From the NCBI GenBank assembly GCA_036395015.1, contig DASWDZ010000084.1:6151-70150 (forward strand): a DNA stretch of 64,000 bases, given 5' to 3'. The translations under genes and the position numbers were made by a program. Under the pieces are notes generated by a model. The model saw only the letters and a program-made list of their open reading frames with translations, was not told the DNA's origin and did no database searches. This DNA comes from Candidatus Dormiibacterota bacterium (lineage in GTDB: Bacteria > Chloroflexota > Dormibacteria > Dormibacterales > Dormibacteraceae). Positions 1 through 64,000 of this stretch are shown piece by piece; position 1 is the first letter of the stretch; each line of letters opens with the position of its first letter.

Positions 1-467
1 ATCTCCTCCGACTGGCTGGAGATCGAGGCCACGTGGGCCACGTCCTGGTCGTCCTTCACGGGTACGGAGAGGTTCTTGATCTCAGCGACCACGGCTTCGA
101 CCGCCTTCTCGATGCCGAGCTTGAGCTGCATCGGGTTGGCGCCCGCAGTGACGTTGCGGAAGCCCTCGTTGATCATGGTCTGGGCCAGGATCGTCGCCGT
201 GGTGGTGCCGTCACCGGCCACATCGTTCGTCTTGGTCGCGACCTCGCGCAGGAGCTGGGCGCCGGTGTTCTCCATCGGGTCCTTGAGCTCGATCTCGCGG
301 ACGATCGTCACTCCGTCGTTGGTGACGGTCGGTGCGCCGAACTTCTTCTCGAGCACCACGTTGCGACCCTTGGGGCCGAGCGTGATGCGTACGGACTGGG
401 CAACGGTGTCGATGCCCTTCTTGAGGTGCTGTCGCGCCTCAACATCGAATGTGACAATTTTCGCCAT
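1..467 (-). CDS. groEL: Chaperonin GroEL, N-terminal part (gene runs off the window start)
   Basis: Absent from the ORF track because it is truncated by the window edge. The reverse complement from the ATG at 465-467 reads [36 protein letters not shown]. It lies directly downstream of groES with a GAGGGG-type SD. Confidence 0.95.
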
Positions 468-491
468 ATGCGTTCCCCTCTTCTACCTTGA

Positions 492-836
492 TTACTTCTT
501 GGCCTGCCCAGAACCGGCGCCTACCGGCTGCTTCTCCGTCGCGCCGTTCGTGCCGATCACGGCCAGCACGTCCTTCTCGGAAACGATCAGGTACTCGACC
601 TCGTCGAGCTTGAACTCGTTGCCGGCGTACTTGGCGTAGAGCACCTTGTCGCCGACCTTGAGCTCCATCGGCACCTTGGTGCCGTTGTCGAGGATCCTTC
701 CCGTGCCCACGGCCTGGACGATGCCCTCCTGGGGCTTCTCCTTGGCGGTGTCCGGAAGCACGATCCCGCTCTTGGTCTTCTCTTCTCTATCGACCGGCTT
801 GACCACCACGCGGTCGCCCAACGGTCTCAGGTTCAT
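492..836 (-). CDS. groES: Co-chaperonin GroES (about 18 aa C-terminal extension)
   Basis: [38 protein letters not shown] is the canonical Cpn10 N-terminus. ATG start with a GGAGG SD upstream. Confidence 0.95.
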
Positions 837-863
837 GTGCAGCCCTCCTCAGCTGATCTGGAA

Positions 864-914
864 TTAGCACTCCCCCCGCCCGAGCGCTTAGCACTCTGGC
901 GGGTCGACTGCTAA
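864..914 (-). promoter_or_regulatory. Two overlapping CIRCE (HrcA operator) inverted repeats upstream of groES
   Basis: Site 1 is TTAGCACTC-N9-GAGCGCTTA (864-890). Site 2 is TTAGCACTC-N9-GACTGCTAA (888-914). The consensus is TTAGCACTC-N9-GAGTGCTAA, and the right arm of site 1 overlaps the left arm of site 2. Confidence 0.8.
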
Positions 915-941
915 ATCTTAATACCCCGTGGGGCGCAGCTG

Positions 942-1184
942 CTAACACTGCTCTTCCGGCTCGGCTTCCGGAGGCCTGTCCTCGGCCTCCTTCATCAGCC
1001 GCCGGGCGGCGGCCGCCTGGCCGTCGGGGACCGTCAAACGCGCTTCGGTGAAGTCAATCCCGACCCCGTAACCAGTGTCCCCGAAGACCTCGACCCTGAT
1101 GCCGTTTGCCTCGAGCACGGCGGCCAGGAGGTCCGCTTCGATGCGGTGTCCACGGAAGACGACCGTCCAGCCCTTGATGCCCAC
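942..1184 (-). CDS. Small hypothetical protein, DUF2007-like (putative signal-transducing fold)
   Basis: 80 aa ORF with a GTG start that fills the gap between tsaD and groES. The short alpha/beta-like sequence ends in an acidic tail. The family call is tentative. Confidence 0.5.
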   Translation of the reverse strand: MGIKGWTVVFRGHRIEADLLAAVLEANGIRVEVFGDTGYGVGIDFTEARLTVPDGQAAAARRLMKEAEDRPPEAEPEEQC

Positions 1185-1188
1185 CCGG

Positions 1189-2166
1189 CTACCAGCTTAA
1201 GGAGGGTTCGACGTCGGCGGGCTGGCCGGCGGAGTGGTAGCCGGCGGCGGCGATCATGGCCGCGTTGTCGGTGCAGAGCTCGAGGGGGGGCATCGTGAGT
1301 CGGGCGCGGCCGTCGACGACCTCGGCGGCCCGTTTGCGGAGAAGGGTGTTGGCGGCGACGCCCCCGGCGACCACCACCTCCGTGGCCCCAGCCTCCTCCA
1401 GGGCCCGATCTAGCTTCTCCAGCAGCGACTCCACGACCGAGTGCTCGAAGGAGGCCGCGAGATCGGCGCGGTCCTGGTCGGTGACCGATTCACCGAGATC
1501 ACGCAGGCGATAGAGGAGAGCGGTCTTCAGGCCGCTGAAGCTGTACTCGAGGCCTGGCAGTGACGGCTTCGGCAAAGGCTGGCGACGTGGGTCACCCCTG
1601 CGGGCGAGGCGGTCGAGCGCCGGGCCGCCTGGAAATCCGAGGCCGAGCATGCGCGCCGCCTTGTCGAAGGCTTCGCCGGCGGCGTCGTCGCGGGTGCGTC
1701 CGAGCACCTCGAACCGCCCGTGCTCGGGCATGTGCACGAGGTCTGAGTGCGCGCCACTGACGACCAGTCCCAGGAGTGGTGGCTCCAGGTCAGACCGGCT
1801 GAGCATCGCGGCGTAGATGTGGCCCCACAGGTGGTTGACTCCCGTCAGCCGCTTCGACCACGCCGTCGCCAGCCCCTCCCCCACGCCGACCCCGACGAGC
1901 AGGCAACCCACCAGCCCCGGACCGCGTGTCACCGCGAGCAGGTCGAGGTCAGCCGGCGCCACCGCCGCTCTCTCGAGGGCGAGATCCAGGAGATGCGGAA
2001 GGCGCTCCAGGTGGTCGCGCGCGGCAAGCTCGGGCACCACGCCGCCGAACCCTCGGTGCAGATCGACCTGGGAGTGGATGACGTTGGAGCGAATGGTGCG
2101 GCCGTCCTCGACAACGGCGACGGACGTCTCGTCGCAGGACGTTTCGATGCCGAGAGTCAGTGCCAA
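1189..2166 (-). CDS. tsaD: tRNA N6-adenosine threonylcarbamoyltransferase TsaD (Kae1/Gcp family)
   Basis: LGIETSCDETSVAVV plus HxxGH-type motifs. I prefer the TTG at 2166 (LALTLGIETS) because the ATG at 2205 sits inside the loop of an intergenic hairpin repeat. The start is uncertain (2166 or 2205). Confidence 0.9.
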   Translation of the reverse strand: MALTLGIETSCDETSVAVVEDGRTIRSNVIHSQVDLHRGFGGVVPELAARDHLERLPHLLDLALERAAVAPADLDLLAVTRGPGLVGCLLVGVGVGEGLATAWSKRLTGVNHLWGHIYAAMLSRSDLEPPLLGLVVSGAHSDLVHMPEHGRFEVLGRTRDDAAGEAFDKAARMLGLGFPGGPALDRLARRGDPRRQPLPKPSLPGLEYSFSGLKTALLYRLRDLGESVTDQDRADLAASFEHSVVESLLEKLDRALEEAGATEVVVAGGVAANTLLRKRAAEVVDGRARLTMPPLELCTDNAAMIAAAGYHSAGQPADVEPSLSW

Positions 2167-2189
2167 CCCCGACCGCCCCTCCGGCGCTT

Positions 2190-2219
2190 CGCGCCACCTC
2201 CCCATGAATGGGGAGGAGT
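2190..2219. repeat. GC-rich palindromic intergenic repeat, copy a (CCTCCCCA-TGAA-TGGGGAGG)
   Basis: 8-bp perfect stem. The 30-nt string 2190-2219 is identical to 42054-42083. Confidence 0.85.
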
Positions 2220-2224
2220 CTTTC

Positions 2225-2830
2225 TTACTGCTCCCCAGTCGTCAGGAGGTCGCGGCGCAGTCCGCGGACCTCGGAGTCGATCCGCTCCAGGTTCCCCTCG
2301 TACGCCTTGCGAAAACGCGGCGAGTGGATCGAGTCCGACCACATGACGATCGCGTCCTCGCCGTTGTCGGTGTAGTAGCCCTTGCGGCGCCCGATGACCT
2401 TGAACCCGAAGTTCTCGTACATCTTCATCGCGTTGTCGTTCGTCGTCCGGACCTCGAGGGTCACCCACTTGGCGCCCATGTCGTAGGCGGCCTGGACCAG
2501 GCCCGCGAAGATGATTCGTCCGTACCCTCGGTGCTGGAGGTCCTGGCGGACGCCGATCGTCGTCACGTGCGCCTCGTCGTACATGCGCCACATGCCGCCG
2601 TAGCCGATGATCGTCGAGTCGAAGTCGGCGCCGCGATACGCGGACGGTCGCTCGACCGTCCCTTCCTGCCGCAGGACGACGTAGTGCGCGCTCGCGCGCG
2701 ACGCGAGCTCGCGGTAGTAGGCGTTGCGCGGCCAGGGCGTGGCGAAGATCTCGCGCTCGATCTCCTGGACCGTGTTGACGTCCGCCTCGCGCATCAGCTC
2801 CAGGGCGAGCTGCTGCCCGATCTGGACCAC
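2225..2830 (-). CDS. rimI: GNAT acetyltransferase, ribosomal-protein-alanine N-acetyltransferase RimI-like
   Basis: GNAT motifs (RQDLQHRGYGRIIFAGLV) in the conserved tsaB-rimI-tsaD context. The GTG start abuts the tsaB stop; an alternative ATG lies at 2794. Confidence 0.8.
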   Translation of the reverse strand: MVQIGQQLALELMREADVNTVQEIEREIFATPWPRNAYYRELASRASAHYVVLRQEGTVERPSAYRGADFDSTIIGYGGMWRMYDEAHVTTIGVRQDLQHRGYGRIIFAGLVQAAYDMGAKWVTLEVRTTNDNAMKMYENFGFKVIGRRKGYYTDNGEDAIVMWSDSIHSPRFRKAYEGNLERIDSEVRGLRRDLLTTGEQ

Positions 2831-3409
2831 TTAAGCCTTCGAAGAAAACGACTGCATGTATTCGATTTCGAGACTACCATAGGGAACTTCGCGTGCCGTC
2901 TCGAGCATTCCCGCGACGGCCTCGCCGAAAGTCCGCAGCCTTTCCTCGGGCACGAAACGCAAGCCCGCCGCCACCAGCGATCGCTCCGTCGACGGCTGCA
3001 CCCAGCCAACGGCGACATGGTCGTTGGGCAGGTCGGCAGGTTCCGCATGACCAGGCCGCCCGCCGGGAGCAAGGAAGTAGACGCGTCCGCGACCAGCCTC
3101 GGCGACCGCCAGGACATCGTCGTCGCTGCGCGCGGCCTGGATCCCGAGCGTCGGCAGTGGGACGATCGGAATCCGCAGCCCGATCGCCAGGCCCAGCCCA
3201 AAGGAGACGCCGACCCGGAGGCCCGTGAAGGAGCCGGGCCCGGTGGCGACGGCCACCCTCGTGAGCCGCCGTCCGACCGCCATGTCGCGGAGGACGTCGC
3301 GTAGCCCCTCAGCGCGGGCCGGAAGCCGCATCTCGGCGCGGACCTCTCCAGTCGGTTCGATCAGCGCCAGCGCGCAGACCGCTGACGAGGTGTCAACGAC
3401 GAAGGTCAT
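2831..3409 (-). CDS. tsaB: tRNA threonylcarbamoyladenosine biosynthesis protein TsaB (YeaZ)
   Basis: N-terminus MTFVVDTSSAVCALALIE and GPGSFTGLRVG motif, in tsaE-tsaB-rimI-tsaD synteny. Confidence 0.85.
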   Translation of the reverse strand: MTFVVDTSSAVCALALIEPTGEVRAEMRLPARAEGLRDVLRDMAVGRRLTRVAVATGPGSFTGLRVGVSFGLGLAIGLRIPIVPLPTLGIQAARSDDDVLAVAEAGRGRVYFLAPGGRPGHAEPADLPNDHVAVGWVQPSTERSLVAAGLRFVPEERLRTFGEAVAGMLETAREVPYGSLEIEYMQSFSSKA

Positions 3410-3806
3410 GTCTGGTCCTGATCAGGCGGCGGTCGCCGCCAAGGTGCTCGATCTCGATGTGGGCCGCCCCATCGACATCGAGCCGCTCTCCCCACTCGAC
3501 GACGACCGCGCCCCCCTCCGCCAGCTCCTCGAGCCCGAGATCTGCCAGCTCAGCCTCGTTCTCGACGCGGTAAAGGTCGACGTGGGCCAGCTGTACGCGA
3601 CCGGGGTAGACCCGGACGAGCTGGAACGTGGGGCTGGCGACCTGCGCTCGAGACCCCGTGCCCCGCGCGACCCCGCGCACGAAGGTGGTCTTGCCGGCGC
3701 CCAGCTCGCCTGTCAAGAGCACGATGTCACCGGCACGGAGCTGCTTGCCGAGCACCGTCCCCGCACGCTCCGTCTCCCCGGGGGAGTTGGTCACGATGTC
3801 AGCCAA
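3393..3806 (-). CDS. tsaE: tRNA t6A ATPase TsaE (YjeE)
   Basis: Walker A GELGAGKTTFVRG and the DLYR motif. Candidate starts are GTG 3839, TTG 3806 and GTG 3794, so the start is uncertain. Confidence 0.85.
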   Translation of the reverse strand: MADIVTNSPGETERAGTVLGKQLRAGDIVLLTGELGAGKTTFVRGVARGTGSRAQVASPTFQLVRVYPGRVQLAHVDLYRVENEAELADLGLEELAEGGAVVVEWGERLDVDGAAHIEIEHLGGDRRLIRTRHDLRR

Positions 3807-4650
3807 AGTGGTCGTAGCCGGTGCTCTTGAGCCTGGCACCCGAGACCTTGACGTCCTTGTCGCCGGTCATCTCGCCCACCACCTGGAGACCGGCTTGCGC
3901 AATCAGGTCCGCCGGCCCGACGCACACCAGCTCCGCCTCCTCGCCGCCCGTGAGCGCGTCCTCGAGCGACGCCCCTTCGGCGCGCGGCACGCGCTCGGCC
4001 TGCAGGATGCACCCGGCTCCGGACATGGCCGCGAACTTCTCCATCTCCCTGACGAGGCCGTCGGAGATATCGCCGCAGCACAGACCGAGCGTGTTGAGCC
4101 GGCGCCCTTCCTCTATCAACGGCAGCAGGCGATGCACGCGGCGTTCACGGAGAGCGACCGCGGCCGTGCCGAGAGCACCGGTGACCGCGACCGACCAGCC
4201 CGGCTGCGCCTGCGCGCGCGCCAGGGGCATCCTCTCGGTCCGGCCGGCAACGGTGAGCGACAGCACCGCCGGACCATCGATCGCGCTCATGTCGCCTCCG
4301 GAGAGCTGCAGCCTGTAGCGATCCGCCAGCGACCCCATGCCCGCGTAGAGGCCGGTCAGGTGCTCGACCGTCCATCGCCTCGGGATGGCCACCGACGCGA
4401 GCGCCCACGCCGGCTCGGCGCCTTTGGCAGCGAGGTCGCCGAGGGCCAGGGCGAGCGAGCGCCACCCGGCGTCGCCGGCGGTCATCCAGCCGAGGTCGAA
4501 GTGGACGCCCTCCACGAACATGTCCGTGCTTGCGACCACGAAGCCCGCGGCGTCCGCGATCACCGCCGCGTCGTCCCCTGTCGCGCCGGGCGCCAGGTAT
4601 GGCTTGAGGCGCTCGAGCAGCCCGAGCTCGCCTTCGCCCTCTACGCTCAC
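3799..4650 (-). CDS. thiL: Thiamine-monophosphate kinase ThiL
   Basis: GDDAAVI and STDMFVEGVHFD motifs. The GTG at 4650 overlaps the thiE stop as GTGA (verified in the sequence). Confidence 0.85.
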   Translation of the reverse strand: MSVEGEGELGLLERLKPYLAPGATGDDAAVIADAAGFVVASTDMFVEGVHFDLGWMTAGDAGWRSLALALGDLAAKGAEPAWALASVAIPRRWTVEHLTGLYAGMGSLADRYRLQLSGGDMSAIDGPAVLSLTVAGRTERMPLARAQAQPGWSVAVTGALGTAAVALRERRVHRLLPLIEEGRRLNTLGLCCGDISDGLVREMEKFAAMSGAGCILQAERVPRAEGASLEDALTGGEEAELVCVGPADLIAQAGLQVVGEMTGDKDVKVSGARLKSTGYDHFG

Positions 4651-5297
4651 GAGGTCAATATCGCACGCAGCCTGCGCGCCGCCTGCTCGGGGTCGGCCGC
4701 GCCGGCCACCGCCCGGATGACACACGCGCGGCGTACGCCCAGCTCGGTCAGCGTGTGGAGGTTCGTCTCGTCGATGCCGCCGATCGCGAAGACCGGGATG
4801 TCGAGGGCAGCCGCCACCGCGGCTATCCCCGCCGGCCCGACGACGACCTTTTCCGGCTTCAGAGGAGTCGCGAAGGCGGGCCCGCAGCCGACGTAGTCCG
4901 CGCCCGGCTGGACGGCGTCTGCGCTGGACGCGGAGACGCCGATGAGCAGGCGGTCACCGGCCACCTTCCGCGCGGAGGCGACGCTCAGGTCGTCGGGCCC
5001 GAGATGGACCCCGTCCGCGCCGCTGAGCAACGCGATGTCGACGTAGTCGTTGACGATCAACAGGGCGTCCTCCACGACCTCGCGCACCCGCCGCGCCAGC
5101 TCGAGCAGCTCGCCACGCGGAAGTGTCTTGTGGCGGAGCTGAATGACGTCGGCGCCCCCCCGCACCGCCGCAGCCGCGATCGCGATGACGCGTTCTTGGG
5201 ATGCGTCGAGAGTAATGACATAAAGCTTCGCGTCGCGAAGCTTCAGGAGAGGATCTGGCGCAGCTTCTCTCGGAACGCTTTGGGGGCGGTGTCGCAT
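4647..5297 (-). CDS. thiE: Thiamine-phosphate synthase ThiE
   Basis: The conserved core starts at KLYVITLD, followed by VIQLRHK and IGGI motifs. The start is uncertain: ATG 5297 overlaps the anti-sigma gene by 55 nt, and CTG 5246 forms a cTGA overlap with the upstream stop. Confidence 0.8.
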   Translation of the reverse strand: MRHRPQSVPREAAPDPLLKLRDAKLYVITLDASQERVIAIAAAAVRGGADVIQLRHKTLPRGELLELARRVREVVEDALLIVNDYVDIALLSGADGVHLGPDDLSVASARKVAGDRLLIGVSASSADAVQPGADYVGCGPAFATPLKPEKVVVGPAGIAAVAAALDIPVFAIGGIDETNLHTLTELGVRRACVIRAVAGAADPEQAARRLRAILTS

Positions 5298-5461
5298 TCG
5301 CACGAGTGCTTGACCAGGCGCTTCAGGTGCTCCTGGAACTCGTAGTGCTCCATGCAGTCGGGGCACCCCTCCAGGTGCAGCTGAATCTCCAGCGCCTCCG
5401 TGTTCGTCAGCTCTCGATCGACGTAGCGATCGAGCTTGTCACCACACTCTTCACACCTCAT
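5243..5461 (-). CDS. Zinc-binding anti-sigma factor (ZAS, RsrA-like)
   Basis: 72 aa with an HxxxCxxC motif (HLEGCPDC) plus N-terminal Cys residues. ATGA overlap with the ECF sigma stop. Confidence 0.8.
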   Translation of the reverse strand: MRCEECGDKLDRYVDRELTNTEALEIQLHLEGCPDCMEHYEFQEHLKRLVKHSCECDTAPKAFREKLRQILS

Positions 5462-6036
5462 TGCTGTGGCACCTGGCTGGCTCCGCTGGCGCGCACGATA
5501 CCCGATTCGAGCGCGTAGTCATAGAGGGATTTTTGAAGCTGCTGGCGGGCGCGGTGGAGCCGAGACATGACGGTCCCGATGGGCACGCCCAGGGTTTGCG
5601 CAGCATCCTTGTAGGAGAAACCCTCGACGTCCACCAGCAGGACGACCTCGCGGTGCAGCGGGGGCAGCTTGTCCACCGCCGCCACGACCTCGGACGCGGC
5701 GATCTTGTCCAGGACGTCGGCCTCGGGCCGCGCCCCCTCGTCGCGCAGCTTGTCGTAGAGGACGAACTCGCCAACGTCATCGAGGCTCACATCGTCCTTG
5801 CGCGAGCCCTTGAATCGGTCCCAGAAGAGGTTGCGCATGATCGCGAACAACCAGGCCTTCATGTTCGTGCCGGCCTGGTAGCTGTGCTGGTAGCGCAGCG
5901 CGCGCAGGTACGCCTCCTGGACCAGGTCCTGCGCCTGGTCCGGGTCGTGCGTGAGCCGGACCGCGCCCCTGTACAGAGTGTCGAGATGTGTCAATGCTTC
6001 TTCCGCGAAGGCAGTCTGTGCGGCGGACTCCGCCAT
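5458..6036 (-). CDS. ECF RNA polymerase sigma factor (SigH/SigR-like)
   Basis: The internal ATG at 6036 gives a 192 aa protein with sigma-70 region 2 (DLVQEAYLRALRY) and region 4 (SYKDAAQTLGVPIGTVMSRLHRAR). The longer 509 aa ORF upstream is antisense to a real gene. Confidence 0.9.
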   Translation of the reverse strand: MAESAAQTAFAEEALTHLDTLYRGAVRLTHDPDQAQDLVQEAYLRALRYQHSYQAGTNMKAWLFAIMRNLFWDRFKGSRKDDVSLDDVGEFVLYDKLRDEGARPEADVLDKIAASEVVAAVDKLPPLHREVVLLVDVEGFSYKDAAQTLGVPIGTVMSRLHRARQQLQKSLYDYALESGIVRASGASQVPQQ

Positions 6037-6084
6037 CAGTAACGCCACTGTACGATCACCTGCCTTGCAATCATTGGAAACGGG

Positions 6085-7143
6085 ATGGGACCAGGCGTAT
6101 TCCCCGTGAGCCGGCCTCTGCGGATTGTCCAGGTGGGGATGGGATTCTGGGGCCGCGATTGGGCCCGCTTTGTCATCCCGGAAGTGCCGGAGGTTGAGCT
6201 CGTCGGCTGCGTGGATTCGGATCCGCGCGCCCTGACGCTGACGCAGCAGCTGACCTCGATTTCGCCGGACCGCTGCTTCAACTCGCTCGAAGCCGCTCTC
6301 GAGGCGACGCGTCCGGACGCCGTCCTCAACACGACAACCCTGCCCGGTCACGCCCCGATCTCCACCACGGCGCTCGAGGCGGGCGCGCATGTCCTGGTCG
6401 AAAAGCCGTTCACCGACTCGCTGGAGTGCGCCAAGGAACTGGTGGAGCTGGCCGCCACCAAAGGACGCACTTTGATGGTGAGCCAGAACTACCGGTTCTT
6501 CCCGGCGGTGCGCACGGTCGCCAAATTCGTCCAGGAAGGCTCGCTCGGCGAGCTGTACCAGGTCGCGATCGACTTCCGCCGCAACGATCCATCCCCACCT
6601 TATCCGCGACGCCGGCACCACGTCGCGGACGAGCAACCGCTCCTGATCGACATGGCCATCCATCATTACGACCTGCTGCGACTCATCCTCGCCGGCGAGG
6701 CAGCGAGAGTGTCGTGCGCAGTATCGAACCCGCCCTGGAGCGGTTTTCACGGCCCTCCCGCGGCGATCGGGTCGATCCTCTTCGAAAACGGCGTCTCCGT
6801 CAGCTATCGAGGCAGCTGGATCAGCGCGGCCAACCAGACCGCCTGGGCGGGCGAATGGCGGATGGAGTTTGAGGGTGGCCACCTGTTCTTCACGAGCCGG
6901 GGCGAGGACAATGTGTTGCTGGACAAGGTGGTGGTGAAACCCCGCCGAGGCAGGTCCAGGAAGCTCGCCCTGCCGACACTGGCCCACATCGACCGGGCCG
7001 GTGCGCTAGCCGAGTTTGCTGCGGCGCTCCAGGCAGGACGTGAGCCCGAGACATCGGGTCGCAAGAACCTCGGCACCATCGCGCTGATGGCGGCGGCGGT
7101 CGAGTCTGCCGCCCGCGGCGAATGGGTGCGGGTCGCCGTTTAG
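6085..7143 (+). CDS. Gfo/Idh/MocA family oxidoreductase
   Basis: Rossmann N-terminus RIVQVGMGFWG and the EKP motif (VLVEKPF). Confidence 0.8.
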   Translation: MGPGVFPVSRPLRIVQVGMGFWGRDWARFVIPEVPEVELVGCVDSDPRALTLTQQLTSISPDRCFNSLEAALEATRPDAVLNTTTLPGHAPISTTALEAGAHVLVEKPFTDSLECAKELVELAATKGRTLMVSQNYRFFPAVRTVAKFVQEGSLGELYQVAIDFRRNDPSPPYPRRRHHVADEQPLLIDMAIHHYDLLRLILAGEAARVSCAVSNPPWSGFHGPPAAIGSILFENGVSVSYRGSWISAANQTAWAGEWRMEFEGGHLFFTSRGEDNVLLDKVVVKPRRGRSRKLALPTLAHIDRAGALAEFAAALQAGREPETSGRKNLGTIALMAAAVESAARGEWVRVAV

Positions 7144-7148
7144 GCACC

Positions 7149-8207
7149 ATGGCGTCAGTCAGCTTTCGACACGTCACGAAGCGATTCCGGGGTGGGGACG
7201 TCGCCGTGAGCGACCTCTGCCTGGACGTCGCCGACGGCGAGTTCATGGTCGTCGTCGGCCCCTCCGGTTGCGGCAAGTCGACGCTGCTCCGGCTGCTCGC
7301 CGGCCTCGAAGACATGGACCGGGGCGAAATCTGGCTCGGAGACACGATGGTCAACGAAGTGCCGACCCGGAATCGAGAGGTCTCGATGGTCTTCCAGGAC
7401 TACGCCCTCTATCCGCACCTCTCTGCCTTCGACAACATGGGGTTTGGTCTCCGCATGCAAGGCGTGGCGGCGCCCGAGATCGCGTGGCGAGTCAGCAGGG
7501 CGGCCGACATCCTCGAGATCGTTCCGATCCTGGACCGCAAGCCCCCAGTGCTCTCAGGCGGCGAGCGACAGCGCGTCGCGCTGGGCCGCGCGATCGTCAA
7601 GAACCCGCGTGCGTTCCTGCTGGACGAGCCCCTCTCCAGCATCGACGCCAGGCTGCGTGAGCAGATGCGGGTGGAGCTGCGCAAGATCCATCGCAAACTT
7701 CGGGCGACCTTCATCTATGTGACGCACGACCAGGTCGAGGCGATGACGTTGGGCGATCGGATCGCCGTCATGAAGGATGGGGTGCTGCAACAGGTGGCGC
7801 CGCCCACCGACATCTACGACCATCCCATCAACCTGTTCGTCGCCGGTTTCATCGGCACGCCGGCGATGAACTTCATCCCGGTCACCCTCAACGGCCGGAA
7901 GGCGAAAGGCTCGGCCATCGAGATCGAACTGCCCTATCCGTCGCGTGTCGACCGCGCGGTGCTCGGAATCCGGCCCGAGGCGATGACCGACCGCCTCGAT
8001 CCTCGTATGCCTACGATTGAGATGAAAGTCGAGATGGCGGAGTCGGTCGGCCAGCACCAGCTCATCTACGGTGTCGCCGGTGACGACGGAATCGTCGCCC
8101 GGATCGACTCCCATGCCCACGTGAACCGGGGGGATCACATGCGGCTCGGGCTCGACATCCGGTCGATCCATCTATTCGACGCCCAGACGGGCCAGGCGTT
8201 CATGTGA
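7149..8207 (+). CDS. ABC sugar transporter ATP-binding protein (MalK/MsiK/UgpC type)
   Basis: Walker [10 protein letters not shown], signature LSGGERQRV, Walker B FLLDEP, and a C-terminal TOBE-like domain. ATG at 7149 just after the upstream stop. Confidence 0.9.
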
Positions 8208-9061
8208 TCGCGCTCGATGCCTTCGGCCGGACCGGACATCGCAGCAGCCGAGCCATCTTCGGAGCGGCTGCCCTGTCGCAGGTCGATCAGTCGACCGCTG
8301 ACCGCACGCTCGACGTGCTCCTTCAGTACGGCGTCAACCACATCGACACGGCGGCGGGCTACGGCGACTCCGAGCTTCGCATCGCGCCCTGGCTCAAACG
8401 CGAGCCCGGCCGCTTCTTCCTGGCGACCAAGACAGGTGAGCGGAAGGCCGACGCCGCGCGCGAGCAGCTGCACCGCTCGCTCGACCGTCTCGGCGTCGAC
8501 CACGTCGATCTCTGGCAGCTGCACAGCCTGGCCGATCCGATCGAGTGGGACACGGCGCTCAGCCCGGGCGGGGTGATCGAAGCGGCGGTCGAGGCGCGTG
8601 AGGCGGGCCTGGTCCGTTTCATCGGCGTCACGGGCCATGGGATTCAGATCGCCGCCGGCCACCGGCGGTCGCTGGCTCGATTTGAATTCGACTCGGTCCT
8701 CCTCCCCTACAACTTCGTGACCATGCAAGAGCCGTACTACGCAAACAACTTCGAGGCGCTTCTCAGCACGTGCGCCGAACGTCAGGTCGCGGTCCAGACG
8801 ATCAAGTCCATCGCGCTGCGGCCGTGGATGGGACGCGACCGCACGCGGACGACGTGGTATGAGCCGCTGGAGGAGCAGGCGGCGATCGACCTCGCGGTCT
8901 GGTGGGTGCTCGGACGTCCGGGTGTGTTCCTCAACACCGTGGGCGATGTCGATCTGCTTCCCGGGGTGCTGGACGCCGCCTCGCGCTTCGAGCGGCGACC
9001 AAACGACGAAGAGATGGCGCGCATGGTGGAGCACGCGCGGCTCGAGCCGATCTTTCCCTGA
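8204..9061 (+). CDS. Aldo/keto reductase family oxidoreductase
   Basis: AKR-like sequence ([15 protein letters not shown]). GTGA overlap with the ATPase stop. Confidence 0.8.
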
Positions 9062-9080
9062 CCCGACGGCCGCCGGAGTA

Positions 9081-9118
9081 TCAGCCCTTGAGGCTGCCCG
9101 CGGTCACTCCCTGGAAAG
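9081..9118 (-). repeat. Relic duplicate of the 3' end of the permease gene at 9245
   Basis: Starting at the stop codon, 32 of the first 35 nt match 9245-9279. It would encode FQGVTAGSLKG*, versus FIQGVTAGSLKG* in the intact gene. Confidence 0.7.
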
Positions 9119-9143
9119 CGCGGGGGATCAGGATCCCCCCGCG
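9118..9143. terminator. GC-rich stem-loop in the convergent intergenic region
   Basis: GGGGGATC / GATCCCCC inverted repeat between the AKR stop (9061) and the permease stop (9245). There is no clear U-tract. Confidence 0.4.
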
Positions 9144-9244
9144 AAACCCCCCTCTCGGCGCAACGCTTGGCGCGGTGGCTTCAACGTCTGGTGACGGTCG
9201 GAATGAATCCGGCCTGCGCGCGGCGCGGGTCCAGGTCCGACGGA

Positions 9245-10153
9245 TCAACCTTTGAGGCTGCCGGCGGTCACTCCCTGGATGAAGAAGCGCTGGAAGGCGA
9301 TGAACAGCGCGACGATCGGCAGCACGACCAGCGTGGACGCGGCCATCAGAAGGTTGTAGGTCACATCGTGCGACTGCCGGTAGAACTGCAGCCCGATCGA
9401 CAGCGGGTAGACGCTCTCGTCCTGCAGGAAAAGCAGCGGGGTGAGGAACTCGCCCCACGCCTGGACCGCCGCAAAGATAACCACGGCCGCGACCGCGGGC
9501 CTGGCCAGCGGAAGGATCACATGCCAGAAGACCTGAAACTCGTTCGCGCCATCGATGCGCGCGGCTTCTGAGATCTCGTTGGGCAGGCTCAGGTAGAACT
9601 GCCTCATCAGAAAGATGAAGAACGGGCTGCCGAAGAACGCGGGCACGATCAAGGGCAGGAAGGTGTTGATCCAGCCGAGCTTGGCGAAGATGTCGAACAA
9701 GGCGACGATCAGGACCGGGAACGGGAGGAAGATCGTCGCCATACAGATGCCGAAGAGGAAATCCCTTCCCGGCCACTTGATCCTCGAAAAGCCATAAGCG
9801 ATCAGTGGGTTCGAGATCGCTGCGCCCAGCGTGGCGCCGGTGGTCAGGATGATCGAGTTCAGCAGGAAGGTGCCGAACGGCACGTACTGGACGGCTTTGA
9901 CGAAGTTCCCCCACTCGAAGACCTTGGGAATCAAGGTCGGTGGGAACTGCGTGAGCTCGGCCGTCGTTTTCACCGCCGAGTTCAGCATCCAGTAGAAGGG
10001 CAGGACGAACAACGCGCACGCGATGATCAGACCGACGCGGACGAGGATCGACTTGGGCAGCAGTTGCGAGAGCAGAGGCGGGCGCGGAGCAGGCAACCGC
10101 TCGACGGTGATCTGCGGTCGAGCGGCGTCTCGGATCTCGCGTGCGGTTGCCAT
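9245..10153 (-). CDS. Carbohydrate ABC transporter permease (MalG/UgpE-like)
   Basis: Multi-TM protein with the EAA-loop region EAARIDGANEFQVFWHVILPL. Confidence 0.9.
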   Translation of the reverse strand: MATAREIRDAARPQITVERLPAPRPPLLSQLLPKSILVRVGLIIACALFVLPFYWMLNSAVKTTAELTQFPPTLIPKVFEWGNFVKAVQYVPFGTFLLNSIILTTGATLGAAISNPLIAYGFSRIKWPGRDFLFGICMATIFLPFPVLIVALFDIFAKLGWINTFLPLIVPAFFGSPFFIFLMRQFYLSLPNEISEAARIDGANEFQVFWHVILPLARPAVAAVVIFAAVQAWGEFLTPLLFLQDESVYPLSIGLQFYRQSHDVTYNLLMAASTLVVLPIVALFIAFQRFFIQGVTAGSLKG

Positions 10154-10156
10154 TCG

Positions 10157-11116
10157 CTAGGCGCCCTCATAGTGGACCCACTGTCGGGACCAACGCATGA
10201 TGATGAGCGCCAGGACGATGCTGATCAGGAACAGCACCCAGGCCATCGCCGACGCGTAACCCATATCGCTGTACTGAAACGCGTTCTTGTACAGGTAGAA
10301 GACGTAGAACAAGAGCGAGTTCTCCGGCCCCGCCGTGTAGGCCGCGCCACCGCTCGTGCCGCCGACCAGGATGTAGGCCGGAGTGAAGATCTGCAGACCG
10401 AGGATCGTGCCGTACAAGAGGTCATAGAGGATGACCGGGGTGATCAGCGGCATTGTGACGTGCCAGAAACGTCGCAGCGGACCCGCGCCCTCGAGCCTAG
10501 CCGCCTCGTAGAGCTCGGTCGGCACCGCGCGCAGAGCGGCGAGGAAGATCAGGGCCGGGCCACCCGCGCCGAGCTGGGCGAGGAGGACGACCGAGATCTT
10601 GGTCCACCTGGCCTCGCCAAGCCAGTTGATCGTCGGCACGTGAAACAGGCTGAGGAACCAGTTGACGAAGCCGAACCCTGGGTTGAGGAGGACGATGAAG
10701 ATGAAGGTCAGGGCGAACAGCGGGAGAATCGAGGGCAGATAAAACGCAGCCCGGTAGATGGCGACCTCTCTGACGTTCTGGTTCATCAGCATGGCGAGCA
10801 CGATCGCCACCACGAGGCCGATGGGGACCGCTAGCGCGGTGTAGTAGAGCGTGTTGTACAGCGATTGAAAGAAGAGCGGGTCGCTGAACATGTGCTGGTA
10901 GTTCTTGAAGCCGACCGGCACCGCGTCGCCGAAGCCTGAGTACTGCTGGAAGCTCAGATAGAGCGAGTAGACGATCGGGTAGATCGTGAACGCAAAAAAC
11001 CCGATGATCCAGGGCAGTACGAACGGCGCGGCCGTGCGCAGCTGCCGCCAGTCGGCCGACGTCAGGCGCGGAAGCCGGGGAGCGGCGATCACCGCCGCTC
11101 CCCAGTGACTCTGCAC
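10157..11116 (-). CDS. Carbohydrate ABC transporter permease (MalF/UgpA-like)
   Basis: Multi-TM protein with the EAA-loop region YEAARLEGAGPLRRFWHVTMPL. Confidence 0.9.
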   Translation of the reverse strand: MQSHWGAAVIAAPRLPRLTSADWRQLRTAAPFVLPWIIGFFAFTIYPIVYSLYLSFQQYSGFGDAVPVGFKNYQHMFSDPLFFQSLYNTLYYTALAVPIGLVVAIVLAMLMNQNVREVAIYRAAFYLPSILPLFALTFIFIVLLNPGFGFVNWFLSLFHVPTINWLGEARWTKISVVLLAQLGAGGPALIFLAALRAVPTELYEAARLEGAGPLRRFWHVTMPLITPVILYDLLYGTILGLQIFTPAYILVGGTSGGAAYTAGPENSLLFYVFYLYKNAFQYSDMGYASAMAWVLFLISIVLALIIMRWSRQWVHYEGA

Positions 11117-11148
11117 ATCACTGCGGAGTCATCTCCCATCGAGAACTT

Positions 11149-12492
11149 CTACGGCAACGGGCAGTACTGCTTCAGCTTGTCGTTGGTTGCGCTGGCGGCA
11201 GCCGCAAGCGCCGATGCGGGGTCTTTGGTGTTGCGGACGGCAGCGTCCTGCGCCGTGCTCAGCTGGTCCCAGTAAAACGCTCCTACGGGCAACGGCGGCC
11301 GGCTGTGCGCCGCAGGAAGCTGCTTCTGGAAGAACTGGTGGTCACCAGGAAACAGGCTCGCGTCCTGGTCCAACGCCTTGATTACCGGCGTGTGCTGCGT
11401 GTCCTTGACGTATTGCCGCTGGCCCGGTTCGCCGGCGATGTACTTCAAGAAGTCGTACCCGGCTTTGGGGTTCTTGGCGCCCTTCGGGATCACATCCGAC
11501 CAACCACCGGCCCACGTGGCAGGCTGGTCGCCCTGGTTGGGCACCGGGATGTAGGTGACGCCGTACTGCAGATTCGGGGTGTAGGTCTTGATGTTGCCGA
11601 GGACCCAGTCACCGCTGATCATGAAGGCCACCTTGCCGAGCAGGAACATGTTCTGCTGCTCCGGCTGGTTCGGGGGAGAGAACGTGCTGAGGAAGGTCTG
11701 CGTCTGGCTCACGCCGAGCGACCTGGACCAATTCCAGAACATGTCTGTGAAAGCCTTCACGATCTTGGGGTCGTCGGGAGTGACCTTGCAGGCGCTCTTG
11801 TCGAAGAAGCTGCCTCCGTAGACAAAGCCCCATGTGTAGTGCCAGCCCTGCTGCCACCACGGGATGAAGCCGACCTGGGTGTACTTGCCCGACGAATCCT
11901 TCTTGTTGACCTTGTCCGCCATCGCCTTGATGGTGGCAATCGTGGGCGGACCCTTTGCCGGGTCGAGCGCGCTCAGGTCTGTGACGCCGGCCTGCTGCAG
12001 AACTGTCTTGTTGTAGTAGAGCGCGCGGGTGTCGGTGTCGAAGGGAAGCGCGTACGGCTTGCCCTTGAAGAGGGCCTCCTGCCACGCGAAATCGACGTAC
12101 TGGCTGGCGAGGTCGGCCGCGCCGTACTGGCTCAGGTCTTCGAGCACGCCTGCGGCGGCGCGCTCGGCGACCGTAAAGCGGTCGAGCATGTAGACATCCG
12201 GGCCCGTGCCGCCCCGGACCGCGGTGGTCAGCTTGGCGATGTCGGTCTCGGAACCTGGGACCTGGACCATCTTTACGCAGCCCACCGAGCTCTGGGCGTT
12301 ATAGGCGTTTACGATCGTCCTCAGGCTGTCGGAGTCGGGCGGCGTGTGCGAGGTCCAGAAGGTGACCAGGCTCGTGCCCGACTTACACCCGGCGAGCGGA
12401 GGACCCGACTGCCCACCGCCCCCACCGCAGGCGGTGACCACGAGTAACGAGAGAATCATCAATCGAATCCCTCGTCCGGGAAGTAATGCCAT
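11149..12492 (-). CDS. Extracellular sugar-binding lipoprotein of the ABC transporter (family 1 SBP)
   Basis: Signal peptide with a lipobox (LLVVTAC) followed by a Gly-rich linker, and an SBP_bac_1-like body. Confidence 0.9.
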   Translation of the reverse strand: MALLPGRGIRLMILSLLVVTACGGGGGQSGPPLAGCKSGTSLVTFWTSHTPPDSDSLRTIVNAYNAQSSVGCVKMVQVPGSETDIAKLTTAVRGGTGPDVYMLDRFTVAERAAAGVLEDLSQYGAADLASQYVDFAWQEALFKGKPYALPFDTDTRALYYNKTVLQQAGVTDLSALDPAKGPPTIATIKAMADKVNKKDSSGKYTQVGFIPWWQQGWHYTWGFVYGGSFFDKSACKVTPDDPKIVKAFTDMFWNWSRSLGVSQTQTFLSTFSPPNQPEQQNMFLLGKVAFMISGDWVLGNIKTYTPNLQYGVTYIPVPNQGDQPATWAGGWSDVIPKGAKNPKAGYDFLKYIAGEPGQRQYVKDTQHTPVIKALDQDASLFPGDHQFFQKQLPAAHSRPPLPVGAFYWDQLSTAQDAAVRNTKDPASALAAAASATNDKLKQYCPLP

Positions 12493-12699
12493 TGCGTCCC
12501 ACCTCCGTCACTGACGATCCCCCGCGCCTTCTTCCCGGCAGGCCGTTCCGCAACAGCCGGGGCGAGAGCGCGCCGGCGCGGGGCTACCTTTACTCCCCAC
12601 CGAGGAATATCGACCAGCGGCGCGGCGATGTCAACTTGTCGCCTCGATCGGCCGCGGCACCGCCTGCTTCCCTCGGCGTGGCCGAGGCTAGCACGGCGA

Positions 12700-12743
12700 A
12701 TATGACATGTCAAGATCGGCCAAACAGCCATAACATGTCATAT
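12700..12743. promoter_or_regulatory. Candidate operator pair / divergent promoter region
   Basis: ATATGACATG (12700-12709) is the exact reverse complement of CATGTCATAT (12734-12743). TGACATGTCA (12703-12712) is itself a perfect palindrome. This AT-rich patch sits 13 nt upstream of the regulator ATG. Confidence 0.45.
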
Positions 12744-12755
12744 GGCATCGCCTAG

Positions 12756-13877
12756 ATGAGCCAGCACCGCCACCTGCTGTATGAGCGCCTCTACACCTAT
12801 GTCGTGGACGAGATCCGCAAGGGCACCCTGCGCAGCGGCGATCGAGTTCCGTCCGAGAAAGAGCTTGCGCGCGCGCACCAAGTCAGCCGAATCACCTCGA
12901 TGCGGGCTCTCCAGAACCTGCAGCGGGCCGGCATCGTGGAAAGGATCCGCGGCAAGGGGACATTTGTCGCAAGTGATGCGGAACGACTGGCCGCGCTGTC
13001 GCACGACGGCCGCGAGCGGCCGCGGCGCGACCGCCGGTCGACGTCGCAGATCGCATTCCTGCTGCCCGACGTCTCGCTCGCGTACGGCCTCGAGCTGCTG
13101 AAAGCAGTCGAGAAGCGCGCGGGTGAAGCCGACTTCAGCGTGGTGGTGAGGCGGACCATCGGCCTGCAGGACATCGAAGAGCAGGCCATCGACAAATTGG
13201 TCCGCGGGCGGTCCGTCGACGGCCTGGTCGTATTCCCGGTCAATGGCGAGTTCTACAACGCGAGCCTGCTCAGGCTTGCGCTCGAGAAGTATCCCCTCGT
13301 CCTCGTCGACCGCTACCTCAAAGGCATCGCCGCCACCGCCGTCTACACCGACAACGCGGCCGCAGCGCGAGAGCTCACCGGATTCGTGCTCGATCGCGGC
13401 CACGACAAAGTGGCGTTCGTGTCCTCGCATCCTGAACACACCTCGAGCATCGAGGACAGGCTCGATGGGTTCAGGACAGCGTTCAGCGAGCGTGGCCTCG
13501 GTCTCGAGGGACAGCATCTGCTCACAGGCTTGACCGGCGTCATCCCCTCAGCGGGGGGCGGGACCCCTGCCGACCACGCGGCGATCGAGGCGTTCGTCAA
13601 GCAGCACAGGTCGATCACCGGCTTCGTCGCCTCCGAACACTGGATGGCCCTCCTGCTCCACGACTCTCTTCGCCGGCGCGGACGGCTCCGGCAGACCACG
13701 GTGGTCTGCTTCGACTCGCCCCGCGACCCGCTGGTCGAGCCGCGCTTCACGCACATCCAGCAGAACGAGGCCGAGATGGGACGCAAAGCAGTCGACCTGC
13801 TGCTCGCGCAGCTCGACGGGCAGCAGACCCCGAGCCAGTCGATCGTCCCCCATGAGCTGGTGAAACTCCCCACCTGA
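12756..13877 (+). CDS. AraR-type transcriptional regulator (GntR winged-helix N-terminus + LacI/PBP1 sugar-binding domain)
   Basis: The N-terminus PSEKELARAHQVSRITSMRALQNLQRAGIVERIRGKGTFV is a GntR HTH. The C-terminal ~280 aa resemble a LacI-type ligand domain. Confidence 0.85.
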   Translation: MSQHRHLLYERLYTYVVDEIRKGTLRSGDRVPSEKELARAHQVSRITSMRALQNLQRAGIVERIRGKGTFVASDAERLAALSHDGRERPRRDRRSTSQIAFLLPDVSLAYGLELLKAVEKRAGEADFSVVVRRTIGLQDIEEQAIDKLVRGRSVDGLVVFPVNGEFYNASLLRLALEKYPLVLVDRYLKGIAATAVYTDNAAAARELTGFVLDRGHDKVAFVSSHPEHTSSIEDRLDGFRTAFSERGLGLEGQHLLTGLTGVIPSAGGGTPADHAAIEAFVKQHRSITGFVASEHWMALLLHDSLRRRGRLRQTTVVCFDSPRDPLVEPRFTHIQQNEAEMGRKAVDLLLAQLDGQQTPSQSIVPHELVKLPT

Positions 13878-13894
13878 GCCGCCGCACACCCCGC

Positions 13895-15295
13895 GTGATC
13901 ACGCGGAGGCGCTTCCTGGCCGGCCTGGGGGGCGCCGCCCTCACCCTCGGCGGGGCTGCGCTCTGGTTCGCGCGGAGCCGGCCTGCGCCCGTGATGCCTC
14001 CCGCCGACCAGATCGCAGCCGACGTCCGGTCGGAGCTCCTGCGGGCCTGGCGCGCCTACGAGCGGCTGGCCTGGGGCCACGACGAGCTGAAGCCACTGTC
14101 GGGTGGTCACCAGGAGTTCTTCAACCGCGGTCACCCGGTCGGTCTCACGATCGCCGAGGCGTTGGACACGCTCTACGTGATGGGCCTCGACGCCGAGCTG
14201 GACGCCTCGGTGCGATGGATCGAGACGCAACTCGAGCTGGACATCGACGCCCCGGTCCAGGTCTTCGAGACCGTGATCAGGATGCTCGGCGGCCTCCTCG
14301 CCGGCCACCTGGCGACCCAGAACAGGACGCTGCTGGCCAAGGCGCGGGAGCTTGCCGATCGCCTCCTGCCCGCCTTCACCACGTCGCCGACGGGCATGCC
14401 ATACCGCTTCGTGAACCTGCATTCCGGCGCCGTCAGCACGCCCGCGAATTACGTCGCCGAGGTCGGGACGAATCTCGCCGAGTTCGGCATCCTGAGCAGG
14501 CTCGTCGGCGACGACCGCTACCTCAAGGTCGCCAAGCAGGCCGCTCGGGCCGTCTACGACCGCCGCTCGACGCTCGACCTGCTCGGGACCACGATCGACG
14601 TCGAGACCGGCGGCTGGCTCGACGCCCTATCGGTCGGCCCGCAGCCGCCGGTCGACTCCTATTACGAGTACCTGTACGACGGCTACCGGCTGTTCGGAGA
14701 TGCCGACCTTCTGGCGTGGTTCACGACGTTGACCGCCGGCCTCCAGCGCCGGCAGTGGGACGAGGTGGCCGGGCGCGGCTGGTACCGGCAGGTGCAGTTC
14801 CAATCGGGAACGCAGCTCAACACCTACGAATCGTCGCTGGCCGCCTTCTGGGCCGGAAGCCTCGGCGAGGCCGGCATGCGGAAGGAGGCCGACCAGGTGC
14901 TGGAGGCGTTTCGCTCGGTGCTCGACCGTTACGGTCTGCTCCCAGAGCAGTTCGACTACAGCGATATGTCGATCCGTGATCCCGGCCACCAGCTGCGGCC
15001 GGAATACGCGGACTCGTGCCTCGCCCTTTTCATCACGAGCGGCGGTTCAGACCTGTATCGCCGTCGTGCCTATCAGCTTTACCAGGCGATGAAGAGTTAC
15101 TGCCGCGTGCCGAACGGCTACACGATCATCGACGACATCACGGCCCGGCCGATGTCGCTGGGCGACCTCACGCCGGCCTACTGGTTCGCCGAGAACATGA
15201 AGTACTTCTATTTGCTGTTCGCCGAGTCGCCACGCTTCGACTACAAGCACAACTACCTGAGCACCGAGGGCAAGATCCTGGTCGGCCTGCGCTAG
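13895..15295 (+). CDS. Glycoside hydrolase family 47 alpha-1,2-mannosidase with Tat signal
   Basis: Twin-arginine signal MITRRRFLAGLGGAAL. GH47 blocks: AWGHDELKPLS, FETVIRMLGGLLAGH, LAEFGILSRL, DSYYEYL, LRPEYADS, FAENMKYFYLLF. Confidence 0.9.
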   Translation: MITRRRFLAGLGGAALTLGGAALWFARSRPAPVMPPADQIAADVRSELLRAWRAYERLAWGHDELKPLSGGHQEFFNRGHPVGLTIAEALDTLYVMGLDAELDASVRWIETQLELDIDAPVQVFETVIRMLGGLLAGHLATQNRTLLAKARELADRLLPAFTTSPTGMPYRFVNLHSGAVSTPANYVAEVGTNLAEFGILSRLVGDDRYLKVAKQAARAVYDRRSTLDLLGTTIDVETGGWLDALSVGPQPPVDSYYEYLYDGYRLFGDADLLAWFTTLTAGLQRRQWDEVAGRGWYRQVQFQSGTQLNTYESSLAAFWAGSLGEAGMRKEADQVLEAFRSVLDRYGLLPEQFDYSDMSIRDPGHQLRPEYADSCLALFITSGGSDLYRRRAYQLYQAMKSYCRVPNGYTIIDDITARPMSLGDLTPAYWFAENMKYFYLLFAESPRFDYKHNYLSTEGKILVGLR

Positions 15296-16332
15296 GCCAG
15301 TTTCGCGCGTTCGGCCGCATTCTCGGCGAGCAGGCGGTAAGGGTAGTCGGGCGTCGGCGGAGCGCTCACCTCGTCGAGGCGCGAGCGCTGGTCTTCGCTC
15401 AACGTGACGTCGGCGGCCAGGAGGTTGTCGGCGATCTGCTCTGCGGTCCGGGCTCCGAGCAGCGGCGCCGCCACGCCGGGGCGATCGGCGAGCCAGCGCA
15501 GCGCGACACGCGCCGGCGGCACGCCGAGCTCGGATGCGACCGCTTCCACCGCCTCGACGATCCGCCACGTGCGTTCGACGTTGCGGCGCGCATAGCCTTC
15601 CACGCCGCGGTTGGGATCCTCACCCAGTCGAGTCGCACCGGCGGGCGCCGCGTCGCGGCGGTACTTGCCAGACAGCCAGCCCTGGCCGAGCGGTCCCCAG
15701 GGAATGATGCTCAACCGGTGCTCGAGGCAGACCGGCACCAGCTCCCACTCGATCTCGCGGGCGAGCATGTTGTACTGCGGCTGCAGCGAGATCGGAATCG
15801 AGACGCCCATCTGCTTCGCCGTCTGAACCGTGCGCTCGAGCTGCCACCCCGTGAAGTTCGAAACCCCGATGTAGCGCACCTTGCCCGACCGTACGAGCGC
15901 ATCGAAGGCGGCAAGCGAGTCCTCGATGGGCGTCGCGGGATCCCACTGATGGGCTTGATAGAGGTCGATGTAGTCGGTCTGCAGGCGCCGCAGGCTGTCG
16001 TCGCACGCGCGGATGATCCATCGCCGCGACAGGCCCTCCGAGTTGCCCGAGTCGTCCATCCGGCCGCGGCACTTCGTGGCCAGGACGATCGCATCGCGCA
16101 CGGCCGGGCGCCGGCTGAGCCAGCGCCCGATGATCTCTTCCGAGGTGCCCTTGGGTCCCGCCGGGGGGTAGACGTCGGCTGTGTCGACCAGGTTGCCGCC
16201 CGCATCCACGTAACGATCGAGGATCTCGCCCGCCGCCGCCTCGGGGGCCTCCTGCCCGAAGGTCATGGTGCCGAGCGCGAACTCCGTCACCAACACGCCC
16301 GTCCGGCCCAACAAGCGTTTGCGCATCGTCAT
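15292..16332 (-). CDS. Aldo/keto reductase
   Basis: MTMRKRLLGRTGVLVTEFALGTMTFG and NLVDTADVY motifs. The ATG at 16332 overlaps the upstream stop as ATGA. Confidence 0.85.
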   Translation of the reverse strand: MTMRKRLLGRTGVLVTEFALGTMTFGQEAPEAAAGEILDRYVDAGGNLVDTADVYPPAGPKGTSEEIIGRWLSRRPAVRDAIVLATKCRGRMDDSGNSEGLSRRWIIRACDDSLRRLQTDYIDLYQAHQWDPATPIEDSLAAFDALVRSGKVRYIGVSNFTGWQLERTVQTAKQMGVSIPISLQPQYNMLAREIEWELVPVCLEHRLSIIPWGPLGQGWLSGKYRRDAAPAGATRLGEDPNRGVEGYARRNVERTWRIVEAVEAVASELGVPPARVALRWLADRPGVAAPLLGARTAEQIADNLLAADVTLSEDQRSRLDEVSAPPTPDYPYRLLAENAAERAKLA

Positions 16333-17096
16333 CCTCCCCATCCCAGGTCCGCCACGAGCTTGGTCAGGTTCGCGTGGCTGATCGCCACGCTGTCCAGGGG
16401 GTCGCGTCGCGGGTTGTCCTGCTCGACGACGAGCCACCGGGTCTCGGCGTCGCGGCATGCGGCAAGGATGTCCAGCCAGTCCAGGTTGCCCTCGCCGATC
16501 TCGGCGTCGAAGGGGTTGCCTTGATCGACCGCCAGGTCCTTGAGATGGACGAGCGGGACCCGCCGCTGGAAGCGCCGGATCCAGGCTGCCGGGTTGGCGC
16601 CCCCGTACTGGAGCCAGTACGTGTCCAGCTCCGCCTGCAGAACATCGCCATTGCTGGCTCCGAACAGCGTCTCCAGTCCCGTCTGGTCGCCGTATCTCTC
16701 GAGCTCGTGGGCGTGGTTGTGATAGGCGAGACGCAATCCAGACGCCTTCAACCGACCGGCGAGGTCAGCGGCCTCCACCGCGAAACGGCGGTAGCCGTCC
16801 AGCGACCTGTATTCCTGCGGGAGGCTAGGGACGACGACGTATTCACAGCCCCAATCGCCGCATTCCGCGACCACGGCGTCGAAATCCGCGTTGAGCCGGT
16901 CCAGCCCGCAATGACAGGCGCAGGCGATGAGATCCGCGCTTCGCAGCTCCTCTCCGAATCGGTCGATCGTCGCCTTTCCGAGTCCAGCCACCTCGACTGC
17001 GCGATAGCCGATCTCGCGCACGCGCTTCAGCACACCACCGATCTGTTCTGGATCCTGAAGGAGAGTCCGCAGCGTGTACAGCTGAACCGCGATCAC
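16329..17096 (-). CDS. Sugar phosphate isomerase/epimerase family protein (xylose isomerase-like TIM barrel)
   Basis: IAVQLYTLR, EIGYRAVEV, LAYHNHAHE and HLKD motifs are typical of the AP_endonuc_2 / xylose-isomerase-like fold. The GTG at 17096 overlaps the upstream stop as GTGA. Confidence 0.8.
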   Translation of the reverse strand: MIAVQLYTLRTLLQDPEQIGGVLKRVREIGYRAVEVAGLGKATIDRFGEELRSADLIACACHCGLDRLNADFDAVVAECGDWGCEYVVVPSLPQEYRSLDGYRRFAVEAADLAGRLKASGLRLAYHNHAHELERYGDQTGLETLFGASNGDVLQAELDTYWLQYGGANPAAWIRRFQRRVPLVHLKDLAVDQGNPFDAEIGEGNLDWLDILAACRDAETRWLVVEQDNPRRDPLDSVAISHANLTKLVADLGWGG

Positions 17097-18208
17097 GGCG
17101 TCGCGACAAGGCCCGCGTCTTGCGGAAGCAGTCGGGGCCGGCGGCATGTGCTCGACACCGTGATGTGACGGCCGGCCGCATTCGATTCGACGATCGAAAG
17201 CAGGACGTCGAGGACGTGGTAGGCAAGCTCTCCGGAGGCACGCGGCGCCTCGCCCTGGCGTAGCGCTTGCGCCATCTCGATCACGCCGAGACCGCGGAAA
17301 TTCCTGGCACCGTCGGTGTGGCCGTACTGGAGCTCGATGTCTCGCCAGGTCGAATCCTCAGCGGTGGACCGGACCTTGACCGGGCCGCCGAAGGTGTTGG
17401 GATCCGGCACGCCCAGGATGGCCTCGGTGCAGTAGACCTGCATGTTGGGAAGATCGTGGCCCGAGATTCCAAAGCTGGTCACCAGCGTCGCCTGGGCGCC
17501 GCTCTCGAACTCGATCAAAGCCGCCACGAACGTGTCAGTGCTGACCTTGAACGTGTCGCCTGCACTCGGTCCGCGGTCGGCTCTTCGTTCCGGATAGAGG
17601 ATGCGCGACATCCCGGTGACGCGCTTGACCGGTCCCAGCAGACAGACGAGCGTGGTCACGTAGTACGGCCCGACGTCGAGCAGCGGACCGCCGCCCGGCT
17701 CATAGAAAAAAGACGGGTTGGGATGCCAGTTCTCAGGGCCCCGGTTGAGCATGAATCCGGAGGCGGCCAGCGGCTCGCCCACGTGTCCCTGCTCCATCAA
17801 CCACAGACACGTCTGAATCCCGGCCCCGAGGAACGTGTCGGGTGCGCCGCCGACGCTCAGGCCCCGCTCTGCGGCGACCTCGAGGACGCGCTGACCGAGC
17901 GCCCTGGTCGTGGCAAGCGGCTTTTCCGTGTACACGTGCTTTCCGGCCGCCAGGGCGGCGAGGCTGATCTCGGCGTGGGCGTTGGGGACGGTCAGGTTCA
18001 CGACCAGCTCGACCCGTGGATTCGCAAGGAGCTCATCCGTGGTCCCGGCGCGTGGGACACCGAACTCCGCAGCGCGCGCCCGGGCCGTTTCCAGGTTCTG
18101 GTCGGCACAGGCGACCACCTCCACGTGCGGGGACGCGGTCAGGTTGGAGAGGTACGGCTTGCTGACCGTTCCGCAGCCGACGATGCCGACCCCAAGGCGG
18201 TTGCTCAC
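17093..18208 (-). CDS. Gfo/Idh/MocA family oxidoreductase
   Basis: LGVGIVGCGTVS Rossmann motif and VYTEKPL. I prefer the GTG at 18208; alternatives are ATG 18250 and GTG 18268. Confidence 0.8.
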   Translation of the reverse strand: MSNRLGVGIVGCGTVSKPYLSNLTASPHVEVVACADQNLETARARAAEFGVPRAGTTDELLANPRVELVVNLTVPNAHAEISLAALAAGKHVYTEKPLATTRALGQRVLEVAAERGLSVGGAPDTFLGAGIQTCLWLMEQGHVGEPLAASGFMLNRGPENWHPNPSFFYEPGGGPLLDVGPYYVTTLVCLLGPVKRVTGMSRILYPERRADRGPSAGDTFKVSTDTFVAALIEFESGAQATLVTSFGISGHDLPNMQVYCTEAILGVPDPNTFGGPVKVRSTAEDSTWRDIELQYGHTDGARNFRGLGVIEMAQALRQGEAPRASGELAYHVLDVLLSIVESNAAGRHITVSSTCRRPRLLPQDAGLVATP

Positions 18209-18248
18209 TCGCGGCTCACCGGATAGACAGGCTAACGTTCTGGCTGGC

Positions 18249-21200
18249 ATGGGGACGGTGCTGGTCACAGACCTTGCAGCGAAAAAGGATCAGCTGCTGG
18301 CCGCGATCGAGCGAGAGAGCACGCCGCTCGAGCTCTCGGCCTACATGGTGCGCGGCGCGCCGGTTTCATTCGAGGAAGCCACCCGCGGCGACTTCAGGAC
18401 ATTTCATATGGGCGATCGGTGGGGGCCGCCCTGGAGCACGACGTGGTTTCACGTTCGTGGTCGCGTCCCCTCCGGATGGTCCGGTCAGCCTGCGGTGGCT
18501 GTCTTCGATCTCGGCTTTGAGGGCCGCCACCCGGGATTCACATGCGAGGCGCTCGCCTGGCGCGACGGCAAACCATGGCGCGGCGTCGACCCGAGACACC
18601 GTTGGCTCCCGATCTCCTCGCCAGAAGTCGACTTCTACCTGGAGGCCGGGGCGATCCCCACGGCAGTCGTCAGCGGGCCGGCCGATGCCCCTTCGATGAT
18701 CGCCCTGCGCGAATCCGCCGAGCCCGCGTTCGTGTTTGGTCGTGCCGAGCTTCGCATTCAGGATCCGGCCGCCCGCAAGGTTGCCCTCGACTTCAAGACG
18801 CTGTACGAGCTGGCCATGGTGCTGCCAGACGGCGACCGGCGGACCCAGAACCTGGAAGCGCTGACTCGGTTCGCCGCGAACAACGATCCGGTGGAGCTTG
18901 CAAGAGCCAGCTCTCGACCGTCGACGTCGACGCACATGATCACGGCGGTCGGTCACGCGCATATCGACACCGCGTGGCTGTGGCCGCTGCGCGAGACGCG
19001 CCGAAAGTGCGCACGCACGTTCTCGACCGCGCTCGCGCTGATGGACGAATATCCCGATTACCGGTTCGCCTGCTCGCAGCCGGCCCAGTACGCCTGGATG
19101 AAGGAGTCGTACCCCTCGATCTTCGAGGGAATCCGGCAGAAGGTCAGGTCTGGGCAGTGGGAGCCGGTGGGCTCGATGTGGGTCGAGGCCGACTGCAACC
19201 TGCCATCCGGCGAGGCGCTGGTCCGCCAGTTCCTGCACGGGAAGCGATTCTTCATGGAGGAATTCGGGGTCGACACGCGCGAGCTCTGGCTGCCCGATGT
19301 CTTCGGTTATCCGGCGTCGCTGCCACAGCTGATCGCGGAGTCAGGTGGCGAATACTTCCTGACCCAGAAGCTCTCCTGGAACGACACCAACAAGCCTGCC
19401 CACCACACGTTCATGTGGGAGGGCATCGATGGCAGCGCGATCTTCACGCACTTCCCACCAGCGGACACGTACAACGGTGACTTCAGCGCGACGCAGATCG
19501 TGCAGAGCGCCGTCGACTTCAAAGACCAGGACCGCTCGTCGAACTCCCTCTATCTCTATGGGTGGGGCGACGGAGGTGGCGGGCCCGAGCCCGACATGCT
19601 CGAGTCGGCTCACCGGCTGCACAGCATCGAAGGCGCCCCGCAGGTCGAGCTCGGCCGAGCCGCGGATTTCTTCGTACGCGCGAAGCAGGAGGCGCATGAC
19701 CTCACGACGTGGGTGGGCGAGCTGTACTTCGAACTGCATCGCGGCACGTACACATCACAGGCGCGGACGAAGCGGCTCAACCGCCGGTCTGAACAAGCGT
19801 TGCGCGAGGCCGAGACATGGTCTGTGGCGGTCGGGAGCGACTATCCACGTGAGCTTTTCGATTCCACGTGGAAGCGATTGCTGATCAACCAGTTCCACGA
19901 CATCCTTCCCGGGTCGAGCATCGACTGGGTCTACGAGGACGCCGAGCGCGAGCTGGAGGCGGTGGTCGAGGTCGCCGGGGGCATGATCACGGCCGCCCAG
20001 TCGAAGCTCGCCGGCTCAGGCGGCAACCTGACGGTTTTCAACGTCAACTCGCACGCGCGGCGCGAGGTGGTCGAGGTTGACGGCGAGGCAGTGCTGGTCG
20101 AGGCCCCCGCTTGCGGCTGGGCGTCGGTCGACCGGACGAAGCCGGCGGAGGTCGATCCAGTCTCGATCTCTGGACGCGTCATGGAGAACGGCCTGCTGCG
20201 CGTGACCTGGGACGACGACGGATTGCTCACCTCGATCTGGGACAAGGAGGTGGGCCGAGAGGTCCTTGCACCCGGCGCGCGCGGCAACCTGCTGCAGCTG
20301 CACGACGACAATCCCAAGAACTGGGACGCCTGGGACGTCGACGCCGACTATCGCCGTCGCTCGAGCGATATCACGCGGCTCGTGAAGGCAACGGTGGAGA
20401 CGAGCGGTCCGCTCCGCGCTGCCGTCTGGTTCACGCGTGAGTTCGGGTCTTCCAGGCTCGAGCAACGCATGGTCCTGGACGCCGGATCGCGGGTCCTCCG
20501 GTTCGAGACCGACGTCGACTGGCAGGAGGAGCACAAATTCCTGAAAGCGGCGTTTGGGGTCGCCGTGCGTTCGCCACGGGCGACGTACGAGATTCAGTTC
20601 GGCCATGTCGAGCGCAGCACGCATGCCAACACGAGCTGGGACCAGGCTCGGTTCGAGGTCTGCGCTCACCGGTGGGCACATCTCGGTGAGCCCGGATACG
20701 GCGTCGCACTCCTCAACGATTGCAAGTACGGCTACGACATCCAGGGCTCGGTGATGCGCCTTTCGCTGCTCCGCGCGCCTACCCATCCCGATCCGAATGC
20801 CGATCGTGGCAAGCACCGCTTCACGTACGCGCTGATGCCCCATCCCGGAGACTTCCGGGACGCGGGAGTGATCGCGGCCGCGGAAGACCTCAACCATCCG
20901 CTGCGCACGGTGCGCGGCGCGGTGCCGGAAGGCGAGCAGCGATCGCTGATCCAGGTCGACACTCCTCAAGTCGTCGTGGAGGCGATCAAGCGCGCGGAGG
21001 ACTCGGACGCAGTGATCGCGCGCCTGTACGAATCGTGGGGCGGGCGCTGCCGGGCAAGGCTTCGCACGTCGCTCCCGGTCGGGCGCGCCTACCTTTGCGA
21101 CCTGCTCGAGCGAGAGCGCCAGGAGGTGGCGGTCCGCGACGGCGTGCTCGAGCTCGAGGTCGAACCTTTCAAGATCCTCACGCTGAAGCTGGAACCGTAA
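18249..21200 (+). CDS. Glycoside hydrolase family 38 alpha-mannosidase (MAN2C1-like, no signal peptide)
   Basis: VGHAHIDTAWLWP catalytic-region motif, N-terminal WGPPWSTTWFHVRG block, about 980 aa. The ATG at 18249 lies within the longer tracked ORF. Confidence 0.9.
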   Translation: MGTVLVTDLAAKKDQLLAAIERESTPLELSAYMVRGAPVSFEEATRGDFRTFHMGDRWGPPWSTTWFHVRGRVPSGWSGQPAVAVFDLGFEGRHPGFTCEALAWRDGKPWRGVDPRHRWLPISSPEVDFYLEAGAIPTAVVSGPADAPSMIALRESAEPAFVFGRAELRIQDPAARKVALDFKTLYELAMVLPDGDRRTQNLEALTRFAANNDPVELARASSRPSTSTHMITAVGHAHIDTAWLWPLRETRRKCARTFSTALALMDEYPDYRFACSQPAQYAWMKESYPSIFEGIRQKVRSGQWEPVGSMWVEADCNLPSGEALVRQFLHGKRFFMEEFGVDTRELWLPDVFGYPASLPQLIAESGGEYFLTQKLSWNDTNKPAHHTFMWEGIDGSAIFTHFPPADTYNGDFSATQIVQSAVDFKDQDRSSNSLYLYGWGDGGGGPEPDMLESAHRLHSIEGAPQVELGRAADFFVRAKQEAHDLTTWVGELYFELHRGTYTSQARTKRLNRRSEQALREAETWSVAVGSDYPRELFDSTWKRLLINQFHDILPGSSIDWVYEDAERELEAVVEVAGGMITAAQSKLAGSGGNLTVFNVNSHARREVVEVDGEAVLVEAPACGWASVDRTKPAEVDPVSISGRVMENGLLRVTWDDDGLLTSIWDKEVGREVLAPGARGNLLQLHDDNPKNWDAWDVDADYRRRSSDITRLVKATVETSGPLRAAVWFTREFGSSRLEQRMVLDAGSRVLRFETDVDWQEEHKFLKAAFGVAVRSPRATYEIQFGHVERSTHANTSWDQARFEVCAHRWAHLGEPGYGVALLNDCKYGYDIQGSVMRLSLLRAPTHPDPNADRGKHRFTYALMPHPGDFRDAGVIAAAEDLNHPLRTVRGAVPEGEQRSLIQVDTPQVVVEAIKRAEDSDAVIARLYESWGGRCRARLRTSLPVGRAYLCDLLERERQEVAVRDGVLELEVEPFKILTLKLEP

Positions 21201-22266
21201 CCCGGCGCCAGGCCGGCCACCACGCGACGACGGCCAGTGCGACGAGCAGCGCGACCTCGAACAGCGTCCAGCGGTTGAGCCGAATGGCAAGGCTCGTGCT
21301 GTTGATGTAGGGGACCGAGATGAGCCAGCCGGCCGCGATCGGCATCCGCCATCCCCACCAGGCCTTCTCCTCCCACACCATCCAGGCGGCTGCGCTGAAC
21401 AGGCACAGGTCCGAGCCGTGGAGGTACGGCACCACCAGCAGCGAGCCCAACGCGCCGGTGGCGATCACAAGGCAGGGCGACGATCGAAGCCGGTAGGCGG
21501 TGACCAGGGTGACCGCGGCGATGACAACCCTGAGCGCCGTGGCCGCCCCGCCCGTGATCCCGAAGGCGCCCTCGACAGTGAGGTTGTTCGCGCCCGTGGG
21601 AAGCTCGCCTGTGAGCTGGCCCAGGTAATCCGAGATGCCGTTCACCCCCATGGACAAGATGGCGACAATGGCGATCACGCAGCCGGCCGCAGCCCAGGCC
21701 GCAAAGATTCGATAGCGGCCCGCGACCAGCAGCGCCAGAGGGACGAGCAGCGCGGTGTTCGGTTTCAGGTAGAGCAGGGACAGCGCGATCCCCGCCGCCA
21801 CGTCGTTCCGCTCGCGCGCGAACCGGGTCGCGACCACCGCGCCGGTCGCCACCAGTGGAGCGACCTGGCCAAGGTTGACCGCGTGAATCACCCACCACGG
21901 CGCCAGCGCCGCCGCGGCGTAGAGCCATCGCTCGAAACCTCGACTCCGGGACGCCCACACCAGGGCGGCGGCGAACGCGACCAGGTTGGTCACGGCCCAG
22001 ACCCAGTAGGCAACCCAGTACGGCAGCGGCGTCAGGGGCACGGTCAGCCAGGCGTCGGTGGGTGGGCTGAGGAACGGCTGCGCAATCTGCTCCGGGACCA
22101 GCTGCTTCTGCGCGGCGGCGACGAGGTCCTGGTCGTAGATCGCGGACCATCCGTGCTGAACGCCCACCAAGGCCGCCGCCAGGTAGGTGTGAAAGTCGAT
22201 GCCGATCGGCTCGTACCGATTCACCACGTCCAGGAAAAGGGCGACGAGCACGACCAGGAGCGCCAC
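21178..22266 (-). CDS. Polytopic membrane protein, GT-C fold glycosyltransferase-like (DUF2029/GT87-like)
   Basis: About 10 predicted TM segments. The N-terminal IGIDFHTYLAAALVGVQHG loop and a LYLKPN loop resemble DUF2029 mannosyltransferases. The family call is tentative. Confidence 0.45.
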   Translation of the reverse strand: MALLVVLVALFLDVVNRYEPIGIDFHTYLAAALVGVQHGWSAIYDQDLVAAAQKQLVPEQIAQPFLSPPTDAWLTVPLTPLPYWVAYWVWAVTNLVAFAAALVWASRSRGFERWLYAAAALAPWWVIHAVNLGQVAPLVATGAVVATRFARERNDVAAGIALSLLYLKPNTALLVPLALLVAGRYRIFAAWAAAGCVIAIVAILSMGVNGISDYLGQLTGELPTGANNLTVEGAFGITGGAATALRVVIAAVTLVTAYRLRSSPCLVIATGALGSLLVVPYLHGSDLCLFSAAAWMVWEEKAWWGWRMPIAAGWLISVPYINSTSLAIRLNRWTLFEVALLVALAVVAWWPAWRRVTVPASA

Positions 22267-22282
22267 CAGCGCCCACAGGCGT

Positions 22283-23302
22283 CTAGAGATTCTTCAGCTC
22301 CACGATCTCGCCCCGATCCGCCGACGCGTAGGCACCGAGAATCACCTTCAGCACGTTGACGCCCTCGACCTCCGTGTTGAGCGGTCGCCGGTTCTCACGC
22401 AGGCAGGCGATGAAGTCGACGACCTCCAGGGCGTAGGTGTCCGGCTCCGACGGGCCGGCCTCCTGGGCGACGGTCTGCTGACCACCGCGCGGTTTGAAGA
22501 ACAGCGTGCGACCGTCGCTCCATAGGCTGCCGTGCTCGCCGACCACCGAGAACCGTTCCGTGCTTCCGGCAGGCTCATAAGCCCATCCGGTGACGATCGA
22601 TCCGATGGTGCCGTCGGCGAACTCGACCAGGACGTGCGCCGTGTCCTCGCCCTCCATGAAGGACAGTCGATGCCGGCTCAGCATCGCCGCCACCTTGACA
22701 GGGACGCTGTCGACGAGATGGAGGAGCAGGTAGTTTGGGTGATACCCGGTATCGATCAGCTCACCGCCGCCGCTCGTCGCGCGCGCCGCTCGCCAGCCAA
22801 GCGTCTCCGGGGTGACGTTGAGCGCAAAAACGTCGGTGGTGCGAGCGGCGTAAACCTTGCCGAGCTTGCCCTCGCGAATCATGGCGCGCGCGGTCGCGAC
22901 CGTCGGCAGGAACAGTTGATTGTGCGCACACATCAGGGTGACACCGGCGGACGCCACCGCCCTGGTCACGGCGTCGGCCTCCTCGAGCGTCAGGCACAGA
23001 GGTTTCTCGCACAGGATGTGCTTGCCCGCGGCCGCCGCCGTCACGATGGCGTCCTTGTGCAGATGGTGCGGGAGGCAGATGTCGACCGCGTCGACCTCCG
23101 GCGACGCGATCATCTCCCGATAGTCGCTGAAGACCTCGAAACCGCCCAACTGTCTGGTGTGGCTGCGCGCACGATCCGCATCGACATCCGCGATCGCGGT
23201 CACCTGAGAGTGCTGTGCTGCGAGCAGGTAGCCATGGATGTGATGGCCGGCGATGTTGCCCGCGCCGATGATTCCGACTCCGATCTTTCCGTTCTGTGTC
23301 AT
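22283..23302 (-). CDS. Gfo/Idh/MocA family oxidoreductase
   Basis: KIGVGIIGAGNIAGHH Rossmann motif and ILCEKPL. Confidence 0.85.
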   Translation of the reverse strand: MTQNGKIGVGIIGAGNIAGHHIHGYLLAAQHSQVTAIADVDADRARSHTRQLGGFEVFSDYREMIASPEVDAVDICLPHHLHKDAIVTAAAAGKHILCEKPLCLTLEEADAVTRAVASAGVTLMCAHNQLFLPTVATARAMIREGKLGKVYAARTTDVFALNVTPETLGWRAARATSGGGELIDTGYHPNYLLLHLVDSVPVKVAAMLSRHRLSFMEGEDTAHVLVEFADGTIGSIVTGWAYEPAGSTERFSVVGEHGSLWSDGRTLFFKPRGGQQTVAQEAGPSEPDTYALEVVDFIACLRENRRPLNTEVEGVNVLKVILGAYASADRGEIVELKNL

Positions 23303-23335
23303 CGGCCTTGCTGCGGTATCTTGCCAGCCTTTCGT

Positions 23336-24205
23336 TCACATATCGAGGAGCCAGGTCGCGGTCTCGACGTGACGCGGAAGGTAGTCGCTGCCGATCGACC
23401 AGGCCACCGTCTGCGCCAGGCACCACAGGCGCGCCCGCTCCCGGTCCAGGCCGAGCTCCGAGGTCAGCCGGTCCAGGCGATGCTTGACCTCGGGGTGGCC
23501 GACGCCGAACTCGAACGACCGGACAATCGGCGCCAGCGCAAATTCACGCTCGCCGATCAGCGGTTTCGGGTCGATGACGAGCCACGGCTCGCGCTGCGCC
23601 CGGAGCACGTTGTCGCCGTGAAGATCCTGGTGGAGGAGGACTTGCTCGCCCTGGGAGCCCGGTAGGCTGCGCAGGGCGTCGAGCGCGGCGTCGATGAGCC
23701 TCTCCTCGAACTGTTTGCCCGCCCGCTCCCAATGCCCGCGCAGATGCGATGCCCACCAGGCAGCCTCCTCGGCGAGGCTGCGGAACGGAGGCGCCGGCGC
23801 CTCCTTCCACAGGCGAGGCAGCAGGCCCGCAAGAACGTCGAGGGCGATGTCCTGCCCGATGTTCGAGAGCGGCGTGCCGGGGATGCACCGCTCGACGAGG
23901 AACGCGCCCAGCCCCGGGTCGTTCGCGAGCAGCCTGATCGCACCGTCCCCATCCCAGTGGGCGAGAGCCAACGCCTCGTGCTCGCTTTCGCGGTCGGGAA
24001 ACGGAATCTTGAGCACGGCGTCCGTGCCGTCGGGAAGCCGGGCCGGGACCGTGAGCGAGGTGTAGGCGGTGGGAAAGGGCTTGCCGATGGTCAGCTCCCA
24101 CCTCTCGATGCAGGTCTTTGCGGATGCAGCGAGCCCATCGAGCCATGCCTTGCCTCTTGCTGAAGCCTTGAGCCAGTCAAGACCGGCCGGAATTTCAATC
24201 GTCAA
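23336..24205 (-). CDS. Aminoglycoside/small-molecule phosphotransferase (APH family, streptomycin 6-kinase-like)
   Basis: The catalytic loop LLHQDLHGDNVL and the overall layout resemble APH(6)-type kinases. TTG start. Confidence 0.7.
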   Translation of the reverse strand: MTIEIPAGLDWLKASARGKAWLDGLAASAKTCIERWELTIGKPFPTAYTSLTVPARLPDGTDAVLKIPFPDRESEHEALALAHWDGDGAIRLLANDPGLGAFLVERCIPGTPLSNIGQDIALDVLAGLLPRLWKEAPAPPFRSLAEEAAWWASHLRGHWERAGKQFEERLIDAALDALRSLPGSQGEQVLLHQDLHGDNVLRAQREPWLVIDPKPLIGEREFALAPIVRSFEFGVGHPEVKHRLDRLTSELGLDRERARLWCLAQTVAWSIGSDYLPRHVETATWLLDM

Positions 24206-24258
24206 CGCTCGGTGCCACTCTATGGAGGTCGATTTCGAAAGTCTGGAGGGTGGCGCAG

Positions 24259-25200
24259 ATGAGAGCCTCAGAACCGGTCGCAGTGATCCCGCAGTCGTTC
24301 AGCTACGTGTTCAGCCCCTACCGAGAACCGATCGCGCGGGTGCGCAAGGGTGAGCGGGTGGTGATCCAGTGCGAGGACGCGTTCGAGAGCAGGATCCGGT
24401 CAACCCAGGATGTGCCGAGCCGCGCGCTCGCCGGGGCCAAGTTCCTCAACCCGCAGACCGGACCGATCTACGTCGAGGGCGCGGAGCCGGGCGACGTGCT
24501 CGCCGTGCGGATCGAAGACATCTCGCCGACCAGAGACTTTGCCGTCAGCTGCCTGATCCCGTACTTCGGGGGTCTGACCTCGACCGCCGTCACGCGCACG
24601 CTCCAGGATCCTCTGGAGGAGCGGGTCTGGATCTGGCAGCTGAAGGACGGGTCTCTGAGCAACGAGGAGCTCGGGCTTTCCCTGCCCTGGCAGCCGTTCA
24701 TGGGCACGCTCGCGGTGGCGCCAGACCTGGAGGCGATCACGACCCTGGCGCCCGGTCCTTTCGGCGGGAACATGGACGTCCCCGACGTCTGCCCAGGCAA
24801 CACGGTTTATCTGCCGATCTGGAACGAAGGCGCTCTCTTCTACACGGGCGACACGCACGCTCGACAGGGCCAGGGCGAGCTGTGCGGTGTCGCTCTGGAA
24901 ATCACGTCCAGGGTCACGGTGGTCTTCGACGTCATCAAGGGCAAATCCATTCTCTGGCCGCGGATCGAATCTCCCGAACGCCTGATGACCGTGGGCAGCG
25001 CGCGACCGATGGAGGATGCGGCCCGCATCGCTTATGCCGAGCTCGCCGGATGGTTGGCGGCCGACTACGGCTGGACGGTGCCGAACGCCTACCAGCTGCT
25101 GACGCAGGCGGGAGGCCTCTACGTCGGCAACATGGTCGACACCACGTATTCGCTCGTCGCTTCGGTCGACAAGACGTTAGCCACCCGGCAGCATGGGTAG
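24259..25200 (+). CDS. Acetamidase/formamidase family protein
   Basis: NPQTGPIYVEGAEPGDVLAVRIEDI and GGNMD motifs. The ATG at 24259 is preceded by GGAGGG. Confidence 0.8.
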   Translation: MRASEPVAVIPQSFSYVFSPYREPIARVRKGERVVIQCEDAFESRIRSTQDVPSRALAGAKFLNPQTGPIYVEGAEPGDVLAVRIEDISPTRDFAVSCLIPYFGGLTSTAVTRTLQDPLEERVWIWQLKDGSLSNEELGLSLPWQPFMGTLAVAPDLEAITTLAPGPFGGNMDVPDVCPGNTVYLPIWNEGALFYTGDTHARQGQGELCGVALEITSRVTVVFDVIKGKSILWPRIESPERLMTVGSARPMEDAARIAYAELAGWLAADYGWTVPNAYQLLTQAGGLYVGNMVDTTYSLVASVDKTLATRQHG

Positions 25201-25203
25201 GCC

Positions 25204-26277
25204 CTAGTCCGTGTAGCGCCGCTCCACGCGCGGGCCGAGGGACGTCAGCACCTCGTAGCTGATCGTCCCCGCCCAGGCGGCGGCATGCTCGGCCGTGATC
25301 GCCTCGTCGCCGTCGCGCCCGATCAGTGTTGCCGTATCGCCCAGCTGGGCGCCCGGGATGTCGGTAACGTCGACCGTGATCGCGTCCATGCTGACCATTC
25401 CGATCAGCGGCGCACGCCGGCCGCGGATCAGCACGTCACCCTTGTTGGCGCGGGCGCGATGGATCCCATCGGCGTAGCCGATGGCGACCGTCGCCACGCG
25501 CGCTGTGGCGGGTGCTCGCCAGAGGGCGCCGTAACCGACGGTCGCTCCTTTGTCGACGGTCTTCACGTGCGTGATGGCGGCGCGGAGCGTGAGCGCCGGC
25601 CTCGTGCCCGGCCATTCACACCCGTAGATGGAGATGCCGCACCGCACCGCGTCCAGCGCGAACTCGGGGTGACGGAGCGCGGCAGCGGAGTTGCATGCGT
25701 GCCGCGTGCCGGGCCCGGCCTCGAACCGGGACACGGTGTCGAGAAAGAGCTGGAACTGGCGGCGCGTCATCTCGTCGTCCGATTCCGACTTCGCGAAGTG
25801 GGTCCAGGTCCCGGCCAGCCGCATCCCTCGCGATCCGTCGATCAATTGCGCGAGGCCGGGCCCGTCCTCCGGCGAGCAGCCGAAGCGGCTCATGCCGGTG
25901 TCGATCTTCAGGTGGACGGGGACCTCTCGCTCCGAGCCCGCGAGCGCCTCGGCGAGCTCGCGGTTGGAAACGGCGAGGCTGCAGCCGGTCGCGGCGGCCG
26001 CGGCGGCCTGCGAAGGCAGCAACCCGCCCATGACCAGGATCTGCTCCGCATCGACCAGGCCGCGAAGCTGAGCCGCCTCCTCAAGCGTGGCGACGGCCAG
26101 CCCGGTGGCGCCGCCCTCTAGCGCGGCGTGGGCCACGGGCACCGCCCCGTGTCCGTAGCCGGCTGCCTTGACCACGGCAAGGAGCTGGGTCCCTTTCGGC
26201 ACGTGCTCGAGGATGCGCGCGCAGTTGGCGCTGATCGCGCCGAGGTCGATCTCCGCCCAACGGAGCGAAGTCGTCAG
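25204..26277 (-). CDS. alr: Alanine racemase
   Basis: RWAEIDLGAISAN N-terminus and the PLP-Lys motif AVVKAAGYGHG. The only plausible start next to the conserved N-terminus is the CTG at 26277, which overlaps the upstream TGA. Confidence 0.85.
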   Translation of the reverse strand: MTTSLRWAEIDLGAISANCARILEHVPKGTQLLAVVKAAGYGHGAVPVAHAALEGGATGLAVATLEEAAQLRGLVDAEQILVMGGLLPSQAAAAAATGCSLAVSNRELAEALAGSEREVPVHLKIDTGMSRFGCSPEDGPGLAQLIDGSRGMRLAGTWTHFAKSESDDEMTRRQFQLFLDTVSRFEAGPGTRHACNSAAALRHPEFALDAVRCGISIYGCEWPGTRPALTLRAAITHVKTVDKGATVGYGALWRAPATARVATVAIGYADGIHRARANKGDVLIRGRRAPLIGMVSMDAITVDVTDIPGAQLGDTATLIGRDGDEAITAEHAAAWAGTISYEVLTSLGPRVERRYTD

Positions 26278-27509
26278 CGGCCGCCCTGGCGCAGGACGTT
26301 CATGACGAGCGGGATCTCCGGCAGCAGGTCGCCGGCCAGGAGGCCCGAGTCCCCGAGCCGCTCCGCGATTCTCCTGCCCGCGGCGGCGTGGACGTAGACC
26401 CCGGTCACCGCGGCGGCAAACGGATCGGAGCCTTGCGCGATAAGGCCGCCGATGACCCCGGAGAGCACGTCGCCGGTCCCGCCTGACGCGAGCGCCGGGA
26501 CCTCGTGGGGATCCTCGCTCAATCGCCCGTCCGGGTGGGCGACAACAGTGTGCGCGCCCTTGAGGACGACGATCGCCCCCCACTCCTTCGCCGCCACGCG
26601 CGCCGCCTTTTGGCGGTCGGCGTTGATCGCGTCCGCCGTCTTGCCGGTCAAGCGGGAGAGCTCGCCCGGATGCGGTGTCAGGACCCGATTCGCGCCCAGC
26701 TTGCCTTTCGCGCGGGCCGCGTCGGCGAGGGCGTTCAGTCCGTCGGCGTCGATCACCAGCGGGCACCTGGCGTGCATCGCGAGGTCGACGACCAGGCGCC
26801 AGGTCGAGGTGTCGCGACCGAGGCCGGGACCGATGATGCCCACAGCCGCCCCCGCCAGCTGGCGCAGGATCGAATCGTAAGCGGCGTGGCCGACCGCACC
26901 CGGCGCGACCTCGGGCATCGGCGTGGCCATGACCTCGGTGCACTTGGCGGCCAGGATCGGGTAGATCGTGTCGGCGACGAGGAGCCGGACCAGGCCGGCC
27001 CCGGTCCGCGCCGCGGCCGTGGACGAGAGGTAGGCGGCACCGGTCAGGCCGAGGCTCCCGGCGAGGACGACCGCCGTCCCAAAGGTGCCCTTGTGGGCGT
27101 CCTTCGGACGCTCCGGGATCATGACCGCGTCGGGTGCAGGCAGCATGGTCGAGACATCCGAGATCTCGAGGTGCGCGGTCGCCACAGCGAGGCGGCTGTG
27201 ATGCGTGATGCTCACCTCGACCTGGGCGCCGCGGCCGTCCCCGAGCAGCCGGGCGCGCGGCGCCCCGTTCGGACCCGGCAGGACCTCGATCCGGCGCCGC
27301 GGGAAGCAGATCCCCGTCCCGTCGAAGCACTTGATCACGGCCTCCTTGGCCGCCCACCGGCCGGCCAGCCGCTCGTCGTTGCCCGCGCAGTAGGCGAGCT
27401 CGGCGGTGGTGTAGACCTTGTTCAGGAACCCGGCTCCGGAGCGCTTGACGGCAAGCGCGATCCGATCCACCGAAACTGCGTCCACACCGATGCGCTGCAC
27501 GGCTGTCAT
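26274..27509 (-). CDS. Fusion protein: holo-ACP synthase (AcpS) + ADP-dependent NAD(P)H-hydrate dehydratase (NnrD / YjeF C-terminal domain)
   Basis: The N-terminal ~115 aa (IGVDAVSVDRI ... WAAKEAVIKC) are AcpS. The rest (HKGTFGTAVVLAGS, GPGLG, TPHPGE, GGTGDVLSG) is a YjeF_C kinase-fold dehydratase. Start is ATG 27509 or GTG 27527. Confidence 0.8.
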   Translation of the reverse strand: MTAVQRIGVDAVSVDRIALAVKRSGAGFLNKVYTTAELAYCAGNDERLAGRWAAKEAVIKCFDGTGICFPRRRIEVLPGPNGAPRARLLGDGRGAQVEVSITHHSRLAVATAHLEISDVSTMLPAPDAVMIPERPKDAHKGTFGTAVVLAGSLGLTGAAYLSSTAAARTGAGLVRLLVADTIYPILAAKCTEVMATPMPEVAPGAVGHAAYDSILRQLAGAAVGIIGPGLGRDTSTWRLVVDLAMHARCPLVIDADGLNALADAARAKGKLGANRVLTPHPGELSRLTGKTADAINADRQKAARVAAKEWGAIVVLKGAHTVVAHPDGRLSEDPHEVPALASGGTGDVLSGVIGGLIAQGSDPFAAAVTGVYVHAAAGRRIAERLGDSGLLAGDLLPEIPLVMNVLRQGGR

Positions 27510-27545
27510 TCTGCCGCCACGCCCCACCCGGCCGCTTCGCGGCCG

Positions 27546-27568
27546 ACCTCCCCAGCAAGTGGGGAGGT
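27546..27568. repeat. GC-rich palindromic intergenic repeat, copy d (ACCTCCCCA-GCAAG-TGGGGAGGT)
   Basis: 9-bp perfect stem between the glmS stop and the acpS-nnrD start. Confidence 0.8.
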
Positions 27569-27578
27569 GAAGCGCTCC

Positions 27579-29423
27579 CTACTCGACGGTGACGGACTTG
27601 GCGAGGTTCCGCGGCTGGTCGACGTCGCGCCCGAGCTTGGTCGCCACGTGGTAGGCGAACAGCTGGAGCATGACCGTGTTGAGGACGGCCGAGGCCGCTT
27701 CCTCGACGGCCGGCATCTCGAAGATGTCGGTGGCCACGCTGCTCAGCGAGCGGTCGCCTTCCGAAACCAAGGCGATGACCGGCGCACTGCGGGCCACGAT
27801 CTCGTGCACGTTGCTGACCATCTTTTCTTTGGTCGAGCTCGCGGTGCAGATGGCGACGACCGGAAACTGCTCGTCGAGAAGGGCGATCGGGCCGTGCTTG
27901 AGCTCGCCACCCGAGGTGCCCTCAGCGTGCACGTACGAGATCTCCTTCAGCTTCAGTGCCCCTTCGAGGGCGACGGGGTACCCGACACCGCGCCCGGCGT
28001 ACATGAAGTTGCGGTACTTGCTGTACTTGTGGGCCAGCTTGACGATCTCCTTGTCTCGCCCGAGCAGCGCCCTGACCTGGTCCGGCAACGCCCGCAGCGC
28101 CTCGACGATCTCGCGACGCCGCTCCGGTGAAATCCGGCCGTTGGCCTGTCCCAATCGCATCGCGAGCAGGAAGAGGCTGATCAGGTGAGAGTTGAAGGTC
28201 TTCGTCGACGCGACCCCGATCTCGGGGCCGGCGTGGAGGTAGATGGCGCCGTCCGCGTCCCGTGCGGCGGAGCTCGCGATCACGTTGGTGACCGCCGCGG
28301 TCAGCGCTCCACGCGCCTTGGCCTGCTGCAGGGCGACCAGCGTGTCGGCGGTTTCACCCGACTGCGTGATCACCACGCTCAGCGCGTGCTCGCCGAACGT
28401 GGGCCGGCGATAACGGAACTCCGAGGCGTCCATCGCCCGGGCCGGTATCCCGACCCAGTCCTCGAGCACGTACTCGCCGATCATCGCGGCGTGCAACGAG
28501 GTGCCCATTCCGAGCAGCACGATCTCCTTCAGATTGCGCAGCTGCGCGTCGGTCGCCTCGAACTCCCGGAAGGTGACCATGCCGTCGTCCGTGAGCCGGC
28601 CTCGCATCGCGTTCGCGATCGCCTCGTCGGTCTCGTGGATCTCCTTGAGCATGAAGTGGGCGAAGCCGCCCTTCTGGGCCTGGGTGACATCCCAGTCGAC
28701 GTGGACGACTTTCGGCTGCACCGTTACACCATCGAGAGTCGAAACGTCCGCACCGAGGGGTGTGACTGACGCGACCTCACCCTCCCCGAGCACCAGCACG
28801 CGCTTGGTGTAAGGGATGATCGCTGTGATATCGGAGGCGATGTAGTACTCGTCGTCGCCGAGTCCGACCACCAGCGGCGCGTTGAGTCGCGCCCCGACGA
28901 GCAGCTCGGGGTCCTCGCTTGAGAACATCGCCAGCGCGTAGGCGCCGCGGATGCGCTTGAGCGCGACGCGGACGGCGGCAAGGAAGTCGCCGTTGTAGTA
29001 CTTCTCGATGAGGTGGGGGACGACCTCGGTATCGGTTTCGGACGGGAACTCATGCCCCTCCGCCTCGAGCTCCGCCTTGAGCTCCGCGAAGTTCTCGATG
29101 ATCCCGTTGTGGACGACGAAGATCTTGCCGTGGCAGTCGGTGTGCGGATGGGCGTTGAGGTAGGTCGGCTTGCCGTGGGTCGCCCACCGCGTGTGGCCGA
29201 TGCCGAGCTTGCCGGTGGGCATGTTCAACTGCAGCTTCTCGATCAGGGTGTCGACCTTGGCCTCCGACTTGGTGACGCTGGTCCGGATCGCCTCACCCGG
29301 CTTGGGCAGCTCGAGGACGGCTACGCCCGCCGAGTCGTAGCCCCGGTACTCGAGGCGCTTGAGGCTCTCCATGAGGATCGGCGTCGCCTCACGGCCGCCC
29401 AGATAGCCGATGATCCCGCACAT
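27579..29423 (-). CDS. glmS: Glutamine--fructose-6-phosphate aminotransferase
   Basis: MCGIIGYLGG N-terminal nucleophile and two SIS domains, ending in VTVE. AAGGAG SD. Confidence 0.97.
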   Translation of the reverse strand: MCGIIGYLGGREATPILMESLKRLEYRGYDSAGVAVLELPKPGEAIRTSVTKSEAKVDTLIEKLQLNMPTGKLGIGHTRWATHGKPTYLNAHPHTDCHGKIFVVHNGIIENFAELKAELEAEGHEFPSETDTEVVPHLIEKYYNGDFLAAVRVALKRIRGAYALAMFSSEDPELLVGARLNAPLVVGLGDDEYYIASDITAIIPYTKRVLVLGEGEVASVTPLGADVSTLDGVTVQPKVVHVDWDVTQAQKGGFAHFMLKEIHETDEAIANAMRGRLTDDGMVTFREFEATDAQLRNLKEIVLLGMGTSLHAAMIGEYVLEDWVGIPARAMDASEFRYRRPTFGEHALSVVITQSGETADTLVALQQAKARGALTAAVTNVIASSAARDADGAIYLHAGPEIGVASTKTFNSHLISLFLLAMRLGQANGRISPERRREIVEALRALPDQVRALLGRDKEIVKLAHKYSKYRNFMYAGRGVGYPVALEGALKLKEISYVHAEGTSGGELKHGPIALLDEQFPVVAICTASSTKEKMVSNVHEIVARSAPVIALVSEGDRSLSSVATDIFEMPAVEEAASAVLNTVMLQLFAYHVATKLGRDVDQPRNLAKSVTVE

Positions 29424-29509
29424 CTCCTTACCTCTACTAGAACTTCTGGCCCGTTTATTTCGACTGTTGCCGGGACGTAGGAACGGGAGCCGAGGGCGTC
29501 AGGTTACTC

Positions 29510-30490
29510 CTAGGATCCCGAACTGACGTTCGGATTAGGCGAGATCGTGTACTTGACCGTGGCGGTGGTGACTGAGCCGGTCACGCCAGTGGGGTAGTTG
29601 ATCCCCACCTCGAACGTGACGTCGGACGTGCTGCCGCTCAGGTCGACCGGGGACAGGGTGATGTTGCGCACGCGCTGCAGGACGGCCGCGGCCCCGCTGA
29701 TCGTGACGATGAGAGGCGTGATGGTGACCCCGGTCACCCGGTAGCCCGCCGGCGGCGGCTTCGACGGAGGCGGGTCGACAAGCGGCACCGAGGCGCTCGT
29801 CGTGCCCGCGACCGACTCGGCGTGAAGGTTGACCGCCGTCACGTCAAGGCTGGAGGCCGGCACGGTTCGCACCGACAGATCGAGCGTGCCGCTCGCGTTC
29901 TGGAGCGTCACCGGCTGGTTGGGAGAATTCGACGTGCCGATCACGTCACCGGGAAATGTCGCGACTGCCTTCAGGTTGTTCTCCCAGCTGACCGGCCCGA
30001 CGAAATGCACCTTGCACGGGCTGGGACTCGGCGTGCCCGGGCACGTGGCCAGGGTCTTCGAGGGGTCGAGCGACCAGCCGTTGGCGGCGCGGGCGTTGAC
30101 GACTACCGGCAGTTCGACCGCCTGCAAGGTGTCGATCGTGACCGCGATTGGCGGAGGATTCTGGACCCTCACGTCCTGCACGGTTGTGCTTCCGACGATG
30201 TTCAATCTCACGGCCGAACCGGGCAGCGCTCCCGTGGCATCGACGGTAGCCACCGTGTTGCTCGTTTCGACCTTGCTGATCACATCCGCGAGCCCGGCAT
30301 AGGTGATCGTGGTCTTGGTTGGCGGATTGATGAGGACGATGTTTGGCGGCACCACGTAGTTGAGAGGCACTGTCAGGTACTTCACCGTGGGCGGGTTCTG
30401 CGAAAGCGCCACCGCGCCCAGCATCAGCACGGCGAGACCGAGAGCGAGGAGCTTCAGCCGCCACTCGTTCGTCAAGAGGCTCAAGCTCAT
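29510..30490 (-). CDS. cdaR: YbbR-domain protein, CdaR-like regulator of diadenylate cyclase
   Basis: N-terminal TM (WRLKLLALGLAVLMLG) followed by repeated YbbR-like beta-rich domains. ATGA overlap with the cdaA stop. Confidence 0.75.
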   Translation of the reverse strand: MSLSLLTNEWRLKLLALGLAVLMLGAVALSQNPPTVKYLTVPLNYVVPPNIVLINPPTKTTITYAGLADVISKVETSNTVATVDATGALPGSAVRLNIVGSTTVQDVRVQNPPPIAVTIDTLQAVELPVVVNARAANGWSLDPSKTLATCPGTPSPSPCKVHFVGPVSWENNLKAVATFPGDVIGTSNSPNQPVTLQNASGTLDLSVRTVPASSLDVTAVNLHAESVAGTTSASVPLVDPPPSKPPPAGYRVTGVTITPLIVTISGAAAVLQRVRNITLSPVDLSGSTSDVTFEVGINYPTGVTGSVTTATVKYTISPNPNVSSGS

Positions 30491-31314
30491 CGGCGGAACC
30501 TGAAGATGCCGTTGCCGTTCTGAGAGGCCACCTTCAACGCGACCCTGCGCCGCAGGCTGTCGGGGTCGAGGTTGCGGCTGATCTTGCCCTCTTCAACGAC
30601 GGAGATGTTGCCCGTCTCCTCGGAGACGACGAGCACCAGGGCGTCGGAGGCCAGGGAGAGTCCCAGCGCCGCCCGATGCCGCGTGCCGAGCCGCTCACGT
30701 ACCGTGCCCTCCTCGGGCAGCGGCAACAGGCATCCGGCCGCGACCACGCGGTTGCCGCGGACGATCACCGCGCCGTCGTGGAGCGGCGAGTTGGGATAGA
30801 AGATCGACTGCAGCATCTCGGCCGAGATTTCCCCGTTGATCTTCACACCAGTCGCCGCGTAGTCCTCGAGCCCGACCTCGCGTTCAAACGCGATGAGCGC
30901 GCCCGTCCTCTTGGCGCTCAGGCGCTCGGCGGCGCGGATCGACTCCGAGATCGCCTCGTTGTACTGCCGGGTGCTGAACCGCGACAGCGGCCGGCCGATG
31001 CGGCCGATGCGCCCCAGCTGGTCCAGGGCACGCCGAAGCTCGGGCTGGAACATGACGATGACCGCGATGATGATGAAGAAGGTCGCGTTGTGAAACAGCC
31101 AGGAGAGCAAGATCAGGTTGAAGGTCGTCGAGAGAAAACCGACGACCGCGAGCAGGATCAGGCCGACCAGGATCTGCGTCCCCTGTGTGCCGCGGAGCAG
31201 CCGTAGCAGCTGATAGAGGATGAAGGTGACGACCGCCACGTCCACGATCTCCAGCGGGCCGATGTGGCGGATGACCTCGGCCAGCTGGACCAGGAACTGG
31301 TTGACAGCGTTCAC
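30487..31314 (-). CDS. cdaA: Diadenylate cyclase CdaA (DisA_N/DAC domain, membrane anchored)
   Basis: Three N-terminal TM helices and DAC motifs (GALIAFE, PLHDGAVIV, LGTRHRAALG, VVSEETG). The GTG at 31314 overlaps the argF stop as GTGA. Confidence 0.85.
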   Translation of the reverse strand: MNAVNQFLVQLAEVIRHIGPLEIVDVAVVTFILYQLLRLLRGTQGTQILVGLILLAVVGFLSTTFNLILLSWLFHNATFFIIIAVIVMFQPELRRALDQLGRIGRIGRPLSRFSTRQYNEAISESIRAAERLSAKRTGALIAFEREVGLEDYAATGVKINGEISAEMLQSIFYPNSPLHDGAVIVRGNRVVAAGCLLPLPEEGTVRERLGTRHRAALGLSLASDALVLVVSEETGNISVVEEGKISRNLDPDSLRRRVALKVASQNGNGIFRFRR

Positions 31315-32240
31315 GCTGCAAAAAGCTCCGCCATCAACGCCATCTGCGTGTAGAGCCGGTTTTCGGCCTGCTGGAACACGACCGAGCGAGGCCCGTCGAT
31401 GACCTCGTCGGTGACCTCCTCGCCTCGATGCGCGGGCAGGCAGTGCATGAACACCGCGCCGGGAGAGGCATCCATCACCCCGCGGGTCACCTGGTAGCGC
31501 GCGAAGGCTTCGCGCCGGACCTGCTGCTGCGCCTCCTGTCCCATCGATGCCCAAACGTCGGTGTAGATCGCCGTGGCGTTCTCTAGCTCTGCGATGTCGT
31601 TTGTCAGGGTGACCTGGTGGTTTCCTGAATTGATGCTACGCGCGCGGTCGAGAACTGAAGCCGGCGGAGCGTAACCGGGCGGGGTGACCACGGTCAGGGT
31701 CACGCCGGTGAGCGCAGCACCTTCGATCAGGGAGTTGACGATGTTGTTCCCATCGCCGATGTAGACAAGATGCTGCCGGGTGAGGTCGCCGCGGACCTCC
31801 TCCATCGTCATCAGGTCGGCCAGGACCTGGCAGGGGTGCGAGCGGTCGGTCAGGGCGTTGATCACGGGCCTTTCGGAGGCGCCAGCCAGCGCGACGAGGT
31901 CGTCATGTGAGCGCAAACGCGCCACGATCCCGTCCACGTAACGGTCGAGGACGCGCGCCGCGTCGGGCACGCTCTCGCGCACGCCGAGCTGGACGTCGTT
32001 CTCGGTCAGTGTGGTCGTGGCGCCGCCCAGCCTGGCAATCCCCACCTCGAAGGAGACCCTCGTCCGGTGCGAGGGCTTCTGGAAGAGCATGGCGATGTGG
32101 CGGCCTGCCAGGGGACGGCCGGTCCATCGCCCGCCCTTGATTTCGTGGGCAAGGTCGAGGATCCGGCGCAATGCGTCGCGGTCGAGGTCGGCCACGTCGA
32201 TGAAATCGCGTCCCTGAAGCGAGATCACAGGAGCGATCAT
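31311..32240 (-). CDS. argF: Ornithine carbamoyltransferase
   Basis: SHRTRVSFE, HPCQVLADL, DVWASMGQE and FMHCLPAHRGEEV motifs. Confidence 0.85.
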   Translation of the reverse strand: MIAPVISLQGRDFIDVADLDRDALRRILDLAHEIKGGRWTGRPLAGRHIAMLFQKPSHRTRVSFEVGIARLGGATTTLTENDVQLGVRESVPDAARVLDRYVDGIVARLRSHDDLVALAGASERPVINALTDRSHPCQVLADLMTMEEVRGDLTRQHLVYIGDGNNIVNSLIEGAALTGVTLTVVTPPGYAPPASVLDRARSINSGNHQVTLTNDIAELENATAIYTDVWASMGQEAQQQVRREAFARYQVTRGVMDASPGAVFMHCLPAHRGEEVTDEVIDGPRSVVFQQAENRLYTQMALMAELFAA

Positions 32241-32267
32241 GATCGCTCTACTGGACCCGGATGCGCC

Positions 32268-32870
32268 TCAAAGGCGTGGGTCGATGAACTCCCCGGCGAC
32301 CACCGGCGAGATCGCCAGGTCGCGCAACGAGTCGAACTCGGGCAGCCGGGACCGCAGCCTGGGCTCGTCCCTCAGGCGGAGGATGAGGTCGCGGCAGGCA
32401 GCCGGCTCGAGGCCGAATGTGGCAGGCCTGAGCACGAGCGGTGTCTCATTCTTGAGCTGGATCGTCAGCCGGTCGGTGACCCGTACGTGCGGCCAGGCCC
32501 CAGGCTCGGACAGCGTGACGGCCTCCATCGAGGTCCAGAGGGCGCGCATCTCATGGCGGCCCTCGATCACCACCAGTCGATCTCGGAAGAGGCACAGCCG
32601 GGCCGGGGGCCAGTTGACGAGCTTGAACGCGGCCCACGCGGCGACCCCTGCGCCGGTGGCGGCGCCGACAGCCAGCACGACGGCGGCGATACCGCCGGCC
32701 GGCACTCGCCACGCGCCCAGTGCGAGGAGTCCGAAGACGGCTGCCCACGCCACTCCGGCCACGCCCAAGGACACGATCGACCGGTGCGATCGAACGTAGA
32801 TCAGGTGCTCCCCACCACCAACGAGTAGTGTATTCCCGGTAATGGACGTGCTCGCGGAGAGGGCCGCCAT
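32268..32870 (-). CDS. Hypothetical membrane protein
   Basis: Two hydrophobic helices followed by a soluble C-terminal domain; no family recognised. The start is uncertain (32870 or 32927), and either overlaps the divergent fadD start. Confidence 0.4.
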   Translation of the reverse strand: MAALSASTSITGNTLLVGGGEHLIYVRSHRSIVSLGVAGVAWAAVFGLLALGAWRVPAGGIAAVVLAVGAATGAGVAAWAAFKLVNWPPARLCLFRDRLVVIEGRHEMRALWTSMEAVTLSEPGAWPHVRVTDRLTIQLKNETPLVLRPATFGLEPAACRDLILRLRDEPRLRSRLPEFDSLRDLAISPVVAGEFIDPRL

Positions 32871-34710
32871 CGATGCCACCGTCTCAGGCAAGACGGTATG
32901 CACTGCCTTCGCCGACGCGGTCGCCAAATGGGGCGACAGGCCGGCGCTGCACTGGAAAGAGAACGGCGACTGGCGGACCTCGACCTGGAGCGAGTACCGC
33001 GACCAGGTCGCCGCGGTGACACTCGGGCTGCGTTCGCTCGGCTTCGGTCCCGGTCAGTTCGGGTTGATCATGGCGCGCAACGTGCCGGAGCACGTGATCG
33101 CAGACCTCGGCATCGTGCACGCGGGCGGCGCGGCGATCAGCGTGTACAACACGCTCGCGCCGGAGCAGGTCGAGTACGTCGCCAACCACTCGGGGGCGAC
33201 CGTCGCCTTCGTGGAGGACGAGGGCTTCTTGGAGAAGTTCCTTGCGACCAGGGCGTCCACCCCGAACCTGCGCCACCTGGTGCTGGTTCGCGGCAGCGCG
33301 CCTGAAGGTGTGATGACCTGGAATTCGCTGCTCGAGCGCGGCCGCGAGCTTCACGCTGCGGAGCCCAAGGCGTTCGAGGAGTCATGGCGATCGGTCGGGC
33401 CCGAGGACACGATCTCCTTGATCTACACCTCAGGCACGACCGGACCGCCGAAGGGTGTCGTCTACTCGCACAACAACATCATGTGGACGCTCGAGTCCGT
33501 GCAGCGGTTCTGGCCCATCGAACAGCAGATCCTGGTGAGCTACCTGCCATTGGCGCACGTCGCCGAGCGGTTCACGTCGCAGTGGCGGGGGATGGTGCTT
33601 GGTGATGAGGTCTGGCTCTGCCCGGACCCGAACCTGCTGCTCCAGTTCCTGGTCGAAGCGAAACCGACCTTCTTCGTCGGGGTGCCCCGCGTGTGGGAGA
33701 AGCTCATGGCGGGACTCCAGGCCGGGATCGCCGCCGAGCCCGACGAGGCGAAGCGGCAGATGGTGCAGGGGGCGCTGTCCGCCGCCATCTCCGCCTACCG
33801 GCTGCGCCGGGAAGGCAAGCCGGTGCCGGAGGAGCTCGCCGCGGCGGTCGAGCGCGCGCAGCCGCTGTTCGTCCTCCTTCGCTCGAAGGTCGGACTTGAC
33901 CGCTGCACGACCGCGATCACGTCCACGGCGCCCTGCCGGCCGGAGGTGCACGAGTTCTGGGCCGCCCTTGGCATGCCCCTGTATGAGGTCTGGGGCATGA
34001 GTGAGCTCACCGGTCCGGCGACCGTCGTTCCCATGGACGACCACCAGGCGCCTTCGATCGGCAAGCCGATGCCCGGCGTCGAGGTCCGCCTGGGCGAGGA
34101 TGGCGAGCTGTTGGTGCGGGGCGGCAACGTGATGGTCGGTTACTACAAGGAGCCCGGAAAGACGTCCGAGATCATCGACGCCGACGGCTGGGTCCACAGC
34201 GGCGACATCGCCGAGCCAGGCCCGAACGGCCAGTTCCGGATCATCGACCGCAAGAAGGAGCTGATCATCACCTCGGCGGGCAAGAACATCTCCCCCTCCA
34301 ACCTCGAATCGCTTGCCAAGTCGAGCCCGATCATCGGTCAGGCCGTGGCCGTCGGCGACGCGCGCAACTTCATCTCGGTGCTTGTCGTCCTCGATCCGCA
34401 GGTCGCCCCCGCCTGGGCGAAGGCACGCGGGATCGCGGCGACGTCGATGGCCGAGCTCGCCGAGGATACCGCGGTGATCGCCGAGGTCCGCCGTGCGCTC
34501 ACCGCCGCAAACACGCACCTCTCGCGCGTCGAACAGTTCAAGCGCTTCACGATTCTTCCGACCGAGTGGTCCCCCGAGTCCGAGGAGCTCACGCCGACGA
34601 TGAAGCTCAAGCGCCGCGTGATCTACAGCAAGTACAACTCCCAGATCGAGGCCATGTACGCGAGTCCTCCCGGTGGTCACGCCGTCGACCCCGAGCGTGA
34701 GGGCGGCTAG
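32842..34710 (+). CDS. Long-chain fatty acid--CoA ligase (AMP-forming, FadD-like)
   Basis: AMP-binding motif IYTSGTTGPPKGV, plus GWVHSGDI and PTMKLKRR. Confidence 0.85.
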   Translation: MDVLAERAAIDATVSGKTVCTAFADAVAKWGDRPALHWKENGDWRTSTWSEYRDQVAAVTLGLRSLGFGPGQFGLIMARNVPEHVIADLGIVHAGGAAISVYNTLAPEQVEYVANHSGATVAFVEDEGFLEKFLATRASTPNLRHLVLVRGSAPEGVMTWNSLLERGRELHAAEPKAFEESWRSVGPEDTISLIYTSGTTGPPKGVVYSHNNIMWTLESVQRFWPIEQQILVSYLPLAHVAERFTSQWRGMVLGDEVWLCPDPNLLLQFLVEAKPTFFVGVPRVWEKLMAGLQAGIAAEPDEAKRQMVQGALSAAISAYRLRREGKPVPEELAAAVERAQPLFVLLRSKVGLDRCTTAITSTAPCRPEVHEFWAALGMPLYEVWGMSELTGPATVVPMDDHQAPSIGKPMPGVEVRLGEDGELLVRGGNVMVGYYKEPGKTSEIIDADGWVHSGDIAEPGPNGQFRIIDRKKELIITSAGKNISPSNLESLAKSSPIIGQAVAVGDARNFISVLVVLDPQVAPAWAKARGIAATSMAELAEDTAVIAEVRRALTAANTHLSRVEQFKRFTILPTEWSPESEELTPTMKLKRRVIYSKYNSQIEAMYASPPGGHAVDPEREGG

Positions 34711-34715
34711 GCCCG

Positions 34716-34901
34716 CTAGACCTTAGCCCCGTTCTTCTTTGCCGGGGCCGGCTTGAAGCTCATCACGGCTTCGGTGAACAGGCGCGTCGCAATCCTGGTC
34801 TTGGGCTCGCCGGTTCGGGCGGCGATCTTGGTGAGCTGGTCGATGACCCGCGGTTCGACGTTGAGGCGATAGAGCTGTTTGACGACGGTTCGTTCTTTCA
34901 T
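34716..34901 (-). CDS. Small ribbon-helix-helix-like protein (hypothetical)
   Basis: 61 aa with an ATG start. The pattern LNVEPRVIDQLTKIAARTG resembles a CopG/Arc-type RHH. Low certainty. Confidence 0.4.
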   Translation of the reverse strand: MKERTVVKQLYRLNVEPRVIDQLTKIAARTGEPKTRIATRLFTEAVMSFKPAPAKKNGAKV

Positions 34902-34957
34902 GCGCCTGAGTGTGGCGAGCAGGCGGAACGGTGCCTACCCTGCCCGTTAACAGACCG

Positions 34958-35653
34958 CTAGGCGAGCCGGGCGGCGAGCCGGTAGACGTCCGCGGACCCC
35001 ATGCCGGCGGCTTCCAGGTAGGACTCCACACCACCCCACCTCGCGTCCACGTGGTCGAGCACGCCGAGGATTCGTTCCGGCGGGCAGCGCAACTCGTTGC
35101 GAAAAGCCTCGCGCTTGTCGGGCTCTGCCTCGTTGATCCAGATCTCGTACTGCCCGGCGAGCTGGACGTCGGTCTCGCCGTAGTCGGCCGCGATGTGCTC
35201 GCGCGGGACTCCCGCAATCGCAAGCAGCATCGCCGCCACCAACCCCGTGCGGTCCTTGCCGGCGAAGCAGTGGAACAGCACGGTGCCGTCGGCCCAGACC
35301 AACGCGTTGAAGACGTCGCGAAACGCCTTCGGCCGGGTGTCGACGATGTACAGGTAGCGCTCGAACATGTCCCTGGAGTCGCCGATGTTGTTCATGTTCC
35401 TGTCGTCGATCAGGGCCACCTGGACATAGGTGGCTGCCGAGCCATCGGCGAAGGGGCTCGGGCTCTTGGCGACCTCGGACTCCGAGCGCAGGTCGACGAC
35501 GGTGGCGACACCGTAGGCCTTCATCGCCTCCCGGCCCGATTCGTTCAAGAGGCCGAGGTGGTCCGAGCGGATGATGGCGCGCGAACGGGTCAGACCGCCG
35601 TTTCGGGGTAGGCCACCGAGGTCGCGGGTGTTCTGGCAGTCCGGCCAGTTCAA
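34958..35653 (-). CDS. Protein-tyrosine phosphatase (Y_phosphatase3 family)
   Basis: CX5R P-loop HCFAGKDRTG. TTG start. Confidence 0.8.
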   Translation of the reverse strand: MNWPDCQNTRDLGGLPRNGGLTRSRAIIRSDHLGLLNESGREAMKAYGVATVVDLRSESEVAKSPSPFADGSAATYVQVALIDDRNMNNIGDSRDMFERYLYIVDTRPKAFRDVFNALVWADGTVLFHCFAGKDRTGLVAAMLLAIAGVPREHIAADYGETDVQLAGQYEIWINEAEPDKREAFRNELRCPPERILGVLDHVDARWGGVESYLEAAGMGSADVYRLAARLA

Positions 35654-35663
35654 CCTCCGCCCA

Positions 35664-35699
35664 TCTCTCCGACCCTCTCCCCGGAGGGGAGACGGAGAC
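35664..35699. repeat. GC-rich palindromic intergenic repeat, copy e
   Basis: TCTCCCC-GGA-GGGGAGA stem nested in a TCTCCG/CGGAGA outer stem, immediately downstream of the rpsI stop. It shares CTCTCC..GACCCTC with copies g and h. Confidence 0.7.
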
Positions 35700-35700
35700 G

Positions 35701-36093
35701 TTACCGCTTCGTGTATTGGGGTGCTTTCCGAGCCCGCTTCAGTCCGTACTTCTTGCGCTCCTTCATCCGCGCGTCGCGCGTCAGCAGCCCGGCCTTCTTG
35801 AGCGGCGTGCGGAAGTCGGGGTCGAAACGCAGGAGGGCGCGTGCGATCCCGTGCGCGATGGCGCCGGCCTGGCCGCTTGTGCCGCCGCCGATCACCTTGA
35901 CGCTCACGTCGAACTTCCGTTGGGTGCCGGTGACGCGCAGCGGCGCCAGGGCGGCCATCTCGAGCACCCGGCGGCCCAGGTAGGCCAGCGGGTCCTTCTC
36001 GTTCACCGTGACGCGGCCCTCGCCCGGCTGCAGCCGCACCCGCGCGATCGCGTTCTTCCGCCGTCCTGTCCCTCGATTCAGCGTATCAGCCAA
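35701..36093 (-). CDS. rpsI: 30S ribosomal protein S9
   Basis: [12 protein letters not shown] start region, ending in KAPQYTKR. Confidence 0.97.
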
Positions 36094-36550
36094 TCTTCAT
36101 GTTTCCTTTTTCGTCGAAGGTCACGACCTTCGGCTTCTGCGCCTGGTGCCCGTGATCGGCGCCTGCGTAGACGCGAAGGCGCTTCAGCATATCGGCTCCC
36201 AGGGTGTTGCGCTGCAGCATGCCCCGCACCGCGGTGGTCACCGGGAAGGTGGGGTCGAGCTCTTGCGCGCGCTGCAGGGTTCTCTTGCGCAGGCCGCCTG
36301 GGTAGCCCGTGTAGCGCGTGTACTCCTTGGTCTGCAGCTTGCTGCCCGTCACCTTCACCTTGGCGGCGTTGATGACCACGACGTGGTCGCCGCTGTTCAG
36401 GTGGGGCGTGAACGTCGGCTTGTGCTTGCCGCGCAGGATGGCTGCCACGCTCGATGCCAGGCGGCCCAACACCTGGTCCGTGGCGTCGACCACGTACCAG
36501 TCGCTTTTCAGATCCGCGGCTTTCGCCGTCCACGTTTTCTGCTTTGTCAC
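36086..36550 (-). CDS. rplM: 50S ribosomal protein L13
   Basis: [16 protein letters not shown] motif. GTG start with an AGGAG SD. Confidence 0.97.
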
Positions 36551-36566
36551 GTTTCTCCTGTTTAAG

Positions 36567-36591
36567 CCCCTCTCGCCGAGACGGAGAGGGG
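36567..36591. repeat. GC-rich palindromic intergenic repeat, copy f (CCCCTCTC-N9-GAGAGGGG)
   Basis: 8-bp perfect stem between the truA stop and the rplM start. Confidence 0.7.
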
Positions 36592-36593
36592 AC

Positions 36594-37325
36594 CTAGTAA
36601 ATCACTTCCATCAAGGTCAGCCCTCCAGCGGGCGCCGTGCGCGGCGCCTGCCGGCGGTCACGCGCTCGGAGGACGTCTCCCACCCACCTCGGCGGCCGCT
36701 CGCCGCGGCCTACCTCGGCCAGCGCGCCGGCGATGCTGCGCGCCAGGCCTCGCAGGAACCCCTCCGCGACCAGCTCCAGCTCGACGAAATCGCCCCGCCG
36801 CACGACCCGGGCGGAGCGCATCTCGCGCACCCTGGCGTTCGCCGGCTCGGAGGCCGAGCAGTAGCTGGTCCAGTCGTGCTTGCCGATCAGCGCCTTGGCC
36901 GCATGCGCCATCGCGTCGACGTCGAGCGGTCCGCGCACATGCCAGCAACGTCCCCGCTCCAGCGCAGGTCGCGCCGGGCGGTCCAGGAAGCGGTAGCGGT
37001 AGCGCCGCCAGCGCGCCGAATACCGAGCGTGGAAGTCGTCGGCCACCGCCTCCGCCGACACGGCGGCCACGTCTTTGGGCAACCGGGCATTGAGCGCGGC
37101 GACCAGCCGGTGCGGCGAGATCCGCCCATCCGTGTGGAAGTTCACGACCTGGCCTTCCGCGTGCGCGCCGGCGTCGGTGCGACCCGCGCCGTAGACCACG
37201 TGGTCCTTGCCGGCGATCTCACGCAGCGCCCGCTTCAGCTCGGCTTCCACCGTCCGGCCCTTCGCCTGCTGCTGCCAGCCGGCGAAATTCGACCCGTCGT
37301 ACTCGAGCACGACCTTGATATTCAC
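36594..37325 (-). CDS. truA: tRNA pseudouridine(38-40) synthase TruA
   Basis: LEYDGSNFAGWQ and GAGRTDAGAHA (catalytic Asp) motifs. GTG start. Confidence 0.93.
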   Translation of the reverse strand: MNIKVVLEYDGSNFAGWQQQAKGRTVEAELKRALREIAGKDHVVYGAGRTDAGAHAEGQVVNFHTDGRISPHRLVAALNARLPKDVAAVSAEAVADDFHARYSARWRRYRYRFLDRPARPALERGRCWHVRGPLDVDAMAHAAKALIGKHDWTSYCSASEPANARVREMRSARVVRRGDFVELELVAEGFLRGLARSIAGALAEVGRGERPPRWVGDVLRARDRRQAPRTAPAGGLTLMEVIY

Positions 37326-37344
37326 TTTTTAACTCAGCCCCTCC

Positions 37345-37386
37345 GGCCGGCTTCGCCGGCCACCTCCCCACTGCGTGGGGAGGAGT
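37345..37386. repeat. Tandem hairpins: GGCCGGC-TTC-GCCGGCC followed by palindromic repeat copy c (CCTCCCCA-CTGCG-TGGGGAGG)
   Basis: They lie between the rplQ stop and the truA start. Copy c shares the CCACCTCCCCA...TGGGGAGGAGT arms with copies a and b. Possible terminator or processing site. Confidence 0.75.
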
Positions 37387-37398
37387 TGGGTGCTCCTC

Positions 37399-37752
37399 TC
37401 AGTCCACCAATTCGATGATCACCATCGGCGCCGCGTCGCCGAGACGCGGGCCCTTGTGAATGATCCGCGTGTAGCCGCCAGGCCGCTCCGCGAGCCGCGG
37501 CATGAGGTTGGAGAACAGCCTCTCCACCACCTCGGGCTTGGATACCTCCGCACTGACGCGACGGCGCGCGTTCACGTCCTGGTCCTTGGCGGTCGTGATC
37601 AGCCGCTCGACCCACCGCCGCAGCTCCTTCGCCCGCGCCTCGGTGGTGGTGATGCGCCCGCTCTCGAGCAGCGACGTGCACAGGTTGCGCATCAGCGCCT
37701 TGCGGGCGTCGGTGTCGCGGTTGAAGCGGCGGCCGCTCTTCTGGTGGCGCAA
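37399..37752 (-). CDS. rplQ: 50S ribosomal protein L17
   Basis: (M)RHQKSGRRFNRDTDARKALMRNL. TTG start with an AAGGAG SD. Confidence 0.97.
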   Translation of the reverse strand: MRHQKSGRRFNRDTDARKALMRNLCTSLLESGRITTTEARAKELRRWVERLITTAKDQDVNARRRVSAEVSKPEVVERLFSNLMPRLAERPGGYTRIIHKGPRLGDAAPMVIIELVD

Positions 37753-37761
37753 TGAGGCTCC

Positions 37762-38712
37762 TTAGCCGCGCAGGACCGTGCCCATCTCTTCGGGCTTGAT
37801 GAATCCCTTCTCGACGAGCTTTTCCTTGATCTCGTCAAGAGACTTGCGCCCGAAGTTCCGCAGCGCGAGCAGCTCCTCCTCTCGCTTCTGAAGGAGCTGG
37901 CCGACGGTCTGGATCTCATTCGCCTTCAGGCAGTTGAAGGCGCGGACCGAGAGATCGAGCTCCTCGATCGGCGTATCCATCAACCGGTTCTGCCCGGTCT
38001 TCTCGCCACGCATGTCCTGCTCGTGCTTCTCGATCGCAGTGTGGAAGTTCACGAACAGGTTGAGGTGCTGGGTGAAGAGCTGCGCCGAGTGGCTGACCGC
38101 CTCCTCGGGCGACATGGTGCCGTCCGTCCACACCTCGATGATCAGCCGGTCATAGTCGGTCGACTGGCCGACGCGGGTCTTCTCGACGACGAAATTCGCC
38201 TTCTCCACCGGGGAGAAGATGGAGTCGATCGGAATCACCCCGATGGGCTGACCCTCGTGCTTGTTGCGTTCCGCGGGCACGTAGCCCTTGCCTCGCTCCA
38301 CGTTCAGCTCCATGCGCAGGTGGCCCTTGGCCGCCAGGGTGCAGATGTAGAGGTCCGGGTTGACGATCTCCACGTCGGAGGTGGCCTGGACGTGCGACGC
38401 GCGCACCTCGGCCGGCCCCTTGACGTCGAGCAGGAGCGTGATCGGGTCCTCGGTGAAGCTCTTGAGGCGCAGCTTCTTGAGGTTGAGGATGACCTCGGTC
38501 ACGTCCTCCTTCACATGCGGGATCGCCGTGAACTCGTGGGCGACGCCGTCGATCTGGATCGAGGTCACCGCGGCGCCCCAGAGCGACGAAAGCAGCACGC
38601 GACGCAGCGTGTTGCCGAGCGTGGTGCCAAATCCCGGGTCGAGCGGCTCGATGTCGAACTTGCCGTAGTTCGCGCTCGTCTCGAGCTTGCGGACCTGGGG
38701 GGTAACGGTCAT
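37762..38712 (-). CDS. rpoA: DNA-directed RNA polymerase subunit alpha
   Basis: YGKFDIEPLDPGFGTTLGNTLRRVLLSS, and a C-terminal domain with LDLSVRAFNCLK. I chose the ATG at 38712, downstream of the rpsD stop. Confidence 0.95.
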   Translation of the reverse strand: MTVTPQVRKLETSANYGKFDIEPLDPGFGTTLGNTLRRVLLSSLWGAAVTSIQIDGVAHEFTAIPHVKEDVTEVILNLKKLRLKSFTEDPITLLLDVKGPAEVRASHVQATSDVEIVNPDLYICTLAAKGHLRMELNVERGKGYVPAERNKHEGQPIGVIPIDSIFSPVEKANFVVEKTRVGQSTDYDRLIIEVWTDGTMSPEEAVSHSAQLFTQHLNLFVNFHTAIEKHEQDMRGEKTGQNRLMDTPIEELDLSVRAFNCLKANEIQTVGQLLQKREEELLALRNFGRKSLDEIKEKLVEKGFIKPEEMGTVLRG

Positions 38713-38750
38713 CTGCGTGTCAATTGCCAAGTGGGTCTCTATACCTCCGA

Positions 38751-39371
38751 CTACCTTGAATAGAATTCGACGATCAGCTGTTCCTCGACCCCCGACTCCA
38801 TCTCGTGACGATCGGGTCGGGCGAGGATCTTGCCGGACTTCTCGTCCGCGTTGAAGGCAAGCCATGACGGGACCGGGCGCACCTTGGAGGCGTCCAGCGC
38901 GGCGTCGAAGACGCCGTCGGAGCCCTTCACCTTCACCTCGTCACCTGGCTTGAGCTGGTACGAGGGAACGTTCACGAGCTTGCCGTTGATCTCAAAGTGG
39001 CGGTGCGTGACGAGCTGGCGCGCCTGCTTGCGCGACGTGCCCAACCCCAGTCGATAGACAACGTTGTCCAGGCGCATCTCGAGGTGGCGCAGCAGGTTGA
39101 GACCGGTGACGCCTGGCTCGTTGGAGGCCTGGTCGAAGTAGTTGCGGAACTGCTTCTCGAGCAGGCCGTAGATGCGCCGCGCCTTCTGCTTCGCTCGCAG
39201 CTGCAGGCCGTAGTCCGACGTCTTGCGCTTGCGGGCCTGGCCGTGCATGCCGGGCGCGAACGCGCGGCGCTCGATCGCGCACTTCGGCGTGTAGCAGCGC
39301 TCGCCCTTCAGGTAGAGCTTGGCGCCCTCACGGCGGCAGAACCGGCAGACCGGACCGCTGTAATTGGCCAT
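38751..39371 (-). CDS. rpsD: 30S ribosomal protein S4
   Basis: MANYSGPVCRFCRREGAKLYLKGERC. ATG at 39371, after the rpsK stop. Confidence 0.96.
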   Translation of the reverse strand: MANYSGPVCRFCRREGAKLYLKGERCYTPKCAIERRAFAPGMHGQARKRKTSDYGLQLRAKQKARRIYGLLEKQFRNYFDQASNEPGVTGLNLLRHLEMRLDNVVYRLGLGTSRKQARQLVTHRHFEINGKLVNVPSYQLKPGDEVKVKGSDGVFDAALDASKVRPVPSWLAFNADEKSGKILARPDRHEMESGVEEQLIVEFYSR

Positions 39372-39373
39372 GC

Positions 39374-39769
39374 CTAAACCCGCCTGCGCTTGGGCGGCCG
39401 GCACCCGTTGTGCGGGATGGGGGTCACGTCGGTGATGGCGCTGACCTCGAGGCCGGTCGCCTGGAGCGAGCGGATCGCGGCCTCGCGGCCGGCGCCCGGC
39501 CCGCGGACGAAGACCTCGATCGAGCGCATGCCGTGCTCGAGCGCCCTCTTGGCGGTGGCCTCGGCGGTGGTCTGGGCGGCAAACGGCGTCGACTTCCGGC
39601 TGCCCTTGAAGCCCTGTGCCCCGGCCGAGCCCCAGGCGATGACGTTCCCGTCGACGTCGCTGATCGAGATGATCGTGTTGTTGAAAGTGCTCTGGATGTG
39701 AGCCTGGCCGTTGACCACGTTCTTGCGCTCGCGGCGCCGCGTGCGGACGACCTTCTTCTGCTTTGCCAC
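39374..39769 (-). CDS. rpsK: 30S ribosomal protein S11
   Basis: [18 protein letters not shown] and [11 protein letters not shown] motifs. Confidence 0.97.
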
Positions 39770-40167
39770 TACTTCCCGGCCTTGACCTTCTTCTTGCCAG
39801 CCACCGCGCGCTTCGGTCCGCGCCGGCTGCGGGCGTTGGTTCGCGTCCGCTGGCCGCGCACGGGCAGGCCGCGGCGGTGTCGCTGGCCGCGATAGGAGCC
39901 GATCTCGGTCAGGCGCTTGATGTTCATCGCGACCTCGCGCCGCAGGTCCCCTTCGATGAGGATGTCCTTGGCGGTAGCCATGCGGTCGACGATCTGGCGC
40001 AAGCGCGCCACCTCCTCCTCGCTGAGCTCCTTGGTCCTCTTGTTCGCGTCCACGTTGGCGTTCTTGACGATCTTCCCCGCGGTGGTGTTGCCGATGCCGT
40101 GTATGTAGGTCAGGGCGATCACGACGCGCTTCTGCGGCGGGATGTCGACGCCGGCGATCCTTGCCAT
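39769..40167 (-). CDS. rpsM: 30S ribosomal protein S13
   Basis: [26 protein letters not shown]. Confidence 0.97.
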
Positions 40168-40172
40168 CTAGC

Positions 40173-40289
40173 TCAGCCCTGCCTCTGCTTGTGCTTGGGC
40201 GTCTTGGAGCAGATCACGCGCACCACGCCGTTGCGCTTGATCACCTTGCAGCTCGGACACATCTTCTTGACGGACGGACGTACCTTCAT
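40173..40289 (-). CDS. rpmJ: 50S ribosomal protein L36 (zinc-binding form)
   Basis: Too short for the ORF track. The reverse complement reads [42 protein letters not shown] overlap with the infA stop. Confidence 0.93.
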
Positions 40290-40501
40290 CTCCAAATCTC
40301 TCGAATCCGCCCTCGCGACCGGTCGTCCGACGCGAGCTCGACACCCACCTTGTCGCCGGCCAGGAGCCGGGTGAAATGGGTGCCTGCGCGGTCAGCGACG
40401 TGAGCGAGGACCTTCGCCCCGTTCTCGAGCTCGACCCTGTAGACACCGTTGGGAAGAGGCTCCACCACGACCCCCTTCACGATTGAGGGGCGCTGGGGCA
40501 C
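40286..40501 (-). CDS. infA: Translation initiation factor IF-1
   Basis: S1-like core [26 protein letters not shown]. The GTG at 40501 gives a typical 71 aa length. There is no in-frame ATG near the conserved core. Confidence 0.85.
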
Positions 40502-40538
40502 GAACGGCGATTGTACCAAAGACCCAGAATCTGCCAGC

Positions 40539-41324
40539 TTAAGCCCCTCTCCCCGACCCTCCCCCCGATGGAGGAAAGGTGCCTGTCGTGAGCACGATTG
40601 GCCCCTTTTCTGTGATAGCGACGGTGTGCTCAAAGTACGCCGAGAGGGAGCCGTCTGCGGTGCAGATCGTCCAGCCGTCGGGCTTCATGTAGACCTCGTG
40701 GCTGCCCGCGTTGACCATCGGCTCGATGGCCAGGGTCATGCCCGGCTTGAGCCGGGGCGGCGTTCCCGGCGTGCCGAAGTTGGGGACCTGCGGGTCCTCG
40801 TGCATCTGACGGCCGATGCCGTGGCCGACGAACTGCCGGATCACCGAGAACCCCGCCGCCTCGACGTGCCGCTGGATGGCCGAGGAGATGTCGCCCAGGT
40901 AGCCGCCCGGTCGTGCCTTCTCGATCCCGACGTAGAGCGCCTCCTCGGTGACCTTGATCAGGCGCACCGCCTCGGGCGTGATCTTGCCCACGCCGACCGT
41001 GATCCCGACGTCGGCCCAGAACCCCTCCAGCACCAGCCCCAGGTCGAGGCTGACAAGGTCGCCCTCGGCGATCTTGCGGTTGCCGGGGATGCCGTGGACC
41101 GCCTCGTCGTTGATGGAGACGCAGATCGACTTGGGGAAGCCGTGGTAGCCGAGAAAGCCAGGCGTCGCCCCGCCAGCCCGGATGAGCCTGTCGGCCAGCC
41201 GGTCAAGCTCGATCGTCCTCACGCCCGGCTGGCAAGCCTCCTTCAGGGGCGGCAGGACGGACGCGAGCAGGCTGCCGGCGCGAGCCATCAGGTCGATCTC
41301 GTGAGCGGTCTTGAGGTTGATCAT
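40539..41324 (-). CDS. map: Type I methionine aminopeptidase
   Basis: MINLKTAHEIDLMARAG, HGIPG and the FEHTVAITEKGP metal-ligand context. ATGA overlap with the adk stop. The last ~14 codons run into a repeat element. Confidence 0.93.
   Translation of the reverse strand: MINLKTAHEIDLMARAGSLLASVLPPLKEACQPGVRTIELDRLADRLIRAGGATPGFLGYHGFPKSICVSINDEAVHGIPGNRKIAEGDLVSLDLGLVLEGFWADVGITVGVGKITPEAVRLIKVTEEALYVGIEKARPGGYLGDISSAIQRHVEAAGFSVIRQFVGHGIGRQMHEDPQVPNFGTPGTPPRLKPGMTLAIEPMVNAGSHEVYMKPDGWTICTADGSLSAYFEHTVAITEKGPIVLTTGTFPPSGGGSGRGA
40544..40579. repeat. GC-rich repeat, copy g (degenerate), inside the 3' end of map
   Basis: CCCCTCTCCCCGACCCTCCCCCCGATGGAGGAAAGG aligns with copy h at about 31 of 37 positions by eye. 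Confidence 0.65.
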
Positions 41325-42031
41325 CGTTTCGCGGTTTTCGTCGCAGGTATGCCCCCACCCGGGCTGCCTTGCGGCCCGACCTCCTCGGCGAGCGGGGAGG
41401 TGACCTTGCCGTCGGCTGCGGCCAGCACCTGGCGGCCTATCTGTGCGATTGTCCCCCGCCCGTCGATCTCGGAAACCAGGCCAGCGGCGCGGTAATGGTC
41501 GAGCACGGGAACCGTCTTCTCCAGGTAGATCTCGATCCGGGGTCGGACCGCTTCCGGTTTGTCGTCCTCCCGCTGGACCAACTGGCTGCCCTCCGTCTCG
41601 CATGCGGGCGTTCCAGGCGGATACGTGCGCTGGCATTGCGGGCAGACGAGGCGTCCGGAAAGGCGGCGCAACAGCTCATCGACCGGAACCCTCAGGTAGA
41701 TGACGCGGTCGAAGCGCTTGCTGAGCTCGACCATGAGCGTGTCGAGCGCGTTCGCCTGGGGGACCGTGCGGGGAAAGCCATCGATGATGAATCCTGGGTC
41801 GCAGTCCGGCCTTCGGAGCCGGTTCCTGATCATGCCGATCATGATGTCGTCGGAGACGTACTTGCCCGCGGCCAGGATGGGCTGCGCCTGCCGGCCGAGC
41901 GCGGTGCCTGCCTGGATCTCGGCGCGCAGCATATCGCCCGTCGCGATGTGCGGGATCCCGTAGTGCGAGCGCAGCATGTTGGCCTGCGTCCCCTTGCCGG
42001 AGCCAGGCGCGCCGTAAAGAAGGAGGTTCAC
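41321..42031 (-). CDS. adk: Adenylate kinase (zinc-lid type, C-terminal extension)
   Basis: P-loop LLYGAPGSGKGTQ and lid CPQCQRTY...C. The GTG at 42031 (VNLLLYG) is preferred over the GTG at 42061. Confidence 0.93.
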   Translation of the reverse strand: MNLLLYGAPGSGKGTQANMLRSHYGIPHIATGDMLRAEIQAGTALGRQAQPILAAGKYVSDDIMIGMIRNRLRRPDCDPGFIIDGFPRTVPQANALDTLMVELSKRFDRVIYLRVPVDELLRRLSGRLVCPQCQRTYPPGTPACETEGSQLVQREDDKPEAVRPRIEIYLEKTVPVLDHYRAAGLVSEIDGRGTIAQIGRQVLAAADGKVTSPLAEEVGPQGSPGGGIPATKTAKR

Positions 42032-42053
42032 CCGAGCGGCCCCTCCGGCGCTG

Positions 42054-42083
42054 CGCGCCACCTCCCCATGAATGGGGAGGAGT
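42054..42083. repeat. GC-rich palindromic intergenic repeat, copy b (CCTCCCCA-TGAA-TGGGGAGG)
   Basis: 30 nt identical to 2190-2219. It lies between the secY stop and the adk start. Confidence 0.85.
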
Positions 42084-42086
42084 TTG

Positions 42087-43418
42087 TCATTTGATGAAGC
42101 CCCGGTACTGACGCATCACCAGCTGCGTCTGCAGCTGCTTCATGGTGTCGAGCGCGACGCCGACCACGATCAGGATGGCGGTACCCCCCAGGTACATCTG
42201 CTGCTGGTTGATGCCCGAGATCTTGGACGTGGCGATCGGCAGGATCACGGTGATGAAGCCCAGAAAGATGGCGCCTACGAAGGTGACGCGGTTCATCACG
42301 GCTTGCAGGTAGTCCGCCGTCGGACGCCCTGGACGGATGCCGGGGATGAAGCTGGAATAGCGCTTCAGGTTGTCGGCCACATCGTTCACGTCGAAAGTGA
42401 TCGCCGTATAGAAGTACGTGAAGCCGAACGTGAACAGGAAGTAGAGGGCGTTGTACGTGATCGCCATCGGCACGTTGGCAGTGCTGGGGGAGAAGTTGCC
42501 CTGCACCCAGTGCGCAGCCCGGTAGTACCAGGTGTCCGGCGGGGCAGAAGTGAAGTAGTTGGCGACGATGGTCGGCAGGAACATCACCGAGATCGCGAAG
42601 ATGATCGGGATCACGCCGGCGTGGTTCACGCGGAGGGGCAGGAAGCTCGCCCTGCGGCCAACCTCGCGGCCGCCGGCCACGCGCTGCGCCGACTGGATGG
42701 GTATCTTCCGCACGGCCTGCTGGACCTCGATGATCACAGCGGTCATGGCCAGCGCGATGAGGCCGAACAGGATGAAGGGGATGTAGTCGGCCAGGCCGCC
42801 TCCGGCCGAGTGCGCACCGAACACGGCTGCGACACCCTGCGGGCCGCGACCGATGATGCCCGCGAAGATGATCAGGGACACGCCGTTGCCGATGCCGTAC
42901 TCGGTGATCAGCTCACCGAACCACATGAGCATGACCGTGCCCGCGGTGAGGACCAGGATGATCTGCAGGCGCTGGAACCAGTCCAGCGGTCCGAGGATCG
43001 CCGGGCTCGTGTTCTGAAAGAGGACCGTAAATCCGTAGGCCTGCCCCGCGCCGAGCGCAACGGTGAGATAGCGACTCCAGCGCTGGATCTTGCGGCGACC
43101 CATCTCGCCTTCTTTCTGGATCTCCTTGATGCGCTCGGAGATCACCGTCATCAGCTGCATGATGATCGTGGCGTTGATGTAGGGGTTCATGCCCATGGCC
43201 ACGACGCTGAAGCGGGAAAGGCCGCCGCCGGAGAAGAGGTCCAGCAGCCCCAGCAGGGCCTGGTTGTTGAAGAGGTTGGCGAGCGCGCCCTGGCTGGCGA
43301 GCGGAATGGTGACGTTGGAGAAGAGCCGAAACGTGACCAGGATGCCGCAGGTGAAGAGGATCTTGTTCCGGAGCTCGGGCAACCGGATCGCGTTGATGAG
43401 CGCCTCGAGGAGGTTCAT
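42087..43418 (-). CDS. secY: Preprotein translocase subunit SecY
   Basis: 10-TM protein with ELRNKILFT, GMNPYINATIIMQL and LQTQLVMRQYRGFIK. Confidence 0.97.
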   Translation of the reverse strand: MNLLEALINAIRLPELRNKILFTCGILVTFRLFSNVTIPLASQGALANLFNNQALLGLLDLFSGGGLSRFSVVAMGMNPYINATIIMQLMTVISERIKEIQKEGEMGRRKIQRWSRYLTVALGAGQAYGFTVLFQNTSPAILGPLDWFQRLQIILVLTAGTVMLMWFGELITEYGIGNGVSLIIFAGIIGRGPQGVAAVFGAHSAGGGLADYIPFILFGLIALAMTAVIIEVQQAVRKIPIQSAQRVAGGREVGRRASFLPLRVNHAGVIPIIFAISVMFLPTIVANYFTSAPPDTWYYRAAHWVQGNFSPSTANVPMAITYNALYFLFTFGFTYFYTAITFDVNDVADNLKRYSSFIPGIRPGRPTADYLQAVMNRVTFVGAIFLGFITVILPIATSKISGINQQQMYLGGTAILIVVGVALDTMKQLQTQLVMRQYRGFIK

Positions 43419-43426
43419 CTACTCAG

Positions 43427-43951
43427 CTAGGGAGACGCGCTCTCCGTGGGTTCTGCTTGCTTAGGCTCCTCTCCCCGGCCCTCGCCCCGATGGGGGGAGG
43501 GAGCTTTCGGTTCGCCGAGAACCTTGACGGAGCCACCCGCCTTCTCGATCGTCTCGCGCGCACTGTTGCTGAACGCGTGCGCCTCGACGGCAAGCCTCCT
43601 CTTCAGCCGTCCTGCCCCCAGGACCTTGATCTCCTGGCCCGGGCGCACAAGGCCGGCCTCGAACAGAGCCTGGGCGTCGACCTTGGCGCCGTCCTCGAAC
43701 CGGCTCAGCTTGGAGACGTTGACGACGGAATAGATCTTCTTGAACGGGTTCTTGAAGCCGGGAAGCTTGGGGATGCGTTGCGACAGCGGCATCTGGCCGC
43801 CCTCGAAGCCGAGGCGGAAGCCTTCGCTCCGCGCGTTCTGCCCCTTCTGGCCGCGGCCCGAGGTCTTGCCTCGACCCGAGCCGGTGCCGCGGCCGACGCG
43901 CCTCGCCTTGCGGTGGGCGCCAGGAGCGGGCTTGAGATCGTGCAGCTGCAT
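43427..43951 (-). CDS. rplO: 50S ribosomal protein L15 (C-terminal extension of about 28 aa)
   Basis: [34 protein letters not shown]. The tail PSPHRGEGRGEEPKQ is encoded by a repeat element. Confidence 0.95.
   Translation of the reverse strand: MQLHDLKPAPGAHRKARRVGRGTGSGRGKTSGRGQKGQNARSEGFRLGFEGGQMPLSQRIPKLPGFKNPFKKIYSVVNVSKLSRFEDGAKVDAQALFEAGLVRPGQEIKVLGAGRLKRRLAVEAHAFSNSARETIEKAGGSVKVLGEPKAPSPHRGEGRGEEPKQAEPTESASP
43464..43503. repeat. GC-rich palindromic repeat, copy h, inside the 3' end of rplO
   Basis: CCTCGCCCC-GAT-GGGGGGAGG stem with one mismatch. It is related to copies e and g. Confidence 0.7.
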
Positions 43952-44211
43952 CAGTTTCCTCGCTGATGTTTCTTGGTCGAGCGAGCGCGCCAGATCTTGT
44001 AGCGGCTGCGCTTGGGCCGCTCGTACGGCTCGCCCTCGACGGCGACCAGGAAGTCCACGCGCCGCAACATGCCGCGCACCGCGGGGTTGTCGGGCAGCTC
44101 GCGGGTCTGGTTCATGCGCCGGAAGCCCAGCGACTCCACGGTGGCGCGGATCTCGGGGCGGGCGCCGATCGCGCTCTTCATGAGAGTGGCTTTGAGGGTT
44201 TTCTCAGCCAC
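43951..44211 (-). CDS. rpmD: 50S ribosomal protein L30 (basic C-terminal extension of about 25 aa)
   Basis: [25 protein letters not shown] and [11 protein letters not shown] motifs. GTG start. Confidence 0.9.
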
Positions 44212-44794
44212 CGCCGGCTCCGTTGGTCGGCGCAGGCTCGGCGCCCTTGTAAGCCGCAGCCAGGCGCTTGCCCACCATCTGCTCCACCTCGCGGCCGCGA
44301 AGCTCGGCCACCTGCGCCGCGGTCTTCAGCTGCTGCAGGGCGGCCAGGGTCGCGCGGACCGTGTTGATCGGGTTGTTGGTGCCGTGGGACTTGGTCAGGA
44401 TGTCCTTGATACCGGCGGTCTCGATCACCGCGCGCATGGCGCCCCCGGAGATCACGCCGGTGCCGGGCGCCGCCGGCTTGAGCATGATCCGCGCCGCGCC
44501 CCACTTGAGGTGAACCTCGTGCGGGATGGTGGTGCCCACCATCGGCACGGTGATCATGTTCCGCTTGGCGACGTCCATGCCCTTGCGGATCGCCTCCGTC
44601 ACCTCGCGCGCTTTGCCGATGCCGGCGCCGACGCGCCCGTTCATGTCGCCGACGACGATCAACGCGCTGAAGGAGAACTTGCGGCCTCCCTTGACGACCT
44701 TGGCGACGCGATTGACGCGGACGACGCGGTCGGCGAGCTCCGAGCGCTCGCCGCGATCGCCCTGCGGGTACCGACCGCCCATGTTTCTGCTCAA
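44204..44794 (-). CDS. rpsE: 30S ribosomal protein S5
   Basis: [27 protein letters not shown]. Start is TTG 44794 or ATG 44782. Confidence 0.96.
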
Positions 44795-45144
44795 AATTCC
44801 AAACCTGCCTCGCGCGCAGCGTCGGCCAGCGCCTTGATTCTTCCGTGATACAGGAACCCGCCGCGGTCGAACACCACGGTATTCACGCCGGCGGCCTTCG
44901 CCTTCGTAGCGATCGCCTTGCCAACCTCGGCGGCCTGAGCGACGCCCTTGCCCTTGCTCTTCAGCTCGACCGTCGACGCCGCGGCGAGGGTGCGGCTGGC
45001 ACCGTCGTCGATGAGCTGCGCGTAGAGGTGATGCAGGCTGCGGAAAACCGCCAGCCGCGGGCGCTGCTGGGTTCCTGTCACGTGAACCCTGACCCGCCGG
45101 TGCCTCTTCGCGCGGTTCTCCTTGCGGTCGTGGCGCTTGATCAT
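44791..45144 (-). CDS. rplR: 50S ribosomal protein L18
   Basis: [20 protein letters not shown] and [26 protein letters not shown]. Confidence 0.96.
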
Positions 45145-45695
45145 GCGGTGGCTTTGGCTCCCTTGCCCGCTTTGCCCGGCTTGCGGCGGATCTTCTCTCC
45201 CCGGTACATCACGCCCTTGCCCTTGTAGGGCTCGGGCGGTCGGAGCCCGCGGATGTCCGCCGCGACCTGGCCGACGTCCTCGATCGAGATGCCGTTGACC
45301 GAGAACTTGGTCGGGTCCTGGACCTCGATCGAGATCCCCGTCGGGGGCTTGAACCGGACCGGGTGCGAGTAGCCCAGGTTGAGCACCAGCTCCTCGCCTT
45401 GCTTGGCGACGCGGTAACCGACCCCCACCAGCTCAAGGTTCTTGGTAAATCCCTTCTCGACGCCTTCGACCATGTTGGCGACCAGGCTGCGGGCCAGGCC
45501 GTGGAGGGCGCGGTGGCGGTAGCCGTCAGAAGGGCGCTCGAAGACGAGCTGGCCGTCGACCTGCTTGACGGTGATGTCCGTTGGCAGGCTGCGCTCCAAC
45601 CGGCCCTTCGGACCCTCCACGGCGACGTGCCCAGGGGCCAGCGTGACCTTCACCGAGCTCGGCACCGTGATCGGCAGCTTTCCAATCCGCGACAA
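45141..45695 (-). CDS. rplF: 50S ribosomal protein L6
   Basis: (M)[16 protein letters not shown] and PEPYKGKGV motifs. TTG start. Confidence 0.96.
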
Positions 45696-45713
45696 CTCTT
45701 TGTTCTCTCTCTC

Positions 45714-46181
45714 CTACCAGATGTAAGCGAGGACCTCGCCGCCCAGCCCCTGGCGCAGCGCCTGCCTTCCGCTCATGACGCCCTCAGCCGTGCTGAGGAT
45801 GGCGATCCCGAGACCGCCGAGGACTCTCGGGATCTCGGTCTTGCGGGCGTAGACGCGCAGCCCGGGGCGGCTGATCCTCTTCACGCCCGAGATCACACGC
45901 GTGCGATCGGGGCGGGACTTGAAGATGATACGCATCGTCTGCGTCGGGCCGTCGGCCTCGACGTCGTAACCGGCGATGTAGCCCTCGTCCTTGAGGACGC
46001 GCGCCATCTCGAGCTTCAACCTCGACGCCGGCACCTTCACCTCGGGGTGCCGTGCCGCGTTCGAGTTGCGGATCCGCGTCAGCATGTCGGCGATCGGGTC
46101 GCTCACGATCCCGGCCGGCGCCCGCTTGAGGTTCTTCTGGCCTCCCTTCGTGTTGGTGGATCTCGCGACTGCCGTGGCCAT
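45714..46181 (-). CDS. rpsH: 30S ribosomal protein S8
   Basis: SDPIADMLTRIRNSNAARH. The start is uncertain: ATG 46181 gives a 25 aa basic N-terminal extension, and GTG 46106 gives the canonical ~130 aa length. Confidence 0.93.
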   Translation of the reverse strand: MATAVARSTNTKGGQKNLKRAPAGIVSDPIADMLTRIRNSNAARHPEVKVPASRLKLEMARVLKDEGYIAGYDVEADGPTQTMRIIFKSRPDRTRVISGVKRISRPGLRVYARKTEIPRVLGGLGIAILSTAEGVMSGRQALRQGLGGEVLAYIW

Positions 46182-46375
46182 CACCAGCTCGACTTCGTCA
46201 CACCAGGGATGCGGCCCTCGGCGGCAAGATTCCGGAAGCAGATGCGACACATGGCGAACTTGCGCAGGTAAGCGCGCGACCGCCCGCAGATGCGGCAGCG
46301 ATTGTGAAAACGCACCTTGAACTTTGGGTGCGCAAGGTCCCGCTTCCAGCGCTGGATCGATGATTTCTTCGCCAA
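46181..46375 (-). CDS. rpsZ: 30S ribosomal protein S14 type Z (zinc form)
   Basis: 64 aa with [20 protein letters not shown] (CxxC...CxxC). TTG start. Confidence 0.95.
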
Positions 46376-46388
46376 AACGCCTTCCCCC

Positions 46389-47003
46389 TTACCTCTTCCT
46401 GAACGGCATTCCCAGCCGTGTCAGCAGACTCCGTGCCTCGTCGTCCGTCTTCGCGGTCGTGATGATCGATACCTCGAGCCCGCGCAGCTTGTCGATCTTG
46501 TCGTAGTCGATCTCCGGGAACACGACCTGCTCCCGCAAGCCCAGCGAGTAGTTGCCGCGCCCGTCGAAGCCGTCCGGGCTGACCCCGCGAAAGTCGCGGA
46601 TGCGCGGCAGCGCGATGTTGAGCAACTTGTCGAGGAAGTACCACATTCGGCGGCCGCGGAGGGTGGTCTTGATGCCGACCGTCTGGCCGGCGCGCAGCTT
46701 GAACGCGGCGACCGACTTCTTCGCCTTGATCAGCTGCGGCTTCTGGCCTGTGATCGTCTGCACGTCGCCGACGGCGGCGTCCAGCGCCTTGTCGTTGTCC
46801 TTCGCCTCGCCGATGCCGATGTTGACCACGACCTTGTCCAGCCGCGGCACCTCCATCACGTTGCCGTAGTCGAACTCCTTGGTCAGCTGCTGCGTGACCG
46901 TGTCCCGGTACGCCTTGAGCAGGCGCGGCGGCTGGTCCGACTTGGTGCCGGGAGCCCTGGGCGCGGCCTCCTTCTTGGGCGCCTGCTGCTTTGCTTTTGC
47001 CAC
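46389..47003 (-). CDS. rplE: 50S ribosomal protein L5 (Lys/Pro-rich N-terminal extension of about 25 aa)
   Basis: [42 protein letters not shown] start. Confidence 0.96.
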
Positions 47004-47005
47004 TT

Positions 47006-47392
47006 CTACTGTGCCTCCGCCTTGCGAACGCGCTCATAAGGCTCGCCGCAGTGGCGGCAGACCAGGACGCGCGCCCCGGATTCGAGCACGGTGTGCTTCG
47101 TCCGCGTCGGCCGGCCGCACGACGGGCAGACGAGCATCACGTTGGAGTAGTCGAGCGGCGCCTCGAAGTCGACGATGCCACCCTGGGCGACCTGCACGCC
47201 TCCGGTGCGCTGGCCGGCCTTGGTGTGCCGCTTCAAGAGGTTGACGCCCTTGACCACGATCTTGTGCTGGTCGGGGATCGTGCGCAGCACCTCGCCCTGC
47301 TTGCCCTTGTCCTTGCCGGCGATGACGATCACAGGATCGCCTGGAGCAAGTTCGAGCCAGCGGCGCTTGGGTTCCGGTTTGTTGCGAAGCAC
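47006..47392 (-). CDS. rplX: 50S ribosomal protein L24 (with C-terminal CxxC...CxxC)
   Basis: KOW motif [18 protein letters not shown]. The C-terminus reads [29 protein letters not shown]. Confidence 0.95.
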
Positions 47393-47396
47393 TGTG

Positions 47397-47765
47397 TCAG
47401 AGCACCTCCGGGGCGAGCGAGATGATCTTCATGAAGTTGCGCTCGCGCAGCTCACGCGCGACCGGACCGAAGATACGGGTGCCACGCGGATTGTTGGCCT
47501 GGGCGAGGAGGACGGCCGCGTTCTCGTCGAACCTGATCAACGAGCCGTCGGGCCGCTTGTACTCCTTGTTGACACGAACCACGACGGCCTTCACGACCTC
47601 GCCCTTCTTGACCTGCCCACCGGGCTGGGCGGACTTGACCGTGGCCGTGATGATGTCGCCGACGTAGGCGTACTTGCGGTAGTGGCCGCCGGCCACGCGG
47701 ATGACCAGGAGCTCCTTCGCCCCCGAGTTGTCCGCGACCTTGAGCCTTGTCTCTTGCTGAACCAC
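47397..47765 (-). CDS. rplN: 50S ribosomal protein L14
   Basis: The GTG at 47765 gives (M)[23 protein letters not shown], 122 aa. The longer tracked ORF overlaps rpsQ. Confidence 0.96.
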
Positions 47766-47769
47766 TTCC

Positions 47770-48054
47770 CTACTTGGCCTTCTCCACGATCTCGAGCACG
47801 CGCCAACGCTTCTCCTTGGAGAGCGGGCGCGTCTCGGTGATGCGGACGAGGTCGCCCACGCCGCACTCGTTCTTCTCGTCATGGACCTTGAACCGCGTCC
47901 GCTGCTGCACCGTCTTCCGATACAGGCGGTGGGCCTTGGACGAGCCGACCTGGACGATGACCGTCTTGTTCATGTTGTCGGCGATAACGGTGCCCAGGCG
48001 GACCTTGCGCCGGCCCCGAGATGGAGCATGAACGGCGGTGTTCGTATCGCTCAT
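47770..48054 (-). CDS. rpsQ: 30S ribosomal protein S17
   Basis: [29 protein letters not shown] and [13 protein letters not shown] motifs. Confidence 0.96.
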
Positions 48055-48362
48055 TCAGTCTCCTCCTTCTTCGAGCGCCTGCCGCGCTTGGGCTTGGGTG
48101 CTTCCTCTACCTCGGCTTCGGGCTCAATCTCGGCGACAGCCACCGCCTGTGGCTCCGCCTCGCTCGGCCCGATCCCGAAGTCCCTCTCCCGGAGCACGGT
48201 CATGATCCGCGCGATGTCGTGGCGGACCTTCGAGATCTGGCTCGAGTTCTCCAGCTGGCCGACCGCGTGCTTGAAGCGGAGCTCGTACAGCTCGCGGCGC
48301 GCTGTGCGCAGGCGCATGCCGAGCTCGTCGGCCTCGAGCACGCGCAGCTCGTCGACCTTCAT
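48051..48362 (-). CDS. rpmC: 50S ribosomal protein L29 (acidic/basic C-terminal extension of about 35 aa)
   Basis: [39 protein letters not shown]. Confidence 0.93.
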
Positions 48363-48784
48363 CTCGGACCCCCACTGTCGGCTGCCGAAACGAACCGCGT
48401 CTTCATCGGCAGCTTGGCCGCGGCCAGCTTCATGGCCTCCCTCGCGACTTGCGGCGTCACCCCGCCCATCTCGAACAGCACACGACCGGGCTTGATCACG
48501 GCGACCCAGCCCTCTGGGTTTCCCTTGCCGGAGCCCATCCGGGTCTCGGCAGGCTTCTTGGTGATCGACTTGTCGGGGAAGACGCGGATCCAGATCTGAC
48601 CACCACGCTTGACGTGGCGGGTCATGGCGCGACGGGCGGCCTCGATCTGACGGTTGGACATCCAGGCTGCTTCCATCGCCTGCAGCCCGAAATCGCCGAA
48701 CGCCACCGTGGCGCCGCGAGTGGCTATGCCCTGGCGGCGGCCGCGGTGCATCTTGCGGTACTTGACCCGCTTGGGAATCAGCAT
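48359..48784 (-). CDS. rplP: 50S ribosomal protein L16
   Basis: [19 protein letters not shown] and [23 protein letters not shown]. Confidence 0.97.
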
Positions 48785-49752
48785 CAGCTGTCCGCCTTCT
48801 TGGTACTGCGCGTCGTATTACCGGACTTCTTGGCGGCCGGCGGCGTCGACTTCGTGCGCACGGCAGTCTTTTTGGCCTCAGTCGTGGCCTCAGCCCTGGG
48901 CTTCGGTGCAGCTTTCGGCCTCGCCGGTGCAGCTTTCTTCTCTTCGACCTTGGCGGTCGCCGTCCGCGTGCGCCGTGGCGTCGCGGCCGGCACTGCTTCG
49001 GGCGCGGCGACTTCGACCTGCGCGGCCTGCGGCTCAGCGATCGCCTCGATGAGCTCAGCCTGCGGGGTCACAACCTCGGCGATGGGCACGGTCTCCTCAG
49101 CGATCGGAACCCGGCGTTGCGCCGGCGAGATCTGGTCCTTGTAGATCCAGACCTTGCAGCCGATGGCGCCGAAGGTGGTCTTCGCGGTGGCGCGGCCGAA
49201 GTCGATGTCGGCCCGCAGCGTGTGCAGAGGCACGCGGCCCTCGCGGTCCCACTCACGCCGCGCCATCTCAGCGCCGCGAAGCCGGCCGCCGCAGTAGATG
49301 CGGACACCCTTGGCGCCGGAGCGCATCGTGCGCAGGATGGCCTGCTTCATCGCGCGCTTGTAGCTGATGCGACGCTCGATCTGGGAGGCGATGTTCTCGG
49401 CCACGAGCTGAGCGTCTAGCTCGGGCTGCTTGATCTCCTGGATCGAGATCCGGACCCGGTTTCCGAACCGCTTCTCGAGGTCTTCCCGCAGCTGGTCGAC
49501 TGAAGAGCCGCCCTTGCCGATGACGATGCCGGGCTTGGCCGTGTGGATCGTGACCGTCAGTTGCGCGTTGGATGAGCGCTCCGTCTCGATCTTCGCGATG
49601 CCGGCGTTGCGCAGCCGCGACAGGATGACGCGGCGCATCTCCAGGTCCTCGTGGAGCATCTTCGTGTAGTCCTTGGGGTTGGCGAACCAGTTCGCCTCCC
49701 ATGGCCGGAAGACGCCCAGACGGAATGCGTTCGGATGAACCTTATGTCCCAA
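48784..49752 (-). CDS. rpsC: 30S ribosomal protein S3 (low-complexity C-terminal extension of about 100 aa)
   Basis: [14 protein letters not shown] plus KH and S3-C domains up to about residue 215, followed by an Ala/Pro/Lys/Thr-rich tail. Confidence 0.96.
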
Positions 49753-50112
49753 TTAGCGACGTGCTCCTTCAGGCTGGTCTTCGACGACCGCCGTGATGTG
49801 GCATGTGCGGTGAAAGTACTCGTGCGCCATGCTGCGGCTGACCGGACGCCGGCGCCGGAACGTCGGCCCCTCGTCGATCAGCAGCTGCTTGAGCACGAGG
49901 TCGTCGCGGTTCAGGTTGAAGTTGTGCTCGGCGTTCGCTGCGGCGGACTTGATCGCCTTGGCGACGTCCCGCGCCGCGTGCTTGGGCGAGAACTCCAGGT
50001 ACGCCAGGGCGTCCGATACCTTCATCCCCTGAACGGAGTCGGCCACCAGCCGCGCCTTGCGAGGCGTCCGGCGAACAAACTTCTGAACCGCTGAAACTTC
50101 CATCGTCGCCAC
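49753..50112 (-). CDS. rplV: 50S ribosomal protein L22
   Basis: RRTPRKARLVADSVQGMKVSDALAYLEF, in conserved S19-L22-S3 order. Confidence 0.95.
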   Translation of the reverse strand: MATMEVSAVQKFVRRTPRKARLVADSVQGMKVSDALAYLEFSPKHAARDVAKAIKSAAANAEHNFNLNRDDLVLKQLLIDEGPTFRRRRPVSRSMAHEYFHRTCHITAVVEDQPEGARR

Positions 50113-50122
50113 TACTTCTCTT

Positions 50123-50407
50123 CTACTTGACCGTCGTCGTCTTTTCGACGTGAGTACCGTGGCCGCGGAAGTGGCGCGTGGGCGCGAACTCCCCCAGCCG
50201 GTGACCGACCATGTTCTCGCTGATGAAGACGGGCACGTGCTTGCGGCCGTCGTGGACCGCGATCGTGTGCCCGACCATGTCGGGGTAGATGACGGACGCG
50301 CGCGCCCAGGTGCGGATCACCTTCTTGTCCCGCGTCTGGTTCATCCTCTCGACCTTGTCGCGGAGCGACGGGCTGATGAACGGCCCTTTCTTGGTTGACC
50401 TGCTCAC
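50123..50407 (-). CDS. rpsS: 30S ribosomal protein S19
   Basis: [15 protein letters not shown] and [33 protein letters not shown]. Confidence 0.97.
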
Positions 50408-51249
<842 letters not shown>

Positions 51250-51250
<1 letters not shown>

Positions 51251-51570
51251 CAGACTGAACCAAACAGTCCTTCAATCTTCTGGCCCTCGCCAAGGGTCAC
51301 GATCGCCTTCTTCCAATCGGGTGTGCGGCCGATGTTGCGCGCTCCGGTCCGGCGCCAGGCGCGCCGCTCTTTCCCTCGCATCGTCACCGTGTTGATGCCC
51401 TTGACCTCGATGTTCTGGGACTCGTACTGCTCCTCGAGCGCCTTTTTGATCTCAGTCTTGGACGCCGTCGCCAGCACCTTGAACGTGTACCGGCCCTGCG
51501 TGTAGAGCTGGTACGTGCGCTCGGTGATGACCGGGCCGATCACGATCTCAGACGCTGCCCTGGTCGCCAT
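51250..51570 (-). CDS. rplW: 50S ribosomal protein L23
   Basis: [19 protein letters not shown] and KKAIVTL motifs, in conserved L4-L23-L2 order. Confidence 0.95.
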
Positions 51571-52283
51571 CAGACGGTCTCCCTCTGCCGGGCGCTGAAG
51601 TTTTCCTCCAGCAGCTCGATCGAGTCCTTGGATAGAAGCAGGTAGGTATGCGAGAAGAGGTCGCGCAGGTTGAGGTTGCGGGCCAGCACGATCTTCGCGC
51701 CGGCCAGGTTCTCGAACGAGCGGCTGACGGTGTAGTTCGGGGCCGGCAGCACCACGAGCGCTGTGCTGTCGAAGCCGATCGCCTCCATCAGCTCCGCGGC
51801 CTGGCTGGTCTTGGGCTCGTCGAAGACGAAGCTCTCGATGACGCGCACCTGGCCGTCGATCGCCTTCTGACTGAGGGCGGAGCGCAGCGCCAGCCGCCGC
51901 ATCTGGCGCGGCATTCGCCTCGAGTAGTCGCGGGGCTTGGGGCCGAACACGACCCCTCCGCCCTTCATGCTCGGCTCCCGCGTCGACCCGTGCCGCGCCC
52001 GACCGGTGCCCTTCTGGCGGTACGGCTTGGCACCGCCGCCGCGCACCATCGCCCGCGTCTTGGTGGAAGCGGTGCCCTGGCGTGCGTTCGCGAGCTGGCG
52101 GACGTAGGCCTGGTGCATGACGGGGACGTTCGGCTCCTCGGCAAAGATCGCCTTCGGAAGCTCGACCTCGCCGTTGCGCTCGCCGAGCGCGTCGAAGTAA
52201 GGCACCTGGAGCGGGTTGGGCTCCGTCGCCTCTTTGGTCCTTTTGGCGCGCGGCTTGCGGGCTGCGGTCTTGGTCGCCGGCAT
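51570..52283 (-). CDS. rplD: 50S ribosomal protein L4
   Basis: [33 protein letters not shown]. Confidence 0.96.
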
Positions 52284-52945
52284 CAGACCTTCCTCGGGTT
52301 CGGCTTGCCGGCCGGGCCCTTGGGCTTGACCTTCTTGGTCGACTGGCGGACCAGGACCAGGGCGCCCTTGGCGCCGGGGACGCCGCCCCTGACCATGAGC
52401 AGGTTCCGCTCGGCGTCGACCCGAACCACCTTGTAGGCGCGCGAGGTCGTGCGCTCGTTGCCCATCTGGCCGGACATGCGTACGCCCTTGAAGACGCGCG
52501 CCGCGTCGGTGGCGCCGATGGCGCCGGGCTGGCGAACGTTCATCGAGCCGTGGCTCTCCGGGCCGCGGCTGAACTTGTGGCGCTTGATCACGCCCTGGAA
52601 GCCCTTGCCCTTGCTGGTGGCGGTCACGTCCACCAGCTCGCCGGCGGCGAAGATCTCGGCCTTGAGCTCCTGCCCGGCCTCCAGGCCGTCGTAGTTGCGG
52701 ATCTCGACCACGTGCGTGTGCGGGTCGACGTTTGCCTTCTTGAACTCGCCGAGACGTGGGGCGCTCAGCTTCCCCTCCTTGGCGGGCGCGAAGGCGATGC
52801 GGGCGGCGCTGTAGCCATCCTTCTCGGTGGTCCGCAGATCCAGCACCTTGCAGGGCCCGGCCTCGAGCACCGTCACGGCGGAGATCGTCCCGTCGGGGTT
52901 GAACAGCTGGGTCATGCCCAGCTTGCGCGCGAGCAGACCCTTCAT
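52283..52945 (-). CDS. rplC: 50S ribosomal protein L3
   Basis: [15 protein letters not shown] and [16 protein letters not shown]. Confidence 0.97.
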
Positions 52946-53250
52946 CAGCTTTTGATCTCGATGCTCACGCCGGCTGGCAAGGAGAGACGCATCAGGGCGT
53001 CGACCACGCGCGGGTTGGGGTCGAGGATGTCGACGATGCGCTTGTGGGTGCGCATCTCGAACTGCTCACGGGAATCCTTGTCGATGAACGGAGAGCGGAT
53101 CACGGTCAGCTTGGAGATCTCGGTCGGAAGCGGGATCGGGCCGGCAGTGCGCGCGTTCGTGCGGCGGGCGGTGTCGACGATCTTGTCCGCCGCCTGGTCC
53201 AGGACCCGATGGTCGTAGGCCTTGAGCCGGATCCGAATCTTCTGCGCCAC
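52945..53250 (-). CDS. rpsJ: 30S ribosomal protein S10
   Basis: [19 protein letters not shown] and GPIPLPT motifs. Confidence 0.97.
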
Positions 53251-53279
53251 TGCTTAGCCCTCTTGCCTCTTCCCTACCG

Positions 53280-54467
53280 TTACTTGACGACCTCGGTCAC
53301 CACGCCCGCGCCGACGGTCTTGCCGCCTTCCCGGATGGCGAACCGGAGCCCCTGCTCAATACCGATCGGCTCGCCCAGCGTGATCTCCATGACCACGTTG
53401 TCGCCCGGCATCGTCATCTCGACGCCCTCGGGCAGCTTGACCTCGCCCGTCACGTCGGTGGTCCGCATGTAGAACTGCGGGCGGTAGCCGCTGAGGAACG
53501 GCGTGTGCCGTCCACCCTCTTCCTTGGTCAGGACGTAGACCTGGGCCTTGAAGTGGGTGTGAGGAGTGATGGTACCGGGCTTGGCCAACACCTGGCCACG
53601 CACCACGTCTTCGCGCTTGATCCCGCGAAGCAGGGTGCCGACGTTGTCGCCGGCCTGGCACTCGTCCATGTCCTTGTGGAACATCTCGATGCCGGTGACG
53701 ACCGTCTTCGAGCTCTGTGGCTTGATGCCGACGATCTCGATCTCCTCGTTCCTCTTGAGCTTGCCGCGCTCCACGCGACCGGTGGTCACGGTGCCCCGAC
53801 CTTCGATCGTGAACACGTCCTCGATCGGCATCAGGAACGGCTTGTCGACCGGCCGCTCCGGCTCCGGGATGTAGGTGTCGACCGCGTTCATCAGCTCGAG
53901 GATCTTGGGGGACCACTCGGGGTCACCCTCGAGCGCCTTGAGGGCCGAGACGCGGACGATCGGGATGTCGTCGCCGGGGAACTCGTAGCGGTTCAGAAGC
54001 TCTCGGAGGTCGAGCTCGACCAGCTCGATGAACTCCTTGTCGTCGACCATATCGCACTTGTTCAGCGCGACCACGAGGAAGGGCACGTTGACCTGGCGGG
54101 CCAGGATGATGTGCTCGCGGGTCTGCGGCATCGCGCCGTCGTTCGCGGCCACGACGAGGATCGCGCCGTCCATCTGGGCGGCGCCGGTGATCATGTTCTT
54201 GATGTAGTCCTGGTGACCGGGGCAGTCGACGTGCGCGTAGTGGCGCTTCTCGGTCTCGTACTCGACGTGCGTGATCGAGATCGTGATTCCACGGGCCTTC
54301 TCTTCCGGAGCCTTGTCGATCCGGTCGAATGGTGTGAACTCCGCAAGTCCCTTCTCCGCCAGCACCTTCGTGATGGCTGCCGTCAACGTCGTCTTGCCAT
54401 GGTCGATGTGGCCGATGGTGCCGACGTTGAGGTGGGGCTTGGTCCGCTCGAACTTCTTCTTCGCCAC
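53280..54467 (-). CDS. tuf: Elongation factor Tu
   Basis: [37 protein letters not shown]. Confidence 0.98.
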
Positions 54468-54476
54468 TGTCTCCTC

Positions 54477-56585
54477 CTAACTTCTCCCTGTTGTGCGGCG
54501 GCCCACAGCCTCCGCCAGATTGCTTGGCATCTCTGCGTAGTGACCGAACTCCATCGAGTAGGTCGCGCGTCCCGAGGTCATCGAGCGCAGCTCGGTGGCG
54601 TAGCCGAACATCTCGGCCAGGGGCACGTGCGCCTTCACGTTCTGCGACGTGCCGCGGCCCTCCATACCGAGGATATGACCGCGGCGGGACGCGAGGTCCC
54701 CCATCACGTCGCCGAGGTACTCCTCCGGCATCACGACGTCGACCCTCATGATCGGCTCCAGCATGTACGGCTGAGCCTTATGCATGCCGTCCTTGACGGC
54801 CATCGAGCCCGCGACCTGGAAGGCCATCTCGCTGGAGTCGACCGGGTGGTATGAGCCGTCGACCAGGGTGACCACGATGTCCACCACCGGGTAGCCGGCC
54901 GCGACGCCCGTCTGCAGCGCCTCGCGGATCCCCTTCTCGATGGCGGGGATGTACTCGCGAGGGATGCGTCCCTGCGTGATCTTGTCCTCGAACACGAAGC
55001 CCGTGCCGCGCTCGCCCGGCTTGACGATGACCTCGGCGTGGCCGTACTGGCCCTTGCCGCCGGTCTGGCGGACGAAGCGGCCGATGCCCTTGGCCTCGCG
55101 CTTGATCGCCTCCTTGTAGGCGACCTGCGGCTTGCCCTGGTTGGCGTCGACGCGGAACTCGCGCAGAAGGCGGTCGATGATGATCTCGAGGTGGAGCTCG
55201 CCCATGCCCTCGATGATCGTCTGGCCCGTCTCGTCGTCGGTGTGCACCTTGAAGGTCGGGTCCTCCTCCGAGAGCCGCTGCAGGGCCATACCGAGTTTCT
55301 CCTGGTCGACTTTGGTCTTGGGCTCGATGGCGACCGAGATCACGGGCTCAGGGAAGGTGATCGACTCGAGGACGATCGGGTGCGCCTCGTCGGCCAGCGT
55401 GTCGCCCGTCGTCGTCGACTTGAGTCCGACCGCGGCGGCGATGTCACCCGTGAAGACCTCGTCGACGTCCTCGCGCCGGATGGCGTGCATGCGCAGGATG
55501 CGGCCGATGCGCTCCCGCTTGCCGGTCGACGCGTTCATGACCGACGAACCCGCCTTCATGCGGCCTGAGTAGACCCGGAAGAATGTCAGCTTGCCGACGC
55601 CCTGCGGGTCCATCTGGATCTTGAAGGCGAGCGCCGAGAACGGCTCGCTGTCGTCGTGCTCACGCACCTGGAGGGCCCCGGTCTTCGGGTCCGTGCCTTC
55701 CACCGCCGGTACGTCCGCGGGGGACGGAAGGTACTCGACGACCGCGTCGAGGATCGGCTGCACGCCTCGGTTGCGCAGCGCCGCGCCGCAGAGGACGGGG
55801 ACGAGGACGCCGGCGACCGTGCCGCGGCGCAAGCCACCCTTGATCTCGTCCTCGGTGATGTCCTGCTCCTCGAGGTACTTGTGCATGACGTTGTCGTCGA
55901 AGTCGGCGACCGCCTCGATGAGGTCGTGGCGGTACTTGCTGACCAGGTCCTGCATGCCGGCCGGGATCTCCAGCGACTCGGTCGACTTGGTGCCGAGGTC
56001 GTCGGTGTAGACGACGGCCTCCTTGCTGAGCAGGTCGACGTAGCCCTGGAAGGAGCCCTCGGAGCCGATGGGCAGCTGGATGGGCACGGCCCGGGCGCCC
56101 AGCCGCGTCCGGATCGAGTTCAGCGACCCGTAGAAGTCGGCGCCGATGCGGTCCATCTTGTTGATGAAGGCGATCCGGGGCACGCCGTAGCGGTCGGCCT
56201 GTCGCCATACCGTCTCCGACTGTGGCTCTACGCCGGCCACGGCGTCGAAGACCGCGACCGCGCCGTCGAGCACCCGGAGGCTCCGCTCCACCTCGACCGT
56301 GAAGTCCACGTGCCCGGGTGTGTCTATGATGTTGACCGCGTGGTCGCGCCAGTTGGCCGTCGTGGCGGCCGACGTGATCGTGATCCCGCGCTCCTTCTCC
56401 TGGACCATCCAGTCCATGGTCGCGGCCCCTTCGTGGACCTCGCCCATCTTGTGGATGCGGCCCGCGTAGAAGAGGATGCGCTCGGTCGTGGTCGTCTTAC
56501 CAGCGTCGATGTGCGCCATGATCCCGATGTTTCGGACTTTCTCGATCGCGGTTGGACGCTCCTGCATCTTGAGTGCCACGTTCAT
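54477..56585 (-). CDS. fusA: Elongation factor G
   Basis: [36 protein letters not shown]. Confidence 0.98.
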
Positions 56586-56590
56586 CTCTC

Positions 56591-57061
56591 TTAGTACCGG
56601 AAGTGTGAGAAAGCCTTGTTGCTTTCGGCCATCCGGTGGGTCTCCTCTTTGCGCTTCACCGCACCGCCGGTGTTCTGGGAAGCGTCAAGAATCTCGAAGG
56701 CGAGTTTCTCCGACATGCTCTTCCCGCCACGCTGGCGCGCGAAACGCACGATCCAGCGCCGTGCGAGCGCGAGCCGGCGCTCGGGCCGGATCTCGACCGG
56801 CACCTGGTAGGTGGCGCCGCCCACGCGGCGGGGCTTGACCTCGAGCAGGGGCGTGGCGTTGCGCAGGGCCAGGTCGAAGACCTCCAGAGGCTCCTTCTTG
56901 GCCTGCTTGCCGGCGCGCGAGAGCGCGTCGTAGACGACCTTCTCGGCGGTCGAGCGCTTGCCCCGGTTCATGACCACGTTCACGAACTTGGCGATCGCCT
57001 CCGACTGGTAGACCGGGTCGGGCGCGACGACACGCTTGACGGGACGGCTGCGGCGAGGCAT
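56591..57061 (-). CDS. rpsG: 30S ribosomal protein S7
   Basis: The internal ATG at 57061 gives [20 protein letters not shown], 156 aa, with a 1-nt overlap on the rpsL stop. The longer tracked ORF runs into rpsL. Confidence 0.96.
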
Positions 57062-57447
57062 CAGGCTGCCGCCTTGCCCTTTTCCCGCTTCGCTCCGTAC
57101 TTCGACCGAGCCTTCTTGCGGTTCTTGGTCCCGGCGGTGTCGAGGGTGCCGCGGATGATGTGGTAGCGGACCCCCGGGAGGTCCTTGACGCGCCCACCGC
57201 GGATCAGGACGACCGAGTGCTCTTGCAGGTTGTGCCCGATGCCGGGGATGTAGGCCGTGACCTCGATCCCGGTCGTCAGGCGAACGCGAGCGACCTTGCG
57301 GAGGGCCGAGTTCGGCTTCTTGGGGGTCTGGGTGTAGACGCGCACGCACACGCCTCGCCGCTGCGGCGAGCCGCGCAGAGCCGGCGCCTTAGACTTCGCT
57401 CTGGCCGCCCTGCGCCCAAGGCGGACCAACTGCTGGATGGTTGGCAA
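57061..57447 (-). CDS. rpsL: 30S ribosomal protein S12
   Basis: [13 protein letters not shown] and [16 protein letters not shown]. Confidence 0.98.
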
Positions 57448-57506
57448 ACGATTCTCCGATTAGCGGTTTGATTCCCACGCGGCATTAGCCGATTGGGCGA
57501 CGAGCG

Positions 57507-58115
57507 ATGAGTATACCCAAATCCCACTACTTCGAAGCTCGCCCGGCCGTGGCCTCGCGGCCGCGGACGGTGCGCTTGCGCCTGGGCGACCTGGACCTCG
57601 AACTGCAGGCCGACCGTGGCGTTTTTGGGTCGAAGGGGATCGACGCCGGGACGATGGTCCTGCTCCGCGAGGCGCCGCCGCCGCCTGAGTCCGGCGACGT
57701 GCTCGACCTTGGCTGTGGCTATGGCCCGATCGCCATCGCCGTCGCGCGCAGGGCACCGAGGGCTCGGGTCTGGGCAATCGACGTCAACGAGCGAGCCCTC
57801 GAGCTGACCCAGGCCAACGCCCAGGCCGCCGGGACCTCGAACGTGTCGGCCCTGGCGCCGGAGCAGGTCCCTGACGGGGCCCAGTTCGACGCCATCTACT
57901 CCAACCCCCCGGTCCGGGTGGGCAAGGCGCCACTGCACGCGCTCTTGCTGCAGTGGCTCCCTCGGCTGAAGCCCGGCGGCGCGGCCTACATGGTCGTGCA
58001 GCGCAACCTGGGCTCGGACTCGCTCGCGGCGTGGCTTGCCCAGCAGGGATTCGAGGTGTCCCGGCTCAAGTCCAAGAAGGGCTACCGGGTACTGGAGGTA
58101 AGGGCCCGCCCTTAG
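57507..58115 (+). CDS. Class I SAM-dependent methyltransferase, RsmC/MTS-domain-like
   Basis: SAM motif [16 protein letters not shown] and catalytic-type NPPVRVG. Confidence 0.75.
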
Positions 58116-59134
58116 AACTCGCCGGCGAAGTGGCAGGCTGCGACCTGGTCCTTCGCGCCGTGCGGCTCGAGCGGCGGCTCCTGCTCGCTGCAGATGCCAG
58201 GCACGCGCGCGATCGGGCACCGGGGGTGGAACCGGCAGCCAGAAGGCGGGTTGACCGGCGACGGGATCTCGCCTTTGAGCGCGATCGGAGCCCGCTCCAT
58301 CTCCACCTTCGGGTCTGGCACCGGGATCGAGGACAGCAGCGCCTTGGTGTACGGGTGCTGCGGGCGCTCGTAGATGTCCCTCCGGCCGGCCGTCTCGACC
58401 ACCTTGCCCAGGTACATGACCGCGATCCGGTCCGACAGGTGGCGCACCACCGCCAGGTCGTGGGCGATGAAGAGGTACGTGAGCTGGAACTCCCGCTGCA
58501 GGTCCTGGAGCAGGTTGATGATCTGCGCCTGGATCGACACGTCGAGGGCGGAGACCGGCTCGTCGCAGACGATGAAGGACGGGTTGACCGCCAGGGCGCG
58601 GGCGATGCCGATGCGCTGGCGCTGGCCGCCTGAGAACTCGTGCGGGTAGCGGTTCGTGAAGTTGGGGTTCAGACCCACCAGCCGAAGCAGCTCCTGGACG
58701 CGACGCCGCCGCTCGCGGACCGTCCCGATCGCGAAGTTGTCGAGCGGCTCCTGGAGGATGTCGCCGACGGTCATCCGCGGGTCGAGGGAGGCGAACGGGT
58801 CCTGGAAGATTATCTGCATCTTCCGGCGCACCCTGCGCAGGTTGCCGCCGTGCAGCTTCGTGATCTCCTGGCCGTCGAACAGGATCGATCCCCCGGTGAC
58901 GGGCAGGAGACCGGTGACCAGCCTCGCCAGGGTGGATTTGCCGCAGCCCGACTCCCCGACCAGGCCGAGCGTCTCCCCGCGCCGGACCTCGAGGTTGACG
59001 CCGTCGACCGCCCGCACCGCCAGGCCCGAGAAGCCACCGACCGGGAAGTGCTTGTAGACGTCCTGGATCCGGACCAGGACCGGGTCGAGCTTCAGCGCCG
59101 TCAGCTGCGCTCGCTCAGGCGCTTGCACTTCCAC
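58112..59134 (-). CDS. Peptide ABC transporter ATP-binding protein (OppF/DppF-like)
   Basis: [24 protein letters not shown] and the C-terminal oligopeptide-ABC Cys motif (GCRFHPRCP). Confidence 0.9.
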
Positions 59135-60203
59135 CCGTCTCGGCGGCCGCGGCGTCCTGCTTCAGCTTCTCGGCCGCCTCGTGCGAAAGCGCGCTCTGCT
59201 TGGCGGCCTCGACGCTTTCGTCCTTGACGTTGCGCATCAGGACCCAGCAGCGCGCGACCTGGCCGGAGGCGACCTCCTCCAGCTCCGGTTCCGGGTCCGT
59301 CTTGCACCTGTCGATCACGAAGGGGCAGCGCGGGTGGAACTTGCAGCCCGACGGAGGGCTGATCAGGTCGGGTGGCAGGCCTTTGATCGACACGAGGCGG
59401 TCTTTGCGCGCCTCGTCGACGCGCGGCACGGAGCGCAGCAGCGACCAGGTGTAGGGATGCTGCGGGCTGCGGAAGATCTGCTCGACCGGCCCCTCCTCGA
59501 CGATGCGGCCGGCGTACATGACGACGATCCGCTGGCACAGGCTCGCGACCAGCGCCATGTTGTGAGTGATCAGCATCATCGCGGTGTTCAGCTCGCGGTT
59601 GAGCTGCTTCATGAGCTGGATGATCTGGGCCTGGACCGTGACGTCGAGCGCGGTCGTCGGCTCGTCCGCGATCAGCAGGTCGGGCTCGTTCGAGAGACCC
59701 ATTGCGATCATCGCGCGCTGACGCATGCCGCCCGAGAACTGGTGCGGGTAATCCTTGACGCGCGACTCCGCGGCCGGGACACGCACCCGCTTCAGGAGCT
59801 CGATCACCCTCGGCCTCGCGACCTGCGCGGTGAAGCGCTCATGCGCGGTCATCGCCTCCTCGATCTGGCGGCCGATCCTGGTCACCGGGTTGAGCGAGGT
59901 CATCGGGTCCTGGAAGATCATTGCGACGTCATTGCCGCGGAAGTCGCGGATCTCCTCGTCGGTCATCTTCGTGACCTCCCGGCCGCGGAAGAGGATTCGG
60001 CCGGACGTGATCCTTCCTGGATCTGGGATCAGGCGCAGGATCGAGAGCGCGGTCATCGTCTTGCCGCACCCCGACTCGCCGACGACCCCCAGCGTCTCGC
60101 CGGCGTCGACATGGAAGCTCACGCCGTCGACGGCGTGGACGACACCTCTCGAGGTGAAGAACTGGGTGTGCAGGTCTTCGACCTGCAGCAGCGTTTGTGC
60201 CAA
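59115..60203 (-). CDS. Peptide ABC transporter ATP-binding protein (OppD/DppD-like)
   Basis: [25 protein letters not shown] and GCKFHPRCP. Confidence 0.9.
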
Positions 60204-60206
60204 AAA

Positions 60207-61136
60207 CTAGCGGCGCATGCGGGGGTCGAGGGCGTCGCGCAGGCCGTCTCCGATGAAGGTGAAGGCCAGCAGCGTGAAGCCGATCGCCACGGCGGGAAAG
60301 ACCACAGCTGTCGGGTTCGGGTAGATCTGTTCGTACCCGTCGTAGACCATCTGGCCCCATGTCGGCTGCGGTGGCTGGATGCCGACGCCGAGGAAGCTGA
60401 GCACCGCCTCCAGGAAGATCGCCTGGGGGATCCCGAACGTCAGTGTGACGATGATCGGGCCCAGCGAGTTCGGCAGCAGGTGCTTGAGGATGAGCTTCAG
60501 CGGCGGCGAGCCGGAGGAGCGCGCGGCCTCGATGTACTCCTTTTCCTTGATCGCCAGCACCTGGCCCCGTACCAACCGGGCGAGGCCGACCCAGTTGACC
60601 AGGGCGATGGCGCCGAAGATCGGGATCAGCTGGACGTACCAGGGACCGCTGAGGCGCCACACCGAGACCACGACCAGCACAAACAGCAGGTCGGGAAACG
60701 CGTACCAGATGTCGGTGAAGCGCATCAGCAGGTTGTCGACGCGGCCGCCGAAGTAGCCGGCGGCGAGGCCGATCGTGAGCCCAATCGGGAAGATGATCCC
60801 CTGCACCAGCAGCCCGACCGTCAGCGAGACCTCGCTCCCAATCATCAGCCGGCTGAGCGTGTCACGGCCTAGCAGGTCGGTGCCCATCAGGTGCCCGCGC
60901 ACGCCAGGCCCCACCTGGATGTCGAACACCTGCTGCTTGAAGGGGTCGATGAGGATCCCGAGCTTGACCAGGAGGGGCGAGGTGAGGGCGACGACGATCA
61001 GGAAGAGCACCAGGGCCAGGCCCGCCACCGCGAGCCTGTTGCGGCGGAACCTGATCCAGGCGTCCTGCCACAGGCCGACCTGCTCCTCGGGAACCTCCCA
61101 GTCCCTGGCCGCCTGGTCGACGGTCGCGACGGCCAT
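60207..61136 (-). CDS. Peptide ABC transporter permease (OppC/DppC-like)
   Basis: Six-TM BPD_transp_1 protein with EAARSSGSPPLKLILKHLLPN. Confidence 0.9.
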   Translation of the reverse strand: MAVATVDQAARDWEVPEEQVGLWQDAWIRFRRNRLAVAGLALVLFLIVVALTSPLLVKLGILIDPFKQQVFDIQVGPGVRGHLMGTDLLGRDTLSRLMIGSEVSLTVGLLVQGIIFPIGLTIGLAAGYFGGRVDNLLMRFTDIWYAFPDLLFVLVVVSVWRLSGPWYVQLIPIFGAIALVNWVGLARLVRGQVLAIKEKEYIEAARSSGSPPLKLILKHLLPNSLGPIIVTLTFGIPQAIFLEAVLSFLGVGIQPPQPTWGQMVYDGYEQIYPNPTAVVFPAVAIGFTLLAFTFIGDGLRDALDPRMRR

Positions 61137-62164
61137 CAGCTCAGCCTGACTCGGGGATCGATGAAAACGTAGAGGATGTCGACCACCAGGTTGGCGAACG
61201 CGATCACGAGCGAGAAGAGAACCGTCGTCCCCAGGATCATCGGGTAGTCACGCGACGTGACCGCGAGCACGAATGCGCGCCCGATGCCGGGGATGCTGAA
61301 CACGGTCTCCACGATCACCGAACCGGTGACCAGGAACGCGAAGGTGGGACCGAGTGTGGTGACGACGGGGATGAGTGAGTTTTTCAGGATGTGGCGGATG
61401 ACCACCAGGCGCTCGGGCAGGCCTTTGGCCCACGCCGTGCGGACGTAGTCCTGCCGGATCACCTCCAGCGTGCTCGCGCGCGTAAGCCGTGCGGTGTACG
61501 CGATGGGTAAGAGCGCGAGCGTGACCGCGGGCATGATCAGGTGGTCGTCGACCCCCCACCCGCCCGCGGGTAAGAAGAAGTAGCCCCCGCTCCACTTATA
61601 GAAAAGGACGGAGAAGAAGACCACCATCAGAGCCCCGACGACGAAATTGGGGAACGACGCGGCCATGGTGGCGAAACCCATCGTCGCGTAGTCGATGCGG
61701 GTGTTCTGGCGGAGCGCGGCCAGCACCCCGAGGCCGACGCCTATCGGAACGATCAAACAGAACGCGAGGACGCCGATGGTCGCCGTGTACGGCCAGCCCT
61801 CGGCTATCAGCTGGACCACGCTCTTGCCCTGGTACTGGTAGGACAGCCCGAAGTCGAAGTGCAGGACGTTCCAGACGTAGAGCACGAACTGCTCGAAGAC
61901 CGGCTTGTTGAGGCCGTACTTCTCGTTCAGGTTCCGGATGACAACGTCGGAAAGCTGGCGTCCGCCCGCCTTGTCCCACGGGCTGCCGGCCGCGCTGTGC
62001 GCGAGGACGAACGTGATGACAATGACGAAGAAGACGACCGGGATCATCCATAGGACGCGGCGAACGACGTAGACGGCAAGGCTCCCCAGGCGGCTGTCGG
62101 TGATCGCCGCCAGACGCCCGGGGAGCAGGGCGCCCCGCTTGGGGCGCCCTGCGATCACTGCCAA
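61136..62164 (-). CDS. Peptide ABC transporter permease (OppB/DppB-like)
   Basis: YVRTAWAKGLPERLVVIRHILKNSLIPV. The start may lie downstream of 62164. Confidence 0.88.
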   Translation of the reverse strand: MAVIAGRPKRGALLPGRLAAITDSRLGSLAVYVVRRVLWMIPVVFFVIVITFVLAHSAAGSPWDKAGGRQLSDVVIRNLNEKYGLNKPVFEQFVLYVWNVLHFDFGLSYQYQGKSVVQLIAEGWPYTATIGVLAFCLIVPIGVGLGVLAALRQNTRIDYATMGFATMAASFPNFVVGALMVVFFSVLFYKWSGGYFFLPAGGWGVDDHLIMPAVTLALLPIAYTARLTRASTLEVIRQDYVRTAWAKGLPERLVVIRHILKNSLIPVVTTLGPTFAFLVTGSVIVETVFSIPGIGRAFVLAVTSRDYPMILGTTVLFSLVIAFANLVVDILYVFIDPRVRLS

Positions 62165-62179
62165 ATCACTTTCCTGTTG

Positions 62180-63889
62180 TTAGTGCTGCTTGATGAAAGC
62201 GTCGTGCCAGAAGTTGTTCCCCGGCAGGCTCTGGTCGTCACTTGCGGTGATCGTAAGCCCACCGACGTACGGCTTGATCAGGTTGTACTCGTAGTCCTGG
62301 TAGATGAACGCGACGGCGGCCTGGTTGATCAGCATGTCCTGGGCTTGCTTGTAGGCCGCGTTGCGCTTGTTCTGGTCGAGCTCGCGGTCCGCCTGCGAGA
62401 CCAGGTCGTCGTACCCGGGAAGGTCGACGCAGCCCCAGTTCAGGCTATGACACGAGTTCTTGAAGAAGATGTCGAACCAGTCCTGCTGGTCCGGGTAGTC
62501 GGCGCCCCATCCATCGGGACCGTAGATGTCGAAGTCGCCCTTTCGGATGCGGCTGGTCACCGTCTTGCTGTCCAAGACCTCGAGCTGAATGTTCAGGCCG
62601 AGGTTGGTGTTCCACTGGTCGACGATGAACCCGTTCAGAGTCTTGCTGCGGGTCGAGTCGCGAGTGAGCAGCTTGAACTTGTTCAGCTGGTCGGCGGTGA
62701 CGCCGGCCTTCTGGAGCAAAGCCTTGGCCGCTGCGGCGTCAAAGGCCTGCGCCTTGTTCGACGGGTCGTAGCCGGCCATGCCCTTCGGGATGAAGCTCGT
62801 GATCGACTGCTGGATGTCGTGCTGAACCTGCTTGTTCAGCTTGTCGCGGTCGATCGACTTCGCGAACGCCATGCGGACGTCCGCCTTGTCGAACGGCGAC
62901 TTCTTCGAGTTGAAGGTCATCCAGAAAGTCGTCAGCTTTGGATAAACCTTTGCCTCTCCGCTGAGCTTGGGGTCGTTGCGCACCAGGTCGACGTTGGCCC
63001 CCGGCACGGTGATCATGTCGAGGTCGCCGGTCTGGTACTTGGCGAACAAGGTGTTGGCGTCGGTGATGAACCACAGGTTGATCTTCTGCAGGTGCGGAGC
63101 ACCGCCCCAGTAGCTCGGGTTCGGGACGAGGGTCACATGGTCCTTGGAGACGATCTCCGAGATCTTGAAGGGCCCCTGGCCGATGATCGTGTCGGCCTTC
63201 TGCGCCCACATCAAAGGCTTGGTGGTGTCGGAAGACGGAAAGCTGCCGCCCGCCGCCTTCTCGACGATGTCCTTGCGGATGGGCGGGGCGACCCACAGGG
63301 TCACCACCCACTTGAAGAACGCCGCAGGGTGCTGAAGCGTGATCTGGAACGTGTTGTCGTCGACCGCCTTCAGGCCGAGGCCGTTCAGGAACGTGTCGAT
63401 GGCACCGGCGTTGGCAACGTCCACGCTGCCGTAGCCGTCAGCGCCTTTGATGGTCGTGTCGAAGAACGGGTCGACGTAGCCGGCCGCCAGGGCCGGGTTG
63501 AGCAGGTGCTGGTAGCCGTAGACCCAGTCGGCCGCCTTCACCGGCTGACCGTCGCTCCACTTCGCGTTCGAGCGGAGGTGGAACGTGTAGGTCAGTCCGT
63601 CGGACGAGACGTCGAACGACTGCGCGGCCGCCGGCTGGACATCGGTGCCGGCCGGGTTCGACTTGAGCAGCGTCTCGAACACCTCGCGGCCGACGCCGGC
63701 CTCGTAGGTGTAGGTCTGCTGCGTCGGGTCGTAGCTGTTCGGCTCGGTGCCGTCGTTGGCGTTGAGAACCTGTTTGTCGGGTGACGCAAGGTTCTCGCTT
63801 GTGGTGCCACCGGGACCGCAGGCACTGGCGACGAAGAAGCCCACGGTCGCGAGCGACAGCGCGCGACGGATGGTTGCCCGTAGATACAT
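62180..63889 (-). CDS. Peptide ABC transporter substrate-binding lipoprotein (family 5 SBP)
   Basis: The ATG at 63889 gives MYLRATIRRALSLATVGFFVASAC (lipobox), with an SBP_bac_5-like body. Confidence 0.88.
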   Translation of the reverse strand: MYLRATIRRALSLATVGFFVASACGPGGTTSENLASPDKQVLNANDGTEPNSYDPTQQTYTYEAGVGREVFETLLKSNPAGTDVQPAAAQSFDVSSDGLTYTFHLRSNAKWSDGQPVKAADWVYGYQHLLNPALAAGYVDPFFDTTIKGADGYGSVDVANAGAIDTFLNGLGLKAVDDNTFQITLQHPAAFFKWVVTLWVAPPIRKDIVEKAAGGSFPSSDTTKPLMWAQKADTIIGQGPFKISEIVSKDHVTLVPNPSYWGGAPHLQKINLWFITDANTLFAKYQTGDLDMITVPGANVDLVRNDPKLSGEAKVYPKLTTFWMTFNSKKSPFDKADVRMAFAKSIDRDKLNKQVQHDIQQSITSFIPKGMAGYDPSNKAQAFDAAAAKALLQKAGVTADQLNKFKLLTRDSTRSKTLNGFIVDQWNTNLGLNIQLEVLDSKTVTSRIRKGDFDIYGPDGWGADYPDQQDWFDIFFKNSCHSLNWGCVDLPGYDDLVSQADRELDQNKRNAAYKQAQDMLINQAAVAFIYQDYEYNLIKPYVGGLTITASDDQSLPGNNFWHDAFIKQH

Positions 63890-64000
63890 ACGCGTCTTAC
63901 CTCTCAGACTTTCCCTGCAGCCTTCTTCCCGCGCGAGCACGGGGCGAGAGTGCGCCGGCGGCAGAACTTACTCACAGCCTCTTCGGCCAACCTGAATTCT

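Follow-up and report, generated by a model that had tools for sequence, protein, structure and literature searches.

A conserved oxidoreductase, TIM-barrel and aldo-keto reductase gene trio beside α-mannosidases in Dormibacterota: a candidate module for nonhydrolytic glycoside cleavage

Described systems that cleave glycosides by oxidation and elimination

The oxidation/elimination route of glycoside breakdown is known from other bacteria; it has not previously been reported in the gene context described here, in which a trio of genes coding for a Gfo/Idh/MocA oxidoreductase (hereafter Gfo), a TIM-barrel protein and an aldo-keto reductase (AKR) lies between a GH47 with a Tat signal and a GH38 without signal peptide, in the genome of a soil Dormibacterota member. 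The "Oxo" pathway of Agrobacterium tumefaciens (GlycDH/AtOGE/AtHYD/Gfo; Bitter et al. 2023, PMC10628242; PDB 8BVK) shares with the trio an operon logic of oxidoreductase, TIM-barrel eliminase and reductase, as well as identical metal and catalytic residues in the TIM barrel. However, its oxidizer is the periplasmic FAD-dependent GlycDH, whereas in the trio a cytoplasmic member of the Gfo/Idh/MocA family takes this place; it has an AtHYD-type second TIM barrel, whereas the trio locus has none and contains an AKR; and its context is plant phenolic glucosides rather than mannosidases.

The broad-specificity pathway of Alistipes (AL1-4) and Bacteroides (BT2156-2160) (PDB 8TCD, 8TCR, 8TCT; bioRxiv 10.1101/2024.03.25.586180) pairs the 3-keto-β-glucopyranoside 1,2-lyases AL1 and BT1 with Gfo/Idh/MocA 3-dehydrogenases, and in vitro it takes both α- and β-mannosides, cleaving them via a 3-keto intermediate. 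The earlier note on this DNA knew of no description of this combination of genes for mannosides; since these enzymes already cleave mannosides in this way, only the gene context is new and the chemistry is not. Most of the Alistipes and Bacteroides enzymes reside in the periplasm and bind NAD tightly, whereas the trio proteins lack signal peptides; their pathway also has a DUF1080 α-lyase/hydratase, whereas the trio locus lacks DUF1080 and has the added AKR.

The levoglucosan pathway (LgdA/LgdB1/LgdB2/LgdC; Kuritani et al. 2020, PMC7676230) resembles the trio locus in being cytoplasmic and NAD dependent and in combining a Gfo dehydrogenase, a TIM-barrel eliminase and hydratase, a Gfo reductase and an adjoining ABC transporter. 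It has two TIM barrels against one in the trio, but the bifunctional LgdB2 shows that both steps can be catalyzed by one TIM barrel. C-glycoside deglycosylation by DgpA and DgpB-DgpC (7XR9, 9M3D, 7EXZ) follows the same oxidize-then-eliminate principle; DgpA is a C-glycoside 3-oxidase, and DgpB/DgpC is a two-subunit enzyme, whereas the trio has a single TIM-barrel gene. The Escherichia coli YcjQRS system (6WN6), which converts gulosides to glucosides, likewise deploys a dehydrogenase, a TIM barrel and a reductase of another family on 3-keto-glycosides, although YcjR is an epimerase. Finally, the NAD-dependent glycosidases of families GH4 and GH109 proceed through the same series of oxidation, elimination, hydration and reduction, but with all four reactions in one polypeptide that has no sequence relationship to the trio. 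On the best reading, the trio is a variant of the Lgd, AtOGE and BT2156-2160 pathways.

Gene organization and conservation of the locus

The relevant features of the window (the whole stretch of 64,000 nucleotides that was analyzed) are as follows.

6085-9061, plus strand: overlapping operon of a Gfo (6085-7143), a MalK-type ABC ATPase (7122-8207) and a short second AKR (8204-9061)
9245-12492, minus strand: CUT1-type sugar ABC importer, with solute-binding protein (SBP; 11149-12492) and permeases (10157-11116 and 9245-10153)
12700-12743, unstranded: inverted pair of exact ATATGACATGT 11-mers with core TGACATGTCA
12756-13877, plus strand: regulator with GntR-type HTH (PF00392) and LacI-type sugar-binding domain (PF13377, PF13407, PF00532)
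13895-15295, plus strand: GH47 α-1,2-mannosidase family protein with Tat-type signal (PF01532, E 2e-90)
15292-16332, minus strand: AKR, 346 aa, possible start ATG 16332-16330
16329-16332, minus strand: ATGA start/stop overlap of TIM barrel and AKR
16329-17096, minus strand: xylose-isomerase-like TIM barrel, 255 aa, start GTG 17096-17094, stop TGA 16331-16329
17093-17096, minus strand: GTGA start/stop overlap of Gfo and TIM barrel
17093-18208, minus strand: Gfo/Idh/MocA NAD-type oxidoreductase, 371 aa, start GTG 18208, stop TGA 17095-17093
18209-18248, unstranded: divergent Gfo/GH38 intergenic region, 40 bp
18249-21200, plus strand: GH38 α-mannosidase, 983 aa (PF22907, PF01074, PF09261, PF07748, PF17677)
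21178-23302, minus strand: third Gfo (22283-23302) followed by a GT87 glycosyltransferase (21178-22266)

Reading both overlaps base by base confirmed the earlier proposal that the trio is chained by them. A second candidate AKR start, ATG 16326, is found 6 nt after a GGAGG at 16337-16333 and two bases past the TIM-barrel stop; the two genes are coupled whichever start is used. As 4-nt overlaps are common in operons, it is their conservation that is meaningful: the orthologous locus L001, with independent JGI gene calls, has identical overlaps at 10001-10004 and 10765-10768, and in L002, also called by JGI, the Gfo/TIM-barrel overlap is kept.

The remaining architecture claimed earlier, namely a trio divergent from a cytoplasmic-type GH38 and convergent with a Tat-signal GH47, with two further Gfo genes and a second AKR nearby, was likewise recovered. 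The GH47 and AKR genes converge such that both stop codons lie in the palindrome CTAG at 15292-15295, and the GH47 N terminus (VITRRRFLAGLGGAALTLGGAALW) displays by eye the Tat-type motif TRRRFLAGLG. Among the related loci, GH47 is restricted to the window, L005, L006 and L019 and is hence a lineage-specific addition. GH38 probably starts at ATG 18249 (MGTVLVTDLAAKK...), with no signal peptide discernible by eye; the start at 17910 given by the longest open reading frame was not preferred. The 40-bp gap between Gfo and GH38 is too short for two separate leaders, and a search of it for a conserved operator found none.

Gene neighborhoods were compared across those related Dormibacterota loci in which the contig extends over the upstream flank. 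Gfo immediately precedes the TIM barrel in all 22, the AKR directly follows the TIM barrel in 20, and GH38 is adjacent in 17, an association with glycosidases of the kind that the earlier note had proposed to look for across genomes; these loci are mutually related, and their synteny does not amount to 20 independent observations. In 13 related loci, the trio diverges from a GH38 ortholog (77-90% identity), and a second paralog only 30-32% identical is codirectional with the trio in L020, L021, L023 and L025. In one sublineage, represented by L025, the stop codon of this paralog overlaps the Gfo start (GTGA), creating a four-gene coupled operon. Both AKR and GH38 are missing from L004, which, like L002, has a ThuA-Gfo pair, of the kind known from the 3-keto-disaccharide system of rhizobia; in L002 the ortholog of the third Gfo is placed after the ThuA gene. 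In other phyla, the immediate neighbors of TIM-barrel homologs of 31-50% identity (n = 105) include 31 Gfo/Idh/MocA, 7 GH29, 3 GH123 and 1 GH38.

These patterns bear on whether the trio has a joint function at all. It could instead comprise three general-purpose redox and isomerase genes held together by synteny in one phylum, with the AKR serving in housekeeping or detoxification. That the evidence of association comes mostly from a single phylum would fit this, as would the AKR being the most conserved member of the trio (77-92% identity in related loci) and falling in a widespread group whose natural substrates are not known. Nevertheless, the conserved start/stop overlaps, the coupling of a GH38 paralog to the trio in an independent arrangement and the recurrence of the TIM-Gfo pairing in unrelated phyla make this explanation very improbable.

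The TIM barrel and the oxidoreductases

Pfam searches bore out the family assignments made earlier, retrieving PF01408 and PF22725 for Gfo (E 4e-21 and 7e-20), PF01261 for the TIM barrel (E 3e-14) and PF00248 for the AKR (E 1e-78). In profile comparisons against the PDB, the closest solved relative of the TIM barrel is AtOGE (8BVK; E 4e-40; 36% identity across 224 aligned residues), followed by AL1 and BT1 (E about 2e-23). The same three proteins take places 1-6 when its AF2 model (pLDDT 93) is searched with Foldseek. Residues H62, H126, H128, E156, D158, W161, H184 and E225 match AtOGE H66, H132, H134, E161, D163, W166, H189 and E233, and all eight are invariant in 27 homologs. The AtOGE metal ligands and proposed base His134 (PMC10628242) are thus all kept, with Asn52 of AtOGE replaced by Gly48. 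Alignment and model together support homology of the TIM barrel to 3-keto-O-glycoside β-eliminases/lyases that have been characterized experimentally, as well as an intact active site, and we propose that it acts as a metal-dependent 3-keto-glycoside 1,2-lyase (β-eliminase). The kinship with TIM-barrel enzymes of oxidative glycoside cleavage suggested earlier therefore holds for AtOGE and AL1/BT1 but not for DgpB/DgpC, which gave no sequence match and are absent from the Foldseek top 50.

The composition of the trio, with a dehydrogenase, a TIM barrel, a second reductase of a different family and no hydratase, also parallels YcjS/YcjR/YcjQ, to which Mukherjee and colleagues reportedly assigned these respective roles in 2019. 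By this analogy, Gfo would oxidize C3, the TIM barrel would epimerize the adjacent carbon via an enolate and the AKR would re-reduce C3, so that one glycoside would give another without being cleaved; the conversion could, for instance, generate or remove a form hydrolyzable by GH38. The fold searches do retrieve YcjR (6WN6, E 1e-9), and the closest solved AKR relative is the reducing half of an oxidize-then-reduce epimerization. However, YcjR ranks 38th or lower in Foldseek with 18% identity, far behind AL1, BT1 and AtOGE, and it is undetected by sequence at E <= 1. In its active site, the TIM barrel shows the residue pattern of the lyases (His-x-His ... Asp-x-x-Trp ... His ... Glu), and deprotonation at C2 of a 3-keto-glycoside is expected to expel the aglycone. 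We consider epimerization distinctly unlikely.

The Gfo protein contains the GxGxxG motif, an invariant D36 at the end of β2, an EKP motif with K96 and a D178-x3-Y182 motif, in which Tyr182 corresponds to His in DgpA. Its best solved relatives are DgpA1/DgpA (E 2e-26), and by analogy it is proposed to be a glycoside (C3) dehydrogenase. Nonetheless, C3 regiospecificity cannot be assigned: DgpA leads the sequence matches by a modest margin (95 bits versus 84), and by fold Gfo is about as close to DgpA as to levoglucosan dehydrogenase, GFOR, 1,5-anhydrofructose reductase and scyllo-inositol dehydrogenase. It also falls far under every NCBIfam equivalog cutoff, including LevoglcsnDh (47.8 bits versus 650), the model through which the Lgd pathway was compared, and the models BT_2158_fam (20.3 versus 750) and BT_2159_fam (27.9 versus 650).

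A further alternative, in line with the high rank of scyllo-inositol dehydrogenase and 1,5-anhydrofructose reductase in the Gfo searches, is a catabolic route for a free monosaccharide, anhydro sugar or cyclitol, resembling IolG/IolE, levoglucosan or 1,5-anhydro-sugar breakdown, in which a dehydrogenase, a dehydratase/isomerase and a reductase would act in turn without cutting a glycosidic bond and GH38 would be nearby through shared use of its hydrolysis product. IolE too performs a β-elimination beside a ketone, and it represents the next-best functional class behind the lyases. At the syntenic locus L018, the TIM barrel and three Gfo genes are retained, with the third-Gfo ortholog directly upstream of the Gfo-TIM pair, while GH38 and any other glycosidase, AKR and transporter are absent; this redox core most resembles the Lgd pathway. 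Further, an iol cluster adjoins the trio in L023 and L025. Yet L023 has a separate IolE-like TIM barrel and Gfo gene inside its canonical iolB/C/D cluster, and hence the trio is not the iol pathway. No iolB, iolC or iolD occurs in the window. The profile and structure comparisons that the earlier note had suggested gave no grouping with IolE, IolI or IolG, and this assignment was rejected: the IolE and IolG models score far under cutoff (TIGR04379, 46.6 bits versus 290; TIGR04380, 59.6 versus 355), and the IolE profile match (E 6e-6) trails that of AtOGE by about 34 orders of magnitude. Levoglucosan cleavage, moreover, is an intramolecular glycoside elimination, and that subcase merges with glycoside cleavage. 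Overall, a free-sugar route appears unlikely, with the importer (see below) also speaking against it.

The AKR has the catalytic tetrad D50/Y55/K87/H128, and its best solved relative, aligned over the full length, is the 3-keto-deoxynivalenol reductase DepB (8HWN; E 2e-110). DepB shares this tetrad and reduces a ring 3-ketone with NADPH (8HWN, 7UTF); it differs in having a PQQ dehydrogenase as its partner and a trichothecene as its substrate, and no activity on sugars is known for it. We propose that the AKR is an NADPH-dependent reductase of the keto-sugar product; enzymes of its family are without precedent in the known oxidation/elimination pathways.

A predicted cleavage pathway and its transport and regulatory context

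Taking these lines together, we judge it somewhat better than an even chance that the trio is a cytoplasmic, nonhydrolytic glycoside-cleaving module working by oxidation, β-elimination, possibly hydration, and reduction, colocated with an importer and α-mannosidases. Counting against this reading are the low equivalog scores of Gfo and its evenly spread fold matches, its Tyr182, the missing hydratase, the unprecedented AKR, the gene content of L018 and L004 and the mutual relatedness of the Dormibacterota loci. The NAD+-type Gfo would convert a ring hydroxyl of an imported glycoside into a ketone, at C3 by analogy. The His/Asp/His/Glu metal site of the TIM barrel would then bind the keto group, and removal of the C2 proton would expel the aglycone to yield a 2-hydroxy-3-keto-glycal, as homology and the conserved active site suggest. 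A dedicated hydratase is missing from the locus, in which neither DUF1080 nor another TIM barrel occurs; hydration of the glycal may also fall to the same TIM barrel, a reaction that LgdB2 performs and that AL1/BT1 perform slowly. The keto sugar could be returned to an ordinary hexose by the AKR or by one of the two other Gfo enzymes of the locus. Mannosides as substrates are suggested by gene context, and one may speculate that the module removes a linkage of an imported mannose-containing oligosaccharide that GH38 and GH47 cannot hydrolyze.

The importer, consisting of an SBP (PF01547/PF13416) and two permeases (PF00528 twice), is kept beside the trio in related loci. Two-permease, MalK-type importers with SBP_bac_1 proteins usually serve oligosaccharides. 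Also conserved in related loci are the Gfo-MalK-AKR operon, whose genes overlap at 7122-7143 and 8204-8207, and the pair of third Gfo and GT87. The regulator adjoins the trio in most related loci. The inverted ATATGACATGT pair upstream of it occupies the same intergenic position in 11 of 11 related loci with the regulator and is absent from those without it; it is probably the operator of this GntR/LacI-type protein.

The coupled trio and its gene neighborhood

The three minus-strand genes at the center of the locus code for a Gfo/Idh/MocA oxidoreductase (Gfo), a xylose isomerase-like TIM barrel and an aldo/keto reductase (AKR), family assignments that the earlier note had made and that Pfam backs for all three. 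They are chained by 4-nt start/stop overlaps, GTGA at 17096-17093 between the Gfo and TIM barrel genes and ATGA at 16332-16329 between the TIM barrel and AKR genes. Rereading the bases reproduced the overlaps and positions reported in that note, and orthologous metagenome contigs show the same overlaps in independent gene calls. The AKR might instead start at ATG 16326, which follows a GGAGG at a distance of 6 nt. The neighbors claimed for the trio, namely, GH47, GH38, two further Gfo genes and a second AKR, are likewise all present at the places where they had been reported.

Genes of the locus, in window coordinates (boundaries of the trio from base-by-base reading)
6085-7143: second Gfo
7122-8207: MalK-type ATPase, with an overlap on each side (second Gfo and second AKR)
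8204-9061: second AKR, short
9245-11116: permeases of a CUT1-type ABC importer
11149-12492: solute-binding protein (SBP) of the same importer
12756-13877: regulator with a GntR HTH and a LacI-type sensor domain
13895-15295, plus strand: GH47, N terminus TRRRFLAGLG, Tat-type
16332 (ATG) to 15294-15292 (TAG), minus strand: AKR
17096 (GTG) to 16331-16329 (TGA), minus strand: xylose isomerase-like TIM barrel
18208 (GTG) to 17095-17093 (TGA), minus strand: Gfo/Idh/MocA oxidoreductase
Likely start ATG 18249, divergent from the trio: GH38, 983 aa, without a signal peptide
21178-22266: GT87 glycosyltransferase
22283-23302: third Gfo

The stop codons of GH47 (plus strand) and the AKR (minus strand) interlock in the palindrome CTAG at 15292-15295, so that no space is left for a terminator between these convergent genes. 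At the other end of the trio, the start codons of GH38 and the Gfo are separated by 40 bp (18209-18248), and the JGI calls give -2 bp in L001 and 11 bp in L002, two of the related loci compared with the window. Spacings this small suggest that the divergent transcripts are leaderless or overlap, or else that starts were mis-called. The GT87 gene, which follows the third Gfo, overlaps the convergent 3' end of GH38 by 23 bp, an arrangement kept in most related loci.

The window has a G+C content of 66.5%. Past ~24 kb it carries the housekeeping genes Alr, GlmS and CdaA, and a run of short codirectional ORFs suggests that ~35 to 57 kb is occupied by ribosomal-protein operons; together, these indicate that the region is chromosomal. 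Its nearest public relatives are Candidatus Dormibacterota MAGs, among which the locus L019 is 88-97% identical across the region.

The TIM barrel and its redox partners

Most of the case for oxidative cleavage is carried by the TIM barrel, which matches PF01261 (Pfam; E 3e-14). A single-sequence search of the PDB retrieved 8BVK at an E value of 7e-30, followed by 8TCT, 8TCD and 8TCS at ~1e-15 and, marginally, by IolE at 7.5e-3. The first of these is AtOGE, the Mn2+-dependent 3-keto-O-glycoside beta-eliminase of Agrobacterium tumefaciens (PMC10628242), and 8TCD and 8TCT are Alistipes AL1 and Bacteroides BT1, 3-keto-beta-glucopyranoside 1,2-lyases (10.1101/2024.03.25.586180; Foldseek hit descriptions). 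A profile of 27 homologs matched AtOGE at 4e-40 (141 bits), the AL1/BT1 group at ~2e-23 and IolE at 6e-6 and 8e-4; apart from IolE, all PDB matches of this profile outside the lyases had E values of at least 7e-5, and neither IolI nor DgpB/C was matched by it. By these comparisons, the TIM barrel is nearer in sequence to the characterized lyases than to any other characterized PF01261 enzyme.

The window protein and AtOGE are 36% identical over 224 aligned residues. The metal ligands of AtOGE, His132/Asp163/His189/Glu233, correspond to H126/D158/H184/E225, its proposed base His134 to H128 and its second-site residues Glu39/His66/Glu161 to E35/H62/E156 (roles as given in PMC10628242 and the AL/BT preprint, 10.1101/2024.03.25.586180). 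All of these residues, together with W161 of an Asp-x-x-Trp motif common to BT1, are invariant in the 27-homolog alignment, whereas AtOGE Asn52 is replaced by Gly48 in the window protein. The AlphaFold model (AF2; pLDDT 93.3) is a beta/alpha barrel, for which Foldseek placed AL1, BT1 and AtOGE at ranks 1-6 with TM-scores of 0.71-0.83; lower matches were IolE (4e-12), IolI (2e-10), YcjR (1e-9) and AtHYD (2e-9). YcjR is a 3-keto-glucoside 4-epimerase and AtHYD a hydratase. A YcjQRS-like epimerization of glycosides is a rival explanation that the composition of the trio, an oxidase, a TIM barrel and an unrelated reductase, fits well, but YcjR itself is only a remote match to the TIM barrel.

Neither profile nor fold searches grouped the protein with IolE/IolI, the relationship that the earlier note had set against its proposal of a keto-intermediate glycoside module. 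An identity of the pair as IolE/IolG was also rejected with the models TIGR04379 (IolE; 46.6 versus 290) and TIGR04380 (IolG; 59.6 versus 355), both giving partial alignments only, and no iolB, iolC or iolD is present in the window. An assignment of the TIM barrel to DgpB/DgpC of C-glycoside deglycosylation, which that note had named among its examples, was rejected: these proteins gave no match at E <= 1 and fell outside the Foldseek top 50, and the trio has a single TIM gene versus two subunits. Among 1.84 billion library representatives, 1,345 clusters belong to the TIM family at E <= 1e-30. A Rosetta-stone test found no fusion to a Gfo or a GH among long TIM-containing proteins, in which the additional part is a methyltransferase, Ig-like domains or nothing recognizable; the methyltransferase fusion is probably a read-through gene call.

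The Gfo combines a Rossmann N-domain (PF01408) with a Gfo/Idh/MocA C-domain (PF22725) and has the GxGxxG motif and the invariant EKP lysine (K96 in YTEKP). Asp36 at the end of beta2 is invariant, a feature that usually signals NAD rather than NADP and so suggests the cofactor. In its D178-x3-Y182 motif, D178 is conserved and Y182 invariant, where the aligned DgpA has a His (GGGxLxDxGxH motif). A Tyr at this position occurs in glucose-fructose oxidoreductase (GFOR); Tyr182 is thus catalytically plausible, though not DgpA-like. The best solved sequence relatives of the Gfo are the C-glycoside 3-oxidases DgpA1/DgpA (2e-26, 95 bits), with a small margin over unrelated activities (3DB2, 84 bits; 1,5-anhydrofructose reductase, 81 bits). 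It scored far below the cutoffs of all of the NCBIfam 3-dehydrogenase models (LevoglcsnDh, 47.8/650; BT_2159_fam, 27.9/650; BT_2158_fam, 20.3/750) and therefore lies outside those equivalogs and is only likened to them in its working; no trio or other locus protein reached the cutoff of an NCBIfam equivalog. A fold search with a Gfo model made with database homologs returned 4GQA, scyllo-inositol dehydrogenase, 1,5-anhydrofructose reductase, GFOR, levoglucosan dehydrogenase and DgpA1, all at E values of 1e-27 to 1e-23. Given the small sequence margin, the missed equivalogs and the undiscriminating folds, oxidation of glycosides at C3 by the Gfo is a prediction drawn from its TIM partner. PDB searches with the other two Gfo proteins were nondiscriminating in one case and gave no strong match in the other.

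The AKR (PF00248, 264.6 bits) has the tetrad D50/Y55/K87/H128, and its nearest solved relative is DepB, an NADPH-dependent reductase of 3-keto-deoxynivalenol (E 2e-110, residues 4-333). Judged by sequence, it falls in a group able to reduce a ring ketone; to our knowledge, no sugar substrate of this DepB-like group is known.

Conservation across Dormibacterota and other phyla

The TIM profile, run against one genome per species, yielded 79 loci; the window proteins were mapped by tblastn onto these and onto four metagenome loci. The Dormibacterota TIM barrels are 62-89% identical to that of the window. Of the Dormibacterota loci, 22 include the upstream flank, and in every one of them the Gfo immediately precedes the TIM gene; in 20, the AKR comes immediately after it. 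GH38 adjoins the trio in 17, in 13 of them as a divergent ortholog (77-90% identical), as in the window. In L020, L021, L023 and L025, another GH38 paralog (30-32% identical) stands codirectionally in front of the Gfo, and in L025 its TGA overlaps the GTG of the Gfo (GTGA), making a four-gene coupled operon, GH38-Gfo-TIM-AKR, in that lineage. GH47 was found only in the window, L005, L006 and L019. The Dormibacterota loci are akin to one another, and these counts do not amount to that many independent observations; one rival explanation is that the trio genes stand together by mere synteny.

More distant TIM homologs (31-50% identity) occur in Armatimonadota, Planctomycetota, Poribacteria, Paenibacillus and Lachnospiraceae. 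Among their 105 immediate neighbors classified with Pfam, 31 are Gfo/Idh/MocA proteins, 7 GH29 fucosidases (the commonest glycosidase), 3 GH123, 3 further PF01261 proteins and 1 GH38, and TIM-Gfo is therefore a cross-phylum unit that often stands beside glycosidases. The genome neighborhoods thus bear out the association with glycosidases on which the proposed module depended. In L020, the trio is followed directly by genes for a GH29 alpha-L-fucosidase and an SDR (11780-13811).

Several loci depart from the common arrangement. L018, which is syntenic with the window (YbbR, GlmS, amidase), retains at 7833-11873 the third Gfo, the Gfo, the TIM barrel and a divergent second Gfo, without GH38, GT87, AKR, regulator or ABC transporter. 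This minimal redox core is the best argument for a rival reading, in which a free sugar, an anhydro-sugar or a cyclitol is catabolized. In L004, AKR and GH38 are both missing, and Gfo-TIM stands beside ThuA with a Gfo, a LacI regulator, a GH2 and an ABC transporter; in L002, the ortholog of the third Gfo comes after a ThuA gene. These ThuA and Gfo/Idh/MocA pairs (L002, 4075-5869; L004, 2692-4424) are of the same kind as in the 3-keto-disaccharide system of rhizobia.

Directly downstream of GH38-Gfo-TIM-AKR-MFS, L023 (13010-19419) and L025 (13012-19320) carry a complete, canonical inositol catabolism cluster with IolB/KduI, an IolD-type TPP enzyme, a Cgl0159-like protein, a PfkB kinase, an IolE-like PF01261 protein and a Gfo, the Pfam scan having covered the L023 genes. 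As this cluster has a PF01261 protein and a Gfo of its own beside the trio, the trio is distinct from IolE/IolG. The juxtaposition could be a coincidence or a pointer to mannosyl-inositol substrates.

Predicted pathway, substrate and regulation

The best-supported reading of the trio is the known four-step scheme of oxidation, beta-elimination, hydration and reduction. Glycoside cleavage by oxidation and elimination has only recently been seen as a general alternative to classical glycosidases and is documented in gut Bacteroidota, rhizobia and degraders of levoglucosan and C-glycosides. The four steps have been described for levoglucosan (LgdA/B1/B2/C; PMC7676230) and for plant glucosides in Agrobacterium (PMC10628242), and the broad-specificity AL/BT system also turned over alpha- and beta-mannosides in vitro (10.1101/2024.03.25.586180). 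In the trio, the Gfo would form a keto-glycoside with NAD+, from which the TIM barrel, going by its homology and intact active site, would expel the aglycone. The TIM barrel may also hydrate the glycal, like the bifunctional LgdB2 (PMC7676230) and like AL1/BT1, which do so slowly (10.1101/2024.03.25.586180), and the AKR, or either of the other Gfo proteins, would reduce the keto-sugar. Here, we infer the substrate and two of the three steps. All components of the trio pathway lack signal peptides, and the pathway would therefore act on imported sugars.

The recurrent GH38, GH47, GH29, GH2 and GH123 neighbors point to glycoprotein-type or mannose-rich glycans. A reasonable but speculative target would be a residual linkage beyond the alpha-mannosidases, such as a beta-mannoside. 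It is rather improbable that the trio serves specifically to break, in the cytoplasm, a mannose-containing linkage that GH38 and GH47 are unable to hydrolyze; such a linkage might be that of a mannosyl-inositol or the beta-mannosyl core of N-glycan-type oligosaccharides. As the C2 configuration is lost in the glycal intermediate, its hydration and reduction by the AKR could lead from a mannoside directly to glucose. Were this true, mannose kinase and phosphomannose isomerase would be bypassed, and NAD+-linked oxidation followed by NADPH-linked reduction would render the process irreversible.

The chemistry and both core enzyme families are already known, and this is not a new kind of system. 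It differs from those described in its phylum, Dormibacterota; in being fully cytoplasmic and Gfo driven in combination with an AtOGE-type lyase; in having, instead of a dedicated hydratase, a translationally coupled DepB-like AKR; and in its tight linkage to GH38 (in some genomes GH47) and an oligosaccharide importer. A literature search of limited coverage brought up no oxidative module linked to GH38 or GH47, a negative result of little weight. The locus suggests that the same chemistry may operate in an abundant uncultured soil phylum, that it may be wired into an alpha-mannosidase and ABC importer locus and that an AKR may stand in for what is usually a second Gfo or a hydratase. Confirmation would extend the pathway to more substrates and taxa and provide a compact cytoplasmic system of three enzymes that could be tried on mannosides; should a simple glucoside or an anhydro-sugar turn out to be the substrate, the trio would only add one more example of a pathway already known.

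Between the divergent SBP and regulator genes, the window has at 12700-12743 an inverted pair of exact ATATGACATGT 11-mers with the core palindrome TGACATGTCA. The ATATGACATGT pair occupies the same place in 11 of the 11 related loci with the GntR-HTH/LacI-sensor regulator, is missing where the regulator is missing and is probably its operator. An operator shared by the trio/GH38 and the transporter was rejected, the conserved pair being confined to the regulator/SBP intergenic region. A single 1-mismatch copy, ATATGAAATGT, at 18399-18409 within the 5' portion of GH38 and ~190 nt ahead of the Gfo start codon, is not conserved in the related loci and is probably due to chance. The GC3-based gene list of the window omits a further pair of regulatory genes, an ECF sigma factor and a zf-HC2 anti-sigma factor, which by synteny with L001 probably lie at ~5300-6040 on the minus strand, between ThiE and the second Gfo.
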